Positions 1 to 64,000 of a stretch of DNA of 64,000 nt are shown here, piece by piece; positions within the stretch are counted from its first letter, which is position 1; each line of letters starts with the position of its first letter. This stretch comes from an uncultured Gammaproteobacteria bacterium. Lineage in GTDB: Bacteria; Patescibacteriota; Microgenomatia; UBA12405; JAHJSD01. Position numbers and translations under genes: made by a program. The stretch spans positions 163,063 through 227,062 of the forward strand of contig CAZCGQ010000001.1 in NCBI GenBank assembly GCA_964498425.1. The letters are read 5' to 3'. The notes under the pieces are model-generated. The model did no database searches and was not told where the DNA came from. It saw nothing but the letters and a program-made list of their open reading frames with translations.

Positions 1-958
1 CCCTTACTTCTTCCAAACCACGTCCGTCAATCCGATCTCCTTTTAGCATTCTTTTCCGAATCAACTTCTTAAATAAGGTGCGAACCGCTTGATCAACTAC
101 CTCCGAACCGTATTGTCCTTCATTTTTAAGTTCATCAATCAAACCGTCAATTAAACTAAAGTCCCCTTCTTTACGCTGATACATTTGATCAACGATATTA
201 TCAACGTCTCCTTCGATTTGAGACTGTAATTCCTCAATTTCTTTTTGCGGCGGTTTGTCATAATCCATCTTAGGTGTACCGGCTTCTTTTTGTAATTCAT
301 CCAAAGACTTAAGGATTTTGTCTCCTTCTTCTTTTGCCGCCTCAATTGCCCCTAAGAACTCTTCTTTAGGCAGTTGGTCAGCTCCACCTTCCATCATAAC
401 TACACCTTCTTTGCCAATTGTTACCAGCAAATCCAAATCTGAATTTTCTCTTTCTCCATTAGTCGGATTGACGAAATAATTGCCGTCCCGGTAAGCCATC
501 CGGATAACTCCAATCGGGCCGTCCCAGGGAATATCTGAAATATGAAGAGCCGCCGAAGCTCCTAGCGCAGCTAATACATCCGGGTCATTTTCATGATCAA
601 CAGAAAGAATCGTTGCTACAACCTGAGTTTCATTTTTAAATCCTTTTGGAAATAACGGTCGAATTGACCGGTCAATCATCCGGGCGGCTAAAACAGCTTC
701 GTCAGAGGGCTTTCCTTCTCTTTTTACCCACCGACTGCCTTTAATTATTCCACCAGCATAAAGACGCTCAACGTACTCTACGTACAGAGGGAAATAATCC
801 ATATCTGCACGGGATTGATTGGAAACAACTGTAACTAAAACAACTGTTCCTTCACACGAGACTTTAACAGCAGCATTCGCTTGATTGGCTAGTTTACCTG
901 TTTCGAGGACAACCTTCTTACCACCCAAGGAGAATTCCTTACTTATAATTTCATTCAT
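1..958 (-). CDS. pnp: Polynucleotide phosphorylase (PNPase), N-terminal ~319 aa; gene continues past the window start
   Basis: Minus-strand frame is open from the ATG at 958 to the window edge. My own translation reads MNEIISKEFSLGGKKVVLETGKLANQ...IDRSIRPLFPKGF...DGRGLEEVR, typical of the RNase-PH-like PNPase N-terminus. It sits in the canonical position directly downstream of rpsO. Confidence 0.85.
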   Translation of the reverse strand, partial: MNEIISKEFSLGGKKVVLETGKLANQANAAVKVSCEGTVVLVTVVSNQSRADMDYFPLYVEYVERLYAGGIIKGSRWVKREGKPSDEAVLAARMIDRSIRPLFPKGFKNETQVVATILSVDHENDPDVLAALGASAALHISDIPWDGPIGVIRMAYRDGNYFVNPTNGERENSDLDLLVTIGKEGVVMMEGGADQLPKEEFLGAIEAAKEEGDKILKSLDELQKEAGTPKMDYDKPPQKEIEELQSQIEGDVDNIVDQMYQRKEGDFSLIDGLIDELKNEGQYGSEVVDQAVRTLFKKLIRKRMLKGDRIDGRGLEEVR

Positions 959-976
959 CTTCTTGTCCGACTTATT

Positions 977-1246
977 TTATGCTTTTAACTTCAGTTTGTC
1001 AACCAGATCTTTATGTCTTTCTGGACTTCGTGAAGATAAATAACGCAATAATCTTCGTCTCTTAGCAATATCCTCAAGTAGAGCCATCTTCGCTGGAGTA
1101 TCATCTTTGTGCTCACCTAAATGCTCCTGCAAATTAGCTATCTTTTCAGTTAATAAAGCTACTTGAACCTCGGGAGAACCAGTGTCTCCCTTTTCTCGCT
1201 GAAACTTTTTAATGATTTTATCTTTTTTATCTTTGTCTAATGGCAT
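977..1246 (-). CDS. rpsO: 30S ribosomal protein S15
   Basis: Translation from the internal Met reads MPLDKDKKDKIIKKFQREKGDTGSPEVQVALLTEKIANLQEHL...RRRLLRYL, an S15 signature. The extra N-terminal residues of the listed ORF are upstream read-through. Confidence 0.9.
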   Translation of the reverse strand: MPLDKDKKDKIIKKFQREKGDTGSPEVQVALLTEKIANLQEHLGEHKDDTPAKMALLEDIAKRRRLLRYLSSRSPERHKDLVDKLKLKA

Positions 1247-1339
1247 ATTAAATGTTTCGTAACTAATAATAAACAAAAATCCGGCTGACCACAAGGATCA
1301 AACCGCATTACTCATAATTATAACATAGACCTAAGTCTA

Positions 1340-2206
1340 TTACTTTTTCGGAGTTGTAGCTCCTGTAAAAATTGGCGGTTTTTGCCACTCACTAACTGTT
1401 TTACCTTCCTTGCCTTCCGGCGAAGCTGACTCTTTCGCTTCTATTTCGCTTTCTTCAGCAACCGGCTTAGAAACAGGCCGTTGGCTGGATTGTTTTTCCT
1501 TTATCCTTAAGCAGTAAGCCGCTGTTTCCAAAGCAATAGAATCGGCCGTTTCAAAACCATTCGTACCCTTCTTTATTCCTTGGTAAAAATTATTGGCTGC
1601 TTTGGCCGGAATTTGAAAATCTCCCCGGCTAACCAAGGCAATTAATGACTCTGACAAACTAGCTTTATTCTCAACTACACTTACTTTGGCCCAATCTTTT
1701 TGATTATTGTTGTTTGATACCCAAACCCACTGTCCCTGTCCAGTTAAACCTTGCTCATTGGGCAAATTAACACCAACAATAAACCCTGCCGGGTAAGCCG
1801 GTTCCGGTTTCTTGATCTCAACATCCGCCGGGCTGACCGCCTGAGCATCAGGCCTAAAAATAACGTTTAACTTTAAGTTGTTACCTTCATCAACCCGGGC
1901 TACCCGTTCAATATCATCGATCGGGCACTTAAAAATTATTTCTAACTTTTTATCACCAGATTTAAGCTGATTCTTAAACTTTTCCAAACCATTTAATTCC
2001 GAATAATCACTGGCGTTAATTGTTTGAGGAGAGTAGAAATCAACTTCCTTACCTAAGCTCTCTAAAAGAATAGCTAAACCGCTGCCGGCAGCAATTGAAT
2101 CATAACTATCCGCTGCGACAGCAACTAAGAATTTATCATTATTTAAAATGATGCTGTTTGTTTGCTGAAACCGGTCGTCTTTTTGACCCTCAGTCTGCTT
2201 TTTCAT
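1340..2206 (-). CDS. DHH-family phosphoesterase-like protein (NrnA/RecJ-like fold, catalytic motifs degenerate)
   Basis: The N-terminus FLVAVAADSYDSIAAGSGLAILLESLG resembles DHH motif I/II (xPDxDxxGS) but has lost the His. No DHH triad is visible. Its position between infB and rpsO is where DHH nanoRNase genes sit in some actinobacterial operons. Confidence 0.35.
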   Translation of the reverse strand: MKKQTEGQKDDRFQQTNSIILNNDKFLVAVAADSYDSIAAGSGLAILLESLGKEVDFYSPQTINASDYSELNGLEKFKNQLKSGDKKLEIIFKCPIDDIERVARVDEGNNLKLNVIFRPDAQAVSPADVEIKKPEPAYPAGFIVGVNLPNEQGLTGQGQWVWVSNNNNQKDWAKVSVVENKASLSESLIALVSRGDFQIPAKAANNFYQGIKKGTNGFETADSIALETAAYCLRIKEKQSSQRPVSKPVAEESEIEAKESASPEGKEGKTVSEWQKPPIFTGATTPKK

Positions 2207-3614
2207 CCTTATAGGATATTATAACATCGCCTTTCCTAAAGTCAAGGGATGGGGAGAAGACTGCCCCGAACTCTTGGCCTTTGTTAGCTGTTTGAGTATC
2301 CTCTTTTCCGTGTCTCAATGAAGCCAAAACTGACTTAGCCACAACCTCTTCATTTCGCTGTAAAAAAACCTTTTGGCCTTGGTGAATCTTTCCTTCAACA
2401 ACTTCTCCGCCGGCAATTAACTTATCTCCCATTTTAAACTCCGCCAATATTTTGGCTTGACCCAAAATATCCTTGTTTTCCAGCGGGTCACGTTCCTCTT
2501 CCAACCGTTTTTCGATTTCTTCAAAAAGCTCATAAATAATATCGGCTTGTACAATTTCAACTTGACTTTGTTTGGCTAAACTTTTTACGGCTGAATTTAA
2601 CTTAACATTAAAAGCATAAATATTTGCCCCTGTGCTTTGGCCCATAAAAATATCTCTTTCAGTTACCGGTCCAACCCCGGAATTGATTACTTGAATTTCA
2701 TCCGGCAAGTTTGCCTTAATTGCTTCAATACTTCCACTAACATCGGTCTTTAAAATAACCTTTAACTTCCCCTCTTCTTCACCGACCTTTTCCATAACTT
2801 CCTGCGGTTCTTGAGGGGTCTTGCTGACTACCGCTCCAACAGGGGGAGCATCTTTAAAACCAAGAACTTCGACCGGGTCCCCAGGAAGTGCTTGGTCAAC
2901 CTGCTCTCCCCGCCAGTTAGTCAAAGCCCGCACTTTAGCTGGCATTTTTTCTGCATAAATTTCTTCGCCTCTTTTTAACTGGCCGTTTTTAACTAAGACT
3001 GTTGCTAGAGCTCCCCGCTGGCGGTCTAAACTGGATTCAATGACCACTCCCTTTAACTCTCCCTCCGGATCAGCTGTTAATTCTTCCATTTCTGCCATTA
3101 AATTAATCATTTCTAACAAATCATCTATTCCCTCACCTGTTTGAGCCGAGAGCGGGACAGCGACAATATCCCCACCGTAGTCTTCAGGAACAATACCGAT
3201 CTCGGACAACTGCCCTTTAACCTTATCAATGTTAGCGTCCGGTAAATCAATCTTATTTATTGCCACTAAGAAGGGAACCTCTGCCACTTGAATATACTTA
3301 TAGCTTTCTTCTGTTTGTTCTTGAACACCCTCATCAGCGGCAACGACCAAAATTACTAAGTCCGTGACCTCAACGCCCCTTGCTCTCATTTTAGAAAAGG
3401 CAGCGTGCCCGGGAGTATCAATGAAAGTTATTCCCTCAACTTGGTAGGCCCCAATATGCTGAGTAATACCACCTGGTTCACCTGAAGCTATTCGTGTCTG
3501 GCGGATTTTATCAAGAAGGGTAGTTTTACCGTGATCGATATGACCAACTAAAGCGACGACTGGGGGTCTGGTTATACTGGTAGTTTTCTTTTTTTTCTTT
3601 GCCTTTTTGGTCAT
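2190..3614 (-). CDS. infB: Translation initiation factor IF-2 (short form lacking the long N-terminal region)
   Basis: G-domain motifs VALVGHIDHGKTTLLD, DTPGH and NKID are present, followed by the IF2 C-terminal beta-barrel domains. It lies immediately downstream of nusA. Confidence 0.93.
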   Translation of the reverse strand: MTKKAKKKKKTTSITRPPVVALVGHIDHGKTTLLDKIRQTRIASGEPGGITQHIGAYQVEGITFIDTPGHAAFSKMRARGVEVTDLVILVVAADEGVQEQTEESYKYIQVAEVPFLVAINKIDLPDANIDKVKGQLSEIGIVPEDYGGDIVAVPLSAQTGEGIDDLLEMINLMAEMEELTADPEGELKGVVIESSLDRQRGALATVLVKNGQLKRGEEIYAEKMPAKVRALTNWRGEQVDQALPGDPVEVLGFKDAPPVGAVVSKTPQEPQEVMEKVGEEEGKLKVILKTDVSGSIEAIKANLPDEIQVINSGVGPVTERDIFMGQSTGANIYAFNVKLNSAVKSLAKQSQVEIVQADIIYELFEEIEKRLEEERDPLENKDILGQAKILAEFKMGDKLIAGGEVVEGKIHQGQKVFLQRNEEVVAKSVLASLRHGKEDTQTANKGQEFGAVFSPSLDFRKGDVIISYKDEKAD

Positions 3615-3628
3615 AGTAAACTCCTTGC

Positions 3629-4768
3629 CTATTCATCGCCGTTATCTTCGCTAATTTCTTCTTTTTCCTCGGAATTTCCTTCTTTATCACTAACATCCTC
3701 TAATCCTTCATCCTCGTCCTCACTCTTCTCCTCAGTATTCTCTTCCTCATCACTAGATTCCTCTTTCACTTCTTTCTTTCCTTCTTTAGGTTCTACCTTT
3801 ATTTGATAGCCAGTTAATTCTCCAGCTAGAGAAACATTTTCTCCCCCATCACCAATTGCCATTGCTAATTCCTCTTCTGCAACTTTTACAACTGCTTTCT
3901 TTTCCTCATCATCAACAGTAACCACTTCTACATCATCAGCCGGAGATAGAGCAGAGGCGATAAAATTATCGGTTTGCTTACTGTAAGGGATAACATCAAT
4001 CTTTTCATCATTAAGCTCCTTTATTACCGCCTGAACCCTTACCCCTTTTTGACCAACACATGATCCAACCGGATCAACCCCAGGCTGGTTAGAATCAACT
4101 GCAATCTTCGTTCGTTGACCTGGACGTCGAGCCACATGCTTAATTTCAACTGCTTCTGAATTCACTTCTGGGACTTCACGTTTAAACAATCCAACCACTA
4201 GCTCCGGTGAAGCTCGAGAAACAATAATTGTTTTTTGCTGTTCGTCTTCGGCAATTTCCTTAACATAAAAAGAAAGGTGTCGTGAAGAGTAGTAGTCCTC
4301 TCCCTTTACCTGTTCGCTTTTGGGCATTTCGGCTTCTGCCTTGCCAATACCAACGATTATTTTTGGCCCCTCATGGCGTAAAATTACACCTCGAACTAAA
4401 GTGCCAACCTGGTCCTTAAACTGGGAAATCAACGAATCTTTCTCTGCTTCTCTGATTTTCTGAAGAATTACCTGCTTGGCGGTTTGGGCAGCAATTCGGC
4501 CAAATCCGGGAGGAGTTACATCCTCTACTTCCCCGTCCTCATCTTCATAAATAATCTTAGTTTCTCCGGTTTCCGAATCCAACTCTATCTTATATTCTCC
4601 TTCTTCTTTCAGCTCTTCTTCTCTCTCGCGCACATCCCGACGAAAGGCAGCCAGTATTGCTTCCTGAACAGAAGAAATAACCACTTCTGTGTCAATATTG
4701 CGCTCACCGGCAATTTGAGCAACCGCAGCTGCAAATTCAGTTTTCGGAATTTTCTTCAAATCAATCAT
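3629..4768 (-). CDS. nusA: Transcription termination/antitermination factor NusA with an acidic C-terminal tail
   Basis: Shows the NusA N-terminal domain and S1/KH regions (MIDLKKIPKTEF...GERNIDTEVV...VGQKGVRVQAV). Sits in the nusA-infB gene order. Confidence 0.9.
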   Translation of the reverse strand: MIDLKKIPKTEFAAAVAQIAGERNIDTEVVISSVQEAILAAFRRDVREREEELKEEGEYKIELDSETGETKIIYEDEDGEVEDVTPPGFGRIAAQTAKQVILQKIREAEKDSLISQFKDQVGTLVRGVILRHEGPKIIVGIGKAEAEMPKSEQVKGEDYYSSRHLSFYVKEIAEDEQQKTIIVSRASPELVVGLFKREVPEVNSEAVEIKHVARRPGQRTKIAVDSNQPGVDPVGSCVGQKGVRVQAVIKELNDEKIDVIPYSKQTDNFIASALSPADDVEVVTVDDEEKKAVVKVAEEELAMAIGDGGENVSLAGELTGYQIKVEPKEGKKEVKEESSDEEENTEEKSEDEDEGLEDVSDKEGNSEEKEEISEDNGDE

Positions 4769-4888
4769 ATCTGTTGCAGTTTACCAAATACGAAGTTAAA
4801 TATCAATCATACCCCTCACCTCTTAATAAGATTAACACCGCCTAAGCACTAAATACTATAATGAAACGAATCATTGTAGTCTTTGAAT

Positions 4889-6148
4889 TTAGGTTTTTCT
4901 GCTTTTGAGCTTTTTGTGAAGATATTTCTGGGCGAAGCGGTGGGCTTCGTCACGAGCAACCTGAAGAAGCTTCAGGGCCGGAGAGTTTTTGGGCAAGTTC
5001 ACCCGATTAACTCCACCAATCTTATTTCCTTGAATTTTTGGAATAACCAATGTTTCTTTCTCCTTCGCCAAACCGATTAAACCCGTTTCACCCAAAATAT
5101 CGAATTGGCGTAGAACCGGGACAACCGCTCTTAACTGCGGTCTACCACCATCAATGAGAATTAACTGTGGGTATAACCACTCTTCGTGGTTCAAACGTCT
5201 GGTCAGTACCTCCGCTAAAGCCCTCGGATCGTCCTGTCCCTGCCGGCGAATCTTAAACATCCGATACTGACTGGAATCAATTTCACCATTCATTAATACG
5301 GTCATTGCCCCAACAATTAACTTGTCTGACAAGTTAGCAATATCATAGGCCTCAATCCGCTGAAGGTAAAACGGATCAACACCTTGATTGGCAATCAACA
5401 ACCTCTTTATTTTTTTTAATCCGGTATCAATTTTCAGCTCCTGGCCAGACAGGCGTTTAGAAGAATAAATAATTCTCTCCAGCTGGTCAATTTGATTTTT
5501 AATTTCCTGGGCCTGCTCAAACTGCTGATTATCAGCATATTCTTCCATTTCACTTTTCAAGCGATTGAGCAATTCTTCGGATTGGCCTGAAAAAAACAAT
5601 ATAATATTGTTAATGTTTTCCATATACTCTTCTTTGCTGACAATTCCCGGTCCCGGACAAAGGTCAATTTGGTAATAAAGGCAGGGTCTCTTTCTGCCCG
5701 GAGAGCAGGAACAGTAAGGAAATATCCGTCTTATCCACCGTAATAACTGCTTTAAAGCCGCTGAGGAAGGAAACGGACCGGCCCAAAATTTTAAGCTCTC
5801 TAGCTCCGGCCGACGAACAACCTTAATTCTAGGATATTCATCATCAGTAATTCCCAAATACAAATGCCGCTTGCCGTCCTTTAACTGGACATTGTATTTC
5901 GGCTTATACTGCTTGATCAATTTTGCCTCTACTACTGTTGCCATTGCTTCTGAAGTAGTTTCATTCCAATCAACACTCTCTGCTTTGGCAAGCATTTTTT
6001 CGGTTTTAATATCAACCGGATCACGGAAATACTGCCTTATTCTCGAACGCAAACTCGTTGCTTTGCCGACATACAGAACTTTGTTGTTTTTGTCCTTAAA
6101 CCAGTACACACCTGGTTTCCGCGGTACCTTCTTAAAATCAACTTTCAT
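4889..6148 (-). CDS. uvrC: Excinuclease ABC subunit C (short form lacking the C-terminal (HhH)2 domain)
   Basis: Has the GIY-YIG N-terminus (PGVYWFKDKNNKVLYVGKATSLRSRIRQYF), a UVR domain (QQFEQAQEIKNQIDQLE) and the endonuclease-domain motif ARDEAHRFA near the C-terminus. It is 419 aa versus ~600 typical. Confidence 0.85.
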   Translation of the reverse strand: MKVDFKKVPRKPGVYWFKDKNNKVLYVGKATSLRSRIRQYFRDPVDIKTEKMLAKAESVDWNETTSEAMATVVEAKLIKQYKPKYNVQLKDGKRHLYLGITDDEYPRIKVVRRPELESLKFWAGPFPSSAALKQLLRWIRRIFPYCSCSPGRKRPCLYYQIDLCPGPGIVSKEEYMENINNIILFFSGQSEELLNRLKSEMEEYADNQQFEQAQEIKNQIDQLERIIYSSKRLSGQELKIDTGLKKIKRLLIANQGVDPFYLQRIEAYDIANLSDKLIVGAMTVLMNGEIDSSQYRMFKIRRQGQDDPRALAEVLTRRLNHEEWLYPQLILIDGGRPQLRAVVPVLRQFDILGETGLIGLAKEKETLVIPKIQGNKIGGVNRVNLPKNSPALKLLQVARDEAHRFAQKYLHKKLKSRKT

Positions 6149-6164
6149 AGTTATAGTCTCATTT

Positions 6165-6192
6165 GTAGGGACAATCCTAGGATTGTCCCTAC
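6165..6192. repeat. 28-bp perfect palindrome GTAGGGACAATCCTAGGATTGTCCCTAC (copy 1)
   Basis: Read directly. Lies in the 50-nt uvrA stop / uvrC start spacer. Confidence 0.8.
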
Positions 6193-6198
6193 CATTAA

Positions 6199-8847
6199 TT
6201 ACAAATATTTTCTGGTGATTGAGGCGTCGATTGTTTTCAATTCCTCTGGTGTACCTTCGGCAATGAGATGACCACCAGCATTGCCGCCAGTTGGACCAAG
6301 TTCAACTACCCAATCTGCCTGCCGAATAATCTCCAGACTGTGTTCGATAATAATAATAGTATGCCCGCGGTCAATCAGCTTTCGCAAAACCGCCAAAAGT
6401 TTCTCCAAATCAGCGTAATGCAAGCCAGTCGTCGGCTCATCAAGCAAATAAACTGTCGGCTTATTTTTTTTCTTAACCAACTCCCTGGCTAATTTTAATC
6501 TCTGTGCCTCCCCGCCAGACAAGGTCGGAGAAATCTGGCCCAGCTCCAGATAACCCAAGCCAATGTTCGATAAAAGATCCAACTTGGACTTTATCTTCGG
6601 GTGTTTGGCAAAAAAATCAACTGCTTCATCAACTGTCATTTCTAAAACCTCGGCAATATTCTTTCCACGATAACCAATTTCCAAAACCGCTTCTTTATAC
6701 CTTGCCCCATCGCACTCTTCACATTTAACTGAAACATCCGGCAAAAACTCCATTTTTATTTCAATTTCACCCCTGCCCTCGCAATGGGGACACCGACCCT
6801 TTTTAACGTTAAATGAAAAATGGCTTTTGGTGAACCCCTTTAACTTTGATTCTTTGGTTTCGGCGAATAAATCACGAATATCATCAAAAACACCAATGTA
6901 AGTTGCCGGGTTGCTTCTTGAAGACCGACCAATCGGACTTTGATCAACAATCAATGCTCGCTCAATTTTTTCAAACCCCTTTAATGAACTATGCTCCCCA
7001 GCCTGTTGATGAAAATGGCCATAAATCTCACGTTTTAGAGCCGGGTATAGGGTGTCTTTAACCAAAGTTGATTTGCCAGAACCAGAAACCCCAGCAACCA
7101 CCGACATCGCTCCTAAAGGAAACTTGGCAGAAATATTTTTTAAATTATGCTCCTGACAGCCTAATATTTCCAACCACTGGGTATCCTCACTAATACTTTT
7201 TTTGCCCAAATCCTTAACTTTTTTTCTTCCACTTAAATAACCACCGGTCAAAGATTTCTCATTCTCCATTAATTCTTCCGGCGCTTGAGCGGCAACAATA
7301 TTTCCACCCTTCTTGCCCGCTCCTGGACCAAATTCAATTAAGTAATCGGCCTGGTTGAGAACATTTTCGTCATGCTCAACTAATATAACTGTATTGCCCA
7401 AATCCCTCAATCGTTCCAAAGTTTTAGTTAACCTGCCGATGTCGTGGGGATGTAAACCGATTGTCGGCTCATCAAGAATATAAAGGACGCCGGTTAAGCC
7501 CGTCCCAAGTTGACTGGCCAAATTAATTCGCTGGGCTTCACCGGCTGACAAAGTAGTTGCCTCACGAGACAAGGTCAGATAATCAACCCCAACAGCAATT
7601 AAAAAATCAACCCGTGATTCCAACTCAGAAATAATCAATTCCGCTACCTTTTGGTCAAATATAGAATCCAAATTTCTTAAACCCCTAATCCAATCCAGCA
7701 ACTCCTGTAAAGACATTTCCGATACCTGAGCGATATTCAAATCATCAACAACAACCGACCGAGGTTCATCCTTAAGTCTTGTCCCCTGACATTCCGAACA
7801 AGTTTGTTTAACCATATATTTTTCTAGATGCCGACGAAGGGAATCATAACGGGTTGTCAGATACTGCCGCTTAATTTTTCTTGCCTTGGCCGGTGAAACC
7901 TGACTTAAATCCGGCTTTAAAATCATTCCTAATCCACGACATTTGGGGCAGGCCCCAAGAGGAGAATTAAATGAAAATAATCGCGGCCGAAGCGGCGGCA
8001 AAGAAATTTGGCAGTTGGGACAAGAAAACTGCCGTGAATAGAGAGTGTCTTCAACCTTCTTTGGTCGGTCCGGAAAATCAAAACCGGCATCATTAATCTG
8101 GGATAAAACTGCTAATCCATCAGATAACTCGAAAGCAATTTCGATATCATCAACCAAACGCTGACTAAAGTCCTTTTCATTATCCGGCACGCTGGTTAAA
8201 TTAATTTTGTCAACAACAACACTAATGTTATGGCGATTAGTCCGGATTAAAACGATATCTTCGTCAAGGTAATAAAACTGGTTGTCAATTCGCACCTGCT
8301 GAAAACCTTTTTTAGCCAAGTTTGTGAATAATTGACTAAATTCCCCCTTTTTGCTCCGAACAACCGGCGATAGAATTAAAAATCTGGCCTTACCTTGAGT
8401 GGCAATTAAATTCTGAACCTCGGTAAAGATCTGATCAGCAACCTGCTGAGGGGTCTGACGCTCAATCGGCTGACCGCAAGACGGACATTGGGGCGTGCCA
8501 ATCTTTGCATAAAGCAAACGTAAATAATCATAAACCTCGGTTGCCGTACCAACAGTTGACCGCGGGTTATGTGATAACCCTTTTTGGTCAATGGCAATTG
8601 CTGGCGATAAACCATCGATTTGGTCAACATCCGGCTTAGAAGCAACTCCTAAGAATTGCCGGGCGTAGGTGTTTAAGGACTGGACATACCGACGTTGACC
8701 CTCAGCAAAGAGGGTATCCATGGCTAAACTAGATTTTCCGGAACCAGAAACACCGCAAAAAACAATCAATTTGTTTTTGGGAATCTCCAAATCAACGTTT
8801 TTTAGGTTGTGTTCCCGTGCTCCTTTGATTTTAATTTTATCTTCCAT
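6199..8847 (-). CDS. uvrA: Excinuclease ABC subunit A
   Basis: Two ABC ATPase modules (GVSGSGKSSLA and GVSGSGKSTLV), ABC signature motifs and Zn-finger cysteines. Length is 882 aa. Confidence 0.93.
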   Translation of the reverse strand: MEDKIKIKGAREHNLKNVDLEIPKNKLIVFCGVSGSGKSSLAMDTLFAEGQRRYVQSLNTYARQFLGVASKPDVDQIDGLSPAIAIDQKGLSHNPRSTVGTATEVYDYLRLLYAKIGTPQCPSCGQPIERQTPQQVADQIFTEVQNLIATQGKARFLILSPVVRSKKGEFSQLFTNLAKKGFQQVRIDNQFYYLDEDIVLIRTNRHNISVVVDKINLTSVPDNEKDFSQRLVDDIEIAFELSDGLAVLSQINDAGFDFPDRPKKVEDTLYSRQFSCPNCQISLPPLRPRLFSFNSPLGACPKCRGLGMILKPDLSQVSPAKARKIKRQYLTTRYDSLRRHLEKYMVKQTCSECQGTRLKDEPRSVVVDDLNIAQVSEMSLQELLDWIRGLRNLDSIFDQKVAELIISELESRVDFLIAVGVDYLTLSREATTLSAGEAQRINLASQLGTGLTGVLYILDEPTIGLHPHDIGRLTKTLERLRDLGNTVILVEHDENVLNQADYLIEFGPGAGKKGGNIVAAQAPEELMENEKSLTGGYLSGRKKVKDLGKKSISEDTQWLEILGCQEHNLKNISAKFPLGAMSVVAGVSGSGKSTLVKDTLYPALKREIYGHFHQQAGEHSSLKGFEKIERALIVDQSPIGRSSRSNPATYIGVFDDIRDLFAETKESKLKGFTKSHFSFNVKKGRCPHCEGRGEIEIKMEFLPDVSVKCEECDGARYKEAVLEIGYRGKNIAEVLEMTVDEAVDFFAKHPKIKSKLDLLSNIGLGYLELGQISPTLSGGEAQRLKLARELVKKKNKPTVYLLDEPTTGLHYADLEKLLAVLRKLIDRGHTIIIIEHSLEIIRQADWVVELGPTGGNAGGHLIAEGTPEELKTIDASITRKYL

Positions 8848-8884
8848 CGCAGTGTTATATTATACGAACTCTGACAAATTTCAA

Positions 8885-8940
8885 CCCCAAGGTTCAAACC
8901 TAGACAACCTTCAAGGTTGATTGCTACCTGAACCTTGGGT
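8885..8940 (-). terminator. Compound hairpin downstream of uvrB (CCCAAGGTTCA...TGAACCTTGGG with an inner CAACC-TTCAA-GGTTG)
   Basis: An 11-bp inverted repeat enclosing a second hairpin, followed on the minus strand by the U-rich TTGAAATTTGTC. Confidence 0.35.
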
Positions 8941-8941
8941 A

Positions 8942-10945
8942 TTAATGCAGCCAGGCTTTTAACTTGTCGATTTCGTCCCGAACGCGAGCAGCTTTTTCAA
9001 ACTCCAACTCCCCTGCCAATTTATTCATTCTCCGGGTTAATTCAGAAATTTTTTCTTTGATTTCTTTTGGAGTTAAGGCTTCCGGATCAATCTTTAAGGG
9101 CTGATCATCACGCTGACTCCAACCAGGAACAATTTCTCCTCTAATCGGCTTTTTGATCGTTTCTGGAGTAATACCATGTTTCTGATTATATTCCAACTGA
9201 ACTTTCCGCCGACGATTAACCTCAGAGATTGCCTCTTTCATTGCATCGGTACGTTTGTCTGCATATAAAATTACCTCTCCGGCAGAATTTCTCGCCGCCC
9301 GACCCATTGTCTGGATTAAAGAAATCTTTGACCGCAAAAAACCGGAAATGTCAGCATCCAGAATTGCTACCAAAGAAACTTCCGGTAAATCCAAACCCTC
9401 TCTCAATAAATTTACTCCAACCAAAACATCATATTCACCTTTACGCAAATCTGTTAAAATTTGGCTTCGTTCAAGAGAATCCACATCAGAATGAATGTAC
9501 TGAACTTTGATGTCAGCGTCTCCAGTATGCTCCGGGTCATTTAAATATCGGGACAAATCCTCGGCTAACCGCTTAGTTAATGTTGTCACTAGCACTCGCT
9601 CTTTCTTCTTTTTGCGATTAATAATTTCTGCTATCACGTCCTCTACTTGTTTAGCTGTCGGCCGGATATCAATTTCCGGCTCAACCAATCCTGTCGGCCG
9701 GATTAACTGCTCAACAACCCGTCCATCCGCCTTATCCTTTTCCCAATCCCGAGGCGTAGCAGACGAATAGATAACCTGACTGGCCCGAGCAATAAATTCA
9801 TCAAATTTCAACGGCCGATTATCCAAAGCCGAGGGCAGTCGAAAGCCAAAATCAATCAAAGTCTGCTTTCGAGACTGATCACCACGGTACATGCCACCAA
9901 TCTGAGGAACAGTAATGTGTGATTCATCAATAACAATTAAAAAGTCGTCGCCAAAGGCATGTTGATAGTAATCTAGTAGGGTGTGCGGCGGGTCACCAGG
10001 TTCACGGTTATCAAAATAACGGGAATAGTTTTCAATACCCTTAACATACCCCATTTCCTGAATCATCTCCATGTCGTATTCAACCCGCTGTTCTAACCGC
10101 TGAGCCTCGACCAAATTTCCTTCTTCCTTTAGCTCGTTAACCCGGTCAATTAAATCCCGCCGGATTTCTTTAACCGCCGGCTGAATAATATCCGGGTCGG
10201 TTAAGTAATGTTTAGCCGGATAAACTACGGCATTATCAACCTTTTTTTTCTCACCGGAAAAAACACCCCGAGTCGCCAGCTCGCTAATCCGGTTATCGTT
10301 ATATTTAATTTCTAGAATTTCCTCGGAATAAGCGGGAAATATCTGAACTAGATTACCTCGTTGTCGAAATTGGCCGCGAGCCAACTCCCAACGGTTAGCC
10401 ATATAATGCATATCAACTAACTTTTCTTTCAACTTCTGCGGTGAAATTTGCTTGCCCGGCTCTAGTTCAAGGACATATCGTTTATATTCCAGCGGTGAAC
10501 CAAGATTGTAAATACAAGACACCGAGGCAACAATAATTACGTCATCGCGAGACAAAATCTGACTGGTTGCTTTTAACCGCAACTTATCAATTTCCTCATT
10601 AACTTCTGTTTCTTTAGCAATATAGGTATCAGTTTGCGGCAGATATGATTCCGGCAAATAGTAGTCATAATAAGAAATAAAAAAACCAACGGCATTATTA
10701 GGAAAAAAGTCCCGGAATTCCTGATAAAGCTGAGCGGCCAAGGTTTTGTTGTGAGAAATCACCAGGGTTGGTTTCTGGGTATTAGCAATGACATTAGCAA
10801 TCGTGAAAGTTTTACCACTTCCGGTTACCCCAAGTAAAACTTGATCTTTAATATCCTGATTAATTCCCTCTGTCAATTTTTCAATTGCCTGAGGCTGGTC
10901 ACCAGTCGGTTGAAAATCCGCCGTAAGTTCAAATTTCATCGCCAT
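8942..10945 (-). CDS. uvrB: Excinuclease ABC subunit B
   Basis: Helicase motifs (LLGVTGSGKTFT, DESH), a beta-hairpin region and a C-terminal UVR domain (KAARVRDEIDKLK). Confidence 0.93.
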   Translation of the reverse strand: MAMKFELTADFQPTGDQPQAIEKLTEGINQDIKDQVLLGVTGSGKTFTIANVIANTQKPTLVISHNKTLAAQLYQEFRDFFPNNAVGFFISYYDYYLPESYLPQTDTYIAKETEVNEEIDKLRLKATSQILSRDDVIIVASVSCIYNLGSPLEYKRYVLELEPGKQISPQKLKEKLVDMHYMANRWELARGQFRQRGNLVQIFPAYSEEILEIKYNDNRISELATRGVFSGEKKKVDNAVVYPAKHYLTDPDIIQPAVKEIRRDLIDRVNELKEEGNLVEAQRLEQRVEYDMEMIQEMGYVKGIENYSRYFDNREPGDPPHTLLDYYQHAFGDDFLIVIDESHITVPQIGGMYRGDQSRKQTLIDFGFRLPSALDNRPLKFDEFIARASQVIYSSATPRDWEKDKADGRVVEQLIRPTGLVEPEIDIRPTAKQVEDVIAEIINRKKKKERVLVTTLTKRLAEDLSRYLNDPEHTGDADIKVQYIHSDVDSLERSQILTDLRKGEYDVLVGVNLLREGLDLPEVSLVAILDADISGFLRSKISLIQTMGRAARNSAGEVILYADKRTDAMKEAISEVNRRRKVQLEYNQKHGITPETIKKPIRGEIVPGWSQRDDQPLKIDPEALTPKEIKEKISELTRRMNKLAGELEFEKAARVRDEIDKLKAWLH

Positions 10946-11032
10946 TTATTCTATCACGCACACCTATCTCTTACTTCAAAACACTATAATCAAACGAATG
11001 ATTGTAGTTATTACCGCATATTTTTTAGGAGG

Positions 11033-11734
11033 TTATTTTTTGCCGGTTTCTAATTTTTTGCGAGTTTCACGAACGGCAATCGCTGGAAGTGAATCTTCGT
11101 TTTCATTAAGGTAATCCTCAACTAGTTGGTGATGTTTTTTAGTCATCTCCCGCAATAACCAGGATATTGCTTTGGTAATCAACTTATCATCTTCGGATTT
11201 CAACCCTTGAATATTTTCTAACGCCAAATCAGTAAGCCGGATATCTTCTGAATCCCGAACCGGCTTAACCAAAAGAACTAATGACGCTCGACGCTTAGAA
11301 ATATTTTGGCTTTGGTTAAACCTTTTTAGCCATTTTTTCCATTCCTGCCAATTATCCAATAGTTCCTGAGCAGTAAAGGTTGATTGACATAATCCATCAA
11401 TTTCCGCCCAACCCTCTAGCTCATCAAGCCATTGATCCAATTTTGCTGGATTAATTTTTCTTCTTTGTTTGGTCATGTACCCAAGAAGCATTCCAGCTAA
11501 AGTTTTTTCATCATAGGATTTGCCTTGAAACAAAGAATTTAGAAGAGCTACAAATTCGTCAACAGAAATATCCTTATTATCCTTTTTCCACGCTTTGGCA
11601 ATTTCTCTTTTCTGGGGATTGGATAAACCATAGTTTTGGTGGCTGCTTCCTAAATATCCTTTCGGCGGTTCTTTATCAATATTATCCGCCACTTTTTTGA
11701 TTTCTGCCAACAATTCAAGATGATGCTTATTCAT
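11033..11734 (-). CDS. DNA alkylation repair protein (AlkD/AlkC-like HEAT-repeat glycosylase family)
   Basis: All-helical protein with an ISWLLREM-type motif and W/K-rich helices typical of the PF08713 DNA_alkylation family. The start is set at MNKHHLELL (11734). The longer ORF starting at 11779 would begin inside a 14-bp palindrome. Confidence 0.5.
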   Translation of the reverse strand: MNKHHLELLAEIKKVADNIDKEPPKGYLGSSHQNYGLSNPQKREIAKAWKKDNKDISVDEFVALLNSLFQGKSYDEKTLAGMLLGYMTKQRRKINPAKLDQWLDELEGWAEIDGLCQSTFTAQELLDNWQEWKKWLKRFNQSQNISKRRASLVLLVKPVRDSEDIRLTDLALENIQGLKSEDDKLITKAISWLLREMTKKHHQLVEDYLNENEDSLPAIAVRETRKKLETGKK

Positions 11735-11783
11735 AACAAATTTTATCACAAACAAAAACAGTCTGATGATTCGAATCATTAGA

Positions 11784-11996
11784 CTATTCTAAAGATTTTT
11801 TCTGGCACATTATTCCCAATCGAGAATCGGGAATGTATTGATCATACATCTTCTCTTCATCTTCACGAGACCGAGGTTCTTCACCACTATTTAACCTCAG
11901 CTGAATATCAATTTGGCGGGGAGTTGCCAAACGCCTGGTAGAATCACTTGTTTCTCCACTGTGGGCTTTGCGCACCCTTTCTTCCCAGCTCGTCAT
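11784..11996 (-). CDS. Hypothetical small protein (70 aa)
   Basis: ORF only; no recognisable motif. Low-complexity charged sequence. Confidence 0.2.
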   Translation of the reverse strand: MTSWEERVRKAHSGETSDSTRRLATPRQIDIQLRLNSGEEPRSREDEEKMYDQYIPDSRLGIMCQKKSLE

Positions 11997-12059
11997 ATAA
12001 CTTAATTATCAAGATAGCACTATACATCAGCACCGTCAAGAAGTAAATTTGGTGTTAAA

Positions 12060-12683
12060 ATGTACAAGATGAAAATTCAAAAATTTGTTGTTGGCGAATT
12101 GCAAACTAACTGCTATCTGGTTTCCGAACAACTGTCCGATAAATGTTTAATCATTGACCCGGGCGATGAAGCCAATTTAATTTCTGAAAATATCTTACGC
12201 CAAAATTTAAAACCAAAATCAATAATTGCTACCCACGGTCATTTCGACCATCTTTTGGCGGCTAATGAACTGCAGTTATCCTTTGATATTCCCCTGCTAA
12301 TTCATCCTGATGACGAAAAAATCCTCAATTACATGACCGATTCTGCTCAACACTGGCTTAAACGGGAAATTATTGAACAACCACCGACAAATATTCACTT
12401 TCTTGAAGAAAGTGAGAAATTAGAAACTGGAAACTGGAATCTAGAAGTCATTCATACCCCAGGTCACTCTCCCGGGGGAATATGTCTTGTTTGTCGAAAA
12501 AACAAAGTGATTTTCACTGGTGATACTCTTTTTAAAGATGGGATTGGACGGACTAATTTTTCATACGGATCACGGCAAAAAATGAAAAAGTCACTCCAAA
12601 AAATCCGTGAGAATTTTGCCGGATTTACCGCCTATCCCGGCCACGGCGAAGAATTCATAATCCCTTCTCTTGCATCTCTTTGA
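12060..12683 (+). CDS. MBL-fold metallo-hydrolase (glyoxalase II-like)
   Basis: HGHFDH metal-binding motif plus downstream His and Asp residues. The second Met at 12069 is an alternative start. Confidence 0.8.
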
Positions 12684-13518
12684 GAAGCTGTTTTTGGTCT
12701 CGAGTCGGAGAATCAGGAATGTCGATATTAACTTGGACATATTGGTTGCCGCGGCGGTTGGAATGCGGAGCCTTTACCCCCTTACCCCGCAGCCGAATCA
12801 TTGTCCCCGACTCTGTTCCAGGCCGGATTTTCAATTTGACCTGGTCGTCATAAACCGTTTCTACTTCCACTGTTCCGCCCAAAACAGCCGTACTAAAGGG
12901 GATTTTCTTTTCAACAATAATATCCAAACCTCGACGTTCAAATTTGGGATGACTTGCAACTCGAATTAGAAGATAAAAATCATCAAACCGAATTCGTTGC
13001 CCATCTTGAACGCCTGCTGGAATTTTAATTTTCTTAGACCCGCCGTCCAATTGAACTTCTTTTTCCACACCATTAATTGCCTCCATAAAGCCAATTTGAA
13101 TTTGATAAGTCGGCTTACGAGGTCGACGCTGGCCGAATGGAGAAGCCCCACCAAAGAATTGATTAAATATTTCGAACGGATCAGAAAAACCACCAAAATC
13201 GCCTTCGCCGAAAGGAGACTCACCGCCCCCAAAATTAAAAGAATAAGTAAACGGGCCTTGCTGACCACCTTGAAAACCACCGCTGCCTCCCATTCCTTCC
13301 TGAAAGGCAGCATGGCCAAATTGATCGTAAGCTTTCCGTTTCTGGGGATCAGATAAAACTTCATAGGCCGCGTTTATTTCCTTAAACTTCTCTTCTGCCT
13401 GGTCAGAATCATTTTTGTCGGGATGCCATTTTAAAGCCAATTTACGGTAAGACTTTTTTATTTCTTCTTGAGAAGCCGATTTGTCAACACCAAGTGTTTC
13501 ATAATAGTCATTAGGCAT
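12655..13518 (-). CDS. dnaJ: DnaJ-family co-chaperone (J domain + G/F region + C-terminal domains, no zinc-finger; CbpA/type II-like)
   Basis: DYYETLGV...[16 protein letters not shown] with the HPD motif, and a Gly/Phe-rich linker. No CxxCxGxG repeats. Follows dnaK. Confidence 0.88.
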
Positions 13519-13548
13519 AATTGTAAATTGGAAATTGGAAATTGAAAA

Positions 13549-15450
13549 TTAATCTACTATCTCTCCCTCTTCTGCATCTTCATCACTTTCCGGTTCTATT
13601 TCTTCTTCTTTCTTCTCTGGTTCTTGGGCACCGGCTTGATGCAGCTTCGTTCCTACTTTTTGTAAGGTTTGACTTAAACTTTCAGTTGCTTTTTCGAAAG
13701 TTTCCTTGGTCGCCTCCTTGTCAGACAAAGCCTCTTTAGCCTTCTCCACCGCCTGGGAAATCTCCTCTTTGTCTTCTTCAGCTAACTTATCCTTAGCGTC
13801 CTCAACCATCTTCTCAGCCGCAAAAATTGTGTTATCCAAATTATTTCTTGCCTCAGCTAATTCCTTCTTTCTTTCATCTTCCTCAGCGTGTTTATCGGCT
13901 TCTTCCTTCATTTTCTCAACTTCCTCTTCAGACAGTTGAGTGGCATTTTTTATTTCAATATCCTGTTTCTTGCCAGTTGCTTTATCCTTAGCCGTAACTT
14001 TCAAAATTCCATTGGCGTCAATATTAAAAGTAACTTCAATCTGAGGCACGCCTCTTGGCGCTGGTGGAATACCGTCTAGTATAAACCGACCTAAGGACTT
14101 GTTATCCGAAGCCATCGGCCGTTCACCTTGAAGAACATGAATTTCAACTTGGGTCTGGTTATCAGCAGCAGTTGAAAAAACCTTTGATTTTTCTGTTGGA
14201 ACAGTTGTGTTGCGATCAATTAATGGCGTCATCACTCCACCCATAGTCTCAATTCCTAGGGTTAAAGGCGTAACGTCAAGAAGCAAAACATCCTTAACTT
14301 CCCCAGAAATTACCGCCGCTTGTATTGCCGCTCCAACGGCAACTACTTCATCAGGATTAACTGATTTATTTAAATCTTTGCCAAAGAATTCCTTAACAGT
14401 CTCTTGAATTTTGGGCATCCTTGTCTGACCGCCAACCATAATAATTTCATCGATGTCACTTGTCTTTAAACCGGCATCATTCAAACAGGACTTAACCGGG
14501 TCCATTGTCTTTTTAATTAAGTCATCGGTCATTTGCTCTAACTTTGACCGAGTTAACTCTAATTCCAAGTGAACCGGCTCGCCTTCCTTTTGAGTAATAA
14601 ACGGTAAATTTATTGTTGTTTCCTGCTTGGAAGAAAGTTCCTTTTTAGCTTTCTCAGCTGCTTCCTTAAGTCTCTGCATTGCCTGATCGTCTTCTTGAAG
14701 ATTGACATCTTCCTTCTTACCAAATTCTTCAAGGGCCCAATCAATTATTCTTTGGTCAAAATCTTCACCGCCAAGAAAAGTATCTCCATTAGTCGCTTTA
14801 ACCTCAAAAACACCATCACCAATTTCCAGAACTGAAACATCAAATGTCCCGCCGCCCAAGTCATAAACAGCAATTGTTTCTCCAGCTTTCTTTTCTAAAC
14901 CATAGGCTAAAGAAGCTGCTGTTGGCTCATTAACAATCCGTTCAACCTCCAACCCAGCAATTTTTCCGGCCTGCTTGGTTGCTTGACGTTGGGAGTCGTC
15001 GAAATAGGCAGGAACAGTAATTACTGCTCGACTGACTTCTTCGCCCAAATATTCTTCTGCATCCTTTTTTGCTTTTTGTAAAATTTTGGCAGAAATTTCC
15101 TGTGGTGTGTAAACCTTATCCTTAACCTCAACCGCCGCCATGTCATTTTTACCTTTGACAATTTCGTAAGGAACCATCTTTTTGGCTTTTTCAACCTCTT
15201 CACTGTCATATCGCCGACCCATTAACCGTTTAATAGCATAAATTGTCTGCTTTGGCTCAAGGACCATCTGCCGCCGGGCCAATTCCCCAACTTGACCCTC
15301 AACCGGGTCAACTACAGAAGGAATTAAGTTACTCCCCTCACTAGTTGGAATAACTTTCGGCTTACCGCCTTCCATTACCGCTACACAAGAATTAGTTGTT
15401 CCTAAATCAATTCCAATTATTTTACTCATTGTTTTTTTGTCCTTTGCCAA
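13549..15450 (-). CDS. dnaK: Chaperone DnaK (Hsp70)
   Basis: [14 protein letters not shown] and DLGGGTFD motifs and a full Hsp70 ATPase domain, with an acidic C-terminal tail. Confidence 0.95.
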
Positions 15451-15865
15451 CAGTTACTTTGGCTGGTCGAATAACCTCTCCGTTTAACATGTAACCTCCC
15501 TGGGTTACGTTAACTACTTCGTTTTTCGGACCATTTACCATCTTAACACAATCCATCCTATCCGCGTCAAATTCTTTCCCCTCAGCCTCAATTTTCTCAA
15601 CCCCTTCGCTGGATAAAGTTGACCAAAATTGGTTAACCGCCATTGTCAAACCCTTATCATTAATCTTTTCTTTCGCCCTGACAAAATCTTCATAAACGTC
15701 TAACATTTTGTCTATCAACCTGGCTGCAACCCGATTTCGCCATTTACTTTGCTGATTTTCAATTCGTTTACACAAATTATCATAATCAGCCAAGGCTCTT
15801 TTCAGTTGGGTTTCCAGCTCATCGATCTTCTGACCAATGTCGTCTTCTTTTGTCTTTTTAGCCAT
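15422..15865 (-). CDS. grpE: Nucleotide exchange factor GrpE
   Basis: Coiled-coil N-terminus plus the GrpE beta domain. Sits between hrcA and dnaK. Confidence 0.85.
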
Positions 15866-15867
15866 AA

Positions 15868-16599
15868 CTACCTCCCGTACTCGCTCAGTAAATTAGCGAC
15901 ATAATCAACTAAGGGGATAACTTGCGAATAAGGCAGACGAGCCGGGCCAATAACTCCAATCAATCCCCGATGCGGAGCTGCCTCATAGGTTTGATAGACA
16001 AAACCGCAGGGCTCAAGGAATTCCCTCTCCAACTCTTCTCCGATCAATAAATAAAACGGTTGTTCCATCTCATTAGAAAAGGTTTGTTTAACAATTTTTA
16101 CCCAATAATCGTCCTTATCAATCAAGGTTAAAACTGTTTTGGTTACGTCAATATCAAAGAATTCCTTATAATCAAGTAAATTCGCCATCCCGTGACTAGT
16201 AAATTCCCCTTCTTGGGTTGTTGCCAAAGCTAATGCTTGGGTTCGACGCGACAGCTCTCTAGTTGCCTCTTCCAGAAATTTTTCAAAATCATGACGATAA
16301 TCCCAAATTTTTTCCTTGACACCAACTTCTTGGGCAACTGAGAGTTTTTCTGGCGCCATTAAATTACGGACATAATACTTGAGGCCCATTGAAGTCGGCA
16401 TTCTACCTGCTGAAGGGTGGGGTTTCTTAAGATAACCAAGCTGAGTTAACTTACTCATTTCAGTTCGAATTGTTGCCGGAGAGACATCCAAATTGTACTT
16501 TTTTTCCAACGTTGAACTGCCCACCGGCTCGGCGGTATCAATAAACTCTTCAACAACTGACTTAAGAATGTCTATTTGACGATTAGTTAACTGTGCCAT
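15868..16599 (-). CDS. hrcA: Heat-inducible transcription repressor HrcA (short form)
   Basis: N-terminal winged HTH (LTNRQIDILKSVVEEFIDTAEPVGSSTL). First gene of the hrcA-grpE-dnaK-dnaJ order. Confidence 0.85.
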   Translation of the reverse strand: MAQLTNRQIDILKSVVEEFIDTAEPVGSSTLEKKYNLDVSPATIRTEMSKLTQLGYLKKPHPSAGRMPTSMGLKYYVRNLMAPEKLSVAQEVGVKEKIWDYRHDFEKFLEEATRELSRRTQALALATTQEGEFTSHGMANLLDYKEFFDIDVTKTVLTLIDKDDYWVKIVKQTFSNEMEQPFYLLIGEELEREFLEPCGFVYQTYEAAPHRGLIGVIGPARLPYSQVIPLVDYVANLLSEYGR

Positions 16600-16603
16600 C
16601 TTA

Positions 16604-16630
16604 TTAGCAGTAGATTATCACGTCTGCTAA
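16604..16630 (-). promoter_or_regulatory. CIRCE-like inverted repeat (TTAGCAGTA-N9-GTCTGCTAA), putative HrcA operator
   Basis: A 9+9+9 architecture identical to CIRCE (TTAGCACTC-N9-GAGTGCTAA), with 6/9 matches in each arm. It ends 5 nt upstream of the hrcA start codon. Confidence 0.55.
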
Positions 16631-16636
16631 CAGCTG

Positions 16637-16957
16637 TCAAGACTTGTTTTTCTTGTAAATCACTGCCAGACAAACGGCGGAAAGGAGGATAACATTCAAC
16701 CAATGTAACTGGCGAATCAGCTGAAGTAAGAGTAAAGCGGTTAAGTAAAATCCCGCTGTAATGCTCCAAACGAGATTGTTGGAAATTAAATAGAAAGTTA
16801 GATTCAAGGCAAAAAGAAAATTAGCTAAAAAGCCAGCAATTCGCCAGCCGTTAACCGGAGGTACAAAGAAAAACATCAGCCAAAAACCTGTCCAAAAGAC
16901 AATTGCTCCTAAATAGACCAGCCAATCAACCAATTTCCTTTTTGTCCCCCGCTTCAT
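16637..16957 (-). CDS. Small integral membrane protein (3 predicted TM helices), function unknown
   Basis: Strongly hydrophobic ORF with no conserved motif. Confidence 0.35.
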   Translation of the reverse strand: MKRGTKRKLVDWLVYLGAIVFWTGFWLMFFFVPPVNGWRIAGFLANFLFALNLTFYLISNNLVWSITAGFYLTALLLLQLIRQLHWLNVILLSAVCLAVIYKKNKS

Positions 16958-17024
16958 AGCTACATTTTAGCTTAGATTTTAATTCCTTCCAATAATAAAA
17001 TTTTTAGATATGATAGACTAAATC

Positions 17025-17525
17025 ATGTTAAGCGATTATTTCAGTCAGGAGCTAATTAACCAAATTATCCAAAAGGGAATTAAAATTTTAGGCATTGTTG
17101 TCGGGGCTTATCTTATCCAGCGAATAGCAATAATCTCCATCAAAAAATTTGCTAACAAGGACAAACCGAGAATTGACACCTTAATTACCCTTCTTAAGGA
17201 ATCAGCTAAAATTGTCGTCAATTTTATTGGTTTGCTTCTCATTCTCACCGAACTCGGTTTCAATGTAGTCCCCCTAATTACCAGTGCCGGAGTCGTTGGC
17301 TTGGCCATCGGCATGGGCGCTAAAGACATTGCCGCTGACCTAATTGCTGGAATTTTCATGCTTATTGAGAACAGATTTAATGTCGGTGATAAGTTAGAAA
17401 TAAATTCTAAATATTCCGGCAAAGTAACCAAAATTGACTTGCGAACAATAACCCTAAAAACCGATGAGGGCAATCTTCACATTATTCCCAACTCCTCCAT
17501 CTCCACCCTAACCAAAATGAAGTAG
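17025..17525 (+). CDS. Mechanosensitive channel MscS-family protein (compact)
   Basis: Has the TM3-like helix GLAIGMGAKDIAADLIAGIFMLIENRFNVGD, followed by the beta-domain GKVTKIDLRTITLKTDEGNLHIIPNS. Confidence 0.7.
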   Translation: MLSDYFSQELINQIIQKGIKILGIVVGAYLIQRIAIISIKKFANKDKPRIDTLITLLKESAKIVVNFIGLLLILTELGFNVVPLITSAGVVGLAIGMGAKDIAADLIAGIFMLIENRFNVGDKLEINSKYSGKVTKIDLRTITLKTDEGNLHIIPNSSISTLTKMK

Positions 17526-17531
17526 GCTGGC

Positions 17532-20477
17532 GTGTTAGAATTGGCCATGGCAAGAATTGATGAGATTGTCTTGAACAAGGAGCAAAAAGAAGCCGTTCAC
17601 TATCAAAAGGGCCCATTGTTAATAATAGCTGGTGCCGGAACAGGAAAAACAACCGTCATCACCGAAAGAATCAAATGGTTGGTTACTGAAAAGGGGCTAA
17701 ATCCTTCACAAATTCTCGCCCTCACCTTTACTGAAAAAGCGGCTAAAGAAATGGAAGAGAGGGTCGACCAGGCCATGCCCCTTGGCTATGCTCAATATTG
17801 GATTTCCACCTTTCATTCCTTTGGCGACCGGATTCTTCGGGATAATGCCCATCATATCGGCCTTAATCCAAACTTTAAATTAATGAGTGAAGCAGAATCT
17901 GTTCTATTTCTTCGACAAAACATGTATGAACTAGACTTGAATTATTTCCGGCCTGTTTCTAATCCGAACAAATTTTTAGGCGGAATTATTTCCCACTTTT
18001 CCCGACTTCACGACGAAGACATCTCGCCAAAGCAGTATTTGGAATATGCTAAAAAGAAATCCAAAAAAGCTAATAGCGAAGAAACGGAATTAGACGCGGC
18101 CAAAACAATGGAGCTGGCCAAAACCTACAAGAAATATCAATCGATTAAACATAAAGCTGGCTTTTTCGATTTTGCTGATTTAATAACCTCCACTTTAAAA
18201 CTTTTTCGTCAACGGCCAAATGTTCTTAAGGAATACAAATCCAAATTCAAGTTTGTTCTTGTCGATGAGTTTCAAGACACAAACATCGCTCAATATGAAT
18301 TAATCAAACTTCTTGCCCCACCAGACGAAAAACCAAATTTAACCGTCACTGGAGATGACAGCCAATCCATCTACAAATTTCGGGGGGCAGCCATCTCCAA
18401 TATTTTGTCATTCAGAGAAGATTACCACGACCCAAAAACCGTTGTCTTGACCAACAACTATCGATCCTCTCAAACTATTCTTGATCACGCCTACCAGTTA
18501 ATTCAAAAGAATAATCCTGATACCTTGGAATCTAAACTGGGTATTTCCAAAAACTTATCCAGCACTAGAAAAAATATCAACCAAGAAATCGGTTTATTTT
18601 TCCCCAAAACCGGCGAGGACGAAGCGGAATCAATTGTTCGAGAAATCGAACAATTGATCGCTAAAGGCTCAGGGCCTAAAGCTCAAGGCTATGAATACAA
18701 AGATGTGGCGATACTTGTTCGGGCCAACAACCATTCTCAGCCCTTTACCCGCGCCTTAGTTCGTCATGGTATTCCGTACCAATTTTTAGGACCAGGTAAA
18801 CTTTTTCGTCAACCAGAAATTAAAAATCTAATTGCTTATTTAAAAATCCTCATTAACCCGGCTGATGATATTGCCTTTTTTAAAGTTGCTTCAATGCCAA
18901 TTTTTAACATTTCCGCTCGAGATTTAGCCTTTCTGAGAAGCAAAGCCAAAAAGGAAAATTTATCGCTTTTAGAAGCGGCTGAAAATGAAAAAATGGAAAA
19001 TGAAAAAATGGAAAAATTTGTGGAGATGTACCATCGACATCTTGATCTTCTTTCTCAAGAAACTGGCGGACAAATTCTCTATTATTTCGTTGAAGACAGC
19101 GGCTGGCTAAAGTCACTCCTAAAACCTTCAACGGAAACCGAACACCAGCAGTCACTAAATTTAGCTAAATTTTTTGATCGGGTTAAAAATTTTGAAACCG
19201 ACAACGAGGAGGCAACTGCCTTTCATCTCCTTGATTGGATAACTCTTCGCCTAGAAATGGGCGAAAGCCCAACCGCCTCAGAAACGGATTGGACAGAAAA
19301 TAATGCCGTTAACATTTTAACTGTTCACTCCGCTAAGGGCTTAGAATTTCCAGTCGTTTTCATGGTAAATTTGGTTAACCGGCGGTTCCCAACCACCAAT
19401 CGTCGCGAAAAAATTCCCCTTCCCCAGCCCTTAATTAAAGAACACCTCCCGGAAGGCGACCCACATGAACAAGAAGAACGACGCCTTTTCTATGTCGGGA
19501 TGACCCGGGCAATGGATCAACTATATTTCAGTGGAGCAAAATATTACGGCGACGCTAAACGCCAAAAAAAACTATCCCCCTTTGTTTATGAATCCCTTGG
19601 AAAAGAAACAGCAGAAAAATTAATTTCTTCCTCCGAAACTCAAGCCTCTAGCGAGCAATCCCCATTATTTTCTTGGAAAAAACCGGAAGAAAAAAGCCAA
19701 CCGCCAAAATTGAGCCAAACCATTAACTACTTATCTTATTCCCAAATGGATTCTTTTGGAATATGTCCACTTCAGTATAAGTACAAATACCTTCTTCGCC
19801 TACCTTCACCGCCATCTCCAGCCCAAACAATAGGGAGTGTTATCCATCAAACTCTCAAGGAATTTTACCAACGGCAGATGACAGCAAAAAAGAAATTTGA
19901 CCAAAATAAAATGGCGTCAATTTTAATGGAAAATTGGTCCTCAAACGGTTTTGACAATAAAACCCAAGAGAAAGAAGCAAAAGAAGAAGCACTAGAAATG
20001 TTAACTAACTATTACCAACAAGAGTTAACTGACGAACCTCTACCAAATGTTGCCGCTTTAGAAAAGCCATTCAGCTTAAAAATCAGCCAGCAACTAAAAA
20101 TTGGTGGAATAATTGACCGAGCCGACATTTTGGATAACGGAGAAGTAGAAATCATCGATTATAAAACCGGCAGTCGGATCCCAAATCAAAAGGCTGTCGA
20201 TAATAATGACCAGCTGACACTTTACGCCCTAGCCGTTAGTTTAGCTGAAAATTTTCCTTGGCACCGGCCAATCGATAAGATTAAACTGAGTCTGTATTTT
20301 CTTAGAGAAGGAGTTAAGCTTTCCAGCCGACGGACAAAAGAAGAAGCCGAAGAAATAAAACAAAAAATTATTGATACCGCTAAAGAAATTGAACAAAGCA
20401 ATTTCCCGCCTGATCCTGGCATACCCTTTCCTTGCAACTGGTGTGAGTATAAGCTCCTCTGCGACGCCTGGGAATAA
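17532..20477 (+). CDS. UvrD/PcrA-family helicase fused to a C-terminal PD-(D/E)XK (Cas4/AddB-like) nuclease domain with a 4-Cys Fe-S cluster
   Basis: Helicase motifs (AGAGTGKTT, the DEFQDT Walker B, and TVHSAKGLEFPVV). C-terminal motifs: CPLQYKYKYL, IDRADILDNGEVEIIDYKTG and CNWCEYKLLC. Confidence 0.8.
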   Translation: MLELAMARIDEIVLNKEQKEAVHYQKGPLLIIAGAGTGKTTVITERIKWLVTEKGLNPSQILALTFTEKAAKEMEERVDQAMPLGYAQYWISTFHSFGDRILRDNAHHIGLNPNFKLMSEAESVLFLRQNMYELDLNYFRPVSNPNKFLGGIISHFSRLHDEDISPKQYLEYAKKKSKKANSEETELDAAKTMELAKTYKKYQSIKHKAGFFDFADLITSTLKLFRQRPNVLKEYKSKFKFVLVDEFQDTNIAQYELIKLLAPPDEKPNLTVTGDDSQSIYKFRGAAISNILSFREDYHDPKTVVLTNNYRSSQTILDHAYQLIQKNNPDTLESKLGISKNLSSTRKNINQEIGLFFPKTGEDEAESIVREIEQLIAKGSGPKAQGYEYKDVAILVRANNHSQPFTRALVRHGIPYQFLGPGKLFRQPEIKNLIAYLKILINPADDIAFFKVASMPIFNISARDLAFLRSKAKKENLSLLEAAENEKMENEKMEKFVEMYHRHLDLLSQETGGQILYYFVEDSGWLKSLLKPSTETEHQQSLNLAKFFDRVKNFETDNEEATAFHLLDWITLRLEMGESPTASETDWTENNAVNILTVHSAKGLEFPVVFMVNLVNRRFPTTNRREKIPLPQPLIKEHLPEGDPHEQEERRLFYVGMTRAMDQLYFSGAKYYGDAKRQKKLSPFVYESLGKETAEKLISSSETQASSEQSPLFSWKKPEEKSQPPKLSQTINYLSYSQMDSFGICPLQYKYKYLLRLPSPPSPAQTIGSVIHQTLKEFYQRQMTAKKKFDQNKMASILMENWSSNGFDNKTQEKEAKEEALEMLTNYYQQELTDEPLPNVAALEKPFSLKISQQLKIGGIIDRADILDNGEVEIIDYKTGSRIPNQKAVDNNDQLTLYALAVSLAENFPWHRPIDKIKLSLYFLREGVKLSSRRTKEEAEEIKQKIIDTAKEIEQSNFPPDPGIPFPCNWCEYKLLCDAWE

Positions 20478-20479
20478 TG

Positions 20480-20552
20480 TGCGCTCGAGAGGATTCGAAC
20501 CTCTGACATTCCGCTTAAGAGGCGGATGCTCTGCCACTGAGCTACGAGCGCC
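20480..20552 (-). tRNA. tRNA-Lys (anticodon CTT)
   Basis: The reverse complement folds as a cloverleaf: acceptor GCGCUCG/CGAGCGC, D-arm GCUCAGUGGCAGAGC, anticodon loop cuCUUaa, T-arm GAGGUUCGAAUCCUC. CCA is not encoded. Confidence 0.85.
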
Positions 20553-20708
20553 TATATTTTTTTGCTCGAAGTTGAGCCACTGTCAGCCAAAGGCTGATGG
20601 GCCTCTGGCCCAAGCTACGAGCGCAAGTGTGGCAATTATATCAAATCTACCGCAATCAATAAATCTATTACAACAATAACTCACGATCGGGAGTAATTGT
20701 TGACAGGT

Positions 20709-21653
20709 TTAGGTGAGGAGGGATTTGAGGTTTTGGATGGAGTCGTAGTCATGAATAGATACAGGAATTACCTTTTCAGACAAATCTGCTAGTAATTTCC
20801 GTTTTTCATTAATTTTTTTTTCATCAACTAAGTCCGTTTTGGTTAGTAAAATGATTTCCTTTTTTTCTAGAAGTTTTGGATTAAACTTTTCTAACTCTTG
20901 ACGAATAGTATGATAATCTTCAGTTGGAGTACCAGACTCGGCGGAAACACAATGAAGTAAAATCGGTACCTTTTCAATGTGTTTAAGAAATTTAACCCCT
21001 AATCCTCTACCTTGAGAAGCACCTTCAATTAAGCCTGGAATATCAGCAATTATCTTGCCGTTTAGAGCCCCAAGGTTTGGTTCAAGAGTAGTAAAGTGAT
21101 AAGCTGCTGTTTTTACATGCGCTTTGGTTAACTCATTAAGCAAGCTGCTTTTACCAACGCTGGGTAACCCAATTAAGCCGTAATCAGCAATTAACCGCAA
21201 AACAACATGAATTCTTCTAGACTCACCCGGTTGTCCTTTTTCTGCCTCTTTTGGACTGGTATTAACTGATGAACGAAGTTCAAAGTTACCCCGACCGCCG
21301 CGACCGCCTTGACAAATTAATTCTTTTTGGCCAACTTTCTCAATTTCTAATGCTTCCCCAGTTTCTTTATCAATAAGAAGTGAGGCTACCGGCAGTTCCA
21401 AAATCAAATCTTCGCCGGATTTTCCCGTCTTTTTATTTCTACCTCCTGGCCGACTATCTTCCGCCTTATACCATTTATTAGGTGCATACCGCTTTAAAGC
21501 CATAATGTCTCCAATACCTACTCCATAAACATCTCCGCCATCCCCACCGTCTCCACCATCCGGCCCAGAACCTGGCCTTTTGCCAAAGGAAACCGCTCCA
21601 TCTCCGCCGTCTCCGGCCTTAACCTTAATATCAAGTTCATCAATTAATGCCAT
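20709..21653 (-). CDS. obg: GTPase Obg (Obg fold + G domain; no C-terminal OCT/TGS domain)
   Basis: Gly-rich Obg N-domain (GDGGDGAVSF...DGGDGGDGGDV) and G motifs (GLPSVGKSSLL, DIPGLIEGA, TKTD). Confidence 0.9.
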   Translation of the reverse strand: MALIDELDIKVKAGDGGDGAVSFGKRPGSGPDGGDGGDGGDVYGVGIGDIMALKRYAPNKWYKAEDSRPGGRNKKTGKSGEDLILELPVASLLIDKETGEALEIEKVGQKELICQGGRGGRGNFELRSSVNTSPKEAEKGQPGESRRIHVVLRLIADYGLIGLPSVGKSSLLNELTKAHVKTAAYHFTTLEPNLGALNGKIIADIPGLIEGASQGRGLGVKFLKHIEKVPILLHCVSAESGTPTEDYHTIRQELEKFNPKLLEKKEIILLTKTDLVDEKKINEKRKLLADLSEKVIPVSIHDYDSIQNLKSLLT

Positions 21654-21696
21654 ACTATATTATACATGTGCTAAAATAACCGATAACTTTATATAT

Positions 21697-23163
21697 ATGA
21701 AAGATGAGCGTAAGGCCTTACTATTAAGCGGGCCTCAATACATTAATCATAGAAGACCGATGAGCAGTCTAGCCAAAAGACGCTTAATGCATTTGGATCC
21801 TCTATCCGTCGGCATACTTAGTGCTCGACTCAAAAATCATGATTATCAAACCCGTTATCAGGTTATAACCCCAAATAAGGAAGAAAGGCTTCAACCAGCA
21901 ATTAAATGGGCTGACGATGTTTTTATATCTGCTAGACATTTTGACACTACCCCGGCTCAAGAGATAATCTCTCTAGCTAATTGTTTCGGAAAAAGAACCA
22001 TTGTTGGTGGATATGGCCCAACTTTTAATCCCAATTCCTTTGAAGACGCTACTGTTCGAGTATACGGAGAAGCAGAACCAATTTTGGATATAATGATTGA
22101 TGACCTGCGGTCAAATAAAGAAGAAGCGGAATACGACACTAGAAACCTGCCTCCCTTTAACTTAACCGATTACGTTCATCCCGACCGAACGATTTATTCA
22201 TTACCCAAAGTTGGGCCTCGTCTTCACCCATTCGAAACTCAACGAGGTTGCCCAAACGCTTGTTCTTTTTGCTCACCTACTCGACTGCAAAAAAGAAGCC
22301 CCGAAGGAGTCAGAACTAGACCAATTCGGGGAATAATTGAAGAAATTGAGTCAATGCATTTAAACCGCGCTGATCATATTTTTTTCGTTGACCTAAATAC
22401 AATGTCAATTCCCCCAGAAAAACTCCGCGAATTACTTAGTTATCTAAAATCAAAAGAAATCAACTGGTATACGGAAGGAACTGTTAGTCAACTTATTGAT
22501 GAATCGGAATCAGCTGCCAAACTCTTAAAACTAATGTCCCCTTTAAACGGTGGTGGTGGCTGTTATGAATTCCTGTACGGAGCTGACGACCTAGCTCTAG
22601 AAAAACCCAAAGGGTCAAAAGACAAGAAACGATCTGCAATTAAAAAAGCTGTTAACGTTTTTAGGAAACACGGAATTGCCTTAAACTTATCCGTTGTAGT
22701 CGGTCTTGATCACCACCAATATCCAGAAACCTTTTATCAAATCGCTAATACAGTTAGAGAAGCTCGACCGTCCTACACGTTTTTTCATATTGCTACACCG
22801 TATTTAGGTACACCATGGGGGGAAACAGTTTATCGTGATGGGCGAGTATTTGAAGAAGACACAACAAAATTTAATCATCAACAAGTCATTGCTCAACCAG
22901 AATTAATGACAGTTGAAGAACTAGAACAAGGATACATTTGGCTGAAAAGACAATTCTATCGACCTGAATCAATCTATCAAACGGCAAAAGAACATTTTAA
23001 CCCGACTGCAATGAGGCAAGATCCAGTGCTTTTAGGACCAATTCTAACAGGATTGCCTTGGGCGATGGAAACCTGGCTTGGTCTTCAAGAACTGGCAGCT
23101 AGAGGTTACATTAGATGGCCGGTTCAAAAGGAACTTGACCACGGCTATCAAAGTTGGCAATAA
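21697..23163 (+). CDS. Radical SAM enzyme (likely B12-binding-domain class B)
   Basis: CPNACSFCSP is a CxxxCxxC motif. An N-terminal Rossmann-like region precedes it. The start is set at MKDERK (21697), because the upstream part of the listed ORF overlaps obg. Confidence 0.65.
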   Translation: MKDERKALLLSGPQYINHRRPMSSLAKRRLMHLDPLSVGILSARLKNHDYQTRYQVITPNKEERLQPAIKWADDVFISARHFDTTPAQEIISLANCFGKRTIVGGYGPTFNPNSFEDATVRVYGEAEPILDIMIDDLRSNKEEAEYDTRNLPPFNLTDYVHPDRTIYSLPKVGPRLHPFETQRGCPNACSFCSPTRLQKRSPEGVRTRPIRGIIEEIESMHLNRADHIFFVDLNTMSIPPEKLRELLSYLKSKEINWYTEGTVSQLIDESESAAKLLKLMSPLNGGGGCYEFLYGADDLALEKPKGSKDKKRSAIKKAVNVFRKHGIALNLSVVVGLDHHQYPETFYQIANTVREARPSYTFFHIATPYLGTPWGETVYRDGRVFEEDTTKFNHQQVIAQPELMTVEELEQGYIWLKRQFYRPESIYQTAKEHFNPTAMRQDPVLLGPILTGLPWAMETWLGLQELAARGYIRWPVQKELDHGYQSWQ

Positions 23164-23170
23164 GTTTTAT

Positions 23171-24226
23171 TCAGAAAGGCAATTTGGATTTTAGCCGAAG
23201 CCACTGCCAACGAAGCTTATTCGCTGTCTGAACTCCTTGATAAAGAAGGGGATTAACAACCAAATCCCAACTACCGACAAATTCAACTAAATCCCCACCA
23301 TACCCCCGCTTAAAGCGATGGAAGCCATACCAATCATCACTTTTGTCTGGTTCTGGTCCCAAGCTTCCCCACATATCAAACTGTTGACAACCAAGTTTTT
23401 TGCCTAACTTAATTGCTTCCCAACAAATCAAATTGGAAGCCATAACATCCCGGTGCTTTGATGAAGAAGCACCGTAGGGATAAAAAATTCTATCCTGATA
23501 GGTTAAAAGCAGCCAAGCAGCCAAAACTTCGCCTTCATATTCCCCCAGAAGAATGTGAACCATCTTTAAAGGAGATAAAGTCTTCCAAAGCTGTTTAAAG
23601 TAGTTTTCATCATGCATGTAAAAACCCTGACGCCGCATTGTTTTCAAAAGCAATTTAATAAACGTTTCCAAACCCTCTTCGTCAGTTTCTTCGTAAACCC
23701 TAACCCCTTTACGCTCAGCTAAACGCACGTTATACCTCGTCTTCCGATGCATATCTTTCATAATCTTTTCTTCCGGTGTCTGCAAATCTAAAAGAAAGGT
23801 ATAAGTAGCAAATAATTTCTTTTTTGCTTCTTGCAAACCAAGTTTAGATAAATCTTCGGGTTGATCAATTTTAGGCGGCTGTTTAATTGTCCCCTTTTTA
23901 TTTTGCCAACGTCGCACAACGTGATCAGGTTCAATTAAAAGATAAACTATGTTCTCTTCCTCGGCTAAATCTTTCAAGGCGGAAACAATTTCCTTGCTTG
24001 GCAAACTACTTTTCAACAGCTGGCCTACTCGATAATCAAGCTTAGGAATTTCTCTGGTTAAAACTTGATACCCGTCAATTAATTCCCCCTGGTCATAAAC
24101 CCCTAACCTGACTGCCTTCATTCCAATCCGTTCTTTGAAGTCACCCCACTGCCAAGACTGCAGTGGATGATTAACTACCTGATTAAATTTTTCTTTTTCT
24201 TCCGACTTTACTTTTCGAATAAGCAT
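23171..24226 (-). CDS. FemAB-family aminoacyl-tRNA-dependent peptidyltransferase-like protein (peptidoglycan interpeptide bridge)
   Basis: A QSWQWGDF motif near the N-terminus and a two-GNAT-fold length, consistent with the FemX/FemAB family (PF02388). Confidence 0.5.
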   Translation of the reverse strand: MLIRKVKSEEKEKFNQVVNHPLQSWQWGDFKERIGMKAVRLGVYDQGELIDGYQVLTREIPKLDYRVGQLLKSSLPSKEIVSALKDLAEEENIVYLLIEPDHVVRRWQNKKGTIKQPPKIDQPEDLSKLGLQEAKKKLFATYTFLLDLQTPEEKIMKDMHRKTRYNVRLAERKGVRVYEETDEEGLETFIKLLLKTMRRQGFYMHDENYFKQLWKTLSPLKMVHILLGEYEGEVLAAWLLLTYQDRIFYPYGASSSKHRDVMASNLICWEAIKLGKKLGCQQFDMWGSLGPEPDKSDDWYGFHRFKRGYGGDLVEFVGSWDLVVNPLLYQGVQTANKLRWQWLRLKSKLPF

Positions 24227-24338
24227 TGAATTAGCGACTAGCGATTAGTGACTGGCGTATAGTGACAAATCAATAATAATACTATTATAGTACATTAAGC
24301 CTAGCCACAAACCACTAACACCTAGCACCTATTAACTT

Positions 24339-26264
24339 TTACCATTCTTCCAACCAATCGTCATCGTCCCAATCCCAATCATCTAAACCCTCCTTCATTT
24401 CTTCTCGAATTACCAAATGATTTGGAATGTTTTCTAAAAACCGGGAAGGCGAATTGTAATTAGTTTTACCAAAATACAACCTCTTAGCGGCGTAAGTAAG
24501 ATAGAGAGAAGATTTTGCCCGAGTCATCCCAACATAACACAAACGCCGTTCTTCCTCCAGTTCCTCTTTATCCATCATACTTCGTGAATGCGGCAGCAAA
24601 CCTTCTTCCATTCCGGCAATAAAAACTGCCTGAAATTCCAGCCCTTTACTAGAATGAAGCGTCATTAGTCTTACCGCCTGATCAGCTGTGTCCTTTTTTC
24701 TCTTTTCCTGGACAGAGTATTCCTGCTGAACTAAAGCAACACTTTCTAAAAAGTCCTTTAAATCTGGAAACTGCTGAGCAACCGAGGACAGTTCACGAAT
24801 ATTCTCTAAACGCCGATAATCATCCTTGTCTTCTTGATTGTATTTGTCTAAATATCGACTGGCCGGCAAAATCCGATTAAGAACCTCTTCACTGGTATAT
24901 TGATTTGACCTATTTTCTTCAATAAATTCCCTAACCCGCCGCATACGCCTTACCCCCATATTTTTCTCAATCCTCTCCCAAGAAATTACATCATCAGGGT
25001 TATACCACACTCTGATTAAAGCTAGAACATCCTTGATTTCAGCTCGCTGATAAAATTTAACCCCTCCATACAAAATATAAGGCAAGCCGTGATGAATGAA
25101 AGCGTCTTCAAGTGTTCGGGATTGAGCATTGGTTCGATAAAGAACAGCAATTTCTTTGGGATCAATCTTATCCTCATTTATTAATTTTTTTATCTCTTCG
25201 ACAATGAAATTTGCCTCACCAGATTCGTCCTTGGCCTGATGAATAACTATCTTTTTACCAGATTTTTTTTCGGTGTATAGATTTAAAACCGGATGAAGTT
25301 CATTATAGGAAATAATTTTGTTGGCAGCATCAAGAATGGTTTGCGTTGAGCGATAATTCTGTTCTAAGTTTATTACAGTTGTTTCCGAAAAGTCCTTTTT
25401 GAGAGCAGACAAGTTACGATAGTCAGCTCCACGCCATGAATATATTGCTTGTGCGGCGTCACCAACCACCGTCAAGCTCTGATGCTTTCCTGCTAATAAC
25501 TTGGTCATAACGTATTGAGACTTATTCGTATCTTGATATTCATCAATAAGAATATGCTGAAATTTGCTCTGATATTTTCCTAATACTTCAGAATTTTCTT
25601 TCAACATTTTTACGGTTAAGTAAAGTAAATCTCCAAAATCCAAAGCATTAGCCTGACTCAATTTATCCTGATAATTTTTATAAACCAAACCAACATTTTC
25701 TTGCCATTGGTCACTGGCTGAATCTAGAAACACCTTCCAATCAATCAAATCATTCTTGGCGGAGTTTATTATTGAATTTAAAGCTTTAGGTCGATATTTT
25801 TTTTCGGGCAAATTTAGTTTCTTGATAATATTTTTCAATAAAGACAATTGGTCTTTTTGATCATAAATAACGAAGTTAGCTGACAACCCTACTCTTCTCC
25901 CTTCTCGTCGCAAAATGTATACCCCAAAAGAATGAAAGGTACCAGCGAAAAGATTAGGGGAACCAGACACCTCCGAGGTGGAATTATTTTCTCCTCGGAC
26001 GGTGTTTGCTAATAACTTTCCCAACCGCTCTTTCATTTCCCCGGCAGCTTTGTTAGTAAAGGTTAACAAGAGCAAACCACCATTTTTTACCCTACCATTA
26101 GCTAAAAGCCAAGCCACTCGGTGGGTTAAAACTCGGGTCTTCCCACTTCCCGCCCCGGCTAAAACTAAAAGCGGCCCTTTGCCGTCAAAAGTTACTGCCT
26201 GCTGTTGATCCTCGTTTAAATCTCTTAATAATTCCTCCATAGCAACATCAATTGTAGCAAACAT
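24339..26264 (-). CDS. pcrA: ATP-dependent DNA helicase UvrD/PcrA
   Basis: LNEDQQQAV...LAGAGSGKTRVLTHR, DEYQDTN and VGMTRAK motifs. Acidic W/D-rich tail. Confidence 0.88.
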   Translation of the reverse strand: MFATIDVAMEELLRDLNEDQQQAVTFDGKGPLLVLAGAGSGKTRVLTHRVAWLLANGRVKNGGLLLLTFTNKAAGEMKERLGKLLANTVRGENNSTSEVSGSPNLFAGTFHSFGVYILRREGRRVGLSANFVIYDQKDQLSLLKNIIKKLNLPEKKYRPKALNSIINSAKNDLIDWKVFLDSASDQWQENVGLVYKNYQDKLSQANALDFGDLLYLTVKMLKENSEVLGKYQSKFQHILIDEYQDTNKSQYVMTKLLAGKHQSLTVVGDAAQAIYSWRGADYRNLSALKKDFSETTVINLEQNYRSTQTILDAANKIISYNELHPVLNLYTEKKSGKKIVIHQAKDESGEANFIVEEIKKLINEDKIDPKEIAVLYRTNAQSRTLEDAFIHHGLPYILYGGVKFYQRAEIKDVLALIRVWYNPDDVISWERIEKNMGVRRMRRVREFIEENRSNQYTSEEVLNRILPASRYLDKYNQEDKDDYRRLENIRELSSVAQQFPDLKDFLESVALVQQEYSVQEKRKKDTADQAVRLMTLHSSKGLEFQAVFIAGMEEGLLPHSRSMMDKEELEEERRLCYVGMTRAKSSLYLTYAAKRLYFGKTNYNSPSRFLENIPNHLVIREEMKEGLDDWDWDDDDWLEEW

Positions 26265-26293
26265 AAATACTGGTCGGTTGCTAATTGATTATT

Positions 26294-26321
26294 GTAGGGA
26301 CAATCCTAGGATTGTCCCTAC
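26294..26321. repeat. 28-bp perfect palindrome GTAGGGACAATCCTAGGATTGTCCCTAC (copy 2)
   Basis: Identical to copy 1. Lies between the YYY-GT stop and the pcrA start. Confidence 0.8.
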
Positions 26322-26337
26322 TGATGAAAAATATTTT

Positions 26338-28467
26338 CTACAAGTCTAATTTATAGATTGTCGTGTCTCCGGAAGTAAAAATAGGTTGTCCCCAATTATA
26401 AAATCTTTCTTCGTCCAATTCCCCGTACTTTTCCTCCTCTAGCGGACCAACAAAAACATATTCGACTTCATATTTCTTGAGTAATTTTTCGGCTTCATCT
26501 AAATTTCCTTGGTAAATTGTTTTTACTTCTTCTAAACGCCTCCCCGGCCGGTCATAACCACCACGCCACAGCCACTCATGAACCGTCCAACCCTCAATCG
26601 TTGGTAAACCAGTCATTGCGGAAATCTGATTAAACATGGTGTAACTTTCACCGACCGCCTCAACAATAACTGGCTGTCCCTGAACATTCTTATTCAACCA
26701 CAAAACCGCCTCATAGTTATCCGGGTACTGTTTTTCCAGAAAATTCATCCCATATAACCCCTGATATTTCTTCAGACCGCCGTAATAACCTTTGATTGAA
26801 AAATATGGGTAAATCATATGGCTGGCAAAGCCAGCTGTAAATAGTAATAAGTAAACAGTAATAAGTAATTTATTTTTCAAAAATCCCTTAATCCGAAAGA
26901 AAATATAGCCGGCGGCAATCGAATACATCATAAATGACTGGTAGACCAATTTAAACATGGTATTTGACCGGTGATGTTCGTGAATATAAATATCTTTAAC
27001 ATAAATAATTTCAGGAATAATAATCAGAACTGTTGACCACAAAGTCATCGCCAAAACAAAAAGATCAGAAATTGTCATTCCGAGCAATGTCGAGGAATCC
27101 CTTTTGGGATTTTTAGTAACGAACAACCAAAAGCTAACTGCAGTAAACCAGAAAAACCCCCAGAGGATTAATAGTTGCCACCAAAGAGAATTAGCATCAA
27201 CAAACCGAATCCCTTCAGTCATTGGATTAAAACTAATTGCAAAGGGCATAGCAAACAAAATTGCCAAAATTAAGGTAACCACCCCAACGACGAAAGTATT
27301 TTTTAATCCCTCGACTAACTTTTTCCAATCCAGCTTGTCTATTGGTTCAAGATTGATTAAGAATATGAACAAGGCAAAAACTATTCCATAAATTGGAAAA
27401 TTCCAGGAATTGGTCATATACATAGCCGCTAATAGAAAGGCTATTAGCGGAATTTCCAATTTCCAATTTCCCCCGGCCTCGCCTCGGGCTTGCCGAGGGC
27501 GGGCAATTTTCAATACTAAACCAAAGCTTAACAAAACAGCTAAAAATAATAATACTGTCGGGATGTCATTTACATGACCGTGAAGATCGGAAACAACAAA
27601 TGAATAAGATGGAAATTCATGAATGGTTGCGTCCTTTGGGTTGTCCGGTTCATAACCAATAAACCTGGTTGCATCCGGATACCAATACTTTTTAGCCCCT
27701 CGCTTAAGAACATAGGTTATCGTATGCAAATTTCCGCCCAAGGTAAGAAGCAAGGCTGAAACCAATCCTCCAATAATAATTTTTCTTTTAAATTCCTTTG
27801 GAGCATGACTGAAACTTTTAATTTTTTTCTTAACAAGATAAATTAAATTTGAAGCCAGCGAAAAGGTGCCGCTAAAAGCCTGAGCAAAAATCGTTCCAAG
27901 CATTAAATTATAAGTTACAGCCGACCTCAATCCAGAAATTTTGGTTAAGACAGCAGCAATTAAATGACCAAAATAATAATAATTTATGGATTCGCCGGAA
28001 AACCACATATCAACGGGTGGGAACCATTTAGTTCGAAGAATTGAATTGACAAAGCCGAAGTCCATGAATTTTTCTAACCCTTCAATACGCGGAGCAAACC
28101 CTCTTATTAATGACCAAAAGGTCAACATGACTAAGAAAATTCCCTCCTGCCAAGCAAAGGTTTGCCAATTTTCCTCAAAAATATTAGTTATTTCTTTTTT
28201 ATTTTTTCCTTGACCAAGCCAATAGAGGTTTACCGCTAAAAGGATAATGATAATAAGAAAAAGTGTTTCACGATAAAAGGGAAAAATTTGGGCCCGGCCA
28301 AAAATAAAGGCAAGATATGAAATTACTAAAAAGGAAACTGTTTTAGCAAAAATCCAACCTTTATCCCAAAATTTTCCAAAAATTTTGAAAACCAAAGGAA
28401 GAGCCAGTGCTCCCAAAATTACAGTTATCAGCCACCAATAAAAGATTGTAAAAACATCGGTAATCAT
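26338..28467 (-). CDS. Large polytopic membrane protein, YYY/DUF2298-family putative GT-C glycosyltransferase
   Basis: Over 12 TM segments. The FMDFGFVNSIL...FPPVDMWFSGESINYYYFGH motif matches the chlor_Arch_YYY (DUF2298) family. Large C-terminal extracytoplasmic domain. Confidence 0.6.
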   Translation of the reverse strand: MITDVFTIFYWWLITVILGALALPLVFKIFGKFWDKGWIFAKTVSFLVISYLAFIFGRAQIFPFYRETLFLIIIILLAVNLYWLGQGKNKKEITNIFEENWQTFAWQEGIFLVMLTFWSLIRGFAPRIEGLEKFMDFGFVNSILRTKWFPPVDMWFSGESINYYYFGHLIAAVLTKISGLRSAVTYNLMLGTIFAQAFSGTFSLASNLIYLVKKKIKSFSHAPKEFKRKIIIGGLVSALLLTLGGNLHTITYVLKRGAKKYWYPDATRFIGYEPDNPKDATIHEFPSYSFVVSDLHGHVNDIPTVLLFLAVLLSFGLVLKIARPRQARGEAGGNWKLEIPLIAFLLAAMYMTNSWNFPIYGIVFALFIFLINLEPIDKLDWKKLVEGLKNTFVVGVVTLILAILFAMPFAISFNPMTEGIRFVDANSLWWQLLILWGFFWFTAVSFWLFVTKNPKRDSSTLLGMTISDLFVLAMTLWSTVLIIIPEIIYVKDIYIHEHHRSNTMFKLVYQSFMMYSIAAGYIFFRIKGFLKNKLLITVYLLLFTAGFASHMIYPYFSIKGYYGGLKKYQGLYGMNFLEKQYPDNYEAVLWLNKNVQGQPVIVEAVGESYTMFNQISAMTGLPTIEGWTVHEWLWRGGYDRPGRRLEEVKTIYQGNLDEAEKLLKKYEVEYVFVGPLEEEKYGELDEERFYNWGQPIFTSGDTTIYKLDL

Positions 28468-28503
28468 CTGGCGACATTTTACAATGATGTATAATTTAAT
28501 TCA

Positions 28504-29040
28504 ATGTCAAATAGTACTTTAAAAGTTGGTTTTGACCTGGATGGGGTCATCATTGATAAACCCTTTTTTGTCCCGAAATCAATCATTGAATATCTCTATC
28601 GCGCTCACAACGGCAATCATAAAAAATATCGCGTCCCAACTTGGCAGCCAGAAATTATTTTACGGAAACTTAGTCACCATTGGGCCTTAAGACTTCCTTT
28701 GAAAAGAAACTTATTACAGATCAAAAAAATTGCACAAAACCCAAACATTGACGCCTATATTATCTCCGGCCGCTACAACTTTTTAAAAAATCGAACAAAG
28801 CAGTGGTTCAAAATTCATAAATTAAGCGGTAAATTTAAAAAGGTATGCATTAACATGAAAAATGAGCAACCGCATATTTTTAAAGAAAGAATGATCAAAA
28901 AACTCCAACTTGACTACTTTTTTGACGATGACCCACTATCTTACAATTATTTGAAAAACAAGATTAAATCGACTAAGTTTTATTTAGTTAAAGGCAACGA
29001 TGAAGAAAATTTTAATCTCCCTAACTTACTATCTGCCTAA
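28504..29040 (+). CDS. HAD-superfamily hydrolase (nucleotidase-like)
   Basis: FDLDGVIID is motif I (DxDGV). Small cap-less HAD architecture. Confidence 0.5.
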   Translation: MSNSTLKVGFDLDGVIIDKPFFVPKSIIEYLYRAHNGNHKKYRVPTWQPEIILRKLSHHWALRLPLKRNLLQIKKIAQNPNIDAYIISGRYNFLKNRTKQWFKIHKLSGKFKKVCINMKNEQPHIFKERMIKKLQLDYFFDDDPLSYNYLKNKIKSTKFYLVKGNDEENFNLPNLLSA

Positions 29041-30136
29041 TATCAGCGGGGTAACAATTTACGCAGACATCCTTGCCCGCAAACTCGCCGAGAAAAACAA
29101 AGTAACACTTTTGACATCGAAATTTAAATCTGACCTCCCTACTCAAGAAGAGAAAAACGGTATGTTTATTAGACGAGTATGGGCACCAATAAAAATAAGT
29201 AAAGGAATTATCATGCCTTTTTTCCCAATCATTTCCCTTGTACAAGCGATTAAAAACGATACTATCATTTGCCACCTGCCGCAGCTTGAAGCTGTCTGGC
29301 TGATGCTTTGGGGAAAGCTACTCGGGAAAAAAACTATTATTGTTCACCATTGCGAATTCGGCGACGCTCCCGGGCTAGGTAAAAAGATTATTAAATACTT
29401 AACCTACATCCCACATTATCTTGCTTATCTTCTCGCTGATCAAATTATTGCCTATACCCAAGACTATGCCCAACACTCAATTTTTCTATCCAAATTTAAA
29501 AATAAAATAGACTACATTCTTCCGCCGGTAATTCTAGAACCCGAAAATAAATCAAAGGTTGAAAAACTCAAATCTAAATACAAAATCAGTAAAAAAACCA
29601 AAGTAATTGGTTTTGTTGGACGAATCGGTTGGGAAAAGGGAATTGACCTCATTCTTAACTCTATCCCCAAACTTAAAAAGGATTTTAAAAAACTAAAAGT
29701 TATCTTTGTTGGCCCGTACCAACACGTTGTCGGCGATAAAACCTTCCTCAAATTAAAAAATCAATTTAACAAATATGAAGATAATGTAATTCTTACCGGC
29801 CGGGTTGATCACTCAAAACTAGTTAACTATTACCATTTATTTGACTGTTTGGTCTTACCAAGCACAAATAATCTTGAAACCTTTGGTATTGTTCAGCCAG
29901 AAGCAATGATCTGCGGCTGTCCAGTTGTTGCCAGTAATCTTCCCGGTGTTCGCGTTCCAGTTATAAAAACTGGCATGGGTAAAATTATTCCTGTCGGCAG
30001 TCAAAAAGAACTCGCTGAAGCAATCTCCTACTGCCTCAAAAACCAAACTAAGCTTTCTGCTAAACAATCCTCTGCCCAAAAACTTTTTTCAATTAGCAAG
30101 TTTTTTGATAAATGGATAAATTTAATAAGCCCATAA
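29000..30136 (+). CDS. Glycosyltransferase family 4 (GT-B, group 1 glycosyl transferase)
   Basis: The GRIGWEKGIDLIL...E-x7-E region is typical of GT4 retaining transferases. Confidence 0.8.
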   Translation: MKKILISLTYYLPNISGVTIYADILARKLAEKNKVTLLTSKFKSDLPTQEEKNGMFIRRVWAPIKISKGIIMPFFPIISLVQAIKNDTIICHLPQLEAVWLMLWGKLLGKKTIIVHHCEFGDAPGLGKKIIKYLTYIPHYLAYLLADQIIAYTQDYAQHSIFLSKFKNKIDYILPPVILEPENKSKVEKLKSKYKISKKTKVIGFVGRIGWEKGIDLILNSIPKLKKDFKKLKVIFVGPYQHVVGDKTFLKLKNQFNKYEDNVILTGRVDHSKLVNYYHLFDCLVLPSTNNLETFGIVQPEAMICGCPVVASNLPGVRVPVIKTGMGKIIPVGSQKELAEAISYCLKNQTKLSAKQSSAQKLFSISKFFDKWINLISP

Positions 30137-31620
30137 GTTGGTTTAAAAAAATACCCCTATCTACCTACATTTTAACCTCTCTTATTGTTTTTTTTATTAT
30201 TGTTAATGTAGTGACAATTAATCACTGGTATTTTTCAGTTATTGGAGATGAATATAGCTTTTATATATTTGCCAAAAATTTCAATTTGTTAAAGTTAAAC
30301 TTATTTAGTCAGTCCGGAGTATACGGTAATCATCCTGTTTTAAGTTCGGTCTATCAAGCTTTAGTAATGAAAATTTTAGGGGACAGTAATTTTGCCTGGC
30401 GGTTTAGTTCCCTTCTTATAGTACCATTATCTATCCCCGGATTATATTTAATCGGAAAGGAACTATTTAATAAAAATGTTGGCTTATTTTCCGCAATCAT
30501 TTTTTCTTCCTCTTTTTATCTTTTTGGATATGCTCATACAGGATATAACAATATTCAAGCTTTGTTTCCGTTTATCTATGGAGTTTATATGGCAATCAAG
30601 GGGTATAAGAAAAACGCAACTATTTATTACGTATTATCTGGTTTTTTCTGCGCGTTGGGATGGTACACTTTCTACACCTCAAGAATAACAATATTATTAG
30701 TCTCAATAATTTTTGCTCTCAAACTAATAAAAAAGAATAATAGAAGTGAGAATATTAAGAATTTTGCCTTTTTACTTATTGTTTTTTTTCTGATAACTAC
30801 ACCGCTGATAATCACTAACAAGGAAGAAGTAATTACCAAGATGCTTGACCAATCAATTTTAAACCGAGAATATTATGGAACTTTCATAGATAATCCCACT
30901 AAACGCTTTCTTATTAACTTCAAAAAAAACTTCTTTTCATTCATACTCGGAAATGATTTGAAACACTTCGTTTCGGCCCCAATACTTGATCCCATTTCAA
31001 AAATATTAGCACTTATCGGATTATCGATAGCCATTAAGAATATTCGCAAATTAAAATATTCATTACTTCTGATATTTTATGTTTTACTAACAATTATGGT
31101 TTCATTTAATCCTTTAAACGAAATCGCTATTTCCAGGATACATTTGAATTTATCAATATTAACCATTTTCGGCGGTATCGGTTGGCACTTTACTAATAAG
31201 CTTATATCAAAAAAATCTGGTCAGACTTACTCTGTTATTCTCGCCTTGTCCATTTTAATTCTGAATATTTATACATTCTATTATGAAATTCCACGTAAAT
31301 TTCCCTTAAATAAAGAGGCATTAATTATTAAGGCAGCACAAACTTCTTCCATTCCACTTATTATTCACGAGGGACAAAATGAAAACAAAACTTTTCGAAA
31401 GATTATTGAAGCCTACGATTTCAAACAGGATGTTTTCTTTTTAAATTCACAAACAAAACAAATTAACCTACCAAAAACAACATTCCTCTACGTAAGTAAT
31501 GACAAGAAAACAAATAAAATGGATATTAATCTTTTGAAAAGCTGCCACAAAGCGAATTCAGTTAGATTTTTCGCACCAAACAAAAATATATGGCTAGAAG
31601 CCTTAAAATGTAAAAAATAA
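30112..31620 (+). CDS. GT-C fold membrane glycosyltransferase (PMT_2/ArnT-like)
   Basis: About 11 TM helices, with an SVIGDEYSFY DE motif in the first extracytoplasmic loop. Confidence 0.55.
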   Translation: MDKFNKPISWFKKIPLSTYILTSLIVFFIIVNVVTINHWYFSVIGDEYSFYIFAKNFNLLKLNLFSQSGVYGNHPVLSSVYQALVMKILGDSNFAWRFSSLLIVPLSIPGLYLIGKELFNKNVGLFSAIIFSSSFYLFGYAHTGYNNIQALFPFIYGVYMAIKGYKKNATIYYVLSGFFCALGWYTFYTSRITILLVSIIFALKLIKKNNRSENIKNFAFLLIVFFLITTPLIITNKEEVITKMLDQSILNREYYGTFIDNPTKRFLINFKKNFFSFILGNDLKHFVSAPILDPISKILALIGLSIAIKNIRKLKYSLLLIFYVLLTIMVSFNPLNEIAISRIHLNLSILTIFGGIGWHFTNKLISKKSGQTYSVILALSILILNIYTFYYEIPRKFPLNKEALIIKAAQTSSIPLIIHEGQNENKTFRKIIEAYDFKQDVFFLNSQTKQINLPKTTFLYVSNDKKTNKMDINLLKSCHKANSVRFFAPNKNIWLEALKCKK

Positions 31621-31621
31621 A

Positions 31622-33229
31622 CTACCGCTTCTCAAAAATGATCACCTTGGGATGGTCGTATACGGTGAAGGCTTCTTCGGATGGATCATCGTTTAGCTCA
31701 ATGCCAAAAAAACTAGGATAGGAGGTTATTTCGGCTACTTCTTTAAACGTCCCTTGTCCTGAAGGAGGACTAAGTTCACCAGCAAACAATTGCTGATAAA
31801 ATCTTGTTGTTCGAGGATAGCGTTCGGGAACAGTAGGAATTGAGCCGTAGAGTCGACTTGAGGAAAGGATAATATAGTCAATTTTTTCTAACTGCTGATT
31901 CATCTTCTGCCATTTACGATCAGTATCTGCCCCAAAAAGTTCAAGGGTTAACTGCTCATATCGAGAAGAATTTTTACCGTTAAGGGGCAACGGCAAACAG
32001 TCGTCCCAATGCTCACAGGAAATGGTTGATCCTGCCGGAATGTTTTCATAAATCCACTTTGATGCCTTAACACGGCTGTGCGGTTGAGAATAGATTGCCA
32101 TAAACATTAGCGGATAAATAAATAAATTCGAAATGATAATCGCCTTACTTTTTTTTGACCGACTAGCTAACCAACCACCAGCAATAAGGGCCATAAAGGG
32201 ATAAACTGGTAGGAAATATCTCATATTTTTTGAAAACTGAACCCCCTGGAAAATAAATAACATAAAAATCCAAATCAAATAAACTATCATGTTGTCATTC
32301 TGGAGCCATTTTAATGGCTGAAGAATCCCCGGGGGTTCCTTCGTCATACTCAGGATGACGCTAAAAATAGCAATAATTGTTACTATCCCCAGGGGAACGC
32401 CAAGCCCCCAGAAGAAAATATTTTTGGCTGGAAAAATCAAAGGTTTAGTTTTAATCCACTGTATCCCTGGAGGATAGCCGGTATCTTTGCCTCCAAAACT
32501 GTTTAATTCCTTGATGTCGGCAATAAACTCCGGGTTTGGTTGAAACAGGCCGACGAAGGAATAAGGGTTGAAGATGCGTGCAGTAGCACTAGTAATAAGT
32601 AATAAGTAAACAGTAAACAGTAGTAATTTTTTAAAATTTCCTGAATATCTTTTGAGAAAAACCAAACCGATGATTGGTAAAAACAATACAGCGGTGATTT
32701 TGCATGACAAAGCCATACCCATAAACAAGCCGACGAATAAGGGTGATAGGTTTAAAGCGGCGTAAAAGGAGAGAACTAAAAAGAAGTTTAAAAAGGGATC
32801 AACGGCAAAGAAGTGGGAAAGCTGAATTGGAAGAACCATTAATGAGTAAAGTAAACTTGGCCAAACTTTTTTGGAAATTAAATACAACAGAATTATTACC
32901 CCGCCGTCAGCAAGAGCAGCTAAAACCCGGCCGACTAAATTAAAATGAGCATAGTCGTGGAAGCCGAAAATTTGACTAACTGCCTTAGTTAAAAAAATCG
33001 GCAGTGGGCCGTAAACAAAAAAACCGAAATCGTTATTGCGTGGGTTTAACGGAGATTTTCTAGTATTAAAATATTCGCCAATATTTTCCGGCCAATCGAT
33101 TGCCGTTCCAACCATCGTTAAAAAACGTTCATCGGGATGAAGGTGATGACCCTGATCCCAATTTAAACCGTATATTCTCAGACTTAAACCAATTGCTAAA
33201 ATCAAAACCAAAAGCAATTTCTTTCGCAT
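31622..33229 (-). CDS. GT-C fold membrane glycosyltransferase (paralog 1; N-terminal WxxxHxHPDE motif)
   Basis: N-terminus LNWDQGHHLHPDERF. Polytopic. Shares a TM segment (KKLLLFTVYLLLIT) with the YYY protein and is a paralog of 34027..35556. Confidence 0.55.
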   Translation of the reverse strand: MRKKLLLVLILAIGLSLRIYGLNWDQGHHLHPDERFLTMVGTAIDWPENIGEYFNTRKSPLNPRNNDFGFFVYGPLPIFLTKAVSQIFGFHDYAHFNLVGRVLAALADGGVIILLYLISKKVWPSLLYSLMVLPIQLSHFFAVDPFLNFFLVLSFYAALNLSPLFVGLFMGMALSCKITAVLFLPIIGLVFLKRYSGNFKKLLLFTVYLLLITSATARIFNPYSFVGLFQPNPEFIADIKELNSFGGKDTGYPPGIQWIKTKPLIFPAKNIFFWGLGVPLGIVTIIAIFSVILSMTKEPPGILQPLKWLQNDNMIVYLIWIFMLFIFQGVQFSKNMRYFLPVYPFMALIAGGWLASRSKKSKAIIISNLFIYPLMFMAIYSQPHSRVKASKWIYENIPAGSTISCEHWDDCLPLPLNGKNSSRYEQLTLELFGADTDRKWQKMNQQLEKIDYIILSSSRLYGSIPTVPERYPRTTRFYQQLFAGELSPPSGQGTFKEVAEITSYPSFFGIELNDDPSEEAFTVYDHPKVIIFEKR

Positions 33230-33370
33230 AGCTTAATTTTAGCAAAATCTTAAGCACTAATTCCTAAACTCTAAATAATACCCAATTATCAAAGCCCAAA
33301 TATTTAAACTAATCCGGACATTTTTATTTTGAATTTGTTTAGGATTTAGATATTAGAGATTAGAATTTGA

Positions 33371-33394
33371 TTCTAGAATATCGATATTCTAGAA
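33371..33394. promoter_or_regulatory. 24-bp perfect palindrome TTCTAGAATATCGATATTCTAGAA
   Basis: Read directly from the sequence. Ends 6 nt before the UDG ATG at 33401. Confidence 0.5.
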
Positions 33395-33400
33395 TGTCTC

Positions 33401-34030
33401 ATGACCGTTCAAGAAGAAATCGACAGTCTGGCTGAAAAAATCAGTAAGTGTCAAAAATGTCCTCTCTATAAGTCCGCCACTCAGGCGGTTCCCGGTGGGC
33501 CTAATCCTGACACAGATATTGTCTTTATTGGCGAAGCTCCCGGTTACTGGGAAGATCAACGCGGTGTTCCCTTCTGCGGTCGTTCCGGCGACTTGCTCAA
33601 CAAATTACTTCAGAGAATTAATCTCGATCGAAAGGATGTTTTTATTTGTAATATTTTAAAACACCGGCCGCCAAATAATCGTGACCCAAGCCCGGAAGAA
33701 ATTGAAACTTGCACTCCCTGGTTAAAACAACAGCTGTTAATTATCGAACCCAAAATTGTCATCACCCTTGGGCGATTTGCCATGAATTATTTTATCCCCG
33801 ATGTCTACATTTCTAAAGTTCACGGTCAGCCTAAACAAATCCTTTGGCAAGATTTGGATTTACTCCTTTATCCCCTTTATCATCCAGCGGCTGGGTTAAG
33901 AAACGGGAGCGTTAAGGAGGATTTAGTTGAAGATTTTTTGAAAATTCCCAAGATTATCAGTGATGAGAGTGACATGGATATGAAGATAAAAGAGGAGAAA
34001 AAAGACCCCGAACAGGAAAGTTTATTTTAG
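33401..34030 (+). CDS. Uracil-DNA glycosylase, family 4 (Fe-S UDG)
   Basis: CQKCPLYKSATQAVPGGPNPDTDIVFIGEAPGYWEDQRGVPFCGRSG, HPAA and the conserved Cys residues. Confidence 0.85.
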   Translation: MTVQEEIDSLAEKISKCQKCPLYKSATQAVPGGPNPDTDIVFIGEAPGYWEDQRGVPFCGRSGDLLNKLLQRINLDRKDVFICNILKHRPPNNRDPSPEEIETCTPWLKQQLLIIEPKIVITLGRFAMNYFIPDVYISKVHGQPKQILWQDLDLLLYPLYHPAAGLRNGSVKEDLVEDFLKIPKIISDESDMDMKIKEEKKDPEQESLF

Positions 34031-35556
34031 AATTTTTTCCACAATCGAAGGGTGGGGTGGTCAAAAACTGTCCAGGTTTCTTCGGAATTAAGGTCACTAC
34101 CCAATAAAAATCGGCCAACCGGCCCAAAGGGACGAAACGTCCGCATTTTGCTAAAGCCTAAATCACCGGAAAACAAATCTTGGTAGAAACCTGCTGTTAT
34201 TGGATACCCTTTTGGTAAACGCAAATGGTTAGTAAACATCCGCCGCGACGGAGAAAGGAAATAATCCGCCTGATTAATTGCAGATGATAATTTTTCTTGT
34301 TGGTCTTCTTCTAAATCAAGGTGGTAAAAATCGATATTAATTGTTTCGAATTTGTCATGATTAAGCTCCGGCAGGTCAATTATATTACCACCTTCATAGA
34401 CTATTGTTGAACTTTCAGGCAAATTTTCATTAATCCATTGACAGGCTTGGATGCGGATATCCGGTTGAAAGTAAATTTTCATAAATAATATGCCGGGGAG
34501 AATTAAAATGAATATAGCAACTAGTAATTGGTAACCGGTAATTGATAATTTCTTAAGAGAAAAAACAATGAATAAAACTAGGAAAGGAAGAATCGGGGTG
34601 ATAAACCTAGTCCATTTGGCAAACAATAATGAATTGAAAATAAACCAAGGGAGAAATGTAGAAGCTAGAAGATAGAAATTAGAATTTAGAATTTTGAATT
34701 TCCTTTTTTTGAATACGTAACTCGTAATCCGTAACCCACTAATCCCCAAACCCACTATTAAAAAAGTGAACATTGGGAGACCAAGCACCCAAGGTAAGAC
34801 TTTCTTAAACTGAAATAAAAAGGGCTGAGTATTAATAAACTGCCTCATGTAAAAAACCCGGGTAAGTCCCCGAGCCAAATTGGATTCATATCTAAATGTC
34901 CCCCAAAAATCCTGAAACTCTATTAGGTAGTAAGGTGAAAAGAATAAAGTTAAAATAGTCAACGAAATACCCCAAGGAATAAGTCGGCGAAAACGTTTTG
35001 GTTTAATAACAATTGCTAAAAATGGACCAAGTAAAAACAAGATAGCGTTCAGTTTACTAGCCATGCCGATTGCCGCAATTAATGAAGAAAGAATTAAATA
35101 TCTAATCTTTTCAGTGTCATAATACTTAACCGCTAAATAAGCTAAGGATATTCCGACGAAGGTCAGCAGGCTCTCTGTCGTCCCAAAATGGGCCATTTGA
35201 ATTAACCCAGGTGTAAAAATTAATAATAAACTAGTTATCATTGCCCATTTCTGGTTTTTAAATATATTTTTAGCTAGTAAATAACCAACGATAACTGTTA
35301 AAACTGAAAAAATAGCTGACCAAAAACGCAAATGTAAATGCGAGGAAACCTTAACCAACTGCTTAGTTAGAAAGGACAGATATAATGGAAATTGACCGTA
35401 GGCAAAAAAATCTGGGTCAAAATTATCCCAGGAAAGTCGATCAACCGCCCAAGCCATATTATTTTCGTCAGGATGAAAATGAAAACCCCCGCCCCAATTA
35501 ATCCCCCATAACCGAGTTAAAAGTAGTCCAATAATAAGAAGTAACTTAAAGAACAT
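34027..35556 (-). CDS. GT-C fold membrane glycosyltransferase (paralog 2)
   Basis: N-terminus WGINWGGGFHFHPDENN. Polytopic. Paralog of 31622..33229. Confidence 0.55.
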   Translation of the reverse strand: MFFKLLLIIGLLLTRLWGINWGGGFHFHPDENNMAWAVDRLSWDNFDPDFFAYGQFPLYLSFLTKQLVKVSSHLHLRFWSAIFSVLTVIVGYLLAKNIFKNQKWAMITSLLLIFTPGLIQMAHFGTTESLLTFVGISLAYLAVKYYDTEKIRYLILSSLIAAIGMASKLNAILFLLGPFLAIVIKPKRFRRLIPWGISLTILTLFFSPYYLIEFQDFWGTFRYESNLARGLTRVFYMRQFINTQPFLFQFKKVLPWVLGLPMFTFLIVGLGISGLRITSYVFKKRKFKILNSNFYLLASTFLPWFIFNSLLFAKWTRFITPILPFLVLFIVFSLKKLSITGYQLLVAIFILILPGILFMKIYFQPDIRIQACQWINENLPESSTIVYEGGNIIDLPELNHDKFETINIDFYHLDLEEDQQEKLSSAINQADYFLSPSRRMFTNHLRLPKGYPITAGFYQDLFSGDLGFSKMRTFRPFGPVGRFLLGSDLNSEETWTVFDHPTLRLWKKF

Positions 35557-36472
35557 AAATTATTACAATAAGCATGAACCCCCAGATAAAAACGGTGACC
35601 AGTAAAGGAATATCCGAGGCTAGAATTTTTCCTGGTCGCTCACCTCTTTTTCTTTCCAAAACTAACTGAGAATAACGCATAATTCCTAAAATTACTGGAA
35701 AAATGGTAAGCATCAGCCACTTTCTTCCAATTAAAAAAGGGAAATTATTAACAAAAAAATCATGAATTTTGGGCTGGCTAAAATCAGCCGGTTGGGCCAA
35801 ATATGTAAATAGGGAATAGGATATCAAAGTTAAAACAGAAAAAATTGATACGTAAAAATTCAACAAGGCTTTTTGATATTTCCCCAAAGTTGGTCTTGTT
35901 TTACTCCCCTCTTTAACAAATTCGCTTCTTCGCTTACCACTAGCGATAAAGAGTGAAAGAAAAACTACGGTGAACATTAACCAAACTGGCAGATGAAAGC
36001 CAGTAGCAATTTCCCCTCCCAGTGCTCGTAAAATAAATGAAAATGAAATCCCAAAAATATCCAAAATTGCAATTTTCTTGAGAATAAAGCTGTAAATTAA
36101 ATGAAGGATTAAGAAAGCAATAATTAACAATACAAAACTAAAACTTAGGTAGAAAGCAATTGAAAGTCCCAAACTAAATAGAAAAATTGACCAAATTATT
36201 GCCTGCTGAGGTGTCACCGTACCTTTAGCTATTGGTCGATTTCTTTTTTGAGGATGACGACGATCATAAGGCGCATCAACAATATCATTAATTAAATATG
36301 AACCGGAAGAAAACAATGAAAATACTACAAAGGCAAGTAAAGATTCAACAACTACCTCCCCATTAAATAACTGACCGTTAAAAATCATCGCTGCAAAAAC
36401 GGCCAAGTTTTTTGTCCACTGATATGGACGCATTGAGACTACTAAGCCACGAATGGTCTTGACAGAAATCAT
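35546..36472 (-). CDS. UbiA-family prenyltransferase (polyprenyl-phosphate phosphoribosyl/glycosyl transferase-like)
   Basis: YLINDIVDAPYDRRH is the UbiA NDxxDxxxD motif. Eight to nine TM helices. Confidence 0.7.
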   Translation of the reverse strand: MISVKTIRGLVVSMRPYQWTKNLAVFAAMIFNGQLFNGEVVVESLLAFVVFSLFSSGSYLINDIVDAPYDRRHPQKRNRPIAKGTVTPQQAIIWSIFLFSLGLSIAFYLSFSFVLLIIAFLILHLIYSFILKKIAILDIFGISFSFILRALGGEIATGFHLPVWLMFTVVFLSLFIASGKRRSEFVKEGSKTRPTLGKYQKALLNFYVSIFSVLTLISYSLFTYLAQPADFSQPKIHDFFVNNFPFLIGRKWLMLTIFPVILGIMRYSQLVLERKRGERPGKILASDIPLLVTVFIWGFMLIVIIYVL

Positions 36473-36515
36473 CTTCTACATTTTAACCAAGAAACAGCAA
36501 GGAAACAAGGGCGGC

Positions 36516-37790
36516 CTAAATTTTTGAAGCTACTTCTTTACCGAGCTTTATTGAATAATTTACTCCCCTATCCCATGGAAAAATATGGTTTGCCGTGGCC
36601 CAGAAAAGCTGATCCGAAATTAAGGATATCTTCGGCTTTATCCCAGAATAACCTATTGGAATTATTGGCTGAGCATCAGAATATTTAAACAACTGATAAT
36701 CAATTAAATAATTCTCAAATGACGGGTTTAACCGCCTCAAATAAGGAGAAAATTCCTCTAAGACTTTTTCCTTGTCTTTTCTTAGGGTTGAATTTTCTTG
36801 GGGGTAATATCCACCAATATAAACAATATTTTCACCTCCATATTTATTAGCATCAACAAAATTTGTTTGCTCAACAATAACCAAAAATGGAAATTCCTTT
36901 TCTAAAACATTAAGCCAATAACTGTCTCCCGGAAGAAACTTTTTTTCTAATCTCATCACTAAAGCCATCGCTCCATTGGTTTTTAACTCTCGCCAACTTG
37001 AAACATTCTTATCGCGAAGCTCTTTCCAGGTTTGGATTAATTTTAAAGCTTGGGACAAAGGAATGGCAATTATTACTTTGTCAGCATTAAATTCTTTTTT
37101 TTCGGCAGACAAAATCCATTTATTTTCATTTTTTTTAATGCTAGTAATACGTGTCTGGAGATGTATTTTGTTTTCTTTCTTAATTTCCTCTCTCAACCTG
37201 TCAATTAAAACTGCTGTTCCTCCTTCAAAATAACCTAACCGCGCACTTCTTTTTTTTAACCTAGCCCATAACCAGGAAAAGGCAACTTCGTCTGTGTACT
37301 GGTGAAACTTATTCTCCATCAACGGCTGCCAAATTTTTTGCCAAGCCGATTGTCCAATTAGGCTCAAAAATAAACTCTTTGCTGAAAAGCGGTCATAAAA
37401 TGGTAAATAGGGCAAAAGCCTTAAAAGAAAAATAACACTGCCCATTCTCAGCTTATTAAAAGTAGATAAGTTCGGATATTTCATAATATCTAAAGGCTCA
37501 TCAAATGGATGGATATTTCCCTCAGAATACACTGAAGTTTGTACTTTCTTGAAAAATAACTTGTCTTCCAGCCCTAGTTCAGCGGATAAATTCTTAACAT
37601 ATTTGTCAGAAGTAAAATAATGATGAAAATATTTTTCCAACGGCCAATCCCATTTCTTTTCTTTATAACTACCCGCTAGGCCTCCAAGTGATTCCTCTGC
37701 TTCAAATAACTCAACTTCCTTCCCTTCTTTAGCTAAAGAATAAGCAGCTGTTAACCCGGTTATGCCTCCACCAATAACTGCAATCTTCAT
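36516..37790 (-). CDS. FAD-dependent oxidoreductase (amine-oxidase/UDP-galactopyranose-mutase-like fold)
   Basis: MKIAVIGGGITGLTAAYSL is a GxGxxG dinucleotide fold. LGGLAGSY...YFHHYFTSDKYV resembles the Glf/amine-oxidase family. Confidence 0.55.
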   Translation of the reverse strand: MKIAVIGGGITGLTAAYSLAKEGKEVELFEAEESLGGLAGSYKEKKWDWPLEKYFHHYFTSDKYVKNLSAELGLEDKLFFKKVQTSVYSEGNIHPFDEPLDIMKYPNLSTFNKLRMGSVIFLLRLLPYLPFYDRFSAKSLFLSLIGQSAWQKIWQPLMENKFHQYTDEVAFSWLWARLKKRSARLGYFEGGTAVLIDRLREEIKKENKIHLQTRITSIKKNENKWILSAEKKEFNADKVIIAIPLSQALKLIQTWKELRDKNVSSWRELKTNGAMALVMRLEKKFLPGDSYWLNVLEKEFPFLVIVEQTNFVDANKYGGENIVYIGGYYPQENSTLRKDKEKVLEEFSPYLRRLNPSFENYLIDYQLFKYSDAQPIIPIGYSGIKPKISLISDQLFWATANHIFPWDRGVNYSIKLGKEVASKI

Positions 37791-37797
37791 CTTGCCA

Positions 37798-38559
37798 TTA
37801 TAACCAAATTAACAAGCCGCTTAAAGTAATGATTGAGCCAACAATTATCATAATTTGTACTGGGAAATTTACACCCGCTTCAGGCAATTCTGCCGTAGTC
37901 GGAGATGGACCTAAGGCAATAGCCTCAGTCGGTTCGCTGGTTGGTGGCTGAGTTGAAACCTGGGTAGGAGTACTGGTTAAAACACTAGTTGGAGAACTAG
38001 TCGGATTATTTGTTGGGGTTATCGTTGGTGTCTCGGTTGGCGTATCCGTTGGAGCTGTTGTCCCGGTCGGAGTTATCGTTGGGGTCTCAGTCGGCGTATC
38101 TGTCGGAACCTCCGTCCCGGTTGGGGTTGTCGTTGGTGTCTCGGTTGGGGTCTCAGTCGGCGTATCTGTTGGAACCTCCGTCCCGGTTGGAGTTATCGTT
38201 GGTGTCTCAGTCGGCGTTTCTGTCGGAACCTCCGTCCCGGTTGGAGTTATTGTTGGTGTCTCAGTCGGCGTTTCCGTTGGAGTTAAAGTTGGAATGGTAA
38301 ACTCCAAACGGCAAGATGGAATATCTCTAGTTGTCTCCTCAAACACCGCTGGTACTTTTTTAGGAGCTGTTGGTGCAATCGGTTCCTGTCTCAACTGATA
38401 AAGTTTGATTGCACTTAAAATTGCAATTACCGCTAAAACAATTGTTGAGCCAATCAAGGCATATAACTTCCATCTTGGACCCGCTTGATTATCTTTTAAA
38501 CCGGATTCTAATTTTGGTACTTCATTTTCTTCAATCATTTCCAACCAAACTGAGGACAA
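37798..38559 (-). CDS. Thr/Pro-repeat surface protein (TETPTITPTGTEVPTDTP tandem repeats) with N- and C-terminal hydrophobic anchors
   Basis: Direct nucleotide and protein tandem repeats. The C-terminal tail is ELPEAG followed by a TM helix. Confidence 0.6.
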   Translation of the reverse strand: MSSVWLEMIEENEVPKLESGLKDNQAGPRWKLYALIGSTIVLAVIAILSAIKLYQLRQEPIAPTAPKKVPAVFEETTRDIPSCRLEFTIPTLTPTETPTETPTITPTGTEVPTETPTETPTITPTGTEVPTDTPTETPTETPTTTPTGTEVPTDTPTETPTITPTGTTAPTDTPTETPTITPTNNPTSSPTSVLTSTPTQVSTQPPTSEPTEAIALGPSPTTAELPEAGVNFPVQIMIIVGSIITLSGLLIWL

Positions 38560-39644
38560 ACCTCAGCCTCAACAACGTAATTAGTAAATTCATCAAACTC
38601 ATCATAAAGAAGATAAAAACCATACTCGTTGGACTGCTCCGTTTCTATCCACGTTCCATCGTTAACTTTAAATCTGGCTTTAGCCATTCCATCCGGATGA
38701 TTAGTCTCTCCGTTAGCAACTAGATAAACCTCCTGATCATAAACCAACAAAGGCTCGACTAACAAGCCCGATTGATCAACAATTGGCGTCCAGTCTTTAT
38801 CATAAATTGCTGCTTGGGTACATCGACAGTCATAAGTAGGCGTATTTGTCGGGGTAGGGGTAGGTGACGGAGTTAAGGTCGGAGTAATTGTCGGCGTTAA
38901 GGTTGCAGTCGGAGTTGGGGTCATTGTAGGCGTAGCTGTTGATGTTGGAGTCGCAGTTGGACTTGGCTGACATTCTTCCCAATCTTGACCATCTTCCCAC
39001 GTACAATTCCAAACATGCTGACCATCAACTAACACATCTTGTTGAGTATTTCTACATCTGTATGTTCCATCCCAATATGGAGCATTAGGATAATCCTCGG
39101 CTTGCGGATCATATCCAGGTCCTTTTTCATAACATTCTGTCCAGCACTCATCTTCACTCGGCTTCCCTTCGCAGCAATGACAGGGCAAGTCACAACTATC
39201 CCCGCCAGAACAATCATCACATTTTTGACAATTACCGTTGGTTTTTGTACCTCGACAAATATCTAAAGACCTTGCGCTGGCACTACAATCATCATTACAG
39301 TCATATTCCGCCTTACGGCCACTGCAATCAAATTCACAATCCTGGCTGGGATTACAATCACTACCCCCTGGACAATTTTCAGAGGGATTCTGACAACGAC
39401 CTAAGGTAGAACAAAAAGTCAAACCAGACATACAAGTACCGCAGCAATTGGGATTATCATTACACGAATTTTGATCACATTTGCCTTCGTGCCAACCACC
39501 ACAAGGACAAGACTCAGCAATATCTCCATGCGTCGCCCCACGTCTAGTTTCTTGCCCCTGCCTGACAAGATAAATACCAGCCCCTAGAGAAGAAATCAAT
39601 AATAAACCAACAGCAATAAGCCAATATATTTTGGAAGTTCTCAT
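38535..39644 (-). CDS. Cysteine-rich (~40 Cys) secreted/anchored protein with a TP-rich linker and a C-terminal globular domain
   Basis: N-terminal TM or signal, CxC/CC-dense region, a PTPT linker, and a C-terminal domain YDCRCTQ...EVCPQFGWK. Confidence 0.6.
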   Translation of the reverse strand: MRTSKIYWLIAVGLLLISSLGAGIYLVRQGQETRRGATHGDIAESCPCGGWHEGKCDQNSCNDNPNCCGTCMSGLTFCSTLGRCQNPSENCPGGSDCNPSQDCEFDCSGRKAEYDCNDDCSASARSLDICRGTKTNGNCQKCDDCSGGDSCDLPCHCCEGKPSEDECWTECYEKGPGYDPQAEDYPNAPYWDGTYRCRNTQQDVLVDGQHVWNCTWEDGQDWEECQPSPTATPTSTATPTMTPTPTATLTPTITPTLTPSPTPTPTNTPTYDCRCTQAAIYDKDWTPIVDQSGLLVEPLLVYDQEVYLVANGETNHPDGMAKARFKVNDGTWIETEQSNEYGFYLLYDEFDEFTNYVVEAEVCPQFGWK

Positions 39645-39647
39645 TGC

Positions 39648-41027
39648 CTAAATTAAAACTAAGCTAAAGAATAAAATTGCCGCACCACCAAACAAAATAA
39701 TTGTCGGTCCAAAGAAACCACTTTCTGGAACGCCAGATTCGGTTGACGGTTGACTTTTACGGGGGGGGGTTGTTGGCTCGGTAGTGGAAGTTGGTTCAGC
39801 CGTAGCCGTCGGGGTTGGAGCTTCGGTTGGGGTATTCGTTGGATTTATAGTTGGAGTTGCCGTTGACCCAGAGGGGGTAGCACTAAACGCTGGACCACCT
39901 TCACCCGTTTGTGCTGCCAAAACAAAAGTTCTTACAAAGGTTTCAACTCCCCCTGTATCCGGGTTGGTATATTCTACTGTTAACGTATGGGCTCCGGGTG
40001 TTAAGTTTTGTGGAGGGGCCCACTGCCACTCTCCATTAGAATCAATTTCAATTTCCGATTCGTAAGTAACTGGAGACTCCAAAGTAATCTCAACCTTTGC
40101 CCCTTTTGGGCCCTCTCCAAATATTTCTGGCTTTGGAATGGTTATTGTTTCACCATCGTTGGGGTTAATTATCTTAAACTCTTTTTCTTGGCCCAAATTT
40201 AAATTTCCAGTATCCAATTTTGAATCCATAGCCGGAGAAGGAGTAAGGTCGTTGTTCAATAAATTCTGATCCCCACTAGTAAAATCTTGACTTTCCCCTA
40301 AAATAATCGGAGGAACCGGGTCATCATTTTGAGTATAAATCGTAGCTGTTGCTCTTCCCCGCTGACCAGTTACCGCCAAAATATTTTCAATAATTTTTCC
40401 TTCTTCATAATTAGCTCTCATCGATAAATCCTCTGAATAAGCTTGGGCTAAAGGCACAACCCAATTACCCTTGTTGGTGACTAAGGCGGATAATTTGCTT
40501 ATCCCCGGAATATCTAAATATACAATCGCCCCAGCAGCTGGTTGACTACTGCCGTTTAGAACTGAGCCAGAAGCTAAATTTGCTTCTGGAGGTATACCTG
40601 ACGTCGACAAAGCGGTTTTAACCGAATAAGCTTTTAGCCTTTCTTCAAAAAACTCTTTACCACCCGAGTTTAGATAAAATTTATATTCAGTGTCCGGGGA
40701 CAAATTGTTAATAACCACATAATGGGTATCATAATCACCCAACGTGCCCGGACTATCTCGAAAATCAGTAACCACTTTTCCATCTAAGCTTTCAACTTGA
40801 ACAAAGCCCTTTGTTTTTTCACCAGTTATCCAAGAGACTGTAAAAGAATTGCTGGTAATATTAGTTATCTCTACTTCCTGCGGAGTTATCCCCTTACTGG
40901 CTCTGGTTAAAAAAGAAGTGCCTTCTCGAAGAAGGGTTAGACTGCCTACCAGGCCTAAAACTAAGAAAATACCAAGAATAGTTGGGATCTTTTTCTCACT
41001 CATCAAGTTCACCTGATTCGGTTGCAT
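39648..41027 (-). CDS. FN3-domain surface protein with N-terminal anchor and C-terminal PESG + TM tail
   Basis: ITSNSFTVSWITGEKTKGFVQVE...DTEYKFYL is a fibronectin type III signature. The C-terminus is TP-rich and ends VPESGFFGPTIILFGGAAILFFSLVLI. Confidence 0.55.
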   Translation of the reverse strand: MQPNQVNLMSEKKIPTILGIFLVLGLVGSLTLLREGTSFLTRASKGITPQEVEITNITSNSFTVSWITGEKTKGFVQVESLDGKVVTDFRDSPGTLGDYDTHYVVINNLSPDTEYKFYLNSGGKEFFEERLKAYSVKTALSTSGIPPEANLASGSVLNGSSQPAAGAIVYLDIPGISKLSALVTNKGNWVVPLAQAYSEDLSMRANYEEGKIIENILAVTGQRGRATATIYTQNDDPVPPIILGESQDFTSGDQNLLNNDLTPSPAMDSKLDTGNLNLGQEKEFKIINPNDGETITIPKPEIFGEGPKGAKVEITLESPVTYESEIEIDSNGEWQWAPPQNLTPGAHTLTVEYTNPDTGGVETFVRTFVLAAQTGEGGPAFSATPSGSTATPTINPTNTPTEAPTPTATAEPTSTTEPTTPPRKSQPSTESGVPESGFFGPTIILFGGAAILFFSLVLI

Positions 41028-41382
41028 TGGGAGTTGAAGTAATTGTTAAACTTGGTTCACCGGATGGGGTTGATTCAGCTACTTCTTGATTACCCGCTGG
41101 ACTGGATTCAGGGGTAGGAATAGCGGTTGGTTCCGCCTTCAACAACTCGTTTACTTCTTCAAGTTGATATTCTTTTTTTTGTTCAATTGTTGATAAAACC
41201 TCGTCATTTAATTCCGGCTTCAGCGGCGTTAGTAATTGATCTACCCCCTCAATTCTGTCCCGCCTGACCAATTCCCGATAACTGTTCAAGGCAACTAGTA
41301 ATAAAGCCGTTAATAAAGTGAATCCAGCTATCCAAAAAACCCGGTTATTAATTATTGTTTTCTTGTCCATAAATATTTTCAA
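40996..41382 (-). CDS. Small membrane-anchored protein with an acidic/TP-rich tail, function unknown
   Basis: A single N-terminal TM helix. Directly downstream of the pilO-like gene. Confidence 0.3.
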   Translation of the reverse strand: MKIFMDKKTIINNRVFWIAGFTLLTALLLVALNSYRELVRRDRIEGVDQLLTPLKPELNDEVLSTIEQKKEYQLEEVNELLKAEPTAIPTPESSPAGNQEVAESTPSGEPSLTITSTPNATESGELDE

Positions 41383-42016
41383 ACCAATAATGGAATTCCC
41401 CGTTTAGAAAAAAGGTTAATGAGGTTAAGGCCGCCTCTTTGTCTTTGCTTAAACCAATTTGATAGTTATTAATCTCCATCCACCGGCGGACTAAATTAAT
41501 TAAACGAATAAATTCCTTTATTTCATCATATTCACCTTTGGTTGAAAAATTAAATTTTAGACCGGAAAAAGATGTACTAGGATTAATCATATTTTGGATA
41601 TGATCGACACTTAGTTGGTTAATCGGTAAACTGCTTTCATTAGCTGCCCCAGCTACCTGGGCTACTCCTTGACCAATGGCAAATTCTGAAGGTAAATAAC
41701 TTTCTAATATCTGTCTATTCCCCTGCACTAAAGCAAACTCCTCTTGAGCAATAATAATCGAATTAATCTTTTTTTGCATTTTCTGAGTAAGTTCTTTTTT
41801 TTCATTTATTTCTCCAATTAATCCTGATATCGTAACTACGGCCGGTCTAATTGCAAAAACTATAAAGAAGGCAACGGAAAACACGGTAATGATTACCTCT
41901 AGATATTTCCAACTCTCTTTATTCTCGGCATACTCCTCCAGTGAGGTATTAACCTTGTCCTGATACTTTTTAAACTGATTAGCTATTTGTTCCTTCTTGA
42001 GCATTGTCTTTGTCAA
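41348..42016 (-). CDS. PilO-like pilus assembly protein (bitopic)
   Basis: Short cytoplasmic N-terminus, one TM helix, a coiled coil and a periplasmic domain. Follows the PilN-like gene. Confidence 0.3.
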   Translation of the reverse strand: MTKTMLKKEQIANQFKKYQDKVNTSLEEYAENKESWKYLEVIITVFSVAFFIVFAIRPAVVTISGLIGEINEKKELTQKMQKKINSIIIAQEEFALVQGNRQILESYLPSEFAIGQGVAQVAGAANESSLPINQLSVDHIQNMINPSTSFSGLKFNFSTKGEYDEIKEFIRLINLVRRWMEINNYQIGLSKDKEAALTSLTFFLNGEFHYWFENIYGQENNN

Positions 42017-42560
42017 AAGCGAACTTTACAACAAATTGAATTGTCATTCCTCCTTTTCCCTCCTCTTTTTCAATTGTCCCGATCTGAACAGTAGAAATGC
42101 TGGGATTAGCAATTAACCGATCAATAAATTCCGCTAACCCAGCTTCCGAAAAAATTTGAGCCTTTAAACTTGCTTTTATTCCTTCTTTTTCCTTAGAATA
42201 TCTAAAGTCAGTTAAAAGCACATCCGTTGGTAAGCTGGCAGCAACAACATCCAATGCTTCTACCGGCAAATATTTTTCCTCTGTTCCCTCAGAAATTTTA
42301 TTTAATCTTTTTTGGAAATCTCTAAATTCCCTTTCAAAGGTTTGGGTACTTGTTAAAATCGCTTTTTGTTGTCTTATCCTTTCCGACAAATCCGAGTTCT
42401 TTCTATCCAACCAAAATCTGGACAAGAAAGCACCAATCACAATTAACTCCGTAAAAATGACAATGTAACGACCAACCGAAAGAATCCATTTGACAAATTT
42501 GCCAGCAACAATTTCTACAGCATTCTCTTCGGGTAGTAAACTTATTTCTTTCTTAGGCAT
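41979..42560 (-). CDS. PilN-like pilus assembly protein
   Basis: The N-terminal KEISLLPEE matches the conserved PilN INLLP motif. A TM helix at ~30-50, then coiled-coil and periplasmic regions. Confidence 0.35.
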   Translation of the reverse strand: MPKKEISLLPEENAVEIVAGKFVKWILSVGRYIVIFTELIVIGAFLSRFWLDRKNSDLSERIRQQKAILTSTQTFEREFRDFQKRLNKISEGTEEKYLPVEALDVVAASLPTDVLLTDFRYSKEKEGIKASLKAQIFSEAGLAEFIDRLIANPSISTVQIGTIEKEEGKGGMTIQFVVKFAFDKDNAQEGTNS

Positions 42561-42610
42561 TAGTTCAGTATATTAAACTACACTATTGGTGTCAAAGCGG
42601 AAATTAATTT

Positions 42611-44263
42611 CTAGTCTACCTGCGGAGGTAGCTCATGAATAGGAAGAATATCCCGTGGCCAAACCAAAACTGACTTAGCTAATTTTACTATTGCTCTTGC
42701 CTCTTGAAGTTGAAAAGCTAATCCTAATCCTAAATAAACTAATATTCCCCCAAAACTACTTATGGAGGTTAAGCCAATTAAACCAGAAATTCTAGTTGTA
42801 TCAAAAACATACAAATCTAAACCACGAAGCAAAAGCCAAACACAAACAGTGGAAATAACACTCGAAAAAGTCATTTTAAGTAAAGGTGAAGTAATCCGGC
42901 TTAGGTTTTTAATTTCGAGTTTTTTAAACAGCAAAAACATCAAAATTAGAGATTGAACAACACTACTAATGCTTGTTGCTAAAGCTAAAATAATTACATC
43001 TACTTGGGAAAAAATACTTCCACCAACAGCAATGATGATAAAAACAATCAGCGACACCCATGAAACTATTAGGGGGGTCTTCGTATCCTGAAAAGCGTAA
43101 AACCCTCTTCCTAAAATATCATTGATTGTACCCGAAACAACCAGTGGAACTAAAAAAGCAATGACCTGACCAGTTACTAAAGTTGCTTTCCAAGGAAATT
43201 CTCTGGCTCCGTAAGCCAACCTTACTAACGGAATACGAAGAATGAGAAATATTGCTGCTGTTGGCAGAGCCAAAAAAATTGCTTGAAGAAAGGAACCAAA
43301 CAACGTTTCTTTATATCTTGACATTTTTTTTCTGCTTGCTTCTTTTGATAAAACCGGCAAAGAAGCTTGCCCAATAGTAACCCCAAAAACTCTAGAAAAA
43401 AAACTGGTTAACCGCTGACCAAGATAAAAAAGAGAAAGATAGCCAACTGTTAAGCCACTACCAATAATTAAAATTATAGTCGCCTGAAGCTCTTTTATGG
43501 CTAGGGCAATTGTCCGCGGCGGCATTAGAGTAAGAATTTTTTTCACTCCGGAAAGCTTCAAATCGATGACTGGGAAATACCTAAAACCTAATTTAATAAC
43601 TAAGGGTAACTGAATTAGAAAGTGAAGAACTGCCCCAATCAAAACACCTAATGTCGGCCCCCATATTCCTAAAACCGGGGAAAGTATTTGAATACCTAAA
43701 ATAATCCCCAGGTTATAAATCATTGGAGCTAGTGCCGGAACTAGAAACCGTTGATTAGTCTGCAGGATAGACGTCAAAAAATTGCTGAAAAGAAAAAACA
43801 TTTGAGAAACAACTATTATTTTCATTAACTGACTCATTAGTGAAATTTGCTGACTGGTAAACCCAATGGCAACTAAAGAAGATAACGGCTTGGAAAAAAT
43901 AATAATCACACTGCCTAGAATTAAGAATACAATTAACAACAAGTTCAAAACGGAAGAAGCAGTAACATAGGCCTCTTCTTCATCTTTTTCTATTTCTTCG
44001 CCAAAAACAGGAATAAAGGCCGCCGACAATGCCCCCAAAACCAGAAGTTGAAAAACAATATCGGGTATTCTAAAGGCAGCATTATATGCGTCCAACTGAC
44101 CAGGACAGCAAGCAAAAAACTTAGCATAGAGAAGCCTATCCCGCAAAATACCTAAAAAGGCTGATGCACTAAAGGCAAAACCTAAAATAGCTGCGGCTGA
44201 GAAAATACTGGATTGACGCTTTGAAAAAATTTTGGAGCCGTTTTTAAAAATGTCCTTTATCAT
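42611..44263 (-). CDS. murJ: Lipid II flippase MurJ/MviN family
   Basis: LGILRDRLLYAKF...DAYNAAFRIPDIVFQLLVLGALSAAFIPVF aligns with the MurJ N-terminal conserved region. Fourteen TM helices. Confidence 0.8.
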   Translation of the reverse strand: MIKDIFKNGSKIFSKRQSSIFSAAAILGFAFSASAFLGILRDRLLYAKFFACCPGQLDAYNAAFRIPDIVFQLLVLGALSAAFIPVFGEEIEKDEEEAYVTASSVLNLLLIVFLILGSVIIIFSKPLSSLVAIGFTSQQISLMSQLMKIIVVSQMFFLFSNFLTSILQTNQRFLVPALAPMIYNLGIILGIQILSPVLGIWGPTLGVLIGAVLHFLIQLPLVIKLGFRYFPVIDLKLSGVKKILTLMPPRTIALAIKELQATIILIIGSGLTVGYLSLFYLGQRLTSFFSRVFGVTIGQASLPVLSKEASRKKMSRYKETLFGSFLQAIFLALPTAAIFLILRIPLVRLAYGAREFPWKATLVTGQVIAFLVPLVVSGTINDILGRGFYAFQDTKTPLIVSWVSLIVFIIIAVGGSIFSQVDVIILALATSISSVVQSLILMFLLFKKLEIKNLSRITSPLLKMTFSSVISTVCVWLLLRGLDLYVFDTTRISGLIGLTSISSFGGILVYLGLGLAFQLQEARAIVKLAKSVLVWPRDILPIHELPPQVD

Positions 44264-44320
44264 CCCTGCCAGTATAACACACTCTTGCTAGCATTTAGCC
44301 TAGATGATAGAATAAGGTCC

Positions 44321-44629
44321 ATGCCTGTAACTAAGTCCGCCGCAAAGGCGCTGAGAAACCAGAAAAGAAAGAAAAAATATAATCTGAGGGTTAAAAAAAA
44401 GGCGAAAGAAGCCATAAAGAAGTATAAGGATAGCCCTAACAAGAAAAACCTTCAGACCGCTTATTCTGCAATTGACAAAGCAGCTAAACGAAATGTCTAT
44501 CATAAAAATAAGGCCGCAAGGTTAAAAAGTCAGCTGGCAAAAAAACTTCCTAGGAAAAAATCCTCTTCTAAAAAGAAAGCGTCGTCATCTAAAAAAACCG
44601 ACGCCGATAAAATGTCGAAGAAAAAATAA
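44321..44629 (+). CDS. rpsT: 30S ribosomal protein S20 with a Lys/Ser-rich C-terminal extension
   Basis: MPVTKSAAKALRNQKRKKKYNLRVKKKAKEAIKKY...NVYHKNKAARLKSQLAKK. Start set at the internal Met. Confidence 0.85.
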   Translation: MPVTKSAAKALRNQKRKKKYNLRVKKKAKEAIKKYKDSPNKKNLQTAYSAIDKAAKRNVYHKNKAARLKSQLAKKLPRKKSSSKKKASSSKKTDADKMSKKK

Positions 44630-44630
44630 A

Positions 44631-46046
44631 GTGACCAGCAAATACTATATCACTACACCGATATACTATGTTAATGATGTCCCCCACATCGGCCATACAT
44701 GTACGACAGTTACTGCTGATATTCTTGCCCGCTATCACCGGTTAAAGGGGAAAGAAGTATTTTTCTTAACTGGAACAGATGAACACGGGGCTAAAGTTGC
44801 CCAAGCCGCTGATAACAAAGATTTAACCCCTCAAAAATTTTGTGATCAAATATCAACCCGATTTAAAAAAACCTGGCAAAGTCTAAATATCAGCAATGAT
44901 TTTTTTATTCGAACAACCGACCCACGACATATAGAGGTTGCCGAGAATTTACTCAAAAAGATTTATAAAAATGGTGATATATACAAAGATGTATATCAAG
45001 GCCTCTATTGCATCGGCTGTGAAAAATTCTTGACCGAATCTGACCTTGAAGATGGGCACTGTCCCCTTCATCCTCCAGAACAAACAATCAAGCAGAAAGA
45101 AGAAAATTGGTTTTTTAAATTATCAAAATATGCTCCAAAATTGATTGAATTGATTGAAAACGATGAAACCAACTACATTTTTCCTGAAGGTAAAAGGAAA
45201 GAGGTTTTGGCTAAACTTAAAGCTGGTGTCCACGATATTTCCTTTTCTAGAGCGAATGTTAACTGGGGAATTCCCGTGCCCTGGGATAAATCTCAAACTA
45301 TTTATGTTTGGGTTGAAGCCCTAATTAATTATTACAGCGCTACTCAATTTCTAGAAAATAAAGAACAATTTTGGCCGGCCGATGTTCATGTCCTGGGCAA
45401 AGAAATCCTTTGGTTCCATACAGCAATTTGGCAGGCTATGCTTCTTTCTCTTGGCCTACCCCTGCCTCAAAAAACCTTTGTTCACAGTTTTTACATCATG
45501 AAAGATAGAAAAATGTCCAAATCTCTAGGTAATCTGATTACGCCTGAGGAACTAATTGCCAAATTCGGAGTTGACGGCAGCCGCTACCTGGTGGCGGCAT
45601 CTTTTCCGGCTCAAAATGACTCTAACGTTAGTCTCAGCAAATATCAAAAAATATACAATGCCGATTTGGCCAACGGCCTTGGAAATTTAGTTTCGAGAAC
45701 GGCTAATCTAGCTGAAAAAAATAATCTGGAAACTCCTCAAGATATTTCAGCCAAATTTTTCAATGGAATAGACGAATCAATAAATGATTTTAACCTTGCC
45801 AAAACACTTGATATCATCTGGAATACCGATAAAAATAGCGTCTCGGCAATAAATCAAAAGTTCACCAAAAAAAAGGTTTGGGAACTGCCTGAAAAAGAAC
45901 AAAAAAAGATTCTTCAAGAAGTTATAAGTGACATCCGACAAATAGCATATAATATCAAGCCCTTTATGCCAGCATCGGCTGAAAAAATCGAGGAAATTTT
46001 CTCAGGAAAAATAACTTCTCCTCAACCAATTTTTCCTCGTCTCTAG
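44631..46046 (+). CDS. metG: Methionyl-tRNA synthetase (minimal form without C-terminal tRNA-binding appendix)
   Basis: The HIGH motif (PHIGHTCTT), KMSKS, and the CxxC...CP zinc knuckle. Confidence 0.9.
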   Translation: MTSKYYITTPIYYVNDVPHIGHTCTTVTADILARYHRLKGKEVFFLTGTDEHGAKVAQAADNKDLTPQKFCDQISTRFKKTWQSLNISNDFFIRTTDPRHIEVAENLLKKIYKNGDIYKDVYQGLYCIGCEKFLTESDLEDGHCPLHPPEQTIKQKEENWFFKLSKYAPKLIELIENDETNYIFPEGKRKEVLAKLKAGVHDISFSRANVNWGIPVPWDKSQTIYVWVEALINYYSATQFLENKEQFWPADVHVLGKEILWFHTAIWQAMLLSLGLPLPQKTFVHSFYIMKDRKMSKSLGNLITPEELIAKFGVDGSRYLVAASFPAQNDSNVSLSKYQKIYNADLANGLGNLVSRTANLAEKNNLETPQDISAKFFNGIDESINDFNLAKTLDIIWNTDKNSVSAINQKFTKKKVWELPEKEQKKILQEVISDIRQIAYNIKPFMPASAEKIEEIFSGKITSPQPIFPRL

Positions 46047-46102
46047 TCTTCTATGCTAAACTCTTAAGTAGTGCTGCTTATATTTTACTCATATAAAGAA
46101 GC

Positions 46103-47527
46103 GTGAAAATTGATCTAGATTACAAAATTTTTATTCCATTCTCTCTATTTTTATTATTGTTCCTACCCAGTCTTTTCGAGCCAATCAGCTATGGGGATGA
46201 ATGTATTTACCTTACCTTGGGTAACGCCTTTCGCCGGGGTCTAGTTTTTTATAAAGACATCCATGATAACAAACCTCCACTGCTCTATTTAACTGCCGCG
46301 ATCAGCCAAGGCCATCTTTTCTGGTTCCGGCTAATCTCACTGGCCTGGAATTTAATTCATCTCGGAATTATTTATGAATTAATCAGTAAATTGACTAAGA
46401 AAAAATGGCTTCCTGCCGCGGCTGGAATAATCTTCACCTTAGCGTTCTTAATTTTCGAAGGTCGCATCGCCAATGGGGAAAACTTCATGATGATGCCAGT
46501 AACCTTGGCTGTCTACTTGTACTGGTCAAACAAAAAAAATCTATCTACAAAGATTCTCACCCTTATGGGCTTACTATTTTCAGTCGGATTTTTATTTAAA
46601 ATTCCAGTTGGCTTTGATTTTACCGGAGTCGTTTTAGCTTTATTTCTATTAAAGCCTTCCCTCCAGCAAATTAAAAAAATATTTATCATGGCAATAAGCT
46701 TTGCGTTTCCAATAATCCTTTCTATTATTTATTACACTTTTAACGGGGCATTTACACCCTATGTTCGGTCAGCTTTAATGCAAAACATTGGTTATCTTTC
46801 CTCTTGGCAGGGCAGTAACCTCGGCTTGTACGTTCGATTTGGGCTTTTAATTGTCTTTGCCTTGGGATTAGCCGTGATCCGAAAAAAATTATCTCCACAA
46901 GTCTTGTTTTTCAGTTTATGGTTTATCTTCGGCTTATTTGGTGCCCTTCTTTCCGCCCGACCTTATCCGCATTATTTCATCGAAATTGTTCCAAGTTTAG
47001 CTATTTTAATTGCTCTTGCGCTAGATAATATCAATTTCAAAAATGTCGCTCCGGTAATTACTGCTTTTGGTTTAATCATCACCAGCTACATCTATTTTAA
47101 CTTCTGGTGGTATCCAATCTTGCCTTATTACAAAAACTTCACCAGTTATATTTTGGGCAGTAAGTCTAAAACAGAATTCATCAATTATTGGGGAGAAAGA
47201 ACGGTTGACAATTATCAGCTGGCAAAAAAAATTAAGCGAATTACTTCGCCAAAAGATAGGGTTTTTATTTGGGGCGAAGGCTCATGCGTTTATGCCTTAA
47301 GTCGCCGCCTACCTCCAGGCAGGTACACAGTAAATTATCACATTTACGACTTTAATGGCTATCAAGAAACAGCCAAAGCAATAGCTGAAACTAAACCTAA
47401 AGTTATTGTTGAAATGCATAGTGAAAATGAAAATTGGCCAAAACTTGACGAAATTATCTCCCAAAACTACTATCGACTACAGTCCCCAGACTTAAAGGAC
47501 AGAGTATACGTTAGATATAAAAAATGA
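46103..47527 (+). CDS. GT-C fold glycosyltransferase, ArnT/PMT_2-like (family 39/83)
   Basis: YGDECIYLTLGN...HDNKPPLLYL, the DE...KPPL motif of ArnT-type transferases. About 12 TM helices. Confidence 0.65.
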   Translation: MKIDLDYKIFIPFSLFLLLFLPSLFEPISYGDECIYLTLGNAFRRGLVFYKDIHDNKPPLLYLTAAISQGHLFWFRLISLAWNLIHLGIIYELISKLTKKKWLPAAAGIIFTLAFLIFEGRIANGENFMMMPVTLAVYLYWSNKKNLSTKILTLMGLLFSVGFLFKIPVGFDFTGVVLALFLLKPSLQQIKKIFIMAISFAFPIILSIIYYTFNGAFTPYVRSALMQNIGYLSSWQGSNLGLYVRFGLLIVFALGLAVIRKKLSPQVLFFSLWFIFGLFGALLSARPYPHYFIEIVPSLAILIALALDNINFKNVAPVITAFGLIITSYIYFNFWWYPILPYYKNFTSYILGSKSKTEFINYWGERTVDNYQLAKKIKRITSPKDRVFIWGEGSCVYALSRRLPPGRYTVNYHIYDFNGYQETAKAIAETKPKVIVEMHSENENWPKLDEIISQNYYRLQSPDLKDRVYVRYKK

Positions 47528-47547
47528 TAAAATAACCCACATTTGTC

Positions 47548-49047
47548 ATGAATGAAAATAAAACTAAGTTTTACCGGTTGCTGGAAATGATTCCTGGCTT
47601 TTTATCCTGGAACATTATCCTTTTCTTAATTTGGGGCTCTTTTTTAGTCCCCAGGCTAGTTGCCTATTTTGTTATTGCCTTCCTAATCTATTGGTTTTAT
47701 CAATCAGCAAAGTCGGCAATTTTAGGAATTCGGGGCTTTCTTAAAATCAACAAAACCAAAAGAATTAACTGGCGGCAAAAATACTTAGACGAAAAAAAAG
47801 ATAGTTGGCTGGATTGGGATGAAATCAAACATGTGATTGTCATTCCTAACTATGATGAAAGCGTTAAAACAATTTCCAAGAATCTCCACTCTTTAGCTAG
47901 TCAAAAAAATTTGAATCCCAAAGAAAAAATGATTGTTGTTTTAGCAATGGAACAGCGAGCAAAAGACCATAAAGAACGAGCCGCGGAATTAATCTCTAAG
48001 TTTGAAGATAAATTTCTTCAGCTTTTCGCTACCTATCATCCTTCGGATATTCCCGGTGAAATTAAAGGTAAGGCCTCTAATGAAGCCTGGGCAGCCAAAC
48101 AAGCTAAGAAGAAAATCTTTAAGGATAAAGGTAATGACATCAGCAAATTTACGATTACCAGCTGCGATGCCGATGCCAAATTCAATCCCAATTATTTCGC
48201 TGATTTAACTTATAAATTTGCCAAATCGCCCAAGCGTTACCAACAATTTTGGCAGGCTCCAATTTTCTGGCATAACAATTTAAATCAAGTACCGTCTCCG
48301 GTCAGGATAGTCGGTATTATCAGCAATATAATTTATTTATCTCACCTTCAAGAACCGGATGGCCTGTTTTTCAACTACTCTGCTTACTCTCTCAGTTTTC
48401 AACTTTTAGACAAAGTTGGATATTGGGACACTGATATTATTCCCGAAGACTGGCATATATTTTTACAGTCTTTTTTCAGCACTAAAGGCAAAGTTTCTGT
48501 CAGCCCAATTTTTGCCCCGGTCAGTATTGATGCTCCGGAAGGAAAAAACTACTGGGATGCTCTAAAAAATCGCTATCTCCAATGCCAGCGACATGCCTGG
48601 GGAGCAACCGATATCCCGTATGCAATAACTAAGGCTTTAAAAGACAACCAAATACCATTTCTAGTCAAATGGCTGAGGGTCTATAAATTAATCCATACCC
48701 ATCTTCTTTGGGCAACTAATTGGTTTATCCTCACTCTTGGGGCCTCACTACCTCCGCTTTTAAACCCAAAGTTCTTTCAAACATCCCTTGGGTACAATCT
48801 GCCTAAGTTTTCTCAAATAATCCTGACCATTTGTTTAATATCACTAGCAATCACAATTATTCTTGACTGGAAACTCCAACCCCAAAAAGACAAGGCCTTA
48901 TCCTTCGGCCAAAAGGTTATCTACTTAGTCCAATGGTTGTTAATGCCAGTAGCTACCTTGTTTATGTCTGTTTTGCCAGGCTTGGATGCTCAAACAAAAT
49001 TGCTTTTTGGGAAAAGGCTAGAATATTGGGTAACTAAAAAATACTAA
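47548..49047 (+). CDS. Membrane-embedded glycosyltransferase family 2 (synthase-like, processive type)
   Basis: VIVIPNYDE, the DxD motif TSCDADAKF, a QxxRW-like region, and N- and C-terminal TM helices. Confidence 0.7.
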   Translation: MNENKTKFYRLLEMIPGFLSWNIILFLIWGSFLVPRLVAYFVIAFLIYWFYQSAKSAILGIRGFLKINKTKRINWRQKYLDEKKDSWLDWDEIKHVIVIPNYDESVKTISKNLHSLASQKNLNPKEKMIVVLAMEQRAKDHKERAAELISKFEDKFLQLFATYHPSDIPGEIKGKASNEAWAAKQAKKKIFKDKGNDISKFTITSCDADAKFNPNYFADLTYKFAKSPKRYQQFWQAPIFWHNNLNQVPSPVRIVGIISNIIYLSHLQEPDGLFFNYSAYSLSFQLLDKVGYWDTDIIPEDWHIFLQSFFSTKGKVSVSPIFAPVSIDAPEGKNYWDALKNRYLQCQRHAWGATDIPYAITKALKDNQIPFLVKWLRVYKLIHTHLLWATNWFILTLGASLPPLLNPKFFQTSLGYNLPKFSQIILTICLISLAITIILDWKLQPQKDKALSFGQKVIYLVQWLLMPVATLFMSVLPGLDAQTKLLFGKRLEYWVTKKY

Positions 49048-49424
49048 TGGCTGAGAAAAAGGGCTTACACTTATTAACTAAAATTGGCCACCTTTGGCTG
49101 AAGAAAAATATTCTTCGGGCATTAGTATTAACGCTAATTATAATTTTGGTTCAGATAGTTTTAATTGTCCTTTATTTCTCGCAATTACCGCCAAGTGTTC
49201 CTCTCTACTACTCGCGTCCGTGGGGTCAAGCACAGTTAGCCGAAGCCATCTACCTTTTCTTACTCCCTTCACTTTCCCTAATAATATTTGTCATTAATTC
49301 CCTACTCGCCTCGCTTTTTGTTGACCATAAAGAATTTTACAGCCACTGTTTGATTTGGGTAAGCACAATATTTTCTGTTTTTAATTTAATTACTTTAATT
49401 AAAATTCTCCAAATAACCCTTTAA
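49047..49424 (+). CDS. Small membrane protein (3-4 TM), possibly a GT2 accessory subunit
   Basis: Hydrophobic ORF, translationally coupled between the GT2 and the WecA-like gene. Confidence 0.35.
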   Translation: MAEKKGLHLLTKIGHLWLKKNILRALVLTLIIILVQIVLIVLYFSQLPPSVPLYYSRPWGQAQLAEAIYLFLLPSLSLIIFVINSLLASLFVDHKEFYSHCLIWVSTIFSVFNLITLIKILQITL

Positions 49425-50470
49425 TGTCATTACTTTTTTCTGCCCTTGGCCTATCTTTTTTTATCAGTATAGCCACAACCCCTCTAGTCATTTGGTTTTT
49501 CAAAAAACATAACTGGCTGGAAGACCCAAATCAAGAAGACCGACCTAACGTAACTCACACTAAACCAATACCTAGAGGCGGCGGTATTTCCTGCTTTTTA
49601 GCCGTTTTTGTTACCAGCTTAATTTTCCTGTCCCCCGACCCACAACTCAAGGCTATTTTAATAGCCGCCTTACTAACCCTAGTTGTCGGCTTATTCGACG
49701 ACATCCATAACCTAAGTCCATATTTAAGACTAATTACTAACGCCGTAGCGGCAATAATTATAATTCAAGCTGGAATTAAAATAAATTTTGTTACCAACCC
49801 CTTTGGCGGAATAATTAACCTCGACTTTTACTGGGGTCCAATAAACATTGCCAGCTTAATTAGCCTAATCTGGATTCTCTGGTTAATGAACGTTGTTGGT
49901 TGGTCAGCTGGAATTGCCGGTCAACTTCCCGGATTTATTGCCATTACCAGTTTTATCATCGGCTTACTCAGTTTAAGATTCATCCAAGACATTACCCAAT
50001 GGCCGGTTACTGTTCTTGCCGGTGGTGTCGCCGGAGCCTATCTGGGGTTCCTTCCCTTCAATTATCATCCTCAAAAAATTATGCCCGGGTACAGCGGGAA
50101 AAGTTTAGCCGGACTATTTATTGCTGTCCTGGCTATTCTCTCCGGAGCAAAATTAGCTACTGTCATCCTAACTCTAGGCATTCCAATGATTGACGGCATC
50201 TGGGCAATAATCCGCCGTCTTTCCAAAGGCAAAATGCCAATCTGGGGAGACGCCCAACATCTTCATCATCTCCTGCTAAAAGCAGGTGTACCTCAACCCT
50301 TAATTGCTGTTATCTACTGGCTTTTCTCAGCCGGGTTAGGGGCAATTGTTCTTCAACTAAATAGTCGGCAAAAGATTTGGGCCTTTCTTATGGTAGGAGT
50401 AATTTTTATTTTTTTAATTCTAACCTTGAAGAAAATTATCAAAAATAATCAATCCGACCTTTCAGCGTAA
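49424..50470 (+). CDS. Polyprenyl-phosphate N-acetylhexosamine-1-phosphate transferase (WecA/TagO/MraY superfamily)
   Basis: THTKPIPRGGG is the WecA HxxPxPRxGG motif. It also has the DD motif FDDIHNL and 10-11 TM helices. Confidence 0.75.
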   Translation: MSLLFSALGLSFFISIATTPLVIWFFKKHNWLEDPNQEDRPNVTHTKPIPRGGGISCFLAVFVTSLIFLSPDPQLKAILIAALLTLVVGLFDDIHNLSPYLRLITNAVAAIIIIQAGIKINFVTNPFGGIINLDFYWGPINIASLISLIWILWLMNVVGWSAGIAGQLPGFIAITSFIIGLLSLRFIQDITQWPVTVLAGGVAGAYLGFLPFNYHPQKIMPGYSGKSLAGLFIAVLAILSGAKLATVILTLGIPMIDGIWAIIRRLSKGKMPIWGDAQHLHHLLLKAGVPQPLIAVIYWLFSAGLGAIVLQLNSRQKIWAFLMVGVIFIFLILTLKKIIKNNQSDLSA

Positions 50471-51273
50471 GTTCCTGAAATCCACCCTTCTTCTCCATCC
50501 TCATATTCAATTTTATACCAGCCGTTATCTTCTTCAATAAATGGAAATTCTTCTCCCGGGTTTACTCGTCCAACTTCCTCATTAGCTGTCCCTGGTCCAC
50601 TTCTTACCCTTAACCATCCGGTTGGAGTATCTCCAATTACTACTGTTGGCCCAATCTCTGTTTCAGTTGGAGTTGGGGTTGTTTCCGGCTCTAAGGCCTC
50701 CTCCTGTTTAATCAAATCTACTTCCGCAACCAAACGGTAACCATTCAACGTCCTTGACATAATCTCAACCTCTTTATATCCAGGAGCTGAAACAGAAATT
50801 CGATGTTCACCCTCACCAATATCCTCTAAATTGAGGGGACTAAAGCCCCGCATTTGGCCGTCAACACTAACCGAGCAATCGTCAGGCTTACAGCTAATAA
50901 TTAACCCTGCCTTATCATTTACACTTGTTTTTTCTAGGTAAATGAGCCTCCCCCCCGATAATTCCGGGTTGGAATTAAACTCCCAATTAACAAAGGTTTG
51001 GGTATTAGGGTTAAGATAAATTTCTCGTTCCCAAACCGTCGAAATATCCCCTTGCTCCGGAACAAGCTTTATTGTTGTTTCTCCGGCTGAAATGCTGTCG
51101 TTTTCATAAGGAGTTGATCCTGCTTCTTGACCGTCAATATAAACTGTCGCTGATGGGTAAGCATCTAAGGATATTGCCGCTTTTTTTTCACCTATTCCAC
51201 CAGTAAAAATAAAGACAATTAGTCCAATAACTCCAACAACACCAATTAATACCAGAAGCCCTTTTTTTGTCAT
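50449..51273 (-). CDS. Membrane-anchored PEGA-domain protein with a C-terminal SH3b domain
   Basis: N-terminal TM, PEGA-like repeats (VYIDGQEAGSTP, VSVDGQMRGFSP), and a C-terminus GWLRVRSGPGTANEEVGRV...GWYKIEYEDGEEGWISGTY. Confidence 0.5.
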   Translation of the reverse strand: MTKKGLLVLIGVVGVIGLIVFIFTGGIGEKKAAISLDAYPSATVYIDGQEAGSTPYENDSISAGETTIKLVPEQGDISTVWEREIYLNPNTQTFVNWEFNSNPELSGGRLIYLEKTSVNDKAGLIISCKPDDCSVSVDGQMRGFSPLNLEDIGEGEHRISVSAPGYKEVEIMSRTLNGYRLVAEVDLIKQEEALEPETTPTPTETEIGPTVVIGDTPTGWLRVRSGPGTANEEVGRVNPGEEFPFIEEDNGWYKIEYEDGEEGWISGTYAERSD

Positions 51274-51390
51274 TTTTTCACCCGGAAAGTTAAACTTTCC
51301 CTACGCTTAATATATCAAATATATCTAGGTACAGCAAATAAACAAATTGCATAAACCAACCTGCAATGTTAAAATTAAACCTACGCGGAG

Positions 51391-51481
51391 CTTTGATATA
51401 GGAGGGTTTACCCGCCGAAGCTTTGACGTATGCGGGCTTGCCCGCCGAAGCTTTGTGCGTAGGAGGGTTTACCCGCCGAAG
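51391..51481 (+). repeat. Three head-to-tail 30-31-nt repeats (CTTTGNNNGTAGGAGGGTTTACCCGCCGAAG) immediately upstream of tRNA-Val
   Basis: Direct reading shows exact 30-nt periodicity. Two more copies lie at 51591..51646, upstream of tRNA-Ile. Confidence 0.7.
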
Positions 51482-51483
51482 GC

Positions 51484-51557
51484 GGGCGGTTAGCTCAGTT
51501 GGCTAGAGCGTTTCTTTGACGTAGAAAAGGCCAGGGGTTCGAGTCCTCTACCGCCCA
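51484..51557 (+). tRNA. tRNA-Val (anticodon GAC)
   Basis: Cloverleaf with acceptor GGGCGGU/ACCGCCC, D-arm GCUCAGUUGGCUAGAGC, anticodon stem UUUCU/AGAAA with loop uuGACgu, and T-arm AGGGGUUCGAGUCCUCU. Confidence 0.85.
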
Positions 51558-51648
51558 CCCACGTACCAGTGCAAGCACGGTACATGGCAAGCATCGGGGG
51601 TTTTACCCGCCGAAGCCTTGTACGTAGGAGGGTTTACCCGCCGCAGGC

Positions 51649-51722
51649 GGGCCGTTAGCTCAGTCGGCTAGAGCGCTGTCCTGATAAGACAGAGGTCTCA
51701 GGTTCGAGTCCTGAACGGCCCA
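51649..51722 (+). tRNA. tRNA-Ile (anticodon GAT)
   Basis: Cloverleaf with acceptor GGGCCGU/ACGGCCC, anticodon stem CUGUC/GACAG with loop cuGAUaa, and T-arm UCAGGUUCGAGUCCUGA. Confidence 0.85.
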
Positions 51723-51726
51723 CCCA
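51709..51726 (+). repeat. 18-bp direct repeat, left copy (TCCTGAACGGCCCACCCA, the 3' end of tRNA-Ile): attL-like
   Basis: An exact copy recurs at 55063..55080. An upstream GTTCGAG block is also shared. Confidence 0.6.
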
Positions 51727-51797
51727 TAGTTACAACCGCACTTCCAAACAAGATGTCAAAGGGTGGTTTTAGCCTTGCCTTCCAAACTTTTTCACCT

Positions 51798-52145
51798 TTA
51801 ACAATAAAGTTCAAGAAACTTGTCAAATTCCATAACCTTATCCTCAATTTTTTCTTTCTTTAAAAAGCCGAGTAACATTCCCGATTCAAGCATATTCCTC
51901 GAAATTTTATTTGGTTTCCAGGAGATTATCGAATTAAACACACCTTCGTTAATATCTTTAATCATTTCATTGAATTTTGGCCTGTTATCTGAATCCTTAG
52001 CACTTTTATTCTCTTTATAAGTTTTTACGACCTTAAGACCTAATCTGTCTGCAGAAGTTTGACATTCCTGAATTTGGTCGGTTAACGAATACTCCTGTTT
52101 GTTATCCCCACTAGTAGACTTTCTTGCATAAATGCAGTAAACCAA
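51798..52145 (-). pseudogene. Serine recombinase (resolvase/invertase) catalytic-domain remnant lacking a DNA-binding domain
   Basis: CIYARKSTSGDNKQEYSLTDQ is the YxRxST catalytic-Ser motif. DSDNRPKF...NKISRN is the SG/DRLsR region. The ORF ends after ~115 aa. Confidence 0.55.
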
Positions 52146-52264
52146 ATCTTCCTTGTTGACCTATTTTGACTTTATAAGTTCATTGAATAACCGAAACAAC
52201 CCCCCGTAGTTGCCATTTTTCAATCACAATTTAATATTATTTAATCCTAAATTTTTATAATCTA

Positions 52265-52855
52265 CTAAAAACCTAAGCTGATTAGAGCTTCTTCATCACC
52301 AAGCAACTTTAAATCCCCGACCTTTAACTTAAATCCCTTAGCGTCAGTAGGAACTTCATATATATCAATAAATTCAAAAGGAACGTTAGGATTTAGGTTA
52401 GACAACATGAACAAACTTTTATCTTCAGGAATCCAATCGCTAGCGTCAGGAGCAGGTTTAAATTCCCGGTTTTGGTCATCCATCAAATCTAAGTTGGAAA
52501 CAGATTTCATTTCTTTGCCCAAGTTTTCAACCATAACCGTTACTTCAACAAACTTTCCACTGGCGGTTTTATCCTCAGATAAGGAGGGATATTTACTGTC
52601 TGAAGCTTTTAACACAGAACCTAAATCTCTAGCGTCAACCAATTTCCACTTTACCTCGTCAACGACAACTTCTTCGCCCATCTGATAAATTTTTTCCTCT
52701 TCTTGTTTTCCCTCATCGTTTTTTGTCGTAGTTTGTTCTTGATTAGTTGAAGTAGTAGGTTTTTCCCCTTCGTTGCCGCCTGTAGCCACAATTATTACTA
52801 CTAAAACAACAAAGGCAATCAAGCCCCATTTGAAAAGCTTTTTCACTTTCTTCAA
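52265..52855 (-). CDS. Membrane-anchored secreted protein, DUF4352-like (uncertain)
   Basis: N-terminal TM anchor, then a Thr/Glu-rich linker and a beta-rich domain. Architecture typical of phage/island-associated DUF4352 lipoproteins. Confidence 0.3.
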   Translation of the reverse strand: MKKVKKLFKWGLIAFVVLVVIIVATGGNEGEKPTTSTNQEQTTTKNDEGKQEEEKIYQMGEEVVVDEVKWKLVDARDLGSVLKASDSKYPSLSEDKTASGKFVEVTVMVENLGKEMKSVSNLDLMDDQNREFKPAPDASDWIPEDKSLFMLSNLNPNVPFEFIDIYEVPTDAKGFKLKVGDLKLLGDEEALISLGF

Positions 52856-53264
52856 TTTTGTTCACCCCCTTTCTTGGGAGTATCCATATTTTAGTCTATC
52901 CTTTAGCTAAGGATAAGTCAAAAACAGTTTTAGGCAACCTCTAACGTCTTCAAAAGCCAATTCTTGACAACTAAAATGAAGTCCTGATTATGAAAGGTCC
53001 TTAATATTCAAAAAACTTTGGGTAATATAAGATAAGTAAATATACTTACAAATTTTTAATATAAACAAATATAGCTTACGGTTAATTATTTAACTTCCTC
53101 AAGTAGGTTCCTTGCCTAGGGGCATAAAAACTATTTTGTCTAAGACCAAAATTAACAGTAGTGAATTCAAAAGGTATAGCTCAAAATCGTTTGATTCAAA
53201 CTTCATCATTATTTAACCCTGTACACCTATATTTTTTATATTTCTTTGATATAATTCGCCTAAA

Positions 53265-54620
53265 ATGAGCAAATTGATTATTGAAAAAAACTACAAGGCT
53301 GTAGAAGCTGGCCTTCAAGTACCCAACAATGACTTCAATATTTTCATTGGAGCTAATAACTCCGGAAAAACATCTTTATTAGGAGCCATCCACAAAAAAA
53401 TCGGAAGGGCTAATGCAGTTACAGTTTCACCACAAAGATTCAACATTAATCCCAATCTTAAAGAAGATGACAGGGAAAGGTTTGACGATTACGTTCGAAC
53501 TTCAAAGTCTAAAGGTGCAACTCACAATGGCTCAAATGAGGTAAGCCTTCCCAATTTCATACAATTATTCGCTGGTATGGAAAGAATTGATAGCAACCGG
53601 TTAATTGCCTGGATAAACAACAATTTTCCCATCAACATACTAAGAAGAGAAGATACAAGCAAAGGAGTAACCAAAACAATTCTTGAGATTGATGGACAAC
53701 CACCTGATGTTCAAGGTACGGGATTAAGGTCGTTAATGAACTTACTTTTTCACGTTTTTAGCTCAGATAACAAGGTATTGCTAATAGATGAACCAGAAAT
53801 ATCTATTGAGCCAGAAAAACAAAAAATTTTATTTGATTTATTAAAAAATGTAAGCCAAGGACAAGTAGATGGAGTGGAAAAAAAGCAGATTTTTATTGCA
53901 ACTCACTCTCACCTTTTTTTAGACAGGCAAAAAATAAGTAACAATTATCTGATTACCAAAGATTCTCTAGGAAAAGTTGAAATATACCAACTTAAAACCG
54001 AAAATGAATTCTATACCAAAGTTTTTAGTATGATAGGCGTAACTCCACAAGACATGTTTTTACCTAATAATATTTTAGTTGTTGAAGGTCCAAGTGACTA
54101 TTTTTTCTTGAGAGAGGTAGTGAACCAATTGAATAATACCGGTAAAGTTATTGCCATTCATCACGCAGAATCAGACTCTAGGATATGTGGAGCTTGTCGT
54201 TCAATTGACGATATTCTAAAAATTCCACTTAATCCAGAAATTTTCCTTTACCGAGGCAAACTCTGTGTGTTGTTTGATAAGCAAAAAAGGCAACAATACG
54301 TTGAAGACGCAAGAAAAGCATACAGTGATGACGGTTCACGTATAAGACAATTAACGAAAGGCCCCATTGAGCTATATTATCCCCCAAAGATTGTATCAAG
54401 AATTACTGGTATCGACTCAAATAACATTGAGAAAGCGTTAATGAAATTTGTTAAAAATTGTAAAAAAAGTAAAGATGGAAGGGGCAAATTAGGACAGAAT
54501 AAATTCAGTAAGGTTGAACTGGCTAAAAAGGTAGTTGAAAAAATGAAAGATTCCAATGATTGGGAACTTAACCAAGAAATTGAAGATATTGTAAACAAAG
54601 TAATTAAGTTAGGATATTAA
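53265..54620 (+). CDS. OLD-family nuclease (N-terminal ABC-type ATPase + C-terminal Toprim), anti-phage defence candidate
   Basis: Walker A IFIGANNSGKTSLLGAI, an ABC-signature-like GTGLRSL, Walker B VLLIDEPE, an H-loop ATHSHLF, then the Toprim-like ILVVEGPSDYFFL and acidic residues downstream. Confidence 0.6.
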   Translation: MSKLIIEKNYKAVEAGLQVPNNDFNIFIGANNSGKTSLLGAIHKKIGRANAVTVSPQRFNINPNLKEDDRERFDDYVRTSKSKGATHNGSNEVSLPNFIQLFAGMERIDSNRLIAWINNNFPINILRREDTSKGVTKTILEIDGQPPDVQGTGLRSLMNLLFHVFSSDNKVLLIDEPEISIEPEKQKILFDLLKNVSQGQVDGVEKKQIFIATHSHLFLDRQKISNNYLITKDSLGKVEIYQLKTENEFYTKVFSMIGVTPQDMFLPNNILVVEGPSDYFFLREVVNQLNNTGKVIAIHHAESDSRICGACRSIDDILKIPLNPEIFLYRGKLCVLFDKQKRQQYVEDARKAYSDDGSRIRQLTKGPIELYYPPKIVSRITGIDSNNIEKALMKFVKNCKKSKDGRGKLGQNKFSKVELAKKVVEKMKDSNDWELNQEIEDIVNKVIKLGY

Positions 54621-55062
54621 ACTATCTCACGAGAGAGCAAATTATTTCCTTCTTCGAACACTTATAGTATTAGTTCGAGAAGAATTAAGCTATAGTGTAC
54701 TGGTTAGTAGTTGGATAGGAAAAGCCCTGTTTTTTAAGGTCTACAACTGCCCCGTCAATTCCAATCACTTGAGTAGACGTTAGTTCAATTCCTCCAACTG
54801 TTGAAGTTCCACTTGCCGTAGTCGTGGTTTTTGTTGGGATTTCAATTTTAATAATTTCTCAGTTAGCTTCGCCAAATCGTTAAACATTGTTTTTTCTTGA
54901 TTAATTTTTAACTTTTAAATTTAACGAGATTATATAGAATAACTTTCCCAATAGTTTGCGGTAGGAAGTCTATTTCACCAAATAAATAGGCGTCCATTTC
55001 TTGGTTGAAGTTTTTGATTACGTTAGAATTGTAAAACGCAAAGTTGTAAAGTTCGAGGTAAA

Positions 55063-55080
55063 TCCTGAACGGCCCACCCA
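55063..55080 (+). repeat. 18-bp direct repeat, right copy (attR-like)
   Basis: Exact match to 51709..51726. Confidence 0.6.
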
Positions 55081-55084
55081 CTCC

Positions 55085-55124
55085 TTGACAATGTACAATT
55101 AAAATGTTAGATTAAATTTAACAT
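55085..55124 (+). promoter_or_regulatory. Putative promoter (TTGACA-17nt-TAGATT) with the palindrome ATGTTAG-N9-TAACAT overlapping the -10 and start codon of the antitoxin gene
   Basis: Read directly from the sequence. This is the typical layout of an autoregulated toxin-antitoxin operator. Confidence 0.4.
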
Positions 55125-55368
55125 GAATGTTGTAACATCTACTACACTAAGAAACAATTTAGCCGATGCCTTTAACGAGGTAGCTGAAAAAGATTATCTT
55201 TTGGTCTCCAAAAGGGGCAAAATAAAATCTGCCCTGGTTAATATCAACTTTTTAGAGGATTTATTAGCCCTGGCTAATAAAAAGTATCTAGCAAGCATAA
55301 AAAAAGCCAGAGAGGAATATGAAAAAGGGGACGTTTTTACCCATGAACAAGCCTTCGGCGAAATATAA
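55123..55368 (+). CDS. Type II antitoxin, Phd/YefM family
   Basis: TTLRNNLADAFNEVAEKDYLLVSKRGK...VNINFLEDLL matches the Phd/YefM fold. Confidence 0.75.
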   Translation: MNVVTSTTLRNNLADAFNEVAEKDYLLVSKRGKIKSALVNINFLEDLLALANKKYLASIKKAREEYEKGDVFTHEQAFGEI

Positions 55369-55609
55369 GCTTCTTTATACCAAATCCGCAATTAAGGATA
55401 TTAACAAACTTGATCCTGTCGCTAAAAAGAAAATCAAAAAAAAGATAGAACTATATTCACGAAAGCCATTCAGGCATGCAAAAAAACTAATCGACTCAGC
55501 TTTAGGTACATACCGGTGGCGGGCTGGCGACTACCGAATAGTGTTTGATCGAGATGAAAACAAACTAATTATCCTCTGCGTTGGCCACCGCAAAGAAATC
55601 TACCGGTAA
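55343..55609 (+). CDS. Type II toxin, RelE/ParE family
   Basis: KYKLLYTKSAIKDINKLDPVAKKKI...YRWRAGDYRIVFDRDENKLIILCVGHRKEIY. It overlaps the antitoxin; the start is uncertain (an ATG at 55343 is assumed). Confidence 0.75.
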   Translation: MNKPSAKYKLLYTKSAIKDINKLDPVAKKKIKKKIELYSRKPFRHAKKLIDSALGTYRWRAGDYRIVFDRDENKLIILCVGHRKEIYR

Positions 55610-55686
55610 CCTTTAACTCTTTACTATTAACTATTCACAATACTTATCCGAACATCAGGTCCAAACCCCGCCGATTAAGCCAGTTT

Positions 55687-56910
55687 TTAATTCACCCAAC
55701 CGCCTTTTCCAGAAGCTATTTTCAATTGTTCAGCGGAAATCCTTCTTGCGTGATGACGTTGAACTTGGAGCTCTAATTCTTGCCTCGATAACAATGCACG
55801 CCTAACTCGATAAAAATCCCTATCGTTTTTTATCCCCCAACGTTCTTGCTCCGATTTTAACCTTTTATCTAACTTGGGATACGTTTGTTCATCCCTACTA
55901 AACCGAGCTAAACTAACCAACTTACCAATTTCCCTGTCATCAAGTCCCATAACTCTTAAACCTCTTATCAGATTAAAAGCCTTGTTTGCTAATAAAAAGT
56001 CACTATCATTTTCACTATAATAATCAACAACAAATCTAGCTATTTCATCTCTTTCATCTAGGCTTTTATCACCAAACCCAGGGTTACTAGCCGTTGCTTC
56101 AAAAGCATGAATTTCACCAAGGATTTTATCATTGGTGAAATTTGACCGTATTTTTTTAACTAAATGATAAGTTGAAGCCATAAAAGACAGTGCTGGAACA
56201 AGTCCATATCTGGAAAGAATAGTTTGATACCCGACCGCCCGACTTAGTCCAGGTAAATATAACATTGCTTTTTGCATTTTCGAGTATTGCTTATCATGTG
56301 TCAATTCATGATCCAAATTGAATATCAGTTTTGGTAATTCTCCCTCATCAGCCATTGAAGCCCACATTTCTTCCACCGTTGGAGACTTAAATGGAAAAGC
56401 AGCTAAATCAAGTAACGGTAAATAGACCCCTCCAATGCTTTTCTTTCCCATTACTTTTGCGACTAAGGAATCTGGTGCAAAAAATCTAACCCAGGAGTCA
56501 TATCGACCATTTTCTAAACCGGCAAGAAGGGCGGCGGCAATACCAACATCTTCAAGTTCCTCAAGATATTCAGTTTCTCCTCTTAGCCTAAGAATCAAAT
56601 GATCAAACTCTGGCTTTAAATCCTTAGAAGGAATCCTGGATAAATAACTCTCGGCAATACCCGTCGAAAGTCCAACGGGACGATTTATCAACTCGAAAAA
56701 TTGATTAAGATTATCCCTATAAGCTACTAATTTCTTAATCTCTTGACTACCCGAATCTACTTCGTCAATATCTCGAAATCCGTCTCGTATGTGCGCTTCA
56801 AATTTCCGCTGCATCCACTCTTCAGGAGATATAAAATCGTCTCGATAACGCTCATAAATAACTTGGAGTTGATCACTACCTATTCTTTCTCCACCTTCTT
56901 CTGTCATCAT
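55687..56910 (-). CDS. Hypothetical 407-aa soluble protein with an HExxH motif (possible zinc metallopeptidase-like)
   Basis: The only recognisable feature is the motif NLDHELTHD. No TM helix. Confidence 0.3.
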   Translation of the reverse strand: MMTEEGGERIGSDQLQVIYERYRDDFISPEEWMQRKFEAHIRDGFRDIDEVDSGSQEIKKLVAYRDNLNQFFELINRPVGLSTGIAESYLSRIPSKDLKPEFDHLILRLRGETEYLEELEDVGIAAALLAGLENGRYDSWVRFFAPDSLVAKVMGKKSIGGVYLPLLDLAAFPFKSPTVEEMWASMADEGELPKLIFNLDHELTHDKQYSKMQKAMLYLPGLSRAVGYQTILSRYGLVPALSFMASTYHLVKKIRSNFTNDKILGEIHAFEATASNPGFGDKSLDERDEIARFVVDYYSENDSDFLLANKAFNLIRGLRVMGLDDREIGKLVSLARFSRDEQTYPKLDKRLKSEQERWGIKNDRDFYRVRRALLSRQELELQVQRHHARRISAEQLKIASGKGGWVN

Positions 56911-56928
56911 TAAATTCTATCAAAAAAT

Positions 56929-58104
56929 TTATCCAAACATCAGCCAGGAGGGCTTAAAGAGAAGAAGCAGGCCGATAATAAACATCAAAATTCCTCCAAT
57001 AAGATTGGAATATCGGGAGTACTTAGTAGAAATACCAGTCATCTGCATGGTAATCATTGCGGCAAAGAAAACAAACAGGTCATCAACCATAAAGAAGAAG
57101 ATATAAATGGCTATGTAAAAATAATACCGCCAGGTGGCTAAATTATTAATTGCCAAAACCTGAGTGAAGACCGCCGGCAAACCAGCTGAACAAATTAACT
57201 CCACGACATTAACCGCCAAAGCCAGCAAAATTATCCCTCCTAAAGCCAATATAAAATTCCGGCGATGGGTTATATCCTTAATTTTGTCAAAAACCCGACG
57301 GCGTTTTTCATCCCCAGTAACCTTACAACCGCCGTCCTTATTCACCCAAAATTCACGTAAATTATAACCACCTGCAGCCAAAGCAACTAGACCAATTGCC
57401 AACCTAATCCAAATAACCATTCCTAAAAGTAAAAAGAAATTTAGCCAAGCCGCCATAATCATGAAGTAGACAAAGGCGGAAGTAACAATAAAGGCAATTC
57501 CAAGAATCCACATTCTTTTCTTATCTTTCATTCCCAGCAGCAAGGAAATTAAAAATAACAGTGTCCACATCGCACAAGGATTAAACCCGTCCAACGCTCC
57601 CAAAATAACTGATAACGCCGGTAGAGAAAGTTCTTTAGTCTTAATCTGACCTAAAATGGGTACGCTCAAATTATCCGGGATAACTGCGGAATTAGGCAAA
57701 GTAGACTGATTAGCTTCCCCTAAAATATCTTGACAGCCGGTTTCAATCGCACACTGAACATGTTCCTCTATTTTTTGTCCAGTTGTTTCATCATTATGAT
57801 AGCCGACAACATAATGTTCACCAATAACCGTAAAGGGTACACCAGGAATTTGGACATCAAGTTTTTCTCCAGCCTCTTGAAGCAACTTGGCATTATTATC
57901 CTTGCCAATTTCATAATCTTTGACAACCACTTCCGAATATTCGCTCTGAAGCCCTTTTAAAAACTCCTTCTCCTTAGCACAGTGCGGACATCCTTGACCC
58001 CAAAAAAAATGTACGGTTACCTGATTATTCTGGGCAAAAGTCGGTGAAGCCAAAAAAAATATCCCGGCGACAAAAATAGTTAACCATAGGAATACTTTTT
58101 TCAT
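56929..58104 (-). CDS. Thioredoxin-like domain (CPHC) fused to a CcdA/DsbD-type transmembrane thiol-disulfide transporter
   Basis: Signal peptide, then WGQGCPHCAKEK. A polytopic domain follows with conserved TM cysteines (FNPCAMW, ELICSAGLP). Confidence 0.7.
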   Translation of the reverse strand: MKKVFLWLTIFVAGIFFLASPTFAQNNQVTVHFFWGQGCPHCAKEKEFLKGLQSEYSEVVVKDYEIGKDNNAKLLQEAGEKLDVQIPGVPFTVIGEHYVVGYHNDETTGQKIEEHVQCAIETGCQDILGEANQSTLPNSAVIPDNLSVPILGQIKTKELSLPALSVILGALDGFNPCAMWTLLFLISLLLGMKDKKRMWILGIAFIVTSAFVYFMIMAAWLNFFLLLGMVIWIRLAIGLVALAAGGYNLREFWVNKDGGCKVTGDEKRRRVFDKIKDITHRRNFILALGGIILLALAVNVVELICSAGLPAVFTQVLAINNLATWRYYFYIAIYIFFFMVDDLFVFFAAMITMQMTGISTKYSRYSNLIGGILMFIIGLLLLFKPSWLMFG

Positions 58105-58409
58105 CTTTCTCGGTTCTCTTTGACAATCTCAATTAACTTTTCTTTTGGATGTTCCCCATTAAGCCGTAAAAATTCCTGACCCTCCTTATCTAGAAAGATA
58201 AAAACCGGAAGTTTCCCGCTTTCAACCCCGTATTCTTCAACTTTTTCCTTTTTTTTATCATAATCCAAATACTCTGTTTCCAGCCAAGAAAGCTCTTTTT
58301 CAATTTCCGCCCACCGCGGCTTCATCACCAAACAACCGGCACACCAATCCGCCCCAATTTTAATTACTTTCATAAGAGCCATTGTAAAACCTTGCTTTAA
58401 TTTTTTCAA
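58101..58409 (-). CDS. Thioredoxin
   Basis: ADWCAGC is the WCxxC active site. The Met at 58382 is the probable true start. Confidence 0.75.
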   Translation of the reverse strand: MKKLKQGFTMALMKVIKIGADWCAGCLVMKPRWAEIEKELSWLETEYLDYDKKKEKVEEYGVESGKLPVFIFLDKEGQEFLRLNGEHPKEKLIEIVKENRER

Positions 58410-59241
58410 GTTCGGTTTTCACCTTTAAATTTGTATCCATAACGGGATTTAATTTTGACAACGCTTTAAAAATTTTCCTGTCATAACTAATTTTTCCCAA
58501 AAACTTCTCGCCTGCCCAATTTTCAATTTCATCAGCCAAATCACGATTAAGATCAAATTTATTGACAACCAAACGCCAAGGCAGATCAAACTTATTAACG
58601 ACCATTAAAATCCTTTTTAAATCGGACTTGCCCGTCAAAGTCGGTTCGGTTACAAGAATAACTACATCTGCCTCCTTCAAGCCAGCAGTAACCGGACAAC
58701 CAATCCCGGCTGGGATATCAATTAAAGTAATCTTTGCCTTAAATTCACGGCTCTTTTTAATAATCTCGTCAACAATTTTTCCAGAGCCTGTTTCCCCAGG
58801 ATAAAGTTTTCCGGATATTAAATTAAATCCGTGTATATTTTTCTTAATTCTTAGTTGCCCATTAACAACCTTAACCATATCAATAACATTTGGACCTAAA
58901 ACCTGCTGACATAAACCGCAACCTTCGCATAAAAAGGAATTAACTCGAAGATTATCGTTTTGACAACTAATTGCTCCAAATTGACATGGCACATTAAAGT
59001 CACTGCAATCAAAATTCGATTTTTGTACTGCTGCCCTTTCCGTTAATGATAGTTCTCCTGTTTCATCCCATTGATCAATTCCACCTAACCACAAATGTAA
59101 ATTGGGAGCATCAACATCAGCGTCTACCGCAACAACCGTACTCTCGTGACTAAGCATCATCGCCAAACCAGAGGCAAGCATTGACTTACCAACGCCCCCC
59201 TTACCTGAAGCAACTGCAATAGTCAGATTTTGCCTAGACAC
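58360..59241 (-). CDS. MinD/ParA-superfamily P-loop ATPase with an inserted 4Fe-4S ferredoxin-type cysteine motif (COG1149-like)
   Basis: ASGKGGVGKS is a deviant Walker A. CEGCGLCQQV is the ferredoxin-like Cys motif. Confidence 0.7.
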   Translation of the reverse strand: MSRQNLTIAVASGKGGVGKSMLASGLAMMLSHESTVVAVDADVDAPNLHLWLGGIDQWDETGELSLTERAAVQKSNFDCSDFNVPCQFGAISCQNDNLRVNSFLCEGCGLCQQVLGPNVIDMVKVVNGQLRIKKNIHGFNLISGKLYPGETGSGKIVDEIIKKSREFKAKITLIDIPAGIGCPVTAGLKEADVVILVTEPTLTGKSDLKRILMVVNKFDLPWRLVVNKFDLNRDLADEIENWAGEKFLGKISYDRKIFKALSKLNPVMDTNLKVKTELEKIKARFYNGSYESN

Positions 59242-60065
59242 TTTTCTACCCGATGACTTTCTAATTTCAATAGATTCCCTCTAGCATAACCATCTGCAAT
59301 TTTTTGACAGTGGGGAACCTCAGCAATAATCTTTTCTGGGTCAAAATTATTTTTTATTAAATCAATATTCCCCAAATCCGCCTGATTAATTACAACCTTA
59401 TAGCCTATACCCAATTTTTTAATCACCTCAACGATCACTTTCAAATCATGTTGGCCCAAAGGCGTAGGCTCAGTTACTGCAATTGCCTGATTAACTTCTA
59501 ACAAAGCATTAATTACACTACAATGAGCCCCCGGGGCTGTATCAATAATAATCGTTTCAACACCTAATTCTTCTGCTCTCTGCCGAGCATGTTTTCGTAA
59601 ATCCTGAACAACTGGCCCAGTCTCATCAACGCCATAGCCTGATCGACCAGTTATTAACAGCAAATTATCATTTATTTTGCTTTCAAAAATTTCGCCTATT
59701 GTTTTTTTAATTTTAGTAATTGCTCCAAATGGACAAACATGCCAACATAAGCCACAATTAGCACACAAATCATTATAAAATTCTGGCGCATTTCCAGGTG
59801 GAGCAAATATTGCATTAAATCTGCATTTTTGACCGCATAAACCGCATTTCTGACATTTACTTTCAATCAATTTGGGGAAATAAGCCGCGACTTGACTAAC
59901 CAAACTATCAAGTTTTTGGTTGGTTAAAAGGTAATCATTAGGACACTCAACATCAGCATCAACTAAAATCACCTTTTTCTTTTTAGCAATTTGGCCGGCA
60001 AGCAAAACGGCAATCGTTGATTTCCCAACACCGCCCTTACCCCCGGTAACCGCAACTTCCCTCAT
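59223..60065 (-). CDS. MinD/ParA-superfamily P-loop ATPase with two 4Fe-4S ferredoxin motifs
   Basis: TGGKGGVGKST. CQKCGLCGQKCRFNAI and CANCGLCWHVCPFGAI. Confidence 0.75.
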   Translation of the reverse strand: MREVAVTGGKGGVGKSTIAVLLAGQIAKKKKVILVDADVECPNDYLLTNQKLDSLVSQVAAYFPKLIESKCQKCGLCGQKCRFNAIFAPPGNAPEFYNDLCANCGLCWHVCPFGAITKIKKTIGEIFESKINDNLLLITGRSGYGVDETGPVVQDLRKHARQRAEELGVETIIIDTAPGAHCSVINALLEVNQAIAVTEPTPLGQHDLKVIVEVIKKLGIGYKVVINQADLGNIDLIKNNFDPEKIIAEVPHCQKIADGYARGNLLKLESHRVEKCLGKI

Positions 60066-61322
60066 CTATTTCTTCTCCTTTGTTGGCTGACTAGTTTTTT
60101 TCAACTTCTCATCAATATATAAATCTACTGCCTCTTTTACTGTTTTTTCATCGGTCAAATAAACATCGATAAGATAATCCCGCAAAGTATGAAAGGAGAT
60201 TTCCCCAATCTCTTTAGTAATGACAATATTTGCCCTCTGAGCATTAATCAGTTTTACTACCGCTAGTCCCGCCCTTACTTCCTTTTCGCGATATGGGTTT
60301 TTAACTGCATATTCACCAATAATCTTATCCTTTTTAATGTTTACAAAAAGATAATTATCTGCCCGGCCAAATTCTTTAGCTACCTTTGATTGTAAACCCT
60401 TGTCATTATCAATAGGAAAAGCCAAGTGTGAATATTCATCAGTGTGAGGTTCAATGTGGACAAAAAAAGAATCAATATCTCTAAAATTATTTTTAACTTT
60501 GGCCTCAATTTGGTCAGCAATCTTATGAGCTCGATCAACCTCAACCTCTTTTTTAATGCCAACCTTAACCTGGCCAAAAACAAACGGTCCAGATTGCCTC
60601 AATTTCAAGTCAAAAGCCTCTTCAACACCTGGAATTTCCTCTACAGCTGTAATTACTTCCTGGTGCAAATTTTCACCAGGACTGACATCCATTAATCCCA
60701 GAACTCCTTCTTTAGCGGCTTCAATTCCGATTTTTAAAATTAAACCTGAAATTACTAAGGTAATAATTCCTTCAACGTAAGGAATATTGTTAACCGTTGC
60801 TAGAGTTCCAAAAAAGACCGCTGAAGAAGTTAAAATATGAGTACGGTTCTCTTTTCCCAAAGATATTAGACTTTGAGAATTTATTTCTTGGCCAATTTTA
60901 ACTTCATATCGGCCAAAGAAAAATAATATAACTGCATCCAATAATGATATTCCCATTGCCAAATAGGGAACTTGAATAGCTGACAAAGAAGTTAAACGTG
61001 AAAGTCCTCGAACAACCATTTGACCAAAGGCGTAGAATATTAGTCCGGAAATAATAACCGTTGTTAAATTTTCTGCTTTGTAATAACCATAAGGGAATTT
61101 TTCATCTGGTTCCTTTTGGGCTAATTTTAATCCCAACCAGGAAGCAAATATTGTAAATAAATCCGAAACGCTGTGAACAGCGTCAGATATTAAAACGACA
61201 CTGCCAGAAATTAAACCAATAATCACCTTTGAACCAGCTAAAACAGTTTCTAGTCCAGCAGCAACTTCAGTTAATCGCTGACCTTTTTTTAGATTATTTT
61301 TCTCCATCTGATATTTCCTCAA
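60066..61322 (-). CDS. Cation diffusion facilitator (CDF) transporter fused to a C-terminal NifX/NafY-like (dinitrogenase FeMo-cofactor-binding fold) domain
   Basis: The CDF TM domain carries SDAVHSVSD and a KFPYGYYKAE region. The C-terminal ~105 aa read FPIDNDKGLQSKVAKEFGRADNYLFVNI...GLAVVKLINAQRANIVITKEIGE, which matches the PF02579 pattern. Confidence 0.65.
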   Translation of the reverse strand: MRKYQMEKNNLKKGQRLTEVAAGLETVLAGSKVIIGLISGSVVLISDAVHSVSDLFTIFASWLGLKLAQKEPDEKFPYGYYKAENLTTVIISGLIFYAFGQMVVRGLSRLTSLSAIQVPYLAMGISLLDAVILFFFGRYEVKIGQEINSQSLISLGKENRTHILTSSAVFFGTLATVNNIPYVEGIITLVISGLILKIGIEAAKEGVLGLMDVSPGENLHQEVITAVEEIPGVEEAFDLKLRQSGPFVFGQVKVGIKKEVEVDRAHKIADQIEAKVKNNFRDIDSFFVHIEPHTDEYSHLAFPIDNDKGLQSKVAKEFGRADNYLFVNIKKDKIIGEYAVKNPYREKEVRAGLAVVKLINAQRANIVITKEIGEISFHTLRDYLIDVYLTDEKTVKEAVDLYIDEKLKKTSQPTKEKK

Positions 61323-61620
61323 TAACTTGTTCGACTGTTAAATCTGTTGACTTAGACATCATTTTAATGCCAGCTGATTCCAAAACTCGAACCGCATTCG
61401 GTCCAAAATTACCGGCAACAACCATTTTTATTCCCTGAGCAGCAACAAACTGACCGGTAGATACCCCTGCTCCTCTCTGTGCTGTTTTACCAGGGTTATC
61501 AACAACCGTTATGTTAACAGGTTGATCGAGATCAACTATTTGAAAATATTGACATCGCCCAAATCGAGAATCAATTAAACTGGTCTTGTCCTTGCCTTGA
61601 GCAGCAACTGCAACTTTCAT
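61294..61620 (-). CDS. NifX/NifB-like dinitrogenase FeMo-cofactor biosynthesis-domain protein (PF02579)
   Basis: MKVAVAAQGKDKTSLIDSRFGRCQYFQIVD...GIKMVVAGNFGPNAVRVLESAGIKM. Start set at the internal Met (61620), giving a 4-nt overlap with the upstream gene. Confidence 0.75.
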   Translation of the reverse strand: MKVAVAAQGKDKTSLIDSRFGRCQYFQIVDLDQPVNITVVDNPGKTAQRGAGVSTGQFVAAQGIKMVVAGNFGPNAVRVLESAGIKMMSKSTDLTVEQVIEEISDGEK

Positions 61621-62129
61621 TTTTCCCTCTTTCTGATTAATTGACTGCCGCATTTGGGACAAACTTGTTGATAACAAGGTTCACCCGGTTGATGTGCTTC
61701 TTGATAATCACACTCCGGGTTAGGGCAGCTGCAATAACCGCCAGGCCCTGCCTGCAGCGATCCGCCTTTTCTACCTCGTCCCTGACCAACACCAAATCCT
61801 TTGCCTCGCCCTCTACCTGGTCTTCCATTTCCATTATTAACCATATTTCCCTCACCTCCTTTCACTCGTATCGCCTGTCCTAATACTAATCCTTTAGCTA
61901 TCTTTTTTCTAGCTGAAGATAAAATCCGCTGAAGAGTACTCTGAGATACTTTCATTTCTTGAGCAGCACTTTCTTGGTCAATCCCGTCAAAATCAACTAG
62001 GCGTATTGCTTCCAACTCATCATGAGCCACATTAACTTCCTTCAAATGCTTTAGCGGTACATTTACCGGCTTAAAATAAGTTATTTCTGGTACAAATTTA
62101 ACCCTTCTTGGGTTCTTAGGTCTAGGCAT
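61617..62129 (-). CDS. DUF134 (UPF0251) predicted DNA-binding protein with a C-terminal Cys4 zinc ribbon
   Basis: PRPKNPRRVKFVPEITYFKP...LEAIRLVDFDGIDQESAAQEMKVSQSTLQRIL is the DUF134 HTH region. The C-terminus reads CSCPNPEC...CPKCGS. Confidence 0.65.
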   Translation of the reverse strand: MPRPKNPRRVKFVPEITYFKPVNVPLKHLKEVNVAHDELEAIRLVDFDGIDQESAAQEMKVSQSTLQRILSSARKKIAKGLVLGQAIRVKGGEGNMVNNGNGRPGRGRGKGFGVGQGRGRKGGSLQAGPGGYCSCPNPECDYQEAHQPGEPCYQQVCPKCGSQLIRKREK

Positions 62130-62162
62130 ATATTATGAATATATACCCATAATCCCTCTTTG

Positions 62163-62534
62163 TCAAGTGATTTGCTCGTCATCCGATACATCAATAGTGA
62201 TCCGCTTAGGAGAAAGTAAACTATTTCTTTTAAGAATTTTTTCAGACCTTTCAGAAAAATGCACCGGCATTCCCTGATCCTCATAGCCTCTTCTATTTGC
62301 TTCTAATATCTCCTCTAAGGATAAACAACCAGTAATTCTTTCAATATTTTCTGGGCCCGCAGTTCCCGCAGATCCTGGACGCAAAATTATATCTCCATCG
62401 GCAGCTTGGAATAACCTTGCCGAATGAAAAAAATGTTTATTCTCAGGACCAACATTTATAACCACATCTTCTCTGCCTGGATAATTTTTAACAGAAAAGG
62501 TATTTCCAAATTCGATTTCAATTTCCTTCTTCAT
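62163..62534 (-). CDS. Hypothetical protein, possibly DUF126/AcnX-small-subunit-like
   Basis: Weak resemblance only (ILRPGSAGTAGPENI against the GSxxGS region). Confidence 0.25.
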   Translation of the reverse strand: MKKEIEIEFGNTFSVKNYPGREDVVINVGPENKHFFHSARLFQAADGDIILRPGSAGTAGPENIERITGCLSLEEILEANRRGYEDQGMPVHFSERSEKILKRNSLLSPKRITIDVSDDEQIT

Positions 62535-62628
62535 AATAAGAAATTATACCTAATATTCCACCAAATCACAATTACCATTTCAATTATTGCGCGATCGCGC
62601 ATTCTGAGGAAATTAGTTATCGGAGAAA

Positions 62629-63174
62629 TTACATTAATTCTTCAATTTCTTCAACTAACTGCTCTGGAGTAGAAACTATCTCGTAAACCCGAAGTTCTTC
62701 GTCACGTATACGCATATTTTTGCCGAATGCTTCCATTATTTCGTGCCACCATGACCCATAAAGCAGCATCGGCTTGTGTTTGCCAAAAAAGAGCCTGGCT
62801 AAACCCCAAGCCATGCCAAACTCGGATACCGTACCTGTTCCTCCGTTAAAGACAACATAAACATCTCCTAAATCCAAAAGTTTTTTGGTTCTTTGCCAAT
62901 AATCTTCAGCCATAATCTCCTTATCAACAGGATTAGACGAATCTTTACCCTCAAAAAAGGTCATCCCTTCCGCCTTAAAACTAACCCCGATGGTTTTTCC
63001 CCCCGCTTCGTTTCCCCCCAAAGTAGATGCCTTCATTATCCCTGGACCGCCACCATTAACAATCGTTATTCCCTTCTTAGCCAGCAGAAATGCTGACTTT
63101 TTTGCCGCTTGAAAATCCTCGCTTTCCGGACTGGCTTCAGAATGGCCAAAAAAGGTTACGGCTTTAATCTTCAT
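62629..63174 (-). CDS. LOG-family protein (cytokinin riboside 5'-monophosphate phosphoribohydrolase / TIGR00730)
   Basis: NGGGPGIMKA and FNGGTGTVSEF (the PGGxGTxxE motif). Confidence 0.8.
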   Translation of the reverse strand: MKIKAVTFFGHSEASPESEDFQAAKKSAFLLAKKGITIVNGGGPGIMKASTLGGNEAGGKTIGVSFKAEGMTFFEGKDSSNPVDKEIMAEDYWQRTKKLLDLGDVYVVFNGGTGTVSEFGMAWGLARLFFGKHKPMLLYGSWWHEIMEAFGKNMRIRDEELRVYEIVSTPEQLVEEIEELM

Positions 63175-63901
63175 AATCTGATGATAACAAACTTTTTAAT
63201 TTTTTGGCATTATCGATTGCAAATCCTTGAAAATCATTATTAAAGTAACAATAAACGCTCAACCCCTCTTCAAGATAATTCATAATCCGTAATTTATAAT
63301 TCTCTAATTCTTCATCCGAATATTTTGATTGATAATACCCATCGGGGCCGTGTAAACGTAAATAAGCAAAATCAGCAGTAACTATTTCCGGAGAAGGGGC
63401 ACCTTGATGGTCATGAATGCAAAACCCAATGCCATGCTTCTTTAATAAGCTGAAAACCTCATCCGTATACCAAGTCTTATTTCTAAACTCAAAAACCCAA
63501 CTCTGCTTATTGGGTAATAACTCAATAAAGCTTTTCAACCGATCAACATTTACATTCCACTGCGGCGGCAGTTGAAATAAAATCGGCCCGAGTTTACTAC
63601 CTAAAGGCTGAGCTCGCTCTAGTAAACGTGCAATTGGTTCCCCATCAACCATCAAATTTTTCATGTGGGTAATATATCGGTTGGCTTTAACAGTAAAAAT
63701 AAAATTATCACCAACACTGTCTGCCCAATTTTGGAAAGTTTTCTTTGACGGCAGGTTGTAAAAAGAATTATTTATTTCAACTGTGTCAAAGTGCTCAGCG
63801 TAATAATCTAAACGTTTGTTAGAAGCAATATCCAATGGGTAAAATTCATCTACCCAATCGTCATAAGAATAGCCTGAAGTCCCAATAAATATCTTACCCA
63901 T
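63164..63901 (-). CDS. DUF72 (UPF0759) family protein
   Basis: IGTSGYSYDDWVDEFYP...YYAEHFDTVEINNSFY is the DUF72 N-terminal signature. Confidence 0.8.
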   Translation of the reverse strand: MGKIFIGTSGYSYDDWVDEFYPLDIASNKRLDYYAEHFDTVEINNSFYNLPSKKTFQNWADSVGDNFIFTVKANRYITHMKNLMVDGEPIARLLERAQPLGSKLGPILFQLPPQWNVNVDRLKSFIELLPNKQSWVFEFRNKTWYTDEVFSLLKKHGIGFCIHDHQGAPSPEIVTADFAYLRLHGPDGYYQSKYSDEELENYKLRIMNYLEEGLSVYCYFNNDFQGFAIDNAKKLKSLLSSDYED

Positions 63902-64000
63902 TTTATACTTGCAAACCTTAGATCACCATCTTCTAAAATGTTCCGAACCGTGAGAAAGTCGCGGGGGTTGCCTTTCACTCATTGGAACCACTTTCACCGC

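Follow-up and report, generated by a model that had tools for sequence, protein, structure and literature searches.

The window, by which we mean the whole 64-kb stretch of DNA analysed, belongs to an uncultured ultra-small bacterium (Patescibacteria/Microgenomates), and all genes previously noted at this locus were present and encoded on the minus strand. The conserved upstream neighbour is murJ, encoding a lipid II flippase (42611..44263; Pfam MurJ, 7.8e-65; 234.2 bits against TIGR01695, cut-off 235.55), and 3' of it follow, in this order, pilN, pilO, a gene for a small bitopic protein, and genes for an FN3 protein, a Cys-rich protein and a Thr/Pro-repeat (TP) protein. Within the cluster that the initial annotation had put directly downstream of murJ, pilN and pilO come first and the three surface-protein genes after them. 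The small transmembrane (TM) gene between pilO and the FN3 gene (40996..41370) was absent from that annotation. A sigma-70-like promoter match (42567..42595, minus strand; TTGACA-17-TATACT, 11/12) lies 5' of pilN inside the 50-nt murJ-pilN gap and was the top match in a scan of positions 33900-44700, being a consensus match only. The downstream part of the gene string (34027..37790, minus strand) encodes an FAD amine-oxidase-type oxidoreductase (36516-37790; PRK07233, 1.9e-118), a UbiA-family decaprenyl-phosphate phosphoribosyltransferase-like enzyme (35546-36472; NF008978, 209.4 bits, cut-off 207) and a GT-C/PMT_2 glycosyltransferase (34027-35556; PMT_2, 8.7e-15). In nearly all loci compared, UbiA-type and GT-C-type genes likewise lie 3' of the FN3 gene.

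The core pilN-pilO-small-FN3 recurs in about 120 independent Microgenomates loci. Its order, with overlapping starts and stops, is kept in the window, in 33 genome loci and in 38 of 39 metagenome loci, and the same order occurs in distant Levybacteria and other Microgenomates, with FN3 protein identities of 27-31%. The murJ gene immediately precedes pilN in 37 of 41 metagenome loci; it is co-directional with the core in the window and divergent in other Microgenomates, so that the four core genes stand as a separate unit. Both the Cys-rich and the TP gene are confined to one subclade, where they are inserted behind the core. Treating the three surface proteins as one cluster therefore does not hold, since only the FN3 gene is part of the lineage-wide core. 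The identified neighbours of the core are wall and glycan genes, namely murJ, UbiA, GT-C, LCP, FemAB and DUF2298. Eight loci have Pfam labels, and in these no pilM, pilB, pilC, pilT or pilin gene was seen up to 10 kb from the core; in the remaining ~110 loci the search covered this window's own proteins and sortase. In a complete Microgenomates genome the pilus machinery has been assigned to one type IV pilus locus, for which PilM, PilB, PilT, PilC, PilD and pilins are listed but PilN and PilO are not named (PMC7143001); their absence from the list could reflect an annotation gap.

The first core gene (41979..42560) encodes a PilN homologue of 193 amino acid residues with an EISLLP N-terminus (MPKKEISLLPEE), one TM segment (about residues 25-51) and a PilN domain. 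The next gene, pilO (41348..42004), shares its first 26 nt with the end of pilN and encodes a PilO homologue of 218 residues with one TM segment. The copies in the window score just under the respective Pfam cut-offs (PilN, 22.7 bits against PF05137, cut-off 22.8; PilO, 21 bits against PF04350, cut-off 22). At the family level the profile tests bear out the PilN/PilO-like assignments made from the sequence earlier: PF05137 is matched by 26 of 32 PilN orthologues (best 8.3e-13) and PF04350 by 27 of 34 PilO orthologues (best 4.2e-11), while the family profiles match the Myxococcus PilN and PilO chains in the PDB (3jc8_N, E=5.6e-4, and 3jc8_O, E=5.7e-9, respectively). Both proteins are genuine homologues of the alignment proteins of type IV pili. 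Comparison of the two families with hhalign (probability 72.8%, E 3e-5) indicates that PilN and PilO are paralogous to each other. The E[IL]SLLP N-terminus is nearly invariant among the 32 PilN orthologues, with S7, L8, L9 and P10 nearly invariant or invariant. In characterised systems, the N-terminal motif of PilN binds cytoplasmic PilM, and the motif found here matches this PilM-binding type.

The third core gene overlaps pilO by 23 nt and the FN3 gene by 8 nt. Its 124-residue product comprises a basic stub, a TM segment, a conserved 'LLxPIxPxLD..IE.R' segment and an acidic, PT-rich disordered tail (31 orthologues aligned), and no relative was recovered in Pfam, in the PDB or by hhalign. The fourth (39648..41003) encodes an FN3/beta-sandwich/Big_13 protein of 451 residues, most likely starting at 41003, with matches to Pfam Pur_ac_phosph_N, fn3 and Big_13 and more than 120 homologues in Patescibacteria. 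An N-terminal TM segment with a conserved IPT[IL]LG motif leads into three Ig-like domains, after which come ~60 residues of disordered, PT-rich stalk and a C-terminal signal. The AF2 model (pLDDT 83.6) shows three beta-sandwich domains plus terminal helices; Foldseek matched it only to generic tandem FN3/Ig stalks, with no pilin structure among the top 50.

The Cys-rich secreted protein (38535..39644, 369 residues), one of the two clade-specific insertions, consists of an N-terminal TM segment, a Cys-rich region, a PT linker and a conserved C-terminal beta-sandwich domain, and lacks a C-terminal sorting signal. Its extraordinary cysteine density was correctly noted, but the number was overestimated at about 40: the protein contains 31 Cys, 28 of them within a hypervariable region (residues 46-225; 38970..39509), where Cys makes up 15.6% of the residues. 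Among orthologues this region diverges strongly in length and sequence, few Cys columns are shared past the nearest relatives, and the AF2 model is unreliable across it. Homologues of the protein were found in the nearest subclade only, at the same locus position. The conserved C-terminal domain (~100 residues; 38538..38843), with GW[KR] at the very C-terminus, has a pLDDT of ~80 and weak, FN3-like fold matches only. A search among 1.84 billion proteins retrieved 64 cluster representatives carrying it, in nearly all of which it stands at the extreme C-terminus, ends NPxLGW+ and is preceded by variable, for the most part Cys-rich, N-terminal sequence. The second insertion encodes the mucin-like TP protein (37798..38538, 246 residues; orthologues aligned), composed of an N-terminal TM segment, ~120 residues of TPTxT repeats and a C-terminal signal. 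Its start is most likely the ATG at 38538, overlapping the stop of the Cys-rich gene by 4 nt, and not the TTG at 38559; the 253-residue frame counted from that upstream TTG contains 61 Thr and 39 Pro. The repeats are encoded by a tandem DNA repeat (38018..38294; periods 54, 66 and 120 nt; Tandem Repeats Finder scores 250-373).

The C-terminal signals of the FN3 and TP proteins are indeed similar, as first reported, and of the window's 212 ORFs (≥60 residues) no others have [LVIAP]PxxG and a hydrophobic tail at the C-terminus. The FN3 signal (39651..39731; VPESGFFGPTIILFGGAAILFFSLVLI) consists of VPESG, FFGPT and a hydrophobic helix, and that of the TP protein (37801..37890; ELPEAGVNFPVQIMIIVGSIITLSGLLIWL) of ELPEAG, VNFPVQ and a hydrophobic helix; neither has basic residues past the TM segment, in agreement with the first description. 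The family consensus is QPSTESG[VIL]Px[STAP]G[FN][LW]xPT plus TM for FN3 tails and, in most orthologues, R[VI]ELPxAG[VF]xFP[SV]Q plus TM for TP tails, with the variants ELLEVG (L001) and ELPEVG (L009). The two tails are alike in having Pro four residues after the Gly; in FN3 tails a Pro-Thr pair is conserved 4-5 residues after it. PxxG before the C-terminal TM segment is kept in 104 of 119 FN3 homologues, 33 of these 104 having a basic tail, such as YYKKS or FKKK in sister clades, and in one subclade the motif Pro is replaced by Tyr (LY[KEQ]SG). Because of this retention, and of a gene order preserved in so many independent loci, these features are more than chance. Around the FN3 motif ~17 residues are conserved, far more than the pentapeptide alone and more than is usual for a sortase signal. 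The window's two tails scored on no sorting-signal model, TIGR01167 (LPXTG_anchor) included, while two orthologous FN3 tails (P0072 and P0073) passed TIGR01167. Ten tails yielded no match to PEP-CTERM-class models at E up to 10, and sorting-signal matches were LPXTG-type only, bar one sub-threshold MYXO-CTERM at E=1. Hence, of the LPXTG/PEP-CTERM resemblance originally proposed, the sortase-type part is supported, with the motif position kept, basic tails in sister clades and two tails passing the model, and the PEP-CTERM/exosortase part finds no support; judged from these patterns, the motifs behave like sortase-type signals. As stated before, the window holds neither enzyme: no ORF with the sortase TLxTC motif was detected in its 64 kb, and its Pfam survey revealed no exosortase-like gene with multiple TM segments. 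A search of the window plus ~1.37 Mb of flanking sequence likewise turned up no sortase-like ORF. Since sortase is reported to be near ubiquitous in Microgenomates (PMC6744442) and is present in a complete genome of the group (PMC7143001), the lack of one in the window does not speak against sortase processing.

From the observed homologies, motif conservation, synteny and domain architectures, we give about even credence to a locus in which an Ig-rod protein, wall-anchored by a sortase-type (or derived) signal, shares an operon with the PilN/PilO pilus alignment pair, and which also encodes two variable surface proteins. Since PilN keeps the PilM-binding type of N-terminus, we infer that the pair still serves a type IV pilus machine and that the PilM, PilB, PilC, PilT and pilins of this machine are encoded elsewhere in the genome; functional coupling of PilN/PilO and the surface proteins to this apparatus would follow. 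The small bitopic protein and the FN3 rod, whose genes hold the positions of diderm pilP and pilQ, may associate physically with PilN/PilO as a wall-facing extension of the complex. The rod could be tied to peptidoglycan by a sortase encoded elsewhere, with the STESGVPESGFF peptide as its candidate substrate, or be held in the membrane by its C-terminal helix; either mode would fix the pilus platform to the monoderm envelope. The Cys-rich protein may present a hypervariable disulfide-rich head on its conserved C-terminal domain, and both it and the TP protein probably lie exposed on the cell surface, serving in interactions or as a coat. The Thr/Pro stalks are plausible substrates of the neighbouring GT-C glycosyltransferases. 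The conserved four-gene unit may show how Microgenomates cells tie a pilus machine to the wall.

Of the other explanations, a rather unlikely though serious one is that the FN3 and TP proteins stay in the membrane, their C-terminal segments acting as plain, unprocessed anchors and PxxG having a structural or glycosylation role. It would account for the long conserved stretch around the motif, for Tyr or Leu taking the place of Pro in certain lineages, and for window tails that lack basic residues and fail TIGR01167; anchoring of secreted Ig-fold proteins by a C-terminal TM segment has been proposed for CPR (bioRxiv 10.64898/2026.03.03.709456). However, motif position, hydrophobic helix and sister-clade basic tail add up to a sortase signal of the classical three-part kind, the LPXTG model is passed by two orthologues, and sortase is reported to be near universal in the group. 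The lack of a basic tail in the window copies and the superficial likeness of VPESG to the VPDSG-CTERM variant (TIGR03778) could also point to PEP-CTERM/VPDSG-CTERM-like signals for an exosortase, archaeosortase or rhombosortase. This is extremely improbable given that none of ten tails matched a model of this class, that the window's Pfam survey held no exosortase-like gene, and the monoderm-like envelope, with FemAB and LCP genes.

A Gram-positive-type locus for a sortase-polymerised pilus or adhesin, with the three surface proteins as its subunits, is also very unlikely. Consecutive genes for secreted proteins with Ig-like domains, two of them with LPXTG-like signals, would fit such a locus, but no adjacent pilus-specific sortase was found in the window or flanks, the best 50 fold matches are generic stalks without a pilin, only one of the three genes is lineage-wide, and the Cys-rich protein lacks the signal. 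More doubtful than the plain-anchor explanation, yet of some weight, is co-option of the PilN/PilO-like pair, with the small and FN3 proteins, into a pilus-independent envelope-biogenesis complex that scaffolds or regulates wall or glycopolymer synthesis beside MurJ and the polyprenyl-phosphate-pentose/GT-C enzymes. The embedding of the core among murJ, UbiA, PMT_2 GT-C, LCP, FemAB and DUF2298 genes argues for it, as does the lack of noted pilus genes within 10 kb in the eight labelled loci. The near-invariant E[IL]SLLP N-terminus of the PilM-binding type argues against it, the murJ adjacency is not operonic in lineages with divergent murJ, and we know of no role of PilN/PilO outside type IV filament machines.

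Under the preferred reading, a pilus-linked and putatively wall-anchored rod, one of the closest known counterparts is the type IVa PilM-PilN-PilO(-PilP-PilQ) system (Myxococcus xanthus 3jc8; Thermus PilM:PilN), whose PilN and PilO domains are homologous to those in the window. Shared features are a PilN with an N-terminal xxLLP motif, one TM segment and a periplasmic domain, and adjacent, overlapping pilN and pilO followed by two more envelope genes at the pilP/pilQ positions. In contrast, murJ or rpsT (S20) replaces pilM upstream of window-type pilN, the third and fourth genes (small bitopic; three Ig-like domains with a sortase-type tail) are unrelated to PilP/PilQ, and the organism is monoderm-like, without a secretin and with the remaining pilus genes presumably elsewhere. 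The LPXTG signal (TIGR01167) shares with the window family a Px[ST]G-type motif before a ~20-residue C-terminal hydrophobic helix, behind a Thr/Pro-rich stalk of the wall-spanning kind, and among orthologues the basic tail and two passes of the model. The family differs in having mostly Val at position 1 and mostly Ser or Ala at position 4, conservation upstream (QPSTESG) and downstream (F[LW]xPT), a basic tail lost in the window's clade, and Tyr for Pro in one subclade, and no cognate sortase was found in the window or its flanks. Compared by description, the PamR/PamC/PamD proteins of the CPR Pam pilus are likewise secreted FnIII/Ig-fold proteins specific to CPR that have a C-terminal TM segment and a proposed role in tethering a surface filament to the cell, but they are proposed to be membrane-anchored without sortase (bioRxiv 10.64898/2026.03.03.709456), and the pam operon context (pilins, chaperone-like proteins, ATP synthase neighbours) was not seen at the window locus. 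Finally, the type IV pili of Gram-positive bacteria (Clostridium, Streptococcus sanguinis) and the Saccharibacteria loci (PMC11623550) resemble the window in monoderm use of PilM/PilN/PilO without a secretin; their pilM-pilN-pilO genes lie within a pilus locus with pilB, pilC and pilT, whereas window-type pilN-pilO is detached and joined to a putatively wall-anchored Ig-rod gene and to wall-glycan genes.

The part of the window between 34 and 44 kb is a single gene string, entirely on the minus strand, in which murJ (42611-44263) lies upstream of genes for a PilN-like protein of 193 aa (41979-42560), a PilO-like protein of 218 aa (41348-42004), a small bitopic protein of 124 aa (40996-41370), an FN3/Big_13 protein of 451 aa (39648-41003), a Cys-rich protein of 369 aa (38535-39644) and a Thr/Pro-repeat (TP) protein of 246 aa (37798-38538). 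Downstream of the TP gene, the string continues to 34 kb with an FAD oxidoreductase, a UbiA-family transferase and a GT-C glycosyltransferase. Within the core, from pilN to the FN3 gene, each gene begins 8-26 nt before the previous one ends; farther along, neighbouring genes are either separated by 3 or 7 nt or overlap by 4 nt. murJ and pilN lie 50 nt apart, the one sizeable spacing in the string, and this interval contains the best sigma-70-like match of the region (11/12). Comparison of 33 genome loci, collected via the FN3 protein, and 80 metagenome loci, collected via PilN, revealed that the pilN-pilO-small-FN3 order is kept wherever the contig is long enough (38 of 39 metagenome loci), with murJ directly upstream of pilN in 37 of 41 metagenome loci. 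A metagenome scan for variant contexts, such as pilM upstream, returned the same synteny alone, partly because the search pattern favours close relatives. In distant Microgenomates, e.g. Levybacteria, the core lies downstream of rpsT (S20) with murJ divergent, and FN3 identity is 27-31%. The lineages differ by an inversion of the murJ-rpsT(S20) pair (42611-44629 in the window versus loci L003, L040, L041 and L042): murJ reads into pilN in Shapirobacteria-like genomes, and rpsT does so, with murJ divergent, in Levybacteria-like ones.

Downstream of this core the compared loci carry UbiA and GT-C genes, sometimes also genes for an FAD oxidase, SDR epimerase, PAP2, LCP and FemAB, and the Cys-rich, TP and FAD oxidase genes were found only in the subclade of the window, between the FN3 gene and UbiA. 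The three-gene surface cluster proposed in the initial annotation was thus retained in part: its FN3 gene is conserved, whereas the Cys-rich and TP genes are clade-specific insertions. Homologues of the window genes point to Patescibacteria/Microgenomates, the nearest being Candidatus Shapirobacteria. Many GTDB representative records bearing the operon (among loci L005-L033) are titled 'uncultured Gammaproteobacteria bacterium'; these titles look like placeholder or wrong labels, since gene content and similarity to Shapirobacteria records indicate Patescibacteria.

In Pfam searches, the window PilN is marginal (22.7 bits against the PF05137 cut-off of 22.8) and the window PilO scores 21 bits against the PF04350 cut-off of 22; PF05137 was matched by 26 of 32 PilN orthologues (best 8.3e-13) and PF04350 by 27 of 34 PilO orthologues (best 4.2e-11). 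Profiles built from the orthologues retrieved Myxococcus PilN (3jc8_N, E=5.6e-4) and PilO (3jc8_O, E=5.7e-9) from the PDB sequences, with no other credible match, and the two families pick each other up by hhalign, as expected of PilN and PilO. The PilN/PilO assignments made initially from sequence inspection therefore hold in profile searches at family level. The PilO protein has one transmembrane segment and its gene adjoins pilN with a 26-nt overlap; PilN has a single transmembrane segment (approximately residues 25-51) after a short cytoplasmic N-terminus with an INLLP-type motif. This N-terminus reads MPKKEISLLPEE; E[IL]SLLP is nearly invariant among orthologues, and each of S7, L8, L9 and P10 is either invariant or conserved in at least 90% of the 32 sequences. 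N-terminal peptides of the xxLLP type are of the PilM-binding kind, as known from work on Thermus and Pseudomonas PilM:PilN, and by analogy with these systems the motif retained in the window PilN would allow PilM binding. Neither pilM, pilB, pilC, pilT nor a pilin gene was found by Pfam surveys among all long ORFs of the window, nor within 10 kb of the module in eight Pfam-labelled loci; PilN is thus encoded apart from pilM and other type IV pilus genes in all of these. The small protein had no relative in Pfam, in the PDB or by hhalign against PilO.

The AF2 model of the FN3 protein (pLDDT 83.6) was built on a 459-aa ORF that begins upstream, at 41027, and its residue numbers are 8 higher than in the 451-aa protein from 41003. 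It begins with an N-terminal helix (residues 16-34), followed by three beta-sandwich domains (49-137, 150-250 and 284-370), a disordered Thr/Pro stretch and a C-terminal helix (440-458). The only Foldseek matches of this Ig-rod were adhesin and receptor stalks of the generic tandem FN3/Ig type, which therefore provide no functional lead. At the N-terminus (window 40900-41003), the motif K-x-IPT[IL]LG and an Ala located some ten residues past the helix are at least 90% conserved in the homologue alignments A1 and A6, which exceeds what an ordinary signal peptide needs. A similar 'LV+QxQETR+xA' stretch follows the N-terminal helix in the Cys-rich family.

At the opposite end, a pentapeptide precedes the C-terminal hydrophobic segment in both the FN3 (VPESG) and TP (LPEAG) proteins, and the VPESG... 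and ELPEAG... tails singled out by the initial annotation as resembling LPXTG/PEP-CTERM signals proved to have no counterpart at any other ORF end in the window. Among 119 FN3 homologues, with the tail consensus QPSTESG[VIL]Px[STAP]G[FN][LW]xPT, PxxG stands immediately before the helix in 104, position 1 being [VIL] and position 4 [STA]. The TP tail has the consensus R[VI]ELPxAG[VF]xFP[SV]Q plus helix. A Pro four residues past the Gly is common to both families, which suggests that their tails share one recognition system. The two window proteins, ending ...FFSLVLI and ...GLLIWL, have no basic tail; among the FN3 homologues such a tail is present in 33 of the 104, and the closest clade of the window ends without basic residues. 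Tails in sister Shapirobacteria, VP[KR][ST]G ... YYKKS or FKKK, form a classical three-part sortase signal, and two more distant FN3 orthologues, P0072 (20.2 bits) and P0073 (18.2 bits), pass the 15.9-bit cut-off of TIGR01167 (LPXTG_anchor). The window tails matched neither TIGR01167 nor other NCBIfam sorting-signal models at E up to 10. No exosortase-type model (PEP-CTERM, VPDSG-CTERM etc.) matched any of ten tails at a meaningful score, the P0072 tail giving a sub-threshold match to MYXO-CTERM TIGR03901 (E=1, 9.8 bits versus 20), and the Pfam survey recognised no exosortase or archaeosortase candidate in the window; these two results speak against a PEP-CTERM, VPDSG-CTERM or other exosortase-type signal.

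The initial statement that the window encodes none agrees with our finding of no window ORF with the TLxTC motif, and a search combining a TLxTC regex with phmmer, using an approximate S. aureus SrtA sequence as query, detected no sortase gene, either in the 64 kb of the window or in ~1.37 Mb flanking the module in other genomes. A sortase family is reported as near ubiquitous in Microgenomates (Méheust et al., PMC6744442), and a closed Microgenomates genome carries a sortase (Kadnikov et al., PMC7143001). In one FN3 subclade (loci L061, L062, L068, L071, L074, L078, L081, L082, L096, L098 and L106) the tails carry LY[KEQ]SG instead of [VI]Px[ST]G before the helix and end in YYY[RH]; the motif Pro is therefore dispensable there. 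One TP orthologue has ELLEVG. Both variants, together with a conservation extending far beyond the pentapeptide, argue against a simple sortase reading. We define here a putative derived signal, [VIL][PY]x[STA]G-x3-P[TSV] followed by a transmembrane segment, often without a basic tail.

The best-supported reading of the module is that pilN and pilO would be the genes for type IV pilus alignment in these organisms, separated from the pilus locus, and that the small and Ig-rod proteins would be fixed envelope partners of PilN/PilO. The small and Ig-rod genes stand in the places taken by pilP and pilQ in diderm bacteria, and the Ig-rod protein would be either tied to the wall via the sortase-type signal or kept in the membrane through its C-terminal helix. 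This reading is preferred because the PilM-binding-type motif is retained and the strict, overlapping four-gene order persists across deep divergence, and also because a reported Microgenomates pilus locus names PilM without PilN or PilO (Kadnikov et al., PMC7143001). It is weakened by the absence of nearby pilus genes in a neighbourhood otherwise concerned with wall and glycan synthesis, and these same two features favour the main rival, namely that the PilN/PilO pair has been co-opted into a pilus-independent envelope complex. A more specific form of the detached-alignment reading, in which the small protein and a sortase-anchored Ig-rod correspond, in the monoderm CPR, to PilP and PilQ and form a wall-spanning collar or tether, bound covalently to peptidoglycan, that links the PilM-PilN-PilO platform to the wall and guides the type IV pilus across it, is put forward tentatively, as we consider it rather unlikely.

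In a second alternative, compatible with the detached alignment genes, the C-terminal helices would serve as anchors without being processed, the role that the CPR Pam pilus preprint (Troman et al. 2026) proposes for those of PamR, PamC and PamD. Identity with the Pam pilus itself was set aside because the genomic context differs: the Pam operon is characterized by PamA/B-type pilins, PapD-like chaperones with a C-terminal transmembrane segment and an ATP synthase neighbourhood, and the Pfam survey of the window found no ATP synthase or chaperone-like genes. A sortase-assembled Gram-positive pilus was judged very unlikely, as no sortase is adjacent and the FN3 fold matches are generic, with no pilin structure in the top 50.

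The two inserted genes encode proteins of a different character. The Cys-rich protein, initially credited with ~40 cysteines, contains 31, of which 28 lie in residues 46-225, and has a helix at its N-terminus, then a Cys-rich head, a PT linker and a ~100-aa domain at the C-terminus. The head diverges sharply in length and sequence among orthologues. The C-terminal domain is conserved and was recovered in only 64 cluster representatives among 1.84 billion proteins; nearly all of these carry it at the extreme C-terminus, where it ends NPxLGW+, behind variable heads of mostly 4-9.5% Cys. The AF2 model is poor (pLDDT 56) and reliable in the C-terminal domain alone, which looks like a plain beta-sandwich; the fold search gave nothing significant, and no fold is claimed for the head. 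We infer that the protein consists of a conserved attachment or partner-binding domain bearing a fast-evolving, disulfide-stabilised head. Some 17 kb from this gene, the window encodes a secreted thioredoxin-fold protein of 391 aa with a CPHC motif, fused to a multi-transmembrane domain (56929-58104), beside a small cytoplasmic thioredoxin (both within 56929-58409); the CPHC protein could belong to an extracytoplasmic thiol-disulfide system serving disulfide formation in the 31-Cys protein. The repeats of the TP protein are encoded by a 54/66/120-nt tandem DNA repeat (38018-38294). Its orthologues (L011:7110-8186, L013:4992-5927 and L036:12713-13552) carry small multi-Cys modules, e.g. ECWDRCECEEDCPEILDCIDGRCVNPECPNEENCLCP, amid the Thr/Pro repeats; the window copy has lost these modules and kept a single Cys. 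Matches of the TP protein to Rv2743c/PspM, along with S-layer and MGC-24 matches, were dismissed as low-complexity or transmembrane. GC content rises to 0.456 at 38001-40000, versus ~0.36-0.38 on either side. This is where the Thr/Pro-coding and Cys-rich genes lie, consistent with an effect of ACN and CCN codons on composition.

The Pfam survey of the window further identified FemAB, many PMT_2/GT-C glycosyltransferases and DUF2298. The gene string extends over 26338-37790 and 46103-50470 and has the appearance of a decaprenyl-phospho-arabinose-like pathway. Its UbiA protein passes NF008978 (decaprenyl-phosphate phosphoribosyltransferase) with 209.4 bits versus 207, and the set also includes the FAD oxidase (PRK07233), at least three PMT_2/GT-C transferases, a WecA/MraY-like transferase and DUF2298; one ORF (31622-33229) resembles PMT_2/GT-C by eye, with no Pfam match. 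Relatives contribute an SDR epimerase and a PAP2 phosphatase (L043). The UbiA/FAD oxidase/GT-C combination recalls the mycobacterial Rv3806c/Rv3807c/DprE1-E2/Emb-Aft logic and could serve glycosylation of the Thr/Pro stalks or of a wall polymer. Elsewhere, the window encodes an AAA_21/AAA_15 (AbiEii-like) ATPase (53265-54620) and a 407-aa protein with no family match (55687-56910), separated by a segment (54621-55686) with no ORF of 100 aa or more.

Type IV pili are considered central to the attachment of Patescibacteria to host cells and to their feeding on them. The lineage-wide operon joins pilN-pilO to small membrane and Ig-rod proteins, which are concrete candidates for the missing part by which the machine would cross, and be fixed in, the unusual monoderm envelope of these bacteria, and makes a connection between sortase anchoring and pilus assembly testable. 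The derived signal could sharpen surface-proteome prediction in these genomes, and the small family with hypervariable disulfide-rich heads may include host-interaction factors. Full-text literature searches found no description of a fixed pilN-pilO-small-Ig-rod module apart from a pilus locus, nor of the derived, often tail-less [VIL][PY]x[STA]G-x3-P signal; PilN, PilO, FN3/Ig-like domains and the LPXTG-like signal are in themselves of known kinds. Interest would be high if the Ig-rod protein proved to be a wall-level component of a CPR type IV pilus, and should the small and Ig-rod proteins be the counterparts of PilP and PilQ, they would represent a previously undescribed envelope module of Microgenomates type IV pili.

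Follow-up and report, generated by a model that had tools for sequence, protein, structure and literature searches.

The locus analysed here raises the question of what kind of element a series of short repeats set directly ahead of two tRNA genes might be, and whether it serves those tRNAs. The window, namely the whole stretch of 64,000 nt (64 kb) that was analysed, belongs to a Patescibacteria genome of Microgenomates-like affiliation, and its MetRS has its best named relatives in Candidatus Shapirobacteria, with an identity of about 60%. A sequence-only reading of the window had described five units of about 30 nt framing tRNA-Val and tRNA-Ile, and these were recovered by Tandem Repeats Finder, as a repeat family and by counting of a 20-mer against shuffled sequence. 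The array is in our assessment probably a head-to-tail cluster of REP-type repeats (GTAG-1/Pseudomonas type) left at a REP/RAYT locus, that is, a passenger and not a tRNA-specific signal. A REP palindrome linked to a RAYT locus is the best-supported reading, and it was missing from the options that the sequence-only reading had offered. The features of the locus are listed below, the units being given in the register of that reading.

51347..51375, plus strand: candidate sigma-70-type promoter of the tRNA operon, read from the sequence
51391..51481, plus strand: REP-like cluster 1, three head-to-tail units in the tRNA-Val leader (Tandem Repeats Finder, repeat family, HMM, alignment); units 51391-51420, 51421-51450 and 51451-51481
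51472..51486, plus strand: collapsed terminal hairpin CCCGCC-GAA-GGCGGG across the tRNA-Val 5' end (sequence; folding)
51484-51559, plus strand: tRNA-Val (GAC) (ARAGORN; Rfam RF00005, 65.2 bits)
51563..51583, plus strand: spacer hairpin GTACC-N11-GGTAC 3' of tRNA-Val (sequence; columns conserved in relatives in the spacer alignment)
51586..51646, plus strand: REP-like cluster 2, two head-to-tail units in the Val-Ile spacer (repeat family; nhmmer E=7e-6); units 51586-51615 (degenerate) and 51616-51646
51637..51651, plus strand: collapsed terminal hairpin CCCGCC-GCA-GGCGGG across the tRNA-Ile 5' end (sequence; folding)
51649-51724, plus strand: tRNA-Ile (GAT) (ARAGORN; Rfam, 70.7 bits)

A tandem array of 30-nt period was reported by Tandem Repeats Finder at 51389-51481 (3.1 copies, 80% matches, score 128), and one repeat family of five copies (51398, 51428, 51459, 51593 and 51624) was obtained with 79-100% identity to its reference. 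The 20-mer GGAGGGTTTACCCGCCGAAG, allowing up to three mismatches, occurs four times in the window, each time at this locus, and in none of 100 shuffles. No copy of the unit was found elsewhere in the 64-kb window, and all five sit at the tRNA-Val/tRNA-Ile locus. The window units are 30-31 nt long, share the core GTAG-GA-GGG-TTTA-CCCGCC-GAAG and are described by the pattern GGGYTTRCCCGCCGMAG. The units of cluster 1 are made up of G/A-T-A/C-G/T, GGAGGG/GCGGG, TTTA/CTTG, CCCGCC and GAAG, in which GGAGGG/GCGGG-TTTA/CTTG-CCCGCC constitutes a stem-loop, and hairpins are predicted in the precursor folds; the internal-hairpin variant of the unit noted from the sequence is indeed present. The head reads GTAG in units 3 and 5 and ATAG, GTAT or ATCG in the others, and it is GTAG in the related locus L106. 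Each last unit together with the first 28 nt of its tRNA forms a direct repeat of 73 nt at 92% identity. In a search of the window locus with Rfam 15 at gathering and permissive thresholds, the tRNAs alone reached threshold and the remainder was noise.

The candidate promoter comprises TTGCAT (51347-52), a spacer of 17 nt and the extended -10 element TGTTAAAAT (51367-75), whose form TGnTAAAAT is invariant across five aligned orthologous loci; it was missed by a simple promoter-consensus scan because its -35 element matches at only 3/6 positions. No promoter-like or terminator-like site was found within the array. Since the array lies downstream of the extended -10 element and holds no such internal site, transcription probably includes it in the pre-tRNA as leader and spacer, with this candidate promoter as the putative start to judge from its sequence. 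The earlier option that the units are promoter repeats is not supported by this arrangement, in which the array follows the conserved TGnTAAAAT and is itself free of promoter-like sites.

It had further been claimed that each tRNA is preceded by a unit ending in CCCGCC-GAA, which pairs with GGCGGG at the tRNA 5' end in a 6-bp hairpin overlapping the RNase P site. The hairpin is real before both tRNAs and does lie over the RNase P site, but GGCGGG is not wholly tRNA, as this arm combines leader GGC with tRNA G1-G3. The stated unit end holds for tRNA-Val (arms CCCGCC 51472-77 and GGCGGG 51481-86, loop GAA) but not for tRNA-Ile, where the copy reads CCCGCC-GCA (arms 51637-42 and 51646-51, loop GCA). 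In isolation both terminal hairpins reach -11.4 kcal/mol each. Folding of the precursors, which the sequence-only reading had proposed as a check, went against it: in the MFE fold of the 102-nt precursors, the acceptor stem is retained together with the hairpin internal to the unit, and the leader-tRNA hairpin is absent. The z-scores are weak for these precursors (-0.67 and -2.27) as well as for the 347-nt whole precursor (-2.19) and the 100-nt leader (-1.74). The hairpin over the RNase P site could, going by the predicted pairing, be formed transiently during transcription, and it would be a by-product of a truncated terminal unit (CCCGCC-GNA-GGC) abutting a tRNA with a GGG start.

Comparison at the orthologous locus of relatives was the most instructive with regard to the dependence of the tRNAs on the units. 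The state of each locus is as follows.

Window: three leader units, two spacer units, RAYT gene absent
L106: two leader units, spacer beyond the contig end (which falls inside tRNA-Val), RAYT truncated
L190 and L199: no leader units, one degenerate spacer unit, the tRNA beginning about 10 nt past the -10 element
L189: no leader units, one degenerate spacer unit, truncated tRNA-Val 5' copies in the leader
L198: no leader units, no spacer units, unrelated 95-nt leader, RAYT absent

The tRNA-Val is 76/76 identical in L189, L190, L193 and L199, and the relatives' tRNA-Ile shows at most one base difference (none over 75 nt in L190/L199); the copy number of the units is variable among loci with identical tRNAs. 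The degenerate spacer unit of L190, L199 and L189 reads GGCGGGCTTGCCTCGCCGTAG...GAAGGC, and alignment with these three loci displays the window array as a clean insertion between TGnTAAAAT and tRNA +1. L106 shows synteny with the window over 42.8-51.2 kb (65-85% identity at the amino-acid level), and conservation in its intergenic alignment is limited to the units and the tRNA. No unit was found in the 17-kb orthologous stretches of the relatives. Scanning of genomes with the tRNA 5' half as anchor yielded at least 120 loci (Chloroflexota, Planctomycetota, Saccharibacteria and others), and among the matches listed the unit was found only in L106. The Saccharibacteria loci L013 and L057 carry the 5' 45 nt of tRNA-Val identical to those of the window without the unit, which is therefore not a general feature of this tRNA. 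A precursor-processing structure, another of the earlier options, is made less likely by the lack of leader units in L190, L199 and L198 despite a 76/76 identical tRNA-Val. The absence of the repeats from relatives with identical tRNAs, on which the sequence-only reading had staked its account, is thus largely what was observed. L106 has the array in common with the window, and in the wider family a few double changes preserve the structure.

Duplicated and interrupted tRNA segments are seen at other positions of the lineage. In L189, at about 200-510 on the minus strand, a double hairpin TGAGCCAAAGGCTCA-TCAGCCTCTGGCTGA is inserted into the D-loop of two or more truncated, tandemly arranged tRNA-Val 5' copies, which stand upstream of the intact tRNA-Val in a stretch that includes a masked run of N. 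It is of the same type as the double hairpin in the leader of tRNA-Lys(CTT) of the window (20479-20551). This upstream leader (about 20552-20635, minus strand) opens with 12 nt that duplicate the 5' end of the tRNA (GCGCTCGTAGCT), followed by the 30-nt double hairpin TGGGCCAGAGGCCCA-TCAGCCTTTGGCTGA and then by D-loop and 3' acceptor-strand remnants, so that it looks like a degenerate tRNA-Lys copy into which a small palindromic element has broken. Just upstream stands TGATATAAT, an extended -10 element.

The flanks of the array were also inspected. Immediately 3' of tRNA-Ile lies a variable island (window 51725-58359) with a truncated serine recombinase (51798-52145, minus strand), a DUF4352 protein, two unannotated ORFs, an AAA_21/AbiEii-like ATPase (53265-54620) and a Phd/ParE toxin-antitoxin pair (55123-55609); its position is taken by a P-type ATPase gene in L190/L199 and by an FAD-dependent oxidoreductase in L198. 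On the other side, the only other assembly of the segment, L001 (Logan SRR15425351 contig, 12,774 bp), breaks off within the PEGA/SH3 gene, some 190 bp before the repeat array is reached, which would fit a repeat-caused assembly break. An exact-protein look-up of the PEGA/SH3 gene product next to the array returned no match.

The orthologous site harbours a RAYT gene in the relatives. In L106 a 118-aa ORF lies between the leader units and the PEGA/SH3 gene, and its homologues are Y1_Tnp proteins of 175-200 aa named at source as RayT or REP-associated tyrosine transposase. Full-length RAYT genes occupy the same syntenic position beside tRNA-Val in L189, L190-L194 and L199. The proteins of the relatives match NCBIfam REP_Tyr_transpos at E~1e-17 with 60-65 bits, under the 80-bit equivalog cut-off, and Pfam Y1_Tnp with 34-39 bits, exceeding the gathering score of 23. 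No RAYT was detected in the window by tblastn with three RAYT relatives as queries. At 18 nt past the RAYT stop codon (L190-L194, L199) stands a perfect 28-nt GTAG-headed palindrome, GTAGGGACAATCC-TA-GGATTGTCCCTAC, which occurs twice in the window in exact form (6165-6192 and 26294-26321), in short gaps between co-directional minus-strand genes. The host lineage has canonical REPs of this sequence.

These canonical REPs are distinct from the units beside the tRNAs. The REP downstream of the L190 RAYT, GTAGGGACAATCC-TA-GGATTGTCC, differs from the tRNA-flanking unit; no palindrome was found in the 60 nt upstream of that RAYT, and the nearest unit of the tRNA-flanking type in L190 is the one in the Val-Ile spacer. 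A RAYT flanked by two inverted copies of one REP was not seen in the relatives, nor was the unit found in the flanks of the more distant RAYT homologues L195 and L201-L215. What links RAYT and unit is position only, because the REP adjoining the relatives' RAYT has a different sequence. In L198, at the position of the relatives' RAYT (14740-14850), GC-rich hairpins bounded by GTAG...CTAC surround a perfect 14-bp inverted repeat, TGATATGCAGGCAA/TTGCCTGCATATCA, which may be a REPIN-like remnant.

The unit itself bears a close likeness to a published REP. When the reverse complement of the 35-bp REP consensus of P. putida KT2440, c-ggcctcTTCGCGGGtaaaCCCGCtCCtaCaggg (Aranda-Olmedo 2002, as quoted in PMC11585281), was aligned with unit 3, 22/25 columns were identical with a score of 32, whereas none of 6362 control windows from the same 64 kb scored above 23. 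Pseudomonas REPs are classed as GTAG-1 (Di Nocera 2013, PMC3733652). In REPs of this class the stems are short, the GTAG head is set off from the stem by a dinucleotide, and a 3-bp motif is conserved on the far side; some genomes have them reiterated in tandem, copies within genes occur, and there is an association with RAYT in "REPtrons" (PMC3733652). According to the same survey a head-to-tail arrangement is rare among REPs, and the degenerate heads that it lists do not include GAAG (PMC3733652). The relatives' RAYT, with its HUH motif and SFYDH tyrosine region, resembles that of REPtrons (Nunvar 2010, PMC2817692; Ton-Hoang 2012 via PMC3733652), and REP-like units lie within about 70-200 nt of it; unlike REPtrons, the window lacks RAYT, and in the relatives tRNA-Val separates RAYT from the unit while the adjoining REP is of another family.

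The core GTAG-GA-G(C)GGG-TTTA-CCCGC-(C)GAAG is nearly identical to that of the P. putida GTAG-1 REP, and the short GC stem, the TTTA loop, the unpaired bases between head and stem, the far-side GAA, the tandem clusters and the occasional intragenic copies are shared as well. The differences are equally distinct: the host is a small-genome Patescibacteria and not a gammaproteobacterium, five copies at one locus in the 64 kb examined stand against hundreds per genome, the units are arranged head-to-tail only with no inverted doublets (REPINs) and a degenerate head, and the copies lie inside a tRNA operon, touching tRNA 5' ends. E. coli BIMEs are comparable in that they, too, consist of REP units clustered at regular spacing in transcribed intergenic regions. 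Their REP orientation alternates and their linker motifs are defined, whereas all window units have the same orientation with a period of 30-31 nt.

The wider distribution of the element was assessed by running the junction pattern CGCCGAAGCYTTG-N7-10-GGGYTTRCC across public metagenomes, and about half of the 64 loci obtained hold a clearly related 30-nt element. The family is widespread; its consensus, YTTRCC-CGCCGAAGCCTTGGCG-N-AGGCGGG-YTTRCC, is a short GC-rich palindromic repeat with flanks of 34-70% GC, occurring in tandem arrays (L129, L163 with nine copies, L161 and L181) and as single intergenic copies. The window units are members of this family: an HMM built from 43 metagenome copies matches them with nhmmer at E=8e-8 and 1e-5 in cluster 1 and at 7e-6 in cluster 2. 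No Rfam match was obtained for four family arrays. Family copies lie mostly away from tRNAs and some lie inside ORFs, and in several related contigs the element stands in frame within an ORF of about 400 codons. Reading frame and strand of the copies vary from locus to locus; as the copies are read in several frames, the element is therefore one of the nucleotide level, and coding of a peptide repeat by the units was excluded on the differing frames and strands.

Among the metagenome copies, the head has A as its second base in 21 cases, T in 13, G in 8 and C in 3. Compensatory double changes are few (CCTGCC/GGCAGG, CCCACC/GGTGGG, ACCTCC/GGAGGT and TCCGCC/GGCGGA), and stem changes on both sides number seven in five loci, a test limited by the ascertainment of loci by pattern. 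Among the variant cells of the outer stem, in loci ascertained in the same manner, 45/62 are unpaired and 17 still paired.

Several individual loci deserve mention. The low-GC loci L133, L135, L155, L172, L174 and L185 share one copy at a common ORF position, which adds ...A-RRSLGEGGFA-G... in frame between conserved segments of what we take, from the flanking translation, to be an apparently cysteine-desulfurase-type (nifS/iscS-like) protein. The arrangement recalls intragenic REPs and the Rickettsia palindromic elements (RPEs). RPEs are 100-150 bp long; the wider family resembles them in standing in frame in protein-coding genes, with a 30-nt period equal to 10 codons, while the window copies lie outside coding regions and the RPE sequence is unrelated. 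Three further metagenome loci, L151, L154 and L164, have family-related elements beside tRNA genes. In L154 (1690-2075, minus strand) a full copy begins 5 nt past tRNA-Ser(GGA) and a diverged copy in inverted orientation runs exactly up to the 5' end of tRNA-Ser(CGA), the next tRNA, with a candidate GIY-YIG-like ORF, as read from the translation, between the two copies. In the Planctomycetota locus L010 (2880-2945), the sequence GAGGGGGCTTGCCCTCCGAAG, 18/20 identical to window unit 2, lies within a structured 75-nt leader of tRNA-Val(GAC), downstream of TTGACT-N16-TAGACT. Three single 17-mer matches on viral contigs, all inside coding regions, were judged to be chance, and a BLAST search of PLSDB plasmids with the three-unit consensus gave no match. 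Full-text literature searches returned no paper with the unit sequence and nothing relevant on RAYT together with Patescibacteria or on REPs in tRNA leaders.

Could the units, then, form a functional RNA leader, whose hairpins protect, time or gate the maturation of the pre-tRNA, the last of them keeping G1-G3 and the RNase P site sequestered until synthesis of the 3' acceptor strand? The position of the array downstream of a conserved promoter element, and so its probable transcription, would suit such a role, as would the stability of the terminal hairpin taken alone (-11.4 kcal/mol) with a GNA loop in both copies (GAA, GCA), the retention of units in the window and L106, the related elements adjoining tRNA genes in L154 and close to tRNAs in L151 and L164, and some compensatory changes in the family. 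Yet relatives with an identical tRNA-Val have about 10 nt of leader (L190/L199) or 95 nt of unrelated leader sequence (L198), and the absence of the units there weighs against an essential role; moreover the acceptor stem is favoured in the full-precursor MFE fold, with weak z-scores (-0.67 and -2.27), and most family copies lie far from tRNAs, some of them in ORFs, with no Rfam match. We consider this reading unlikely. It is quite improbable that in some Patescibacteria REP hairpins have been captured as cis-acting brakes on the pre-tRNA, or that the insertion machinery targets the tRNA 5' boundary. In the brake version, the truncated terminal REP may pair with G1-G3 and mask the RNase P site; were it true, the maturation of tRNA-Val and tRNA-Ile would depend on refolding or upstream cleavage and the supply of these tRNAs would be tunable. 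For targeting of the boundary speak the ancestral junction ...TTTACG/GGGCGG, which resembles the unit junction GGTTTAC/CCGCC (the slash marking the junction), and the related copies abutting the tRNA-Ser genes of L154.

Two further explanations were weighed. As sites for protein binding (iterons, operators or REP binding of the IHF/gyrase type) in the control of promoter or supercoiling, they would be in keeping with their regular spacing of about 30 bp and with the several proteins known to bind REPs and BIMEs (PMC2817692). This explanation is nevertheless highly improbable, given units that lie downstream of the promoter element and not over it, an array without promoter-like or terminator-like sites, variable presence or absence in relatives and no candidate binding protein encoded nearby in the window. 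Scarcely credible is the proposal, already raised in the sequence-only reading, that the units are serial integration/excision scars (att remnants) or fragments of a collapsed tRNA pseudogene. The variable island with its truncated serine recombinase 3' of tRNA-Ile, the degenerate tRNA 5' duplicates which the lineage carries upstream of tRNAs, and the exact 10-mer CTTTGACGTA common to unit 2 (51421-51430) and the tRNA-Val anticodon arm (51514-51523), a score equalled in 2/1000 shuffles, could be cited in its favour. However, apart from this 10-mer the tRNA likeness of the units is no better than that of shuffles, 11/12 unit-tRNA comparisons being at chance level, and CTTTGACGTA is absent from the other units and the family consensus, so that it is probably a coincidence after C-to-T and G-to-A drift. 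Likewise the units lie 5' of the tRNAs and the island 3', the 3' end of tRNA-Ile was found only once in the window, and the same family occurs far from tRNAs and within genes in many metagenomes.

The reading as a REP-type passenger cluster allows the following course of events to be proposed. The unit of the Val-Ile spacer would be the ancestral copy, being older because it is present in four relatives. It may have been copied ahead of tRNA-Val, probably via recombination between near-identical tRNA 5' halves, as the 73-nt repeat (92%) of unit plus tRNA 5' half suggests, and the leader copies would then have multiplied by slippage or unequal exchange, possibly aided by the transposase. New REP copies can arise preferentially close to the rayt gene, according to Nunvar 2010 (PMC2817692), and loss of REPtrons through deletion is documented in E. 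coli strains (PMC3733652). The window genome would have lost its RAYT gene while the repeats were kept and amplified. Transcribed as leader and spacer, the array would be removed from the pre-tRNA by RNase P and other nucleases, and the units may accordingly behave as selfish or neutral DNA, which we infer to be without function.

This reading has its own counter-evidence. High copy number, which is defining for classical REPs, is absent within the 64-kb window and the 17-kb loci of the relatives, the GTAG head is exact in only 2/5 units, and most variant positions of the family break pairing. Against the passenger character, the array is kept in two diverged genomes, always touching the tRNA 5' end. 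In view of this persistence and of the tRNA-adjacent elements in L151, L154 and L164, a modest role of the units at the RNA level is possible.

Overall, REP/RAYT-type repetitive DNA is best known from proteobacteria, and the REP-type repeat is as such of a known kind; what is unusual is its host and its location. Understood as a REP-type cluster, the array indicates that REP/RAYT-type DNA is also resident, and subject to turnover, in the very small genomes of Patescibacteria, and that it can expand within a tRNA operon up to the mature 5' end, apparently without harm to the tRNA. For the purposes of annotation, a striking structure of this kind would be explained by repeat turnover and not by a new RNA signal.

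Follow-up and report, generated by a model that had tools for sequence, protein, structure and literature searches.

An OLD-family gene in a tRNA-Ile-integrated islet that was probably mobilized by its own, now decayed, large serine recombinase

Segment 51709–55080 of the window, by which we mean the whole 64,000-nucleotide stretch of DNA that was analysed from an uncultured Gammaproteobacteria bacterium, is probably the remnant of a small integrative element that was put into the 3′ end of a tRNA-Ile(GAU) gene by its own large serine recombinase (LSR), a reading to which we assign a probability of about 0.78. A sequence-only reading of this DNA had described the segment as a fossilized mobile element that delivered a defence gene; the fossil element and its OLD-type cargo were borne out by the analysis, whereas the defence function should be taken as presumptive, in that the cargo may protect against phage.

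The left end of the segment lies in an intact tRNA-Ile(GAU) gene on the plus strand at 51649–51726 (51649–51724 by ARAGORN; Rfam RF00005, 70.7 bits), the 3′ terminus of which reads ACGGCCC-A-CCCA and the 3′ part of which, from approximately the T-loop to the end, is the left junction, attL. As had been noticed from the sequence, the 18-mer TCCTGAACGGCCCACCCA occurs exactly at both 51709–51726 and 55063–55080 on the plus strand, where shuffled sequences lead one to expect 0.03 matches. The left copy, the att core in attL, covers the last T-loop base, the 3′ strand of the T-stem, the 3′ strand of the acceptor stem, the discriminator and CCCA, and the right copy, the att core in attR, is the displaced original 3′ end of tRNA-Ile. 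When the window was scanned for the 18-mer with up to three mismatches, the sole further match was the 3′ end of a tRNA-Val gene. Ten matches were found among 185,579 species genomes and two in IMG/VR, none of them in a tRNA and all of them in unrelated sequence. The repeat is thus not a widespread motif.

The shared GTTCGAG block, also pointed out previously, stands upstream of both copies, abutting the 18-mer in the tRNA and lying 5 nt (gtaaa) from it in the right copy, so that the element-derived half-site has the block 5 bp farther out than the tRNA half-site does. In serine integrases attB has the zinc-ribbon motif 5 bp nearer to its centre than attP does (PMC3783163), and the offset seen here, which equals this shift and resembles the 5-bp half-site-motif offset between element and host sites in the LI integrase model (PMC3783163), would fit such a pair of sites. 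A later insertion of 5 nt could explain the offset equally well, and no matching GTTCGAG-like motif was seen in the other half-sites. The displaced block, at 55051–55057 and followed by gtaaa, belongs to a non-coding right arm (54621–55062, no strand), which would represent the P arm of the former attP. This arm is the ~440 nt that had been called free of ORFs, and indeed no coding remnant recognizable by Pfam was found in it. Rfam matches at the locus were tRNAs only.

Site-specific insertion into the tRNA-Ile 3′ end is supported because two related metagenomic genomes (L014 and L034), with ~80% nucleotide identity to the window across both flanks, have an empty site, in which the order is PEGA gene, tRNA-Val, tRNA-Ile, 21 nt and a 406-aa homologue of the chromosomal gene at 55687–56910 (minus strand, 407 aa, no Pfam family). 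The integration footprint recognized at the tRNA 3′ end thus has its unoccupied counterpart in related genomes. The islet has a GC content of 33.9%, compared with 39.2% in the rest of the window (equally low in 2.3% of equal-sized windows), its proteins are restricted to a single genome, and the analysis turned up no relative of the islet that has an intact LSR at tRNA-Ile. Measured against the empty site, the extra sequence extends from 51727 to ~55686 (3.96 kb), so that the extent of 51709–55080 proposed earlier holds for the repeat-bounded islet but not for all of the additional DNA, which takes in a Phd/YefM–ParE/RelE toxin–antitoxin pair on the plus strand at 55123–55609 (antitoxin ORF 55123–55368, overlapping toxin ORF 55319–55609). 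This pair matches PF02604 (E 1.3e-5, below the gathering score), PF05016 (E 2.6e-9) and phrog_1213 (E 4.4e-16), is preceded by a promoter-like site, TTGACA-17-TAGATT, at 55085–55113, and lies outside the second repeat, yet is absent from L014, L034 and a third genome, L035. No third att copy was found around the segment; the pair is a separate acquisition, or was lost in the relatives, and is not part of the repeat-bounded islet.

At the tRNA-proximal end of the islet an LSR gene persists in two pieces on the minus strand (52145–51698). One is a 115-aa ORF at 51798–52145, with homology spanning 52145–51840, which matches Resolvase (PF00239, E 1.7e-16, profile positions 3–95 of 145), in keeping with its first description, and PHROG 95 ‘integrase’ (E 3e-18), and which has the serine nucleophile motif YARKSTS; its best relatives are proteins of 510–590 aa with 44–50% identity over residues 3–103. 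An LSR profile HMM, which we built from 30 full-length relatives (543 positions), matches the minus strand twice, at positions 18–129 (E 7.5e-52), corresponding to the 115-aa fragment, and at positions 504–543 of 543 (E 1.5e-6, at 51820–51701). The second match reveals a C-terminal remnant of 40 codons (51698–51820, listed as an ORF at 51698–51847), which is in a different frame from the N-terminal fragment and ends …FLNFIVKGEKVWKARLKPPFDILFGSAVVTMGGPFRTRT followed by a stop codon (…GGPFRTRT-stop). The last eight LSR codons, together with the stop, lie opposite tRNA-Ile nucleotides ~52–75 in antisense orientation, with the stop falling within the tRNA T-stem. At the junction of the internal deletion (51821–51839, minus strand), where the N-terminal match stops at 51840 and the C-terminal one begins at 51820, profile positions 130–503 (~1.1 kb) are missing and the frame shifts; the window copy has no Recombinase domain, zinc ribbon or coiled coil, and its closest relatives have PF07508 and PF13408. 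The 115-aa fragment is the N-terminus of an ~540-aa LSR, and the window gene, because positions 130–503 are deleted, is an LSR pseudogene and not a functional member of the family. The recombinase had been said to have lost its DNA-binding part, and it is indeed disabled, but by an internal deletion rather than by truncation, as the C-terminus survives at 51820–51698.

The same overlap with a tRNA is found in intact relatives. The closest full-length relative (P0128/P0277; domains Resolvase, Recombinase and Zn_ribbon_recom) has its stop codon within a convergent tRNA-Leu, at the boundary of element and housekeeping genes, on at least seven contigs; two further LSRs (L039 and L040) overlap tRNA-Gly and another (L048) overlaps tRNA-Trp. 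On two viral contigs (L065 and L067), the LSR 3′ end contains a 32-nt tRNA 3′ fragment alone, which is what one would expect of attP. C-terminal peptides fitting an antisense tRNA 3′ end were found in 62 of the 88 full-length relatives (70%), compared with 2.8% of control pseudo-termini and 0 of 30 in a different ~425-aa LSR class. The tRNA overlaps of the intact relatives, together with these peptides, lead us to regard the islet as an LSR-mobilized element that was locked in place by decay of its integrase. Neither a second att site nor a long tRNA repeat was found within the available DNA of the intact relatives, and the reconstructed attP would lengthen the LSR frame by ~51 codons, compared with the 9 codons seen in L067. 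As the best match of the LSR clade to 50,697 deposited phage genomes is at most 28% identical, the clade has no characterized member. We suggest tentatively, at somewhat short of even odds, that the window LSR belongs to a large uncharacterized clade that systematically targets tRNA 3′ ends (Leu, Gly, Trp and Ile seen), in which attP is written in the last codons of the integrase itself, the C-terminal peptide reveals which tRNA is targeted and the C-terminal tail is exchanged on integration.

In the mechanism that we propose, attP in this clade would lie inside the 3′ end of the integrase gene, which bears an antisense copy of the tRNA 3′ end, and a small element would have entered the chromosomal tRNA-Ile(GAU) 3′ end by site-specific recombination catalysed by its own LSR. 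Given such an attP, the tRNA would have been rebuilt at attL out of element DNA, the integrase gene would have come to overlap the tRNA in convergent orientation, and the original tRNA 3′ end would have moved to attR, giving rise to the 18-nt direct repeat. We infer both that the LSR carried out this integration and where the crossover lay. A later internal deletion of ~1.1 kb would then have taken out the αE helix, recombinase domain, zinc ribbon and coiled coil of the LSR, leaving an element unable to excise, of which the cargo alone, i.e. the DUF4352 and OLD-family proteins, would have stayed under selection.

The two cargo ORFs, like the 115-aa resolvase fragment, were found as originally described. 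Cargo gene 1 (52265–52855, minus strand) is intact and encodes a 196-aa DUF4352 protein (PF11611, E 7.7e-7) with an N-terminal hydrophobic segment, which matches phrog_806 over its full length (E 1.6e-25) and shows weak matches to Sie-like families (E 4.5e-4 and 5.6e-3). It is a membrane-anchored member of a phage protein family, and it is possibly a superinfection-exclusion protein. The AT-rich intergenic region that separates it from the divergent cargo gene 2 (52856–53264, no strand) has promoter-like sites on both strands and gave no match in Pfam or Rfam.

Cargo gene 2 (53265–54620, plus strand) is intact and encodes a stand-alone OLD-family protein of 451 aa with an ABC-type ATPase and a Toprim/helical nuclease region. 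Its previous assignment as an OLD-type ATPase–Toprim protein held up against both profiles and structures: it matches AAA_21/AAA_15 and the GajA, Old and AriA models (PADLOC E-values of 1e-11 to 1e-17 in the GajA, AriA and retron type I-B comparisons), and its confident structure model, which predicts an OLD fold, has structural matches to OLD nucleases, with PDB 6p74 as the best match by sequence and by Foldseek. The ATPase motifs GANNSGKT, LLIDEPE and ATHS are present, N31, G34, K35, D175, E176 and H214 are invariant in 61 homologues, and the ATPase domain has a short, low-confidence insertion. The C-terminal Toprim and helical catalytic region is also present. In terms of the Toprim motif as defined by an invariant Glu plus DxD (PMC6755086), E274–G275 is invariant and D278 is conserved in at least 90% of the family, and only the first Asp of the DxD (D338) is conserved, the window protein reading D-K-Q and the family consensus lacking a second Asp. 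The family-conserved residues E274, D278, D338, E369 and K416 occur in the order of BpOLD E400, E404, D455, E508 and K562 (PMC6755086), E369 (invariant) and K416 (at least 90% conserved) being candidate equivalents of E508 and K562 by order and spacing only. The Pfam OLD-like_TOPRIM model does not match the 451-aa protein, although some members of the family do match it. We expect the ABC ATPase to regulate a Toprim nuclease by which invading DNA would be cleaved.

This gene is flanked by the DUF4352 gene and by non-coding DNA, and no UvrD/PcrA/Rep-like helicase lies next to it; Class 1 OLD is defined as stand-alone, with no such helicase (PMC6755086). The islet protein resembles Class 1 OLD proteins (P2 Old; Thermus scotoductus OLD, PDB 6p74) in its stand-alone gene, N-terminal ABC-type ATPase, C-terminal Toprim/helical region and carriage on a mobile element, and a homologue (P0016) is carried beside a 509-aa LSR in an ICE-like element. 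However, it is shorter than the 528 aa of 6p74 and the 530–640 residues of the PADLOC GajA/Old profiles, and its Toprim DxD is down to a single conserved Asp. It also shares homologous ATPase and (AriA excepted) Toprim modules, with structural matches, with Gabija GajA, PARIS AriA and the retron type I-B effector; none of the partners in these systems (GajB helicase, AriB, reverse transcriptase or msr/msd RNA) was found in or beside the islet.

Serine integrases are not known to target tRNA genes: a 2020 survey predicted 14 t(m)RNA cases out of 297, which it called previously unreported and in need of proof (PMC7192596), and tRNA goes unmentioned in a large LSR survey. The sequence-only reading had likewise held that serine recombinases do not normally produce long tRNA duplications, in agreement with this literature, to which the LSR clade described here would be an exception, and it had offered instead that a tyrosine integrase had been lost or that the recombinase was itself cargo. 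We consider it very unlikely that an element with a tyrosine integrase entered tRNA-Ile and later lost it, the serine recombinase being unrelated cargo or a second nested element. Sequence identity that extends from the T-loop through the tRNA 3′ end is a classical tyrosine-integrase footprint, t(m)RNA genes are used by 44.5% of mapped elements with tyrosine integrases compared with 4.9% for serine integrases (PMC7192596), and the islet is without any intact integrase. However, the C-terminal LSR remnant (51820–51698), antisense to the tRNA 3′ end, runs directly into the att core (51709–51726), so that a further integrase could not be accommodated at the tRNA-proximal end, the intact relatives have the same overlap as well as partial-tRNA attP sites, which speaks against the recombinase as cargo, and no Phage_integrase match was found in the islet ORFs or in the stop-to-stop segments of its non-coding stretches.

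That there was no horizontal insertion, the segment being ancestral and lost in relatives between duplicated tRNA 3′ ends, or the repeat being a local duplication unrelated to mobility, is extremely improbable. A genome of the same lineage (L035) does show a short tRNA-Ile 3′-end duplication without an island, and the Phd/ParE pair beyond the repeat is likewise missing from relatives, but three relatives (flank-protein identity of 78%, ~78% and 55%) are all without the segment, the islet GC content is below that of 97.7% of equal-sized windows, an integrase gene stands exactly at the boundary, and related genomes contain nothing closely related to the cargo proteins, the best relative being 37% identical and from unrelated contexts. 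A rather unlikely variant of the reading as an LSR-mobilized element, differing from it in the nature and original size of the element, is that the islet is what remains, next to the integrase, of a far larger temperate phage, from which structural and lysis genes were deleted and lysogeny-expressed ‘moron’ genes were left. P2 Old is a defence gene borne by a prophage, the DUF4352 protein falls in a phage family and is weakly Sie-like, the LSR fragment matches a PHROG integrase, the OLD-like protein matches several PHROGs, and LSR relatives are present on IMG/VR viral contigs. Nevertheless, the DNA between the repeats shows no detectable remnant of phage genes for structure, replication or regulation, and both att copies lie only 3.35 kb apart, so that any large loss would have been internal and scarless except in the LSR; moreover, the nearest intact relative (L118) looks like an ~7 kb element with a PIF1 helicase, unlike a phage.

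As an LSR-mobilized element, the islet shares with tyrosine-integrase tRNA islands and prophages (P4-like, Islander/TIGER-type) an intact tRNA, a 3′-end repeat opposite, a tRNA-proximal integrase gene, cargo between and an empty site, but its integrase is an LSR, the gene of which is convergent with the tRNA and overlaps it. With phiC31, Bxb1, A118/LI, SPbeta SprA and SCCmec CcrAB, the islet LSR has in common an N-terminal resolvase domain with a nucleophilic serine motif, and its relatives have the Recombinase and zinc-ribbon domains; in contrast with characterized LSRs, it would target a tRNA gene and have attP within its own 3′ coding end, and the window copy is dead. The insertion site of SCCmec is likewise the 3′ end of a conserved gene, where direct repeats of 15–18 bp are left behind. 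In SSV-type archaeal integrases, attP lies inside the integrase gene and integration changes that gene, a likeness in the embedding of the attachment site in integrase coding sequence; these are, however, tyrosine recombinases whose gene is split in two, whereas in the islet serine recombinase only the last codons and stop are proposed to be exchanged. Prochlorococcus tycheposons, as presented in the parts of the preprint drawn on here (Hackl et al., bioRxiv 10.1101/2020.12.28.424599), are also small cargo elements by tRNA genes with partial tRNA repeats, and 27 of 937 encode a large serine recombinase; their host lineage and cargo differ, and those parts do not describe an integrase–tRNA overlap.

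tRNA-linked genomic islands are the textbook signature of tyrosine integrases. The present evidence, i.e. a decayed copy with mapped attL, attR and empty site, intact relatives on different tRNAs, attP sites with partial tRNAs and a peptide signature in 70% of the full-length relatives, speaks for a clade of serine integrases in which the 3′ end of the gene is an antisense tRNA 3′ end. If true, this would be a second, mechanistically different route to the architecture of tRNA islands, which has so far been ascribed almost wholly to tyrosine integrases. If confirmed, island callers that demand a tyrosine integrase would be overlooking a class of elements, the target of an integrase would be predictable from its own sequence, and unidirectional, host-factor-free serine integrases would be available for conserved tRNA targets. 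The islet protein defines a family of compact OLD-like proteins of ~450 aa in which the Toprim motif is reduced, and the islet itself may represent a defence gene that was fixed through decay of the integrase that brought it in.

Both ARAGORN and Rfam placed a tRNA-Val(GAC) gene at 51484-51559 and a tRNA-Ile(GAT) gene at 51649-51724, and an exact 18-nt direct repeat (TCCTGAACGGCCCACCCA) was confirmed at 51709-51726, at the 3' end of the latter, with its identical copy at 55063-55080. The 18-mer spans the last T-loop base, the 3' strands of the T-stem and acceptor stem, the discriminator and CCCA. Its only further match in the whole 64 kb, when as many as three mismatches are tolerated, is at the tRNA-Val 3' end, and the chance expectation from shuffles is 0.03 matches. 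The possibility that it represents a phage attP (the element's own site) or a common motif was rejected, as the exact matches found in one genome each from 185,579 species (ten) and in IMG/VR (two) all fall in unrelated, non-tRNA coding sequence. The GTTCGAG block described in the sequence-only reading as shared does precede both copies and adjoins the 18-mer in the tRNA, but gtaaa intervenes in the right copy. The segment between the repeats has a GC content of 33.9%, compared with 39.2% in the rest of the window (lowest 2.3% among equal-sized windows), and its gene content matches that listed in the same reading.

To look for an unoccupied copy of this site, we used two relatives: L014, found by a metagenome scan with the PEGA/SH3 protein whose gene lies directly ahead of the tRNAs (97% protein identity, with the DNA ~80% identical to the window), and L034, reached through a homologue with 78% identity to the 407-aa protein encoded downstream. 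In both, the order is the PEGA gene, tRNA-Val, tRNA-Ile, 21 nt and the stop codon of a 406-aa homologue of 55687-56910, these 21 nt occupying the place of window positions 51727-55686. As only 21 nt separate tRNA-Ile from the flanking gene, the site is empty in L014 and L034, and the vacant tRNA-Ile site which had been proposed as a check on the insertion is thus present in both. The proposed size of ~3.3 kb holds for the DNA between the repeats (3.35 kb), but the extra DNA relative to the empty site is 3.96 kb, comprising the repeat-bounded islet (51709-55080) and a Phd/ParE toxin–antitoxin pair to the right of the second repeat.

The tRNA region itself varies among these loci. The tRNA-Val and tRNA-Ile genes of the window both end in ACCCA and their encoded CCA is not clean (core 51709-51726); tRNA-Ile of L014 (3226-3302) and L034 (2060-2136) ends in ACCA; its T-stem carries a compensatory change in L014 (U-A for C-G) and keeps C-G in L034. 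In the window a ~30-nt GC-rich unit (…GGAGGGTTTACCCGCCGAAGC…), confined to 51385-51651 and present in five copies, fills the tRNA-Val and tRNA-Ile leaders, the last unit of each set pairing with the first tRNA bases in a CCCGCC/GGCGGG hairpin. None of these units occurs in L014 or L034, where the Val–Ile spacer is 25 nt compared with 87 nt in the window. A more distant relative, L035 (Logan SRR7614767_201999), lacks the island and has at 8737-8857 a second partial tRNA-Ile 3' end between tRNA-Ile and the flanking gene, which reads GGTCTCAGGTTC, a 43-nt GC-rich hairpin and GAGTCCTGAACGGCCCAC and begins 8 nt past the first copy. It could have been left behind by an earlier integration and deletion, in which case tRNA-Ile would be a recurrent target.

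Near the left repeat, a 115-aa ORF on the minus strand (52145-51798) aligns to the 145-position Resolvase domain over only its first 95 positions, confirming the serine-recombinase catalytic domain noticed earlier. A word-indexed homologue search with this fragment returned the fragment alone; an exhaustive HMMER search gave 741 proteins at E <= 1e-10, the best relatives being of 510-590 aa, with 44-50% identity over residues 3-103, and these are LSRs (large serine recombinases). A profile HMM built from an alignment of 30 full-length relatives matched the minus strand twice, at HMM positions 18-129 (E 7.5e-52; window 52145-51840) and, in another frame, at positions 504-543 of 543 (E 1.5e-6; window 51820-51701), with a stop codon directly afterwards at 51700-51698. 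The consensus C-terminus of the 30 aligned LSRs is FLNFTVxxxKVxxYxLNxPF…GxxxxxRT, and the small ORF at 51847-51698 translates as …FLNFIVKGEKVWKARLKPPFDILFGSAVVTMGGPFRTRT*. Since the HMM matches both the N- and C-terminal pieces, the gene was not truncated by the element boundary. The earlier statement that the recombinase has lost its DNA-binding part is correct in that the middle is gone, but the loss is an internal deletion of ~374 codons, with its junction in the gap between the two matches (51821-51839, minus strand), and the true 3' end is retained. This 3' end overlaps tRNA-Ile antisense by 29 nt, GGT GGG CCG TTC AGG ACT CGA ACC TGA being the reverse complement of tRNA nucleotides 75-52 and part of the T-stem.

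This overlap bears directly on the agent of integration. The sequence-only reading offered either a tyrosine integrase, since lost, or a recombinase fragment carried as cargo; we found neither to be supported, as the split LSR gene ends in tRNA-Ile in the manner of its clade relatives. The closest full-length relative, P0128, which has Resolvase, Recombinase and Zn_ribbon_recom domains, has its stop codon inside a convergent tRNA-Leu(TAG), immediately past which housekeeping genes (RsmD-like, RecG) start, and a 90%-identity cluster member of P0128 has the same tRNA-Leu layout on six further contigs. The window shares this geometry, its recombinase fragment being directed into the 3' end of tRNA-Ile. 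The LSR genes of two further loci (L039 and L040) terminate inside tRNA-Gly(GCC) and that of L048 inside tRNA-Trp. On the viral contigs L065 and L067, the LSR frame crosses only a 32-nt tRNA 3' fragment (T-arm, acceptor strand and CCA) followed by non-tRNA sequence, and ARAGORN found no tRNA at these LSR 3' ends; this is the layout that an unintegrated attP should have. The element's own LSR, from a clade with genes ending inside tRNAs, is therefore most likely to have carried out the integration.

Because universal tRNA bases, read antisense, force it, such an overlap leaves a peptide signature, namely Gly (antisense of CC plus discriminator), three free codons, an NNG codon and an RNT codon, ending either in a stop (TGA from a TTCA T-loop) or in Arg-Thr (CGA ACC from TTCG). 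This signature, or its equivalent in the other two frames, was found within the last 45 residues of 62 of the 88 full-length LSR relatives, compared with 49 of 1,760 control pseudo-termini inside the same proteins and, using an earlier version of the pattern, none of 30 members of a different, ~425-aa LSR class. Several of the 26 signature-negative LSRs are obvious near-misses (e.g. …CRGERTRTSD).

The available sequence of the intact relatives L038, L118, L039, L040, L048, L065, L067 and L120 was searched for the other att site and for long repeats of the tRNA; it contains no repeat of at least 11 nt, the sole candidate being a 10-mer, CGCGACTGGA, at L118 4594-4603 and 11567-11576, which was not above shuffles. 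No other word is shared by the LSR/tRNA junction of L118, an intact tRNA-Leu element, and the region upstream. The 10-mer has host-like genes on one side and element genes on the other, and the AACC(A/T)GC block that follows it is displaced by 5 nt at one site relative to the other. The tail of a 591-aa relative, P0235 (…GRGGGTRTSGE…VGVAGLEPAASRPPALRASQLRHTPLTQ), resembles the antisense of two successive tRNA-like segments, and this translation suggests an LSR gene that continues into an array of tRNAs or into a duplicated att site. In 50,697 deposited phage genomes, the identity of encoded proteins to clade members does not exceed 28%. All of the tRNAs found downstream of LSRs among 78 loci are on the opposite strand. 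The LSR–tRNA association may be wider than this clade, since five IMG/VR members of the ~425-aa class (L054, L064, L071, L072 and L107) have a convergent tRNA (Asp, Ser, Glu, Gln and Gln respectively) 95-190 nt past the stop codon.

With the element's own LSR as the agent, attP would lie inside the 3' end of the LSR gene, carry the antisense tRNA 3' end and recombine with the chromosomal tRNA to give two junctions: attL, in which the tRNA 5' part is joined to an element-borne 3' part continuing into the LSR gene, and attR, in which the element's far arm is joined to the original 3' end of the tRNA with the chromosomal flank behind it. The arrangement so predicted is the one observed in the window, and the crossover would necessarily fall inside the 18 nt of identity. 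In the LI integrase model, a 7-8-bp zinc-ribbon-domain motif lies at bp 16-24 of attP half-sites and 11-19 of those of attB (the host site), a 5-bp shift (PMC3783163); in the window, GTTCGAG adjoins the core on the tRNA side, and on the side of the element it is 5 bp farther out. Read literally, this offset would place the central dinucleotide near 51717-51720 (GGCC), but it is suggestive only and equally explicable by a 5-nt insertion. No convincing mirror-image motif was present in the right half-sites of the window, and the L034 flank has a 6/8 match, one position off. When the element arms are joined, the reconstructed attP lengthens the LSR frame by 51 codons, so that integration would have swapped the C-terminal tail of the LSR. 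A post-integration deletion would have taken away the parts needed for DNA binding and synapsis, thereby fixing the element in place. As neither LSR fragment has acquired a stop within its homologous part and the repeat is still perfect, the sequence suggests that integration and deletion were both fairly recent.

The cargo includes a 196-aa protein with a hydrophobic N-terminal segment and a DUF4352 domain, which gave a full-length match to the phage family phrog_806 (E 1.6e-25) and weak matches to two 'superinfection exclusion' families. The 451-aa product has the ABC-ATPase motifs GANNSGKT, LLIDEPE and ATHS, and the expected resemblance to OLD/GajA profiles was borne out by matches to the PADLOC models for AriA, GajA, PtuA, Old and the retron I-B ATPase-Toprim effector. 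Among PDB sequences, the class 1 OLD nuclease of Thermus scotoductus (6p74, E 8e-6) matches this product best, and the alignment extends into the Toprim VEG motif. The family-conserved residues E274-G275, D278, D338, E369 and K416 occur in the same order as E400, E404, D455, E508 and K562 of BpOLD (PMC6755086); the family does not conserve the second Asp of the Toprim DxD motif, the window protein reading D-K-Q, and all family-invariant residues are kept. No helicase, AriB, reverse transcriptase or ncRNA was found near the gene, which is therefore class 1 (stand-alone) OLD by context; retron, Gabija and PARIS identities were rejected on the same grounds. These data support the idea that a mobile element, now a fossil, brought a gene with a putative defence role to the tRNA-Ile site.

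Compact OLD-like homologues (L027-L033) occur in three settings: an apparent operon in a defence island (N6/N4 methyltransferase, OLD-like gene, ResIII helicase and TnsA-like endonuclease, with a TIR-like gene adjoining); a Patescibacteria genome, beside an RNase H-like 3'-5' exonuclease, fused in an operon; and an ICE-like element, beside a 509-aa LSR. Such varied contexts are typical of mobile defence genes, the presumed function here. The non-coding stretches 54621-55062 and 52856-53264 gave no Pfam match indicative of pseudogene remnants. Within the 'ORF-free' arm, a 57-codon stop-free stretch on the minus strand (54688-54858; EIIKIEIPTKTTTTASGTSTVGGIELTSTQVIGIDGAVVDLKKQGFSYPTTNQYTIA), with neither start codon nor Pfam match, may be a gene remnant.

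The Phd/YefM-ParE pair (55123-55609) is absent from L014, L034 and L035, and is thus either a separate gain in the window lineage or a loss in the relatives. No recognisable repeat bounds its region (55081-55686), and a third, decayed att copy to its right, as in a tandem array, was rejected (best local alignment score 12, a score reached by 36% of background segments). As the pair lies to the right of the displaced tRNA end (55063-55080), it probably already adjoined the tRNA when the islet arrived. A strong promoter-like site, TTGACA-17-TAGATT (55085-55113), lies ahead of the pair, directly past the right repeat.

The LSR survey of Durrant et al. makes no reference to tRNA, and the tycheposon preprint (Hackl et al., bioRxiv 10.1101/2020.12.28.424599) reports an LSR in 27 of 937 tRNA-adjacent elements. 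We found no description of integrase–tRNA overlap for serine integrases in a literature search of incomplete coverage, which amounts to absence of evidence only. Alone, the islet would be an ordinary decayed island; it gains interest from having attL, attR and the empty site all mapped for tRNA-targeting serine integrases, a class that the accessible literature treats as unproven.
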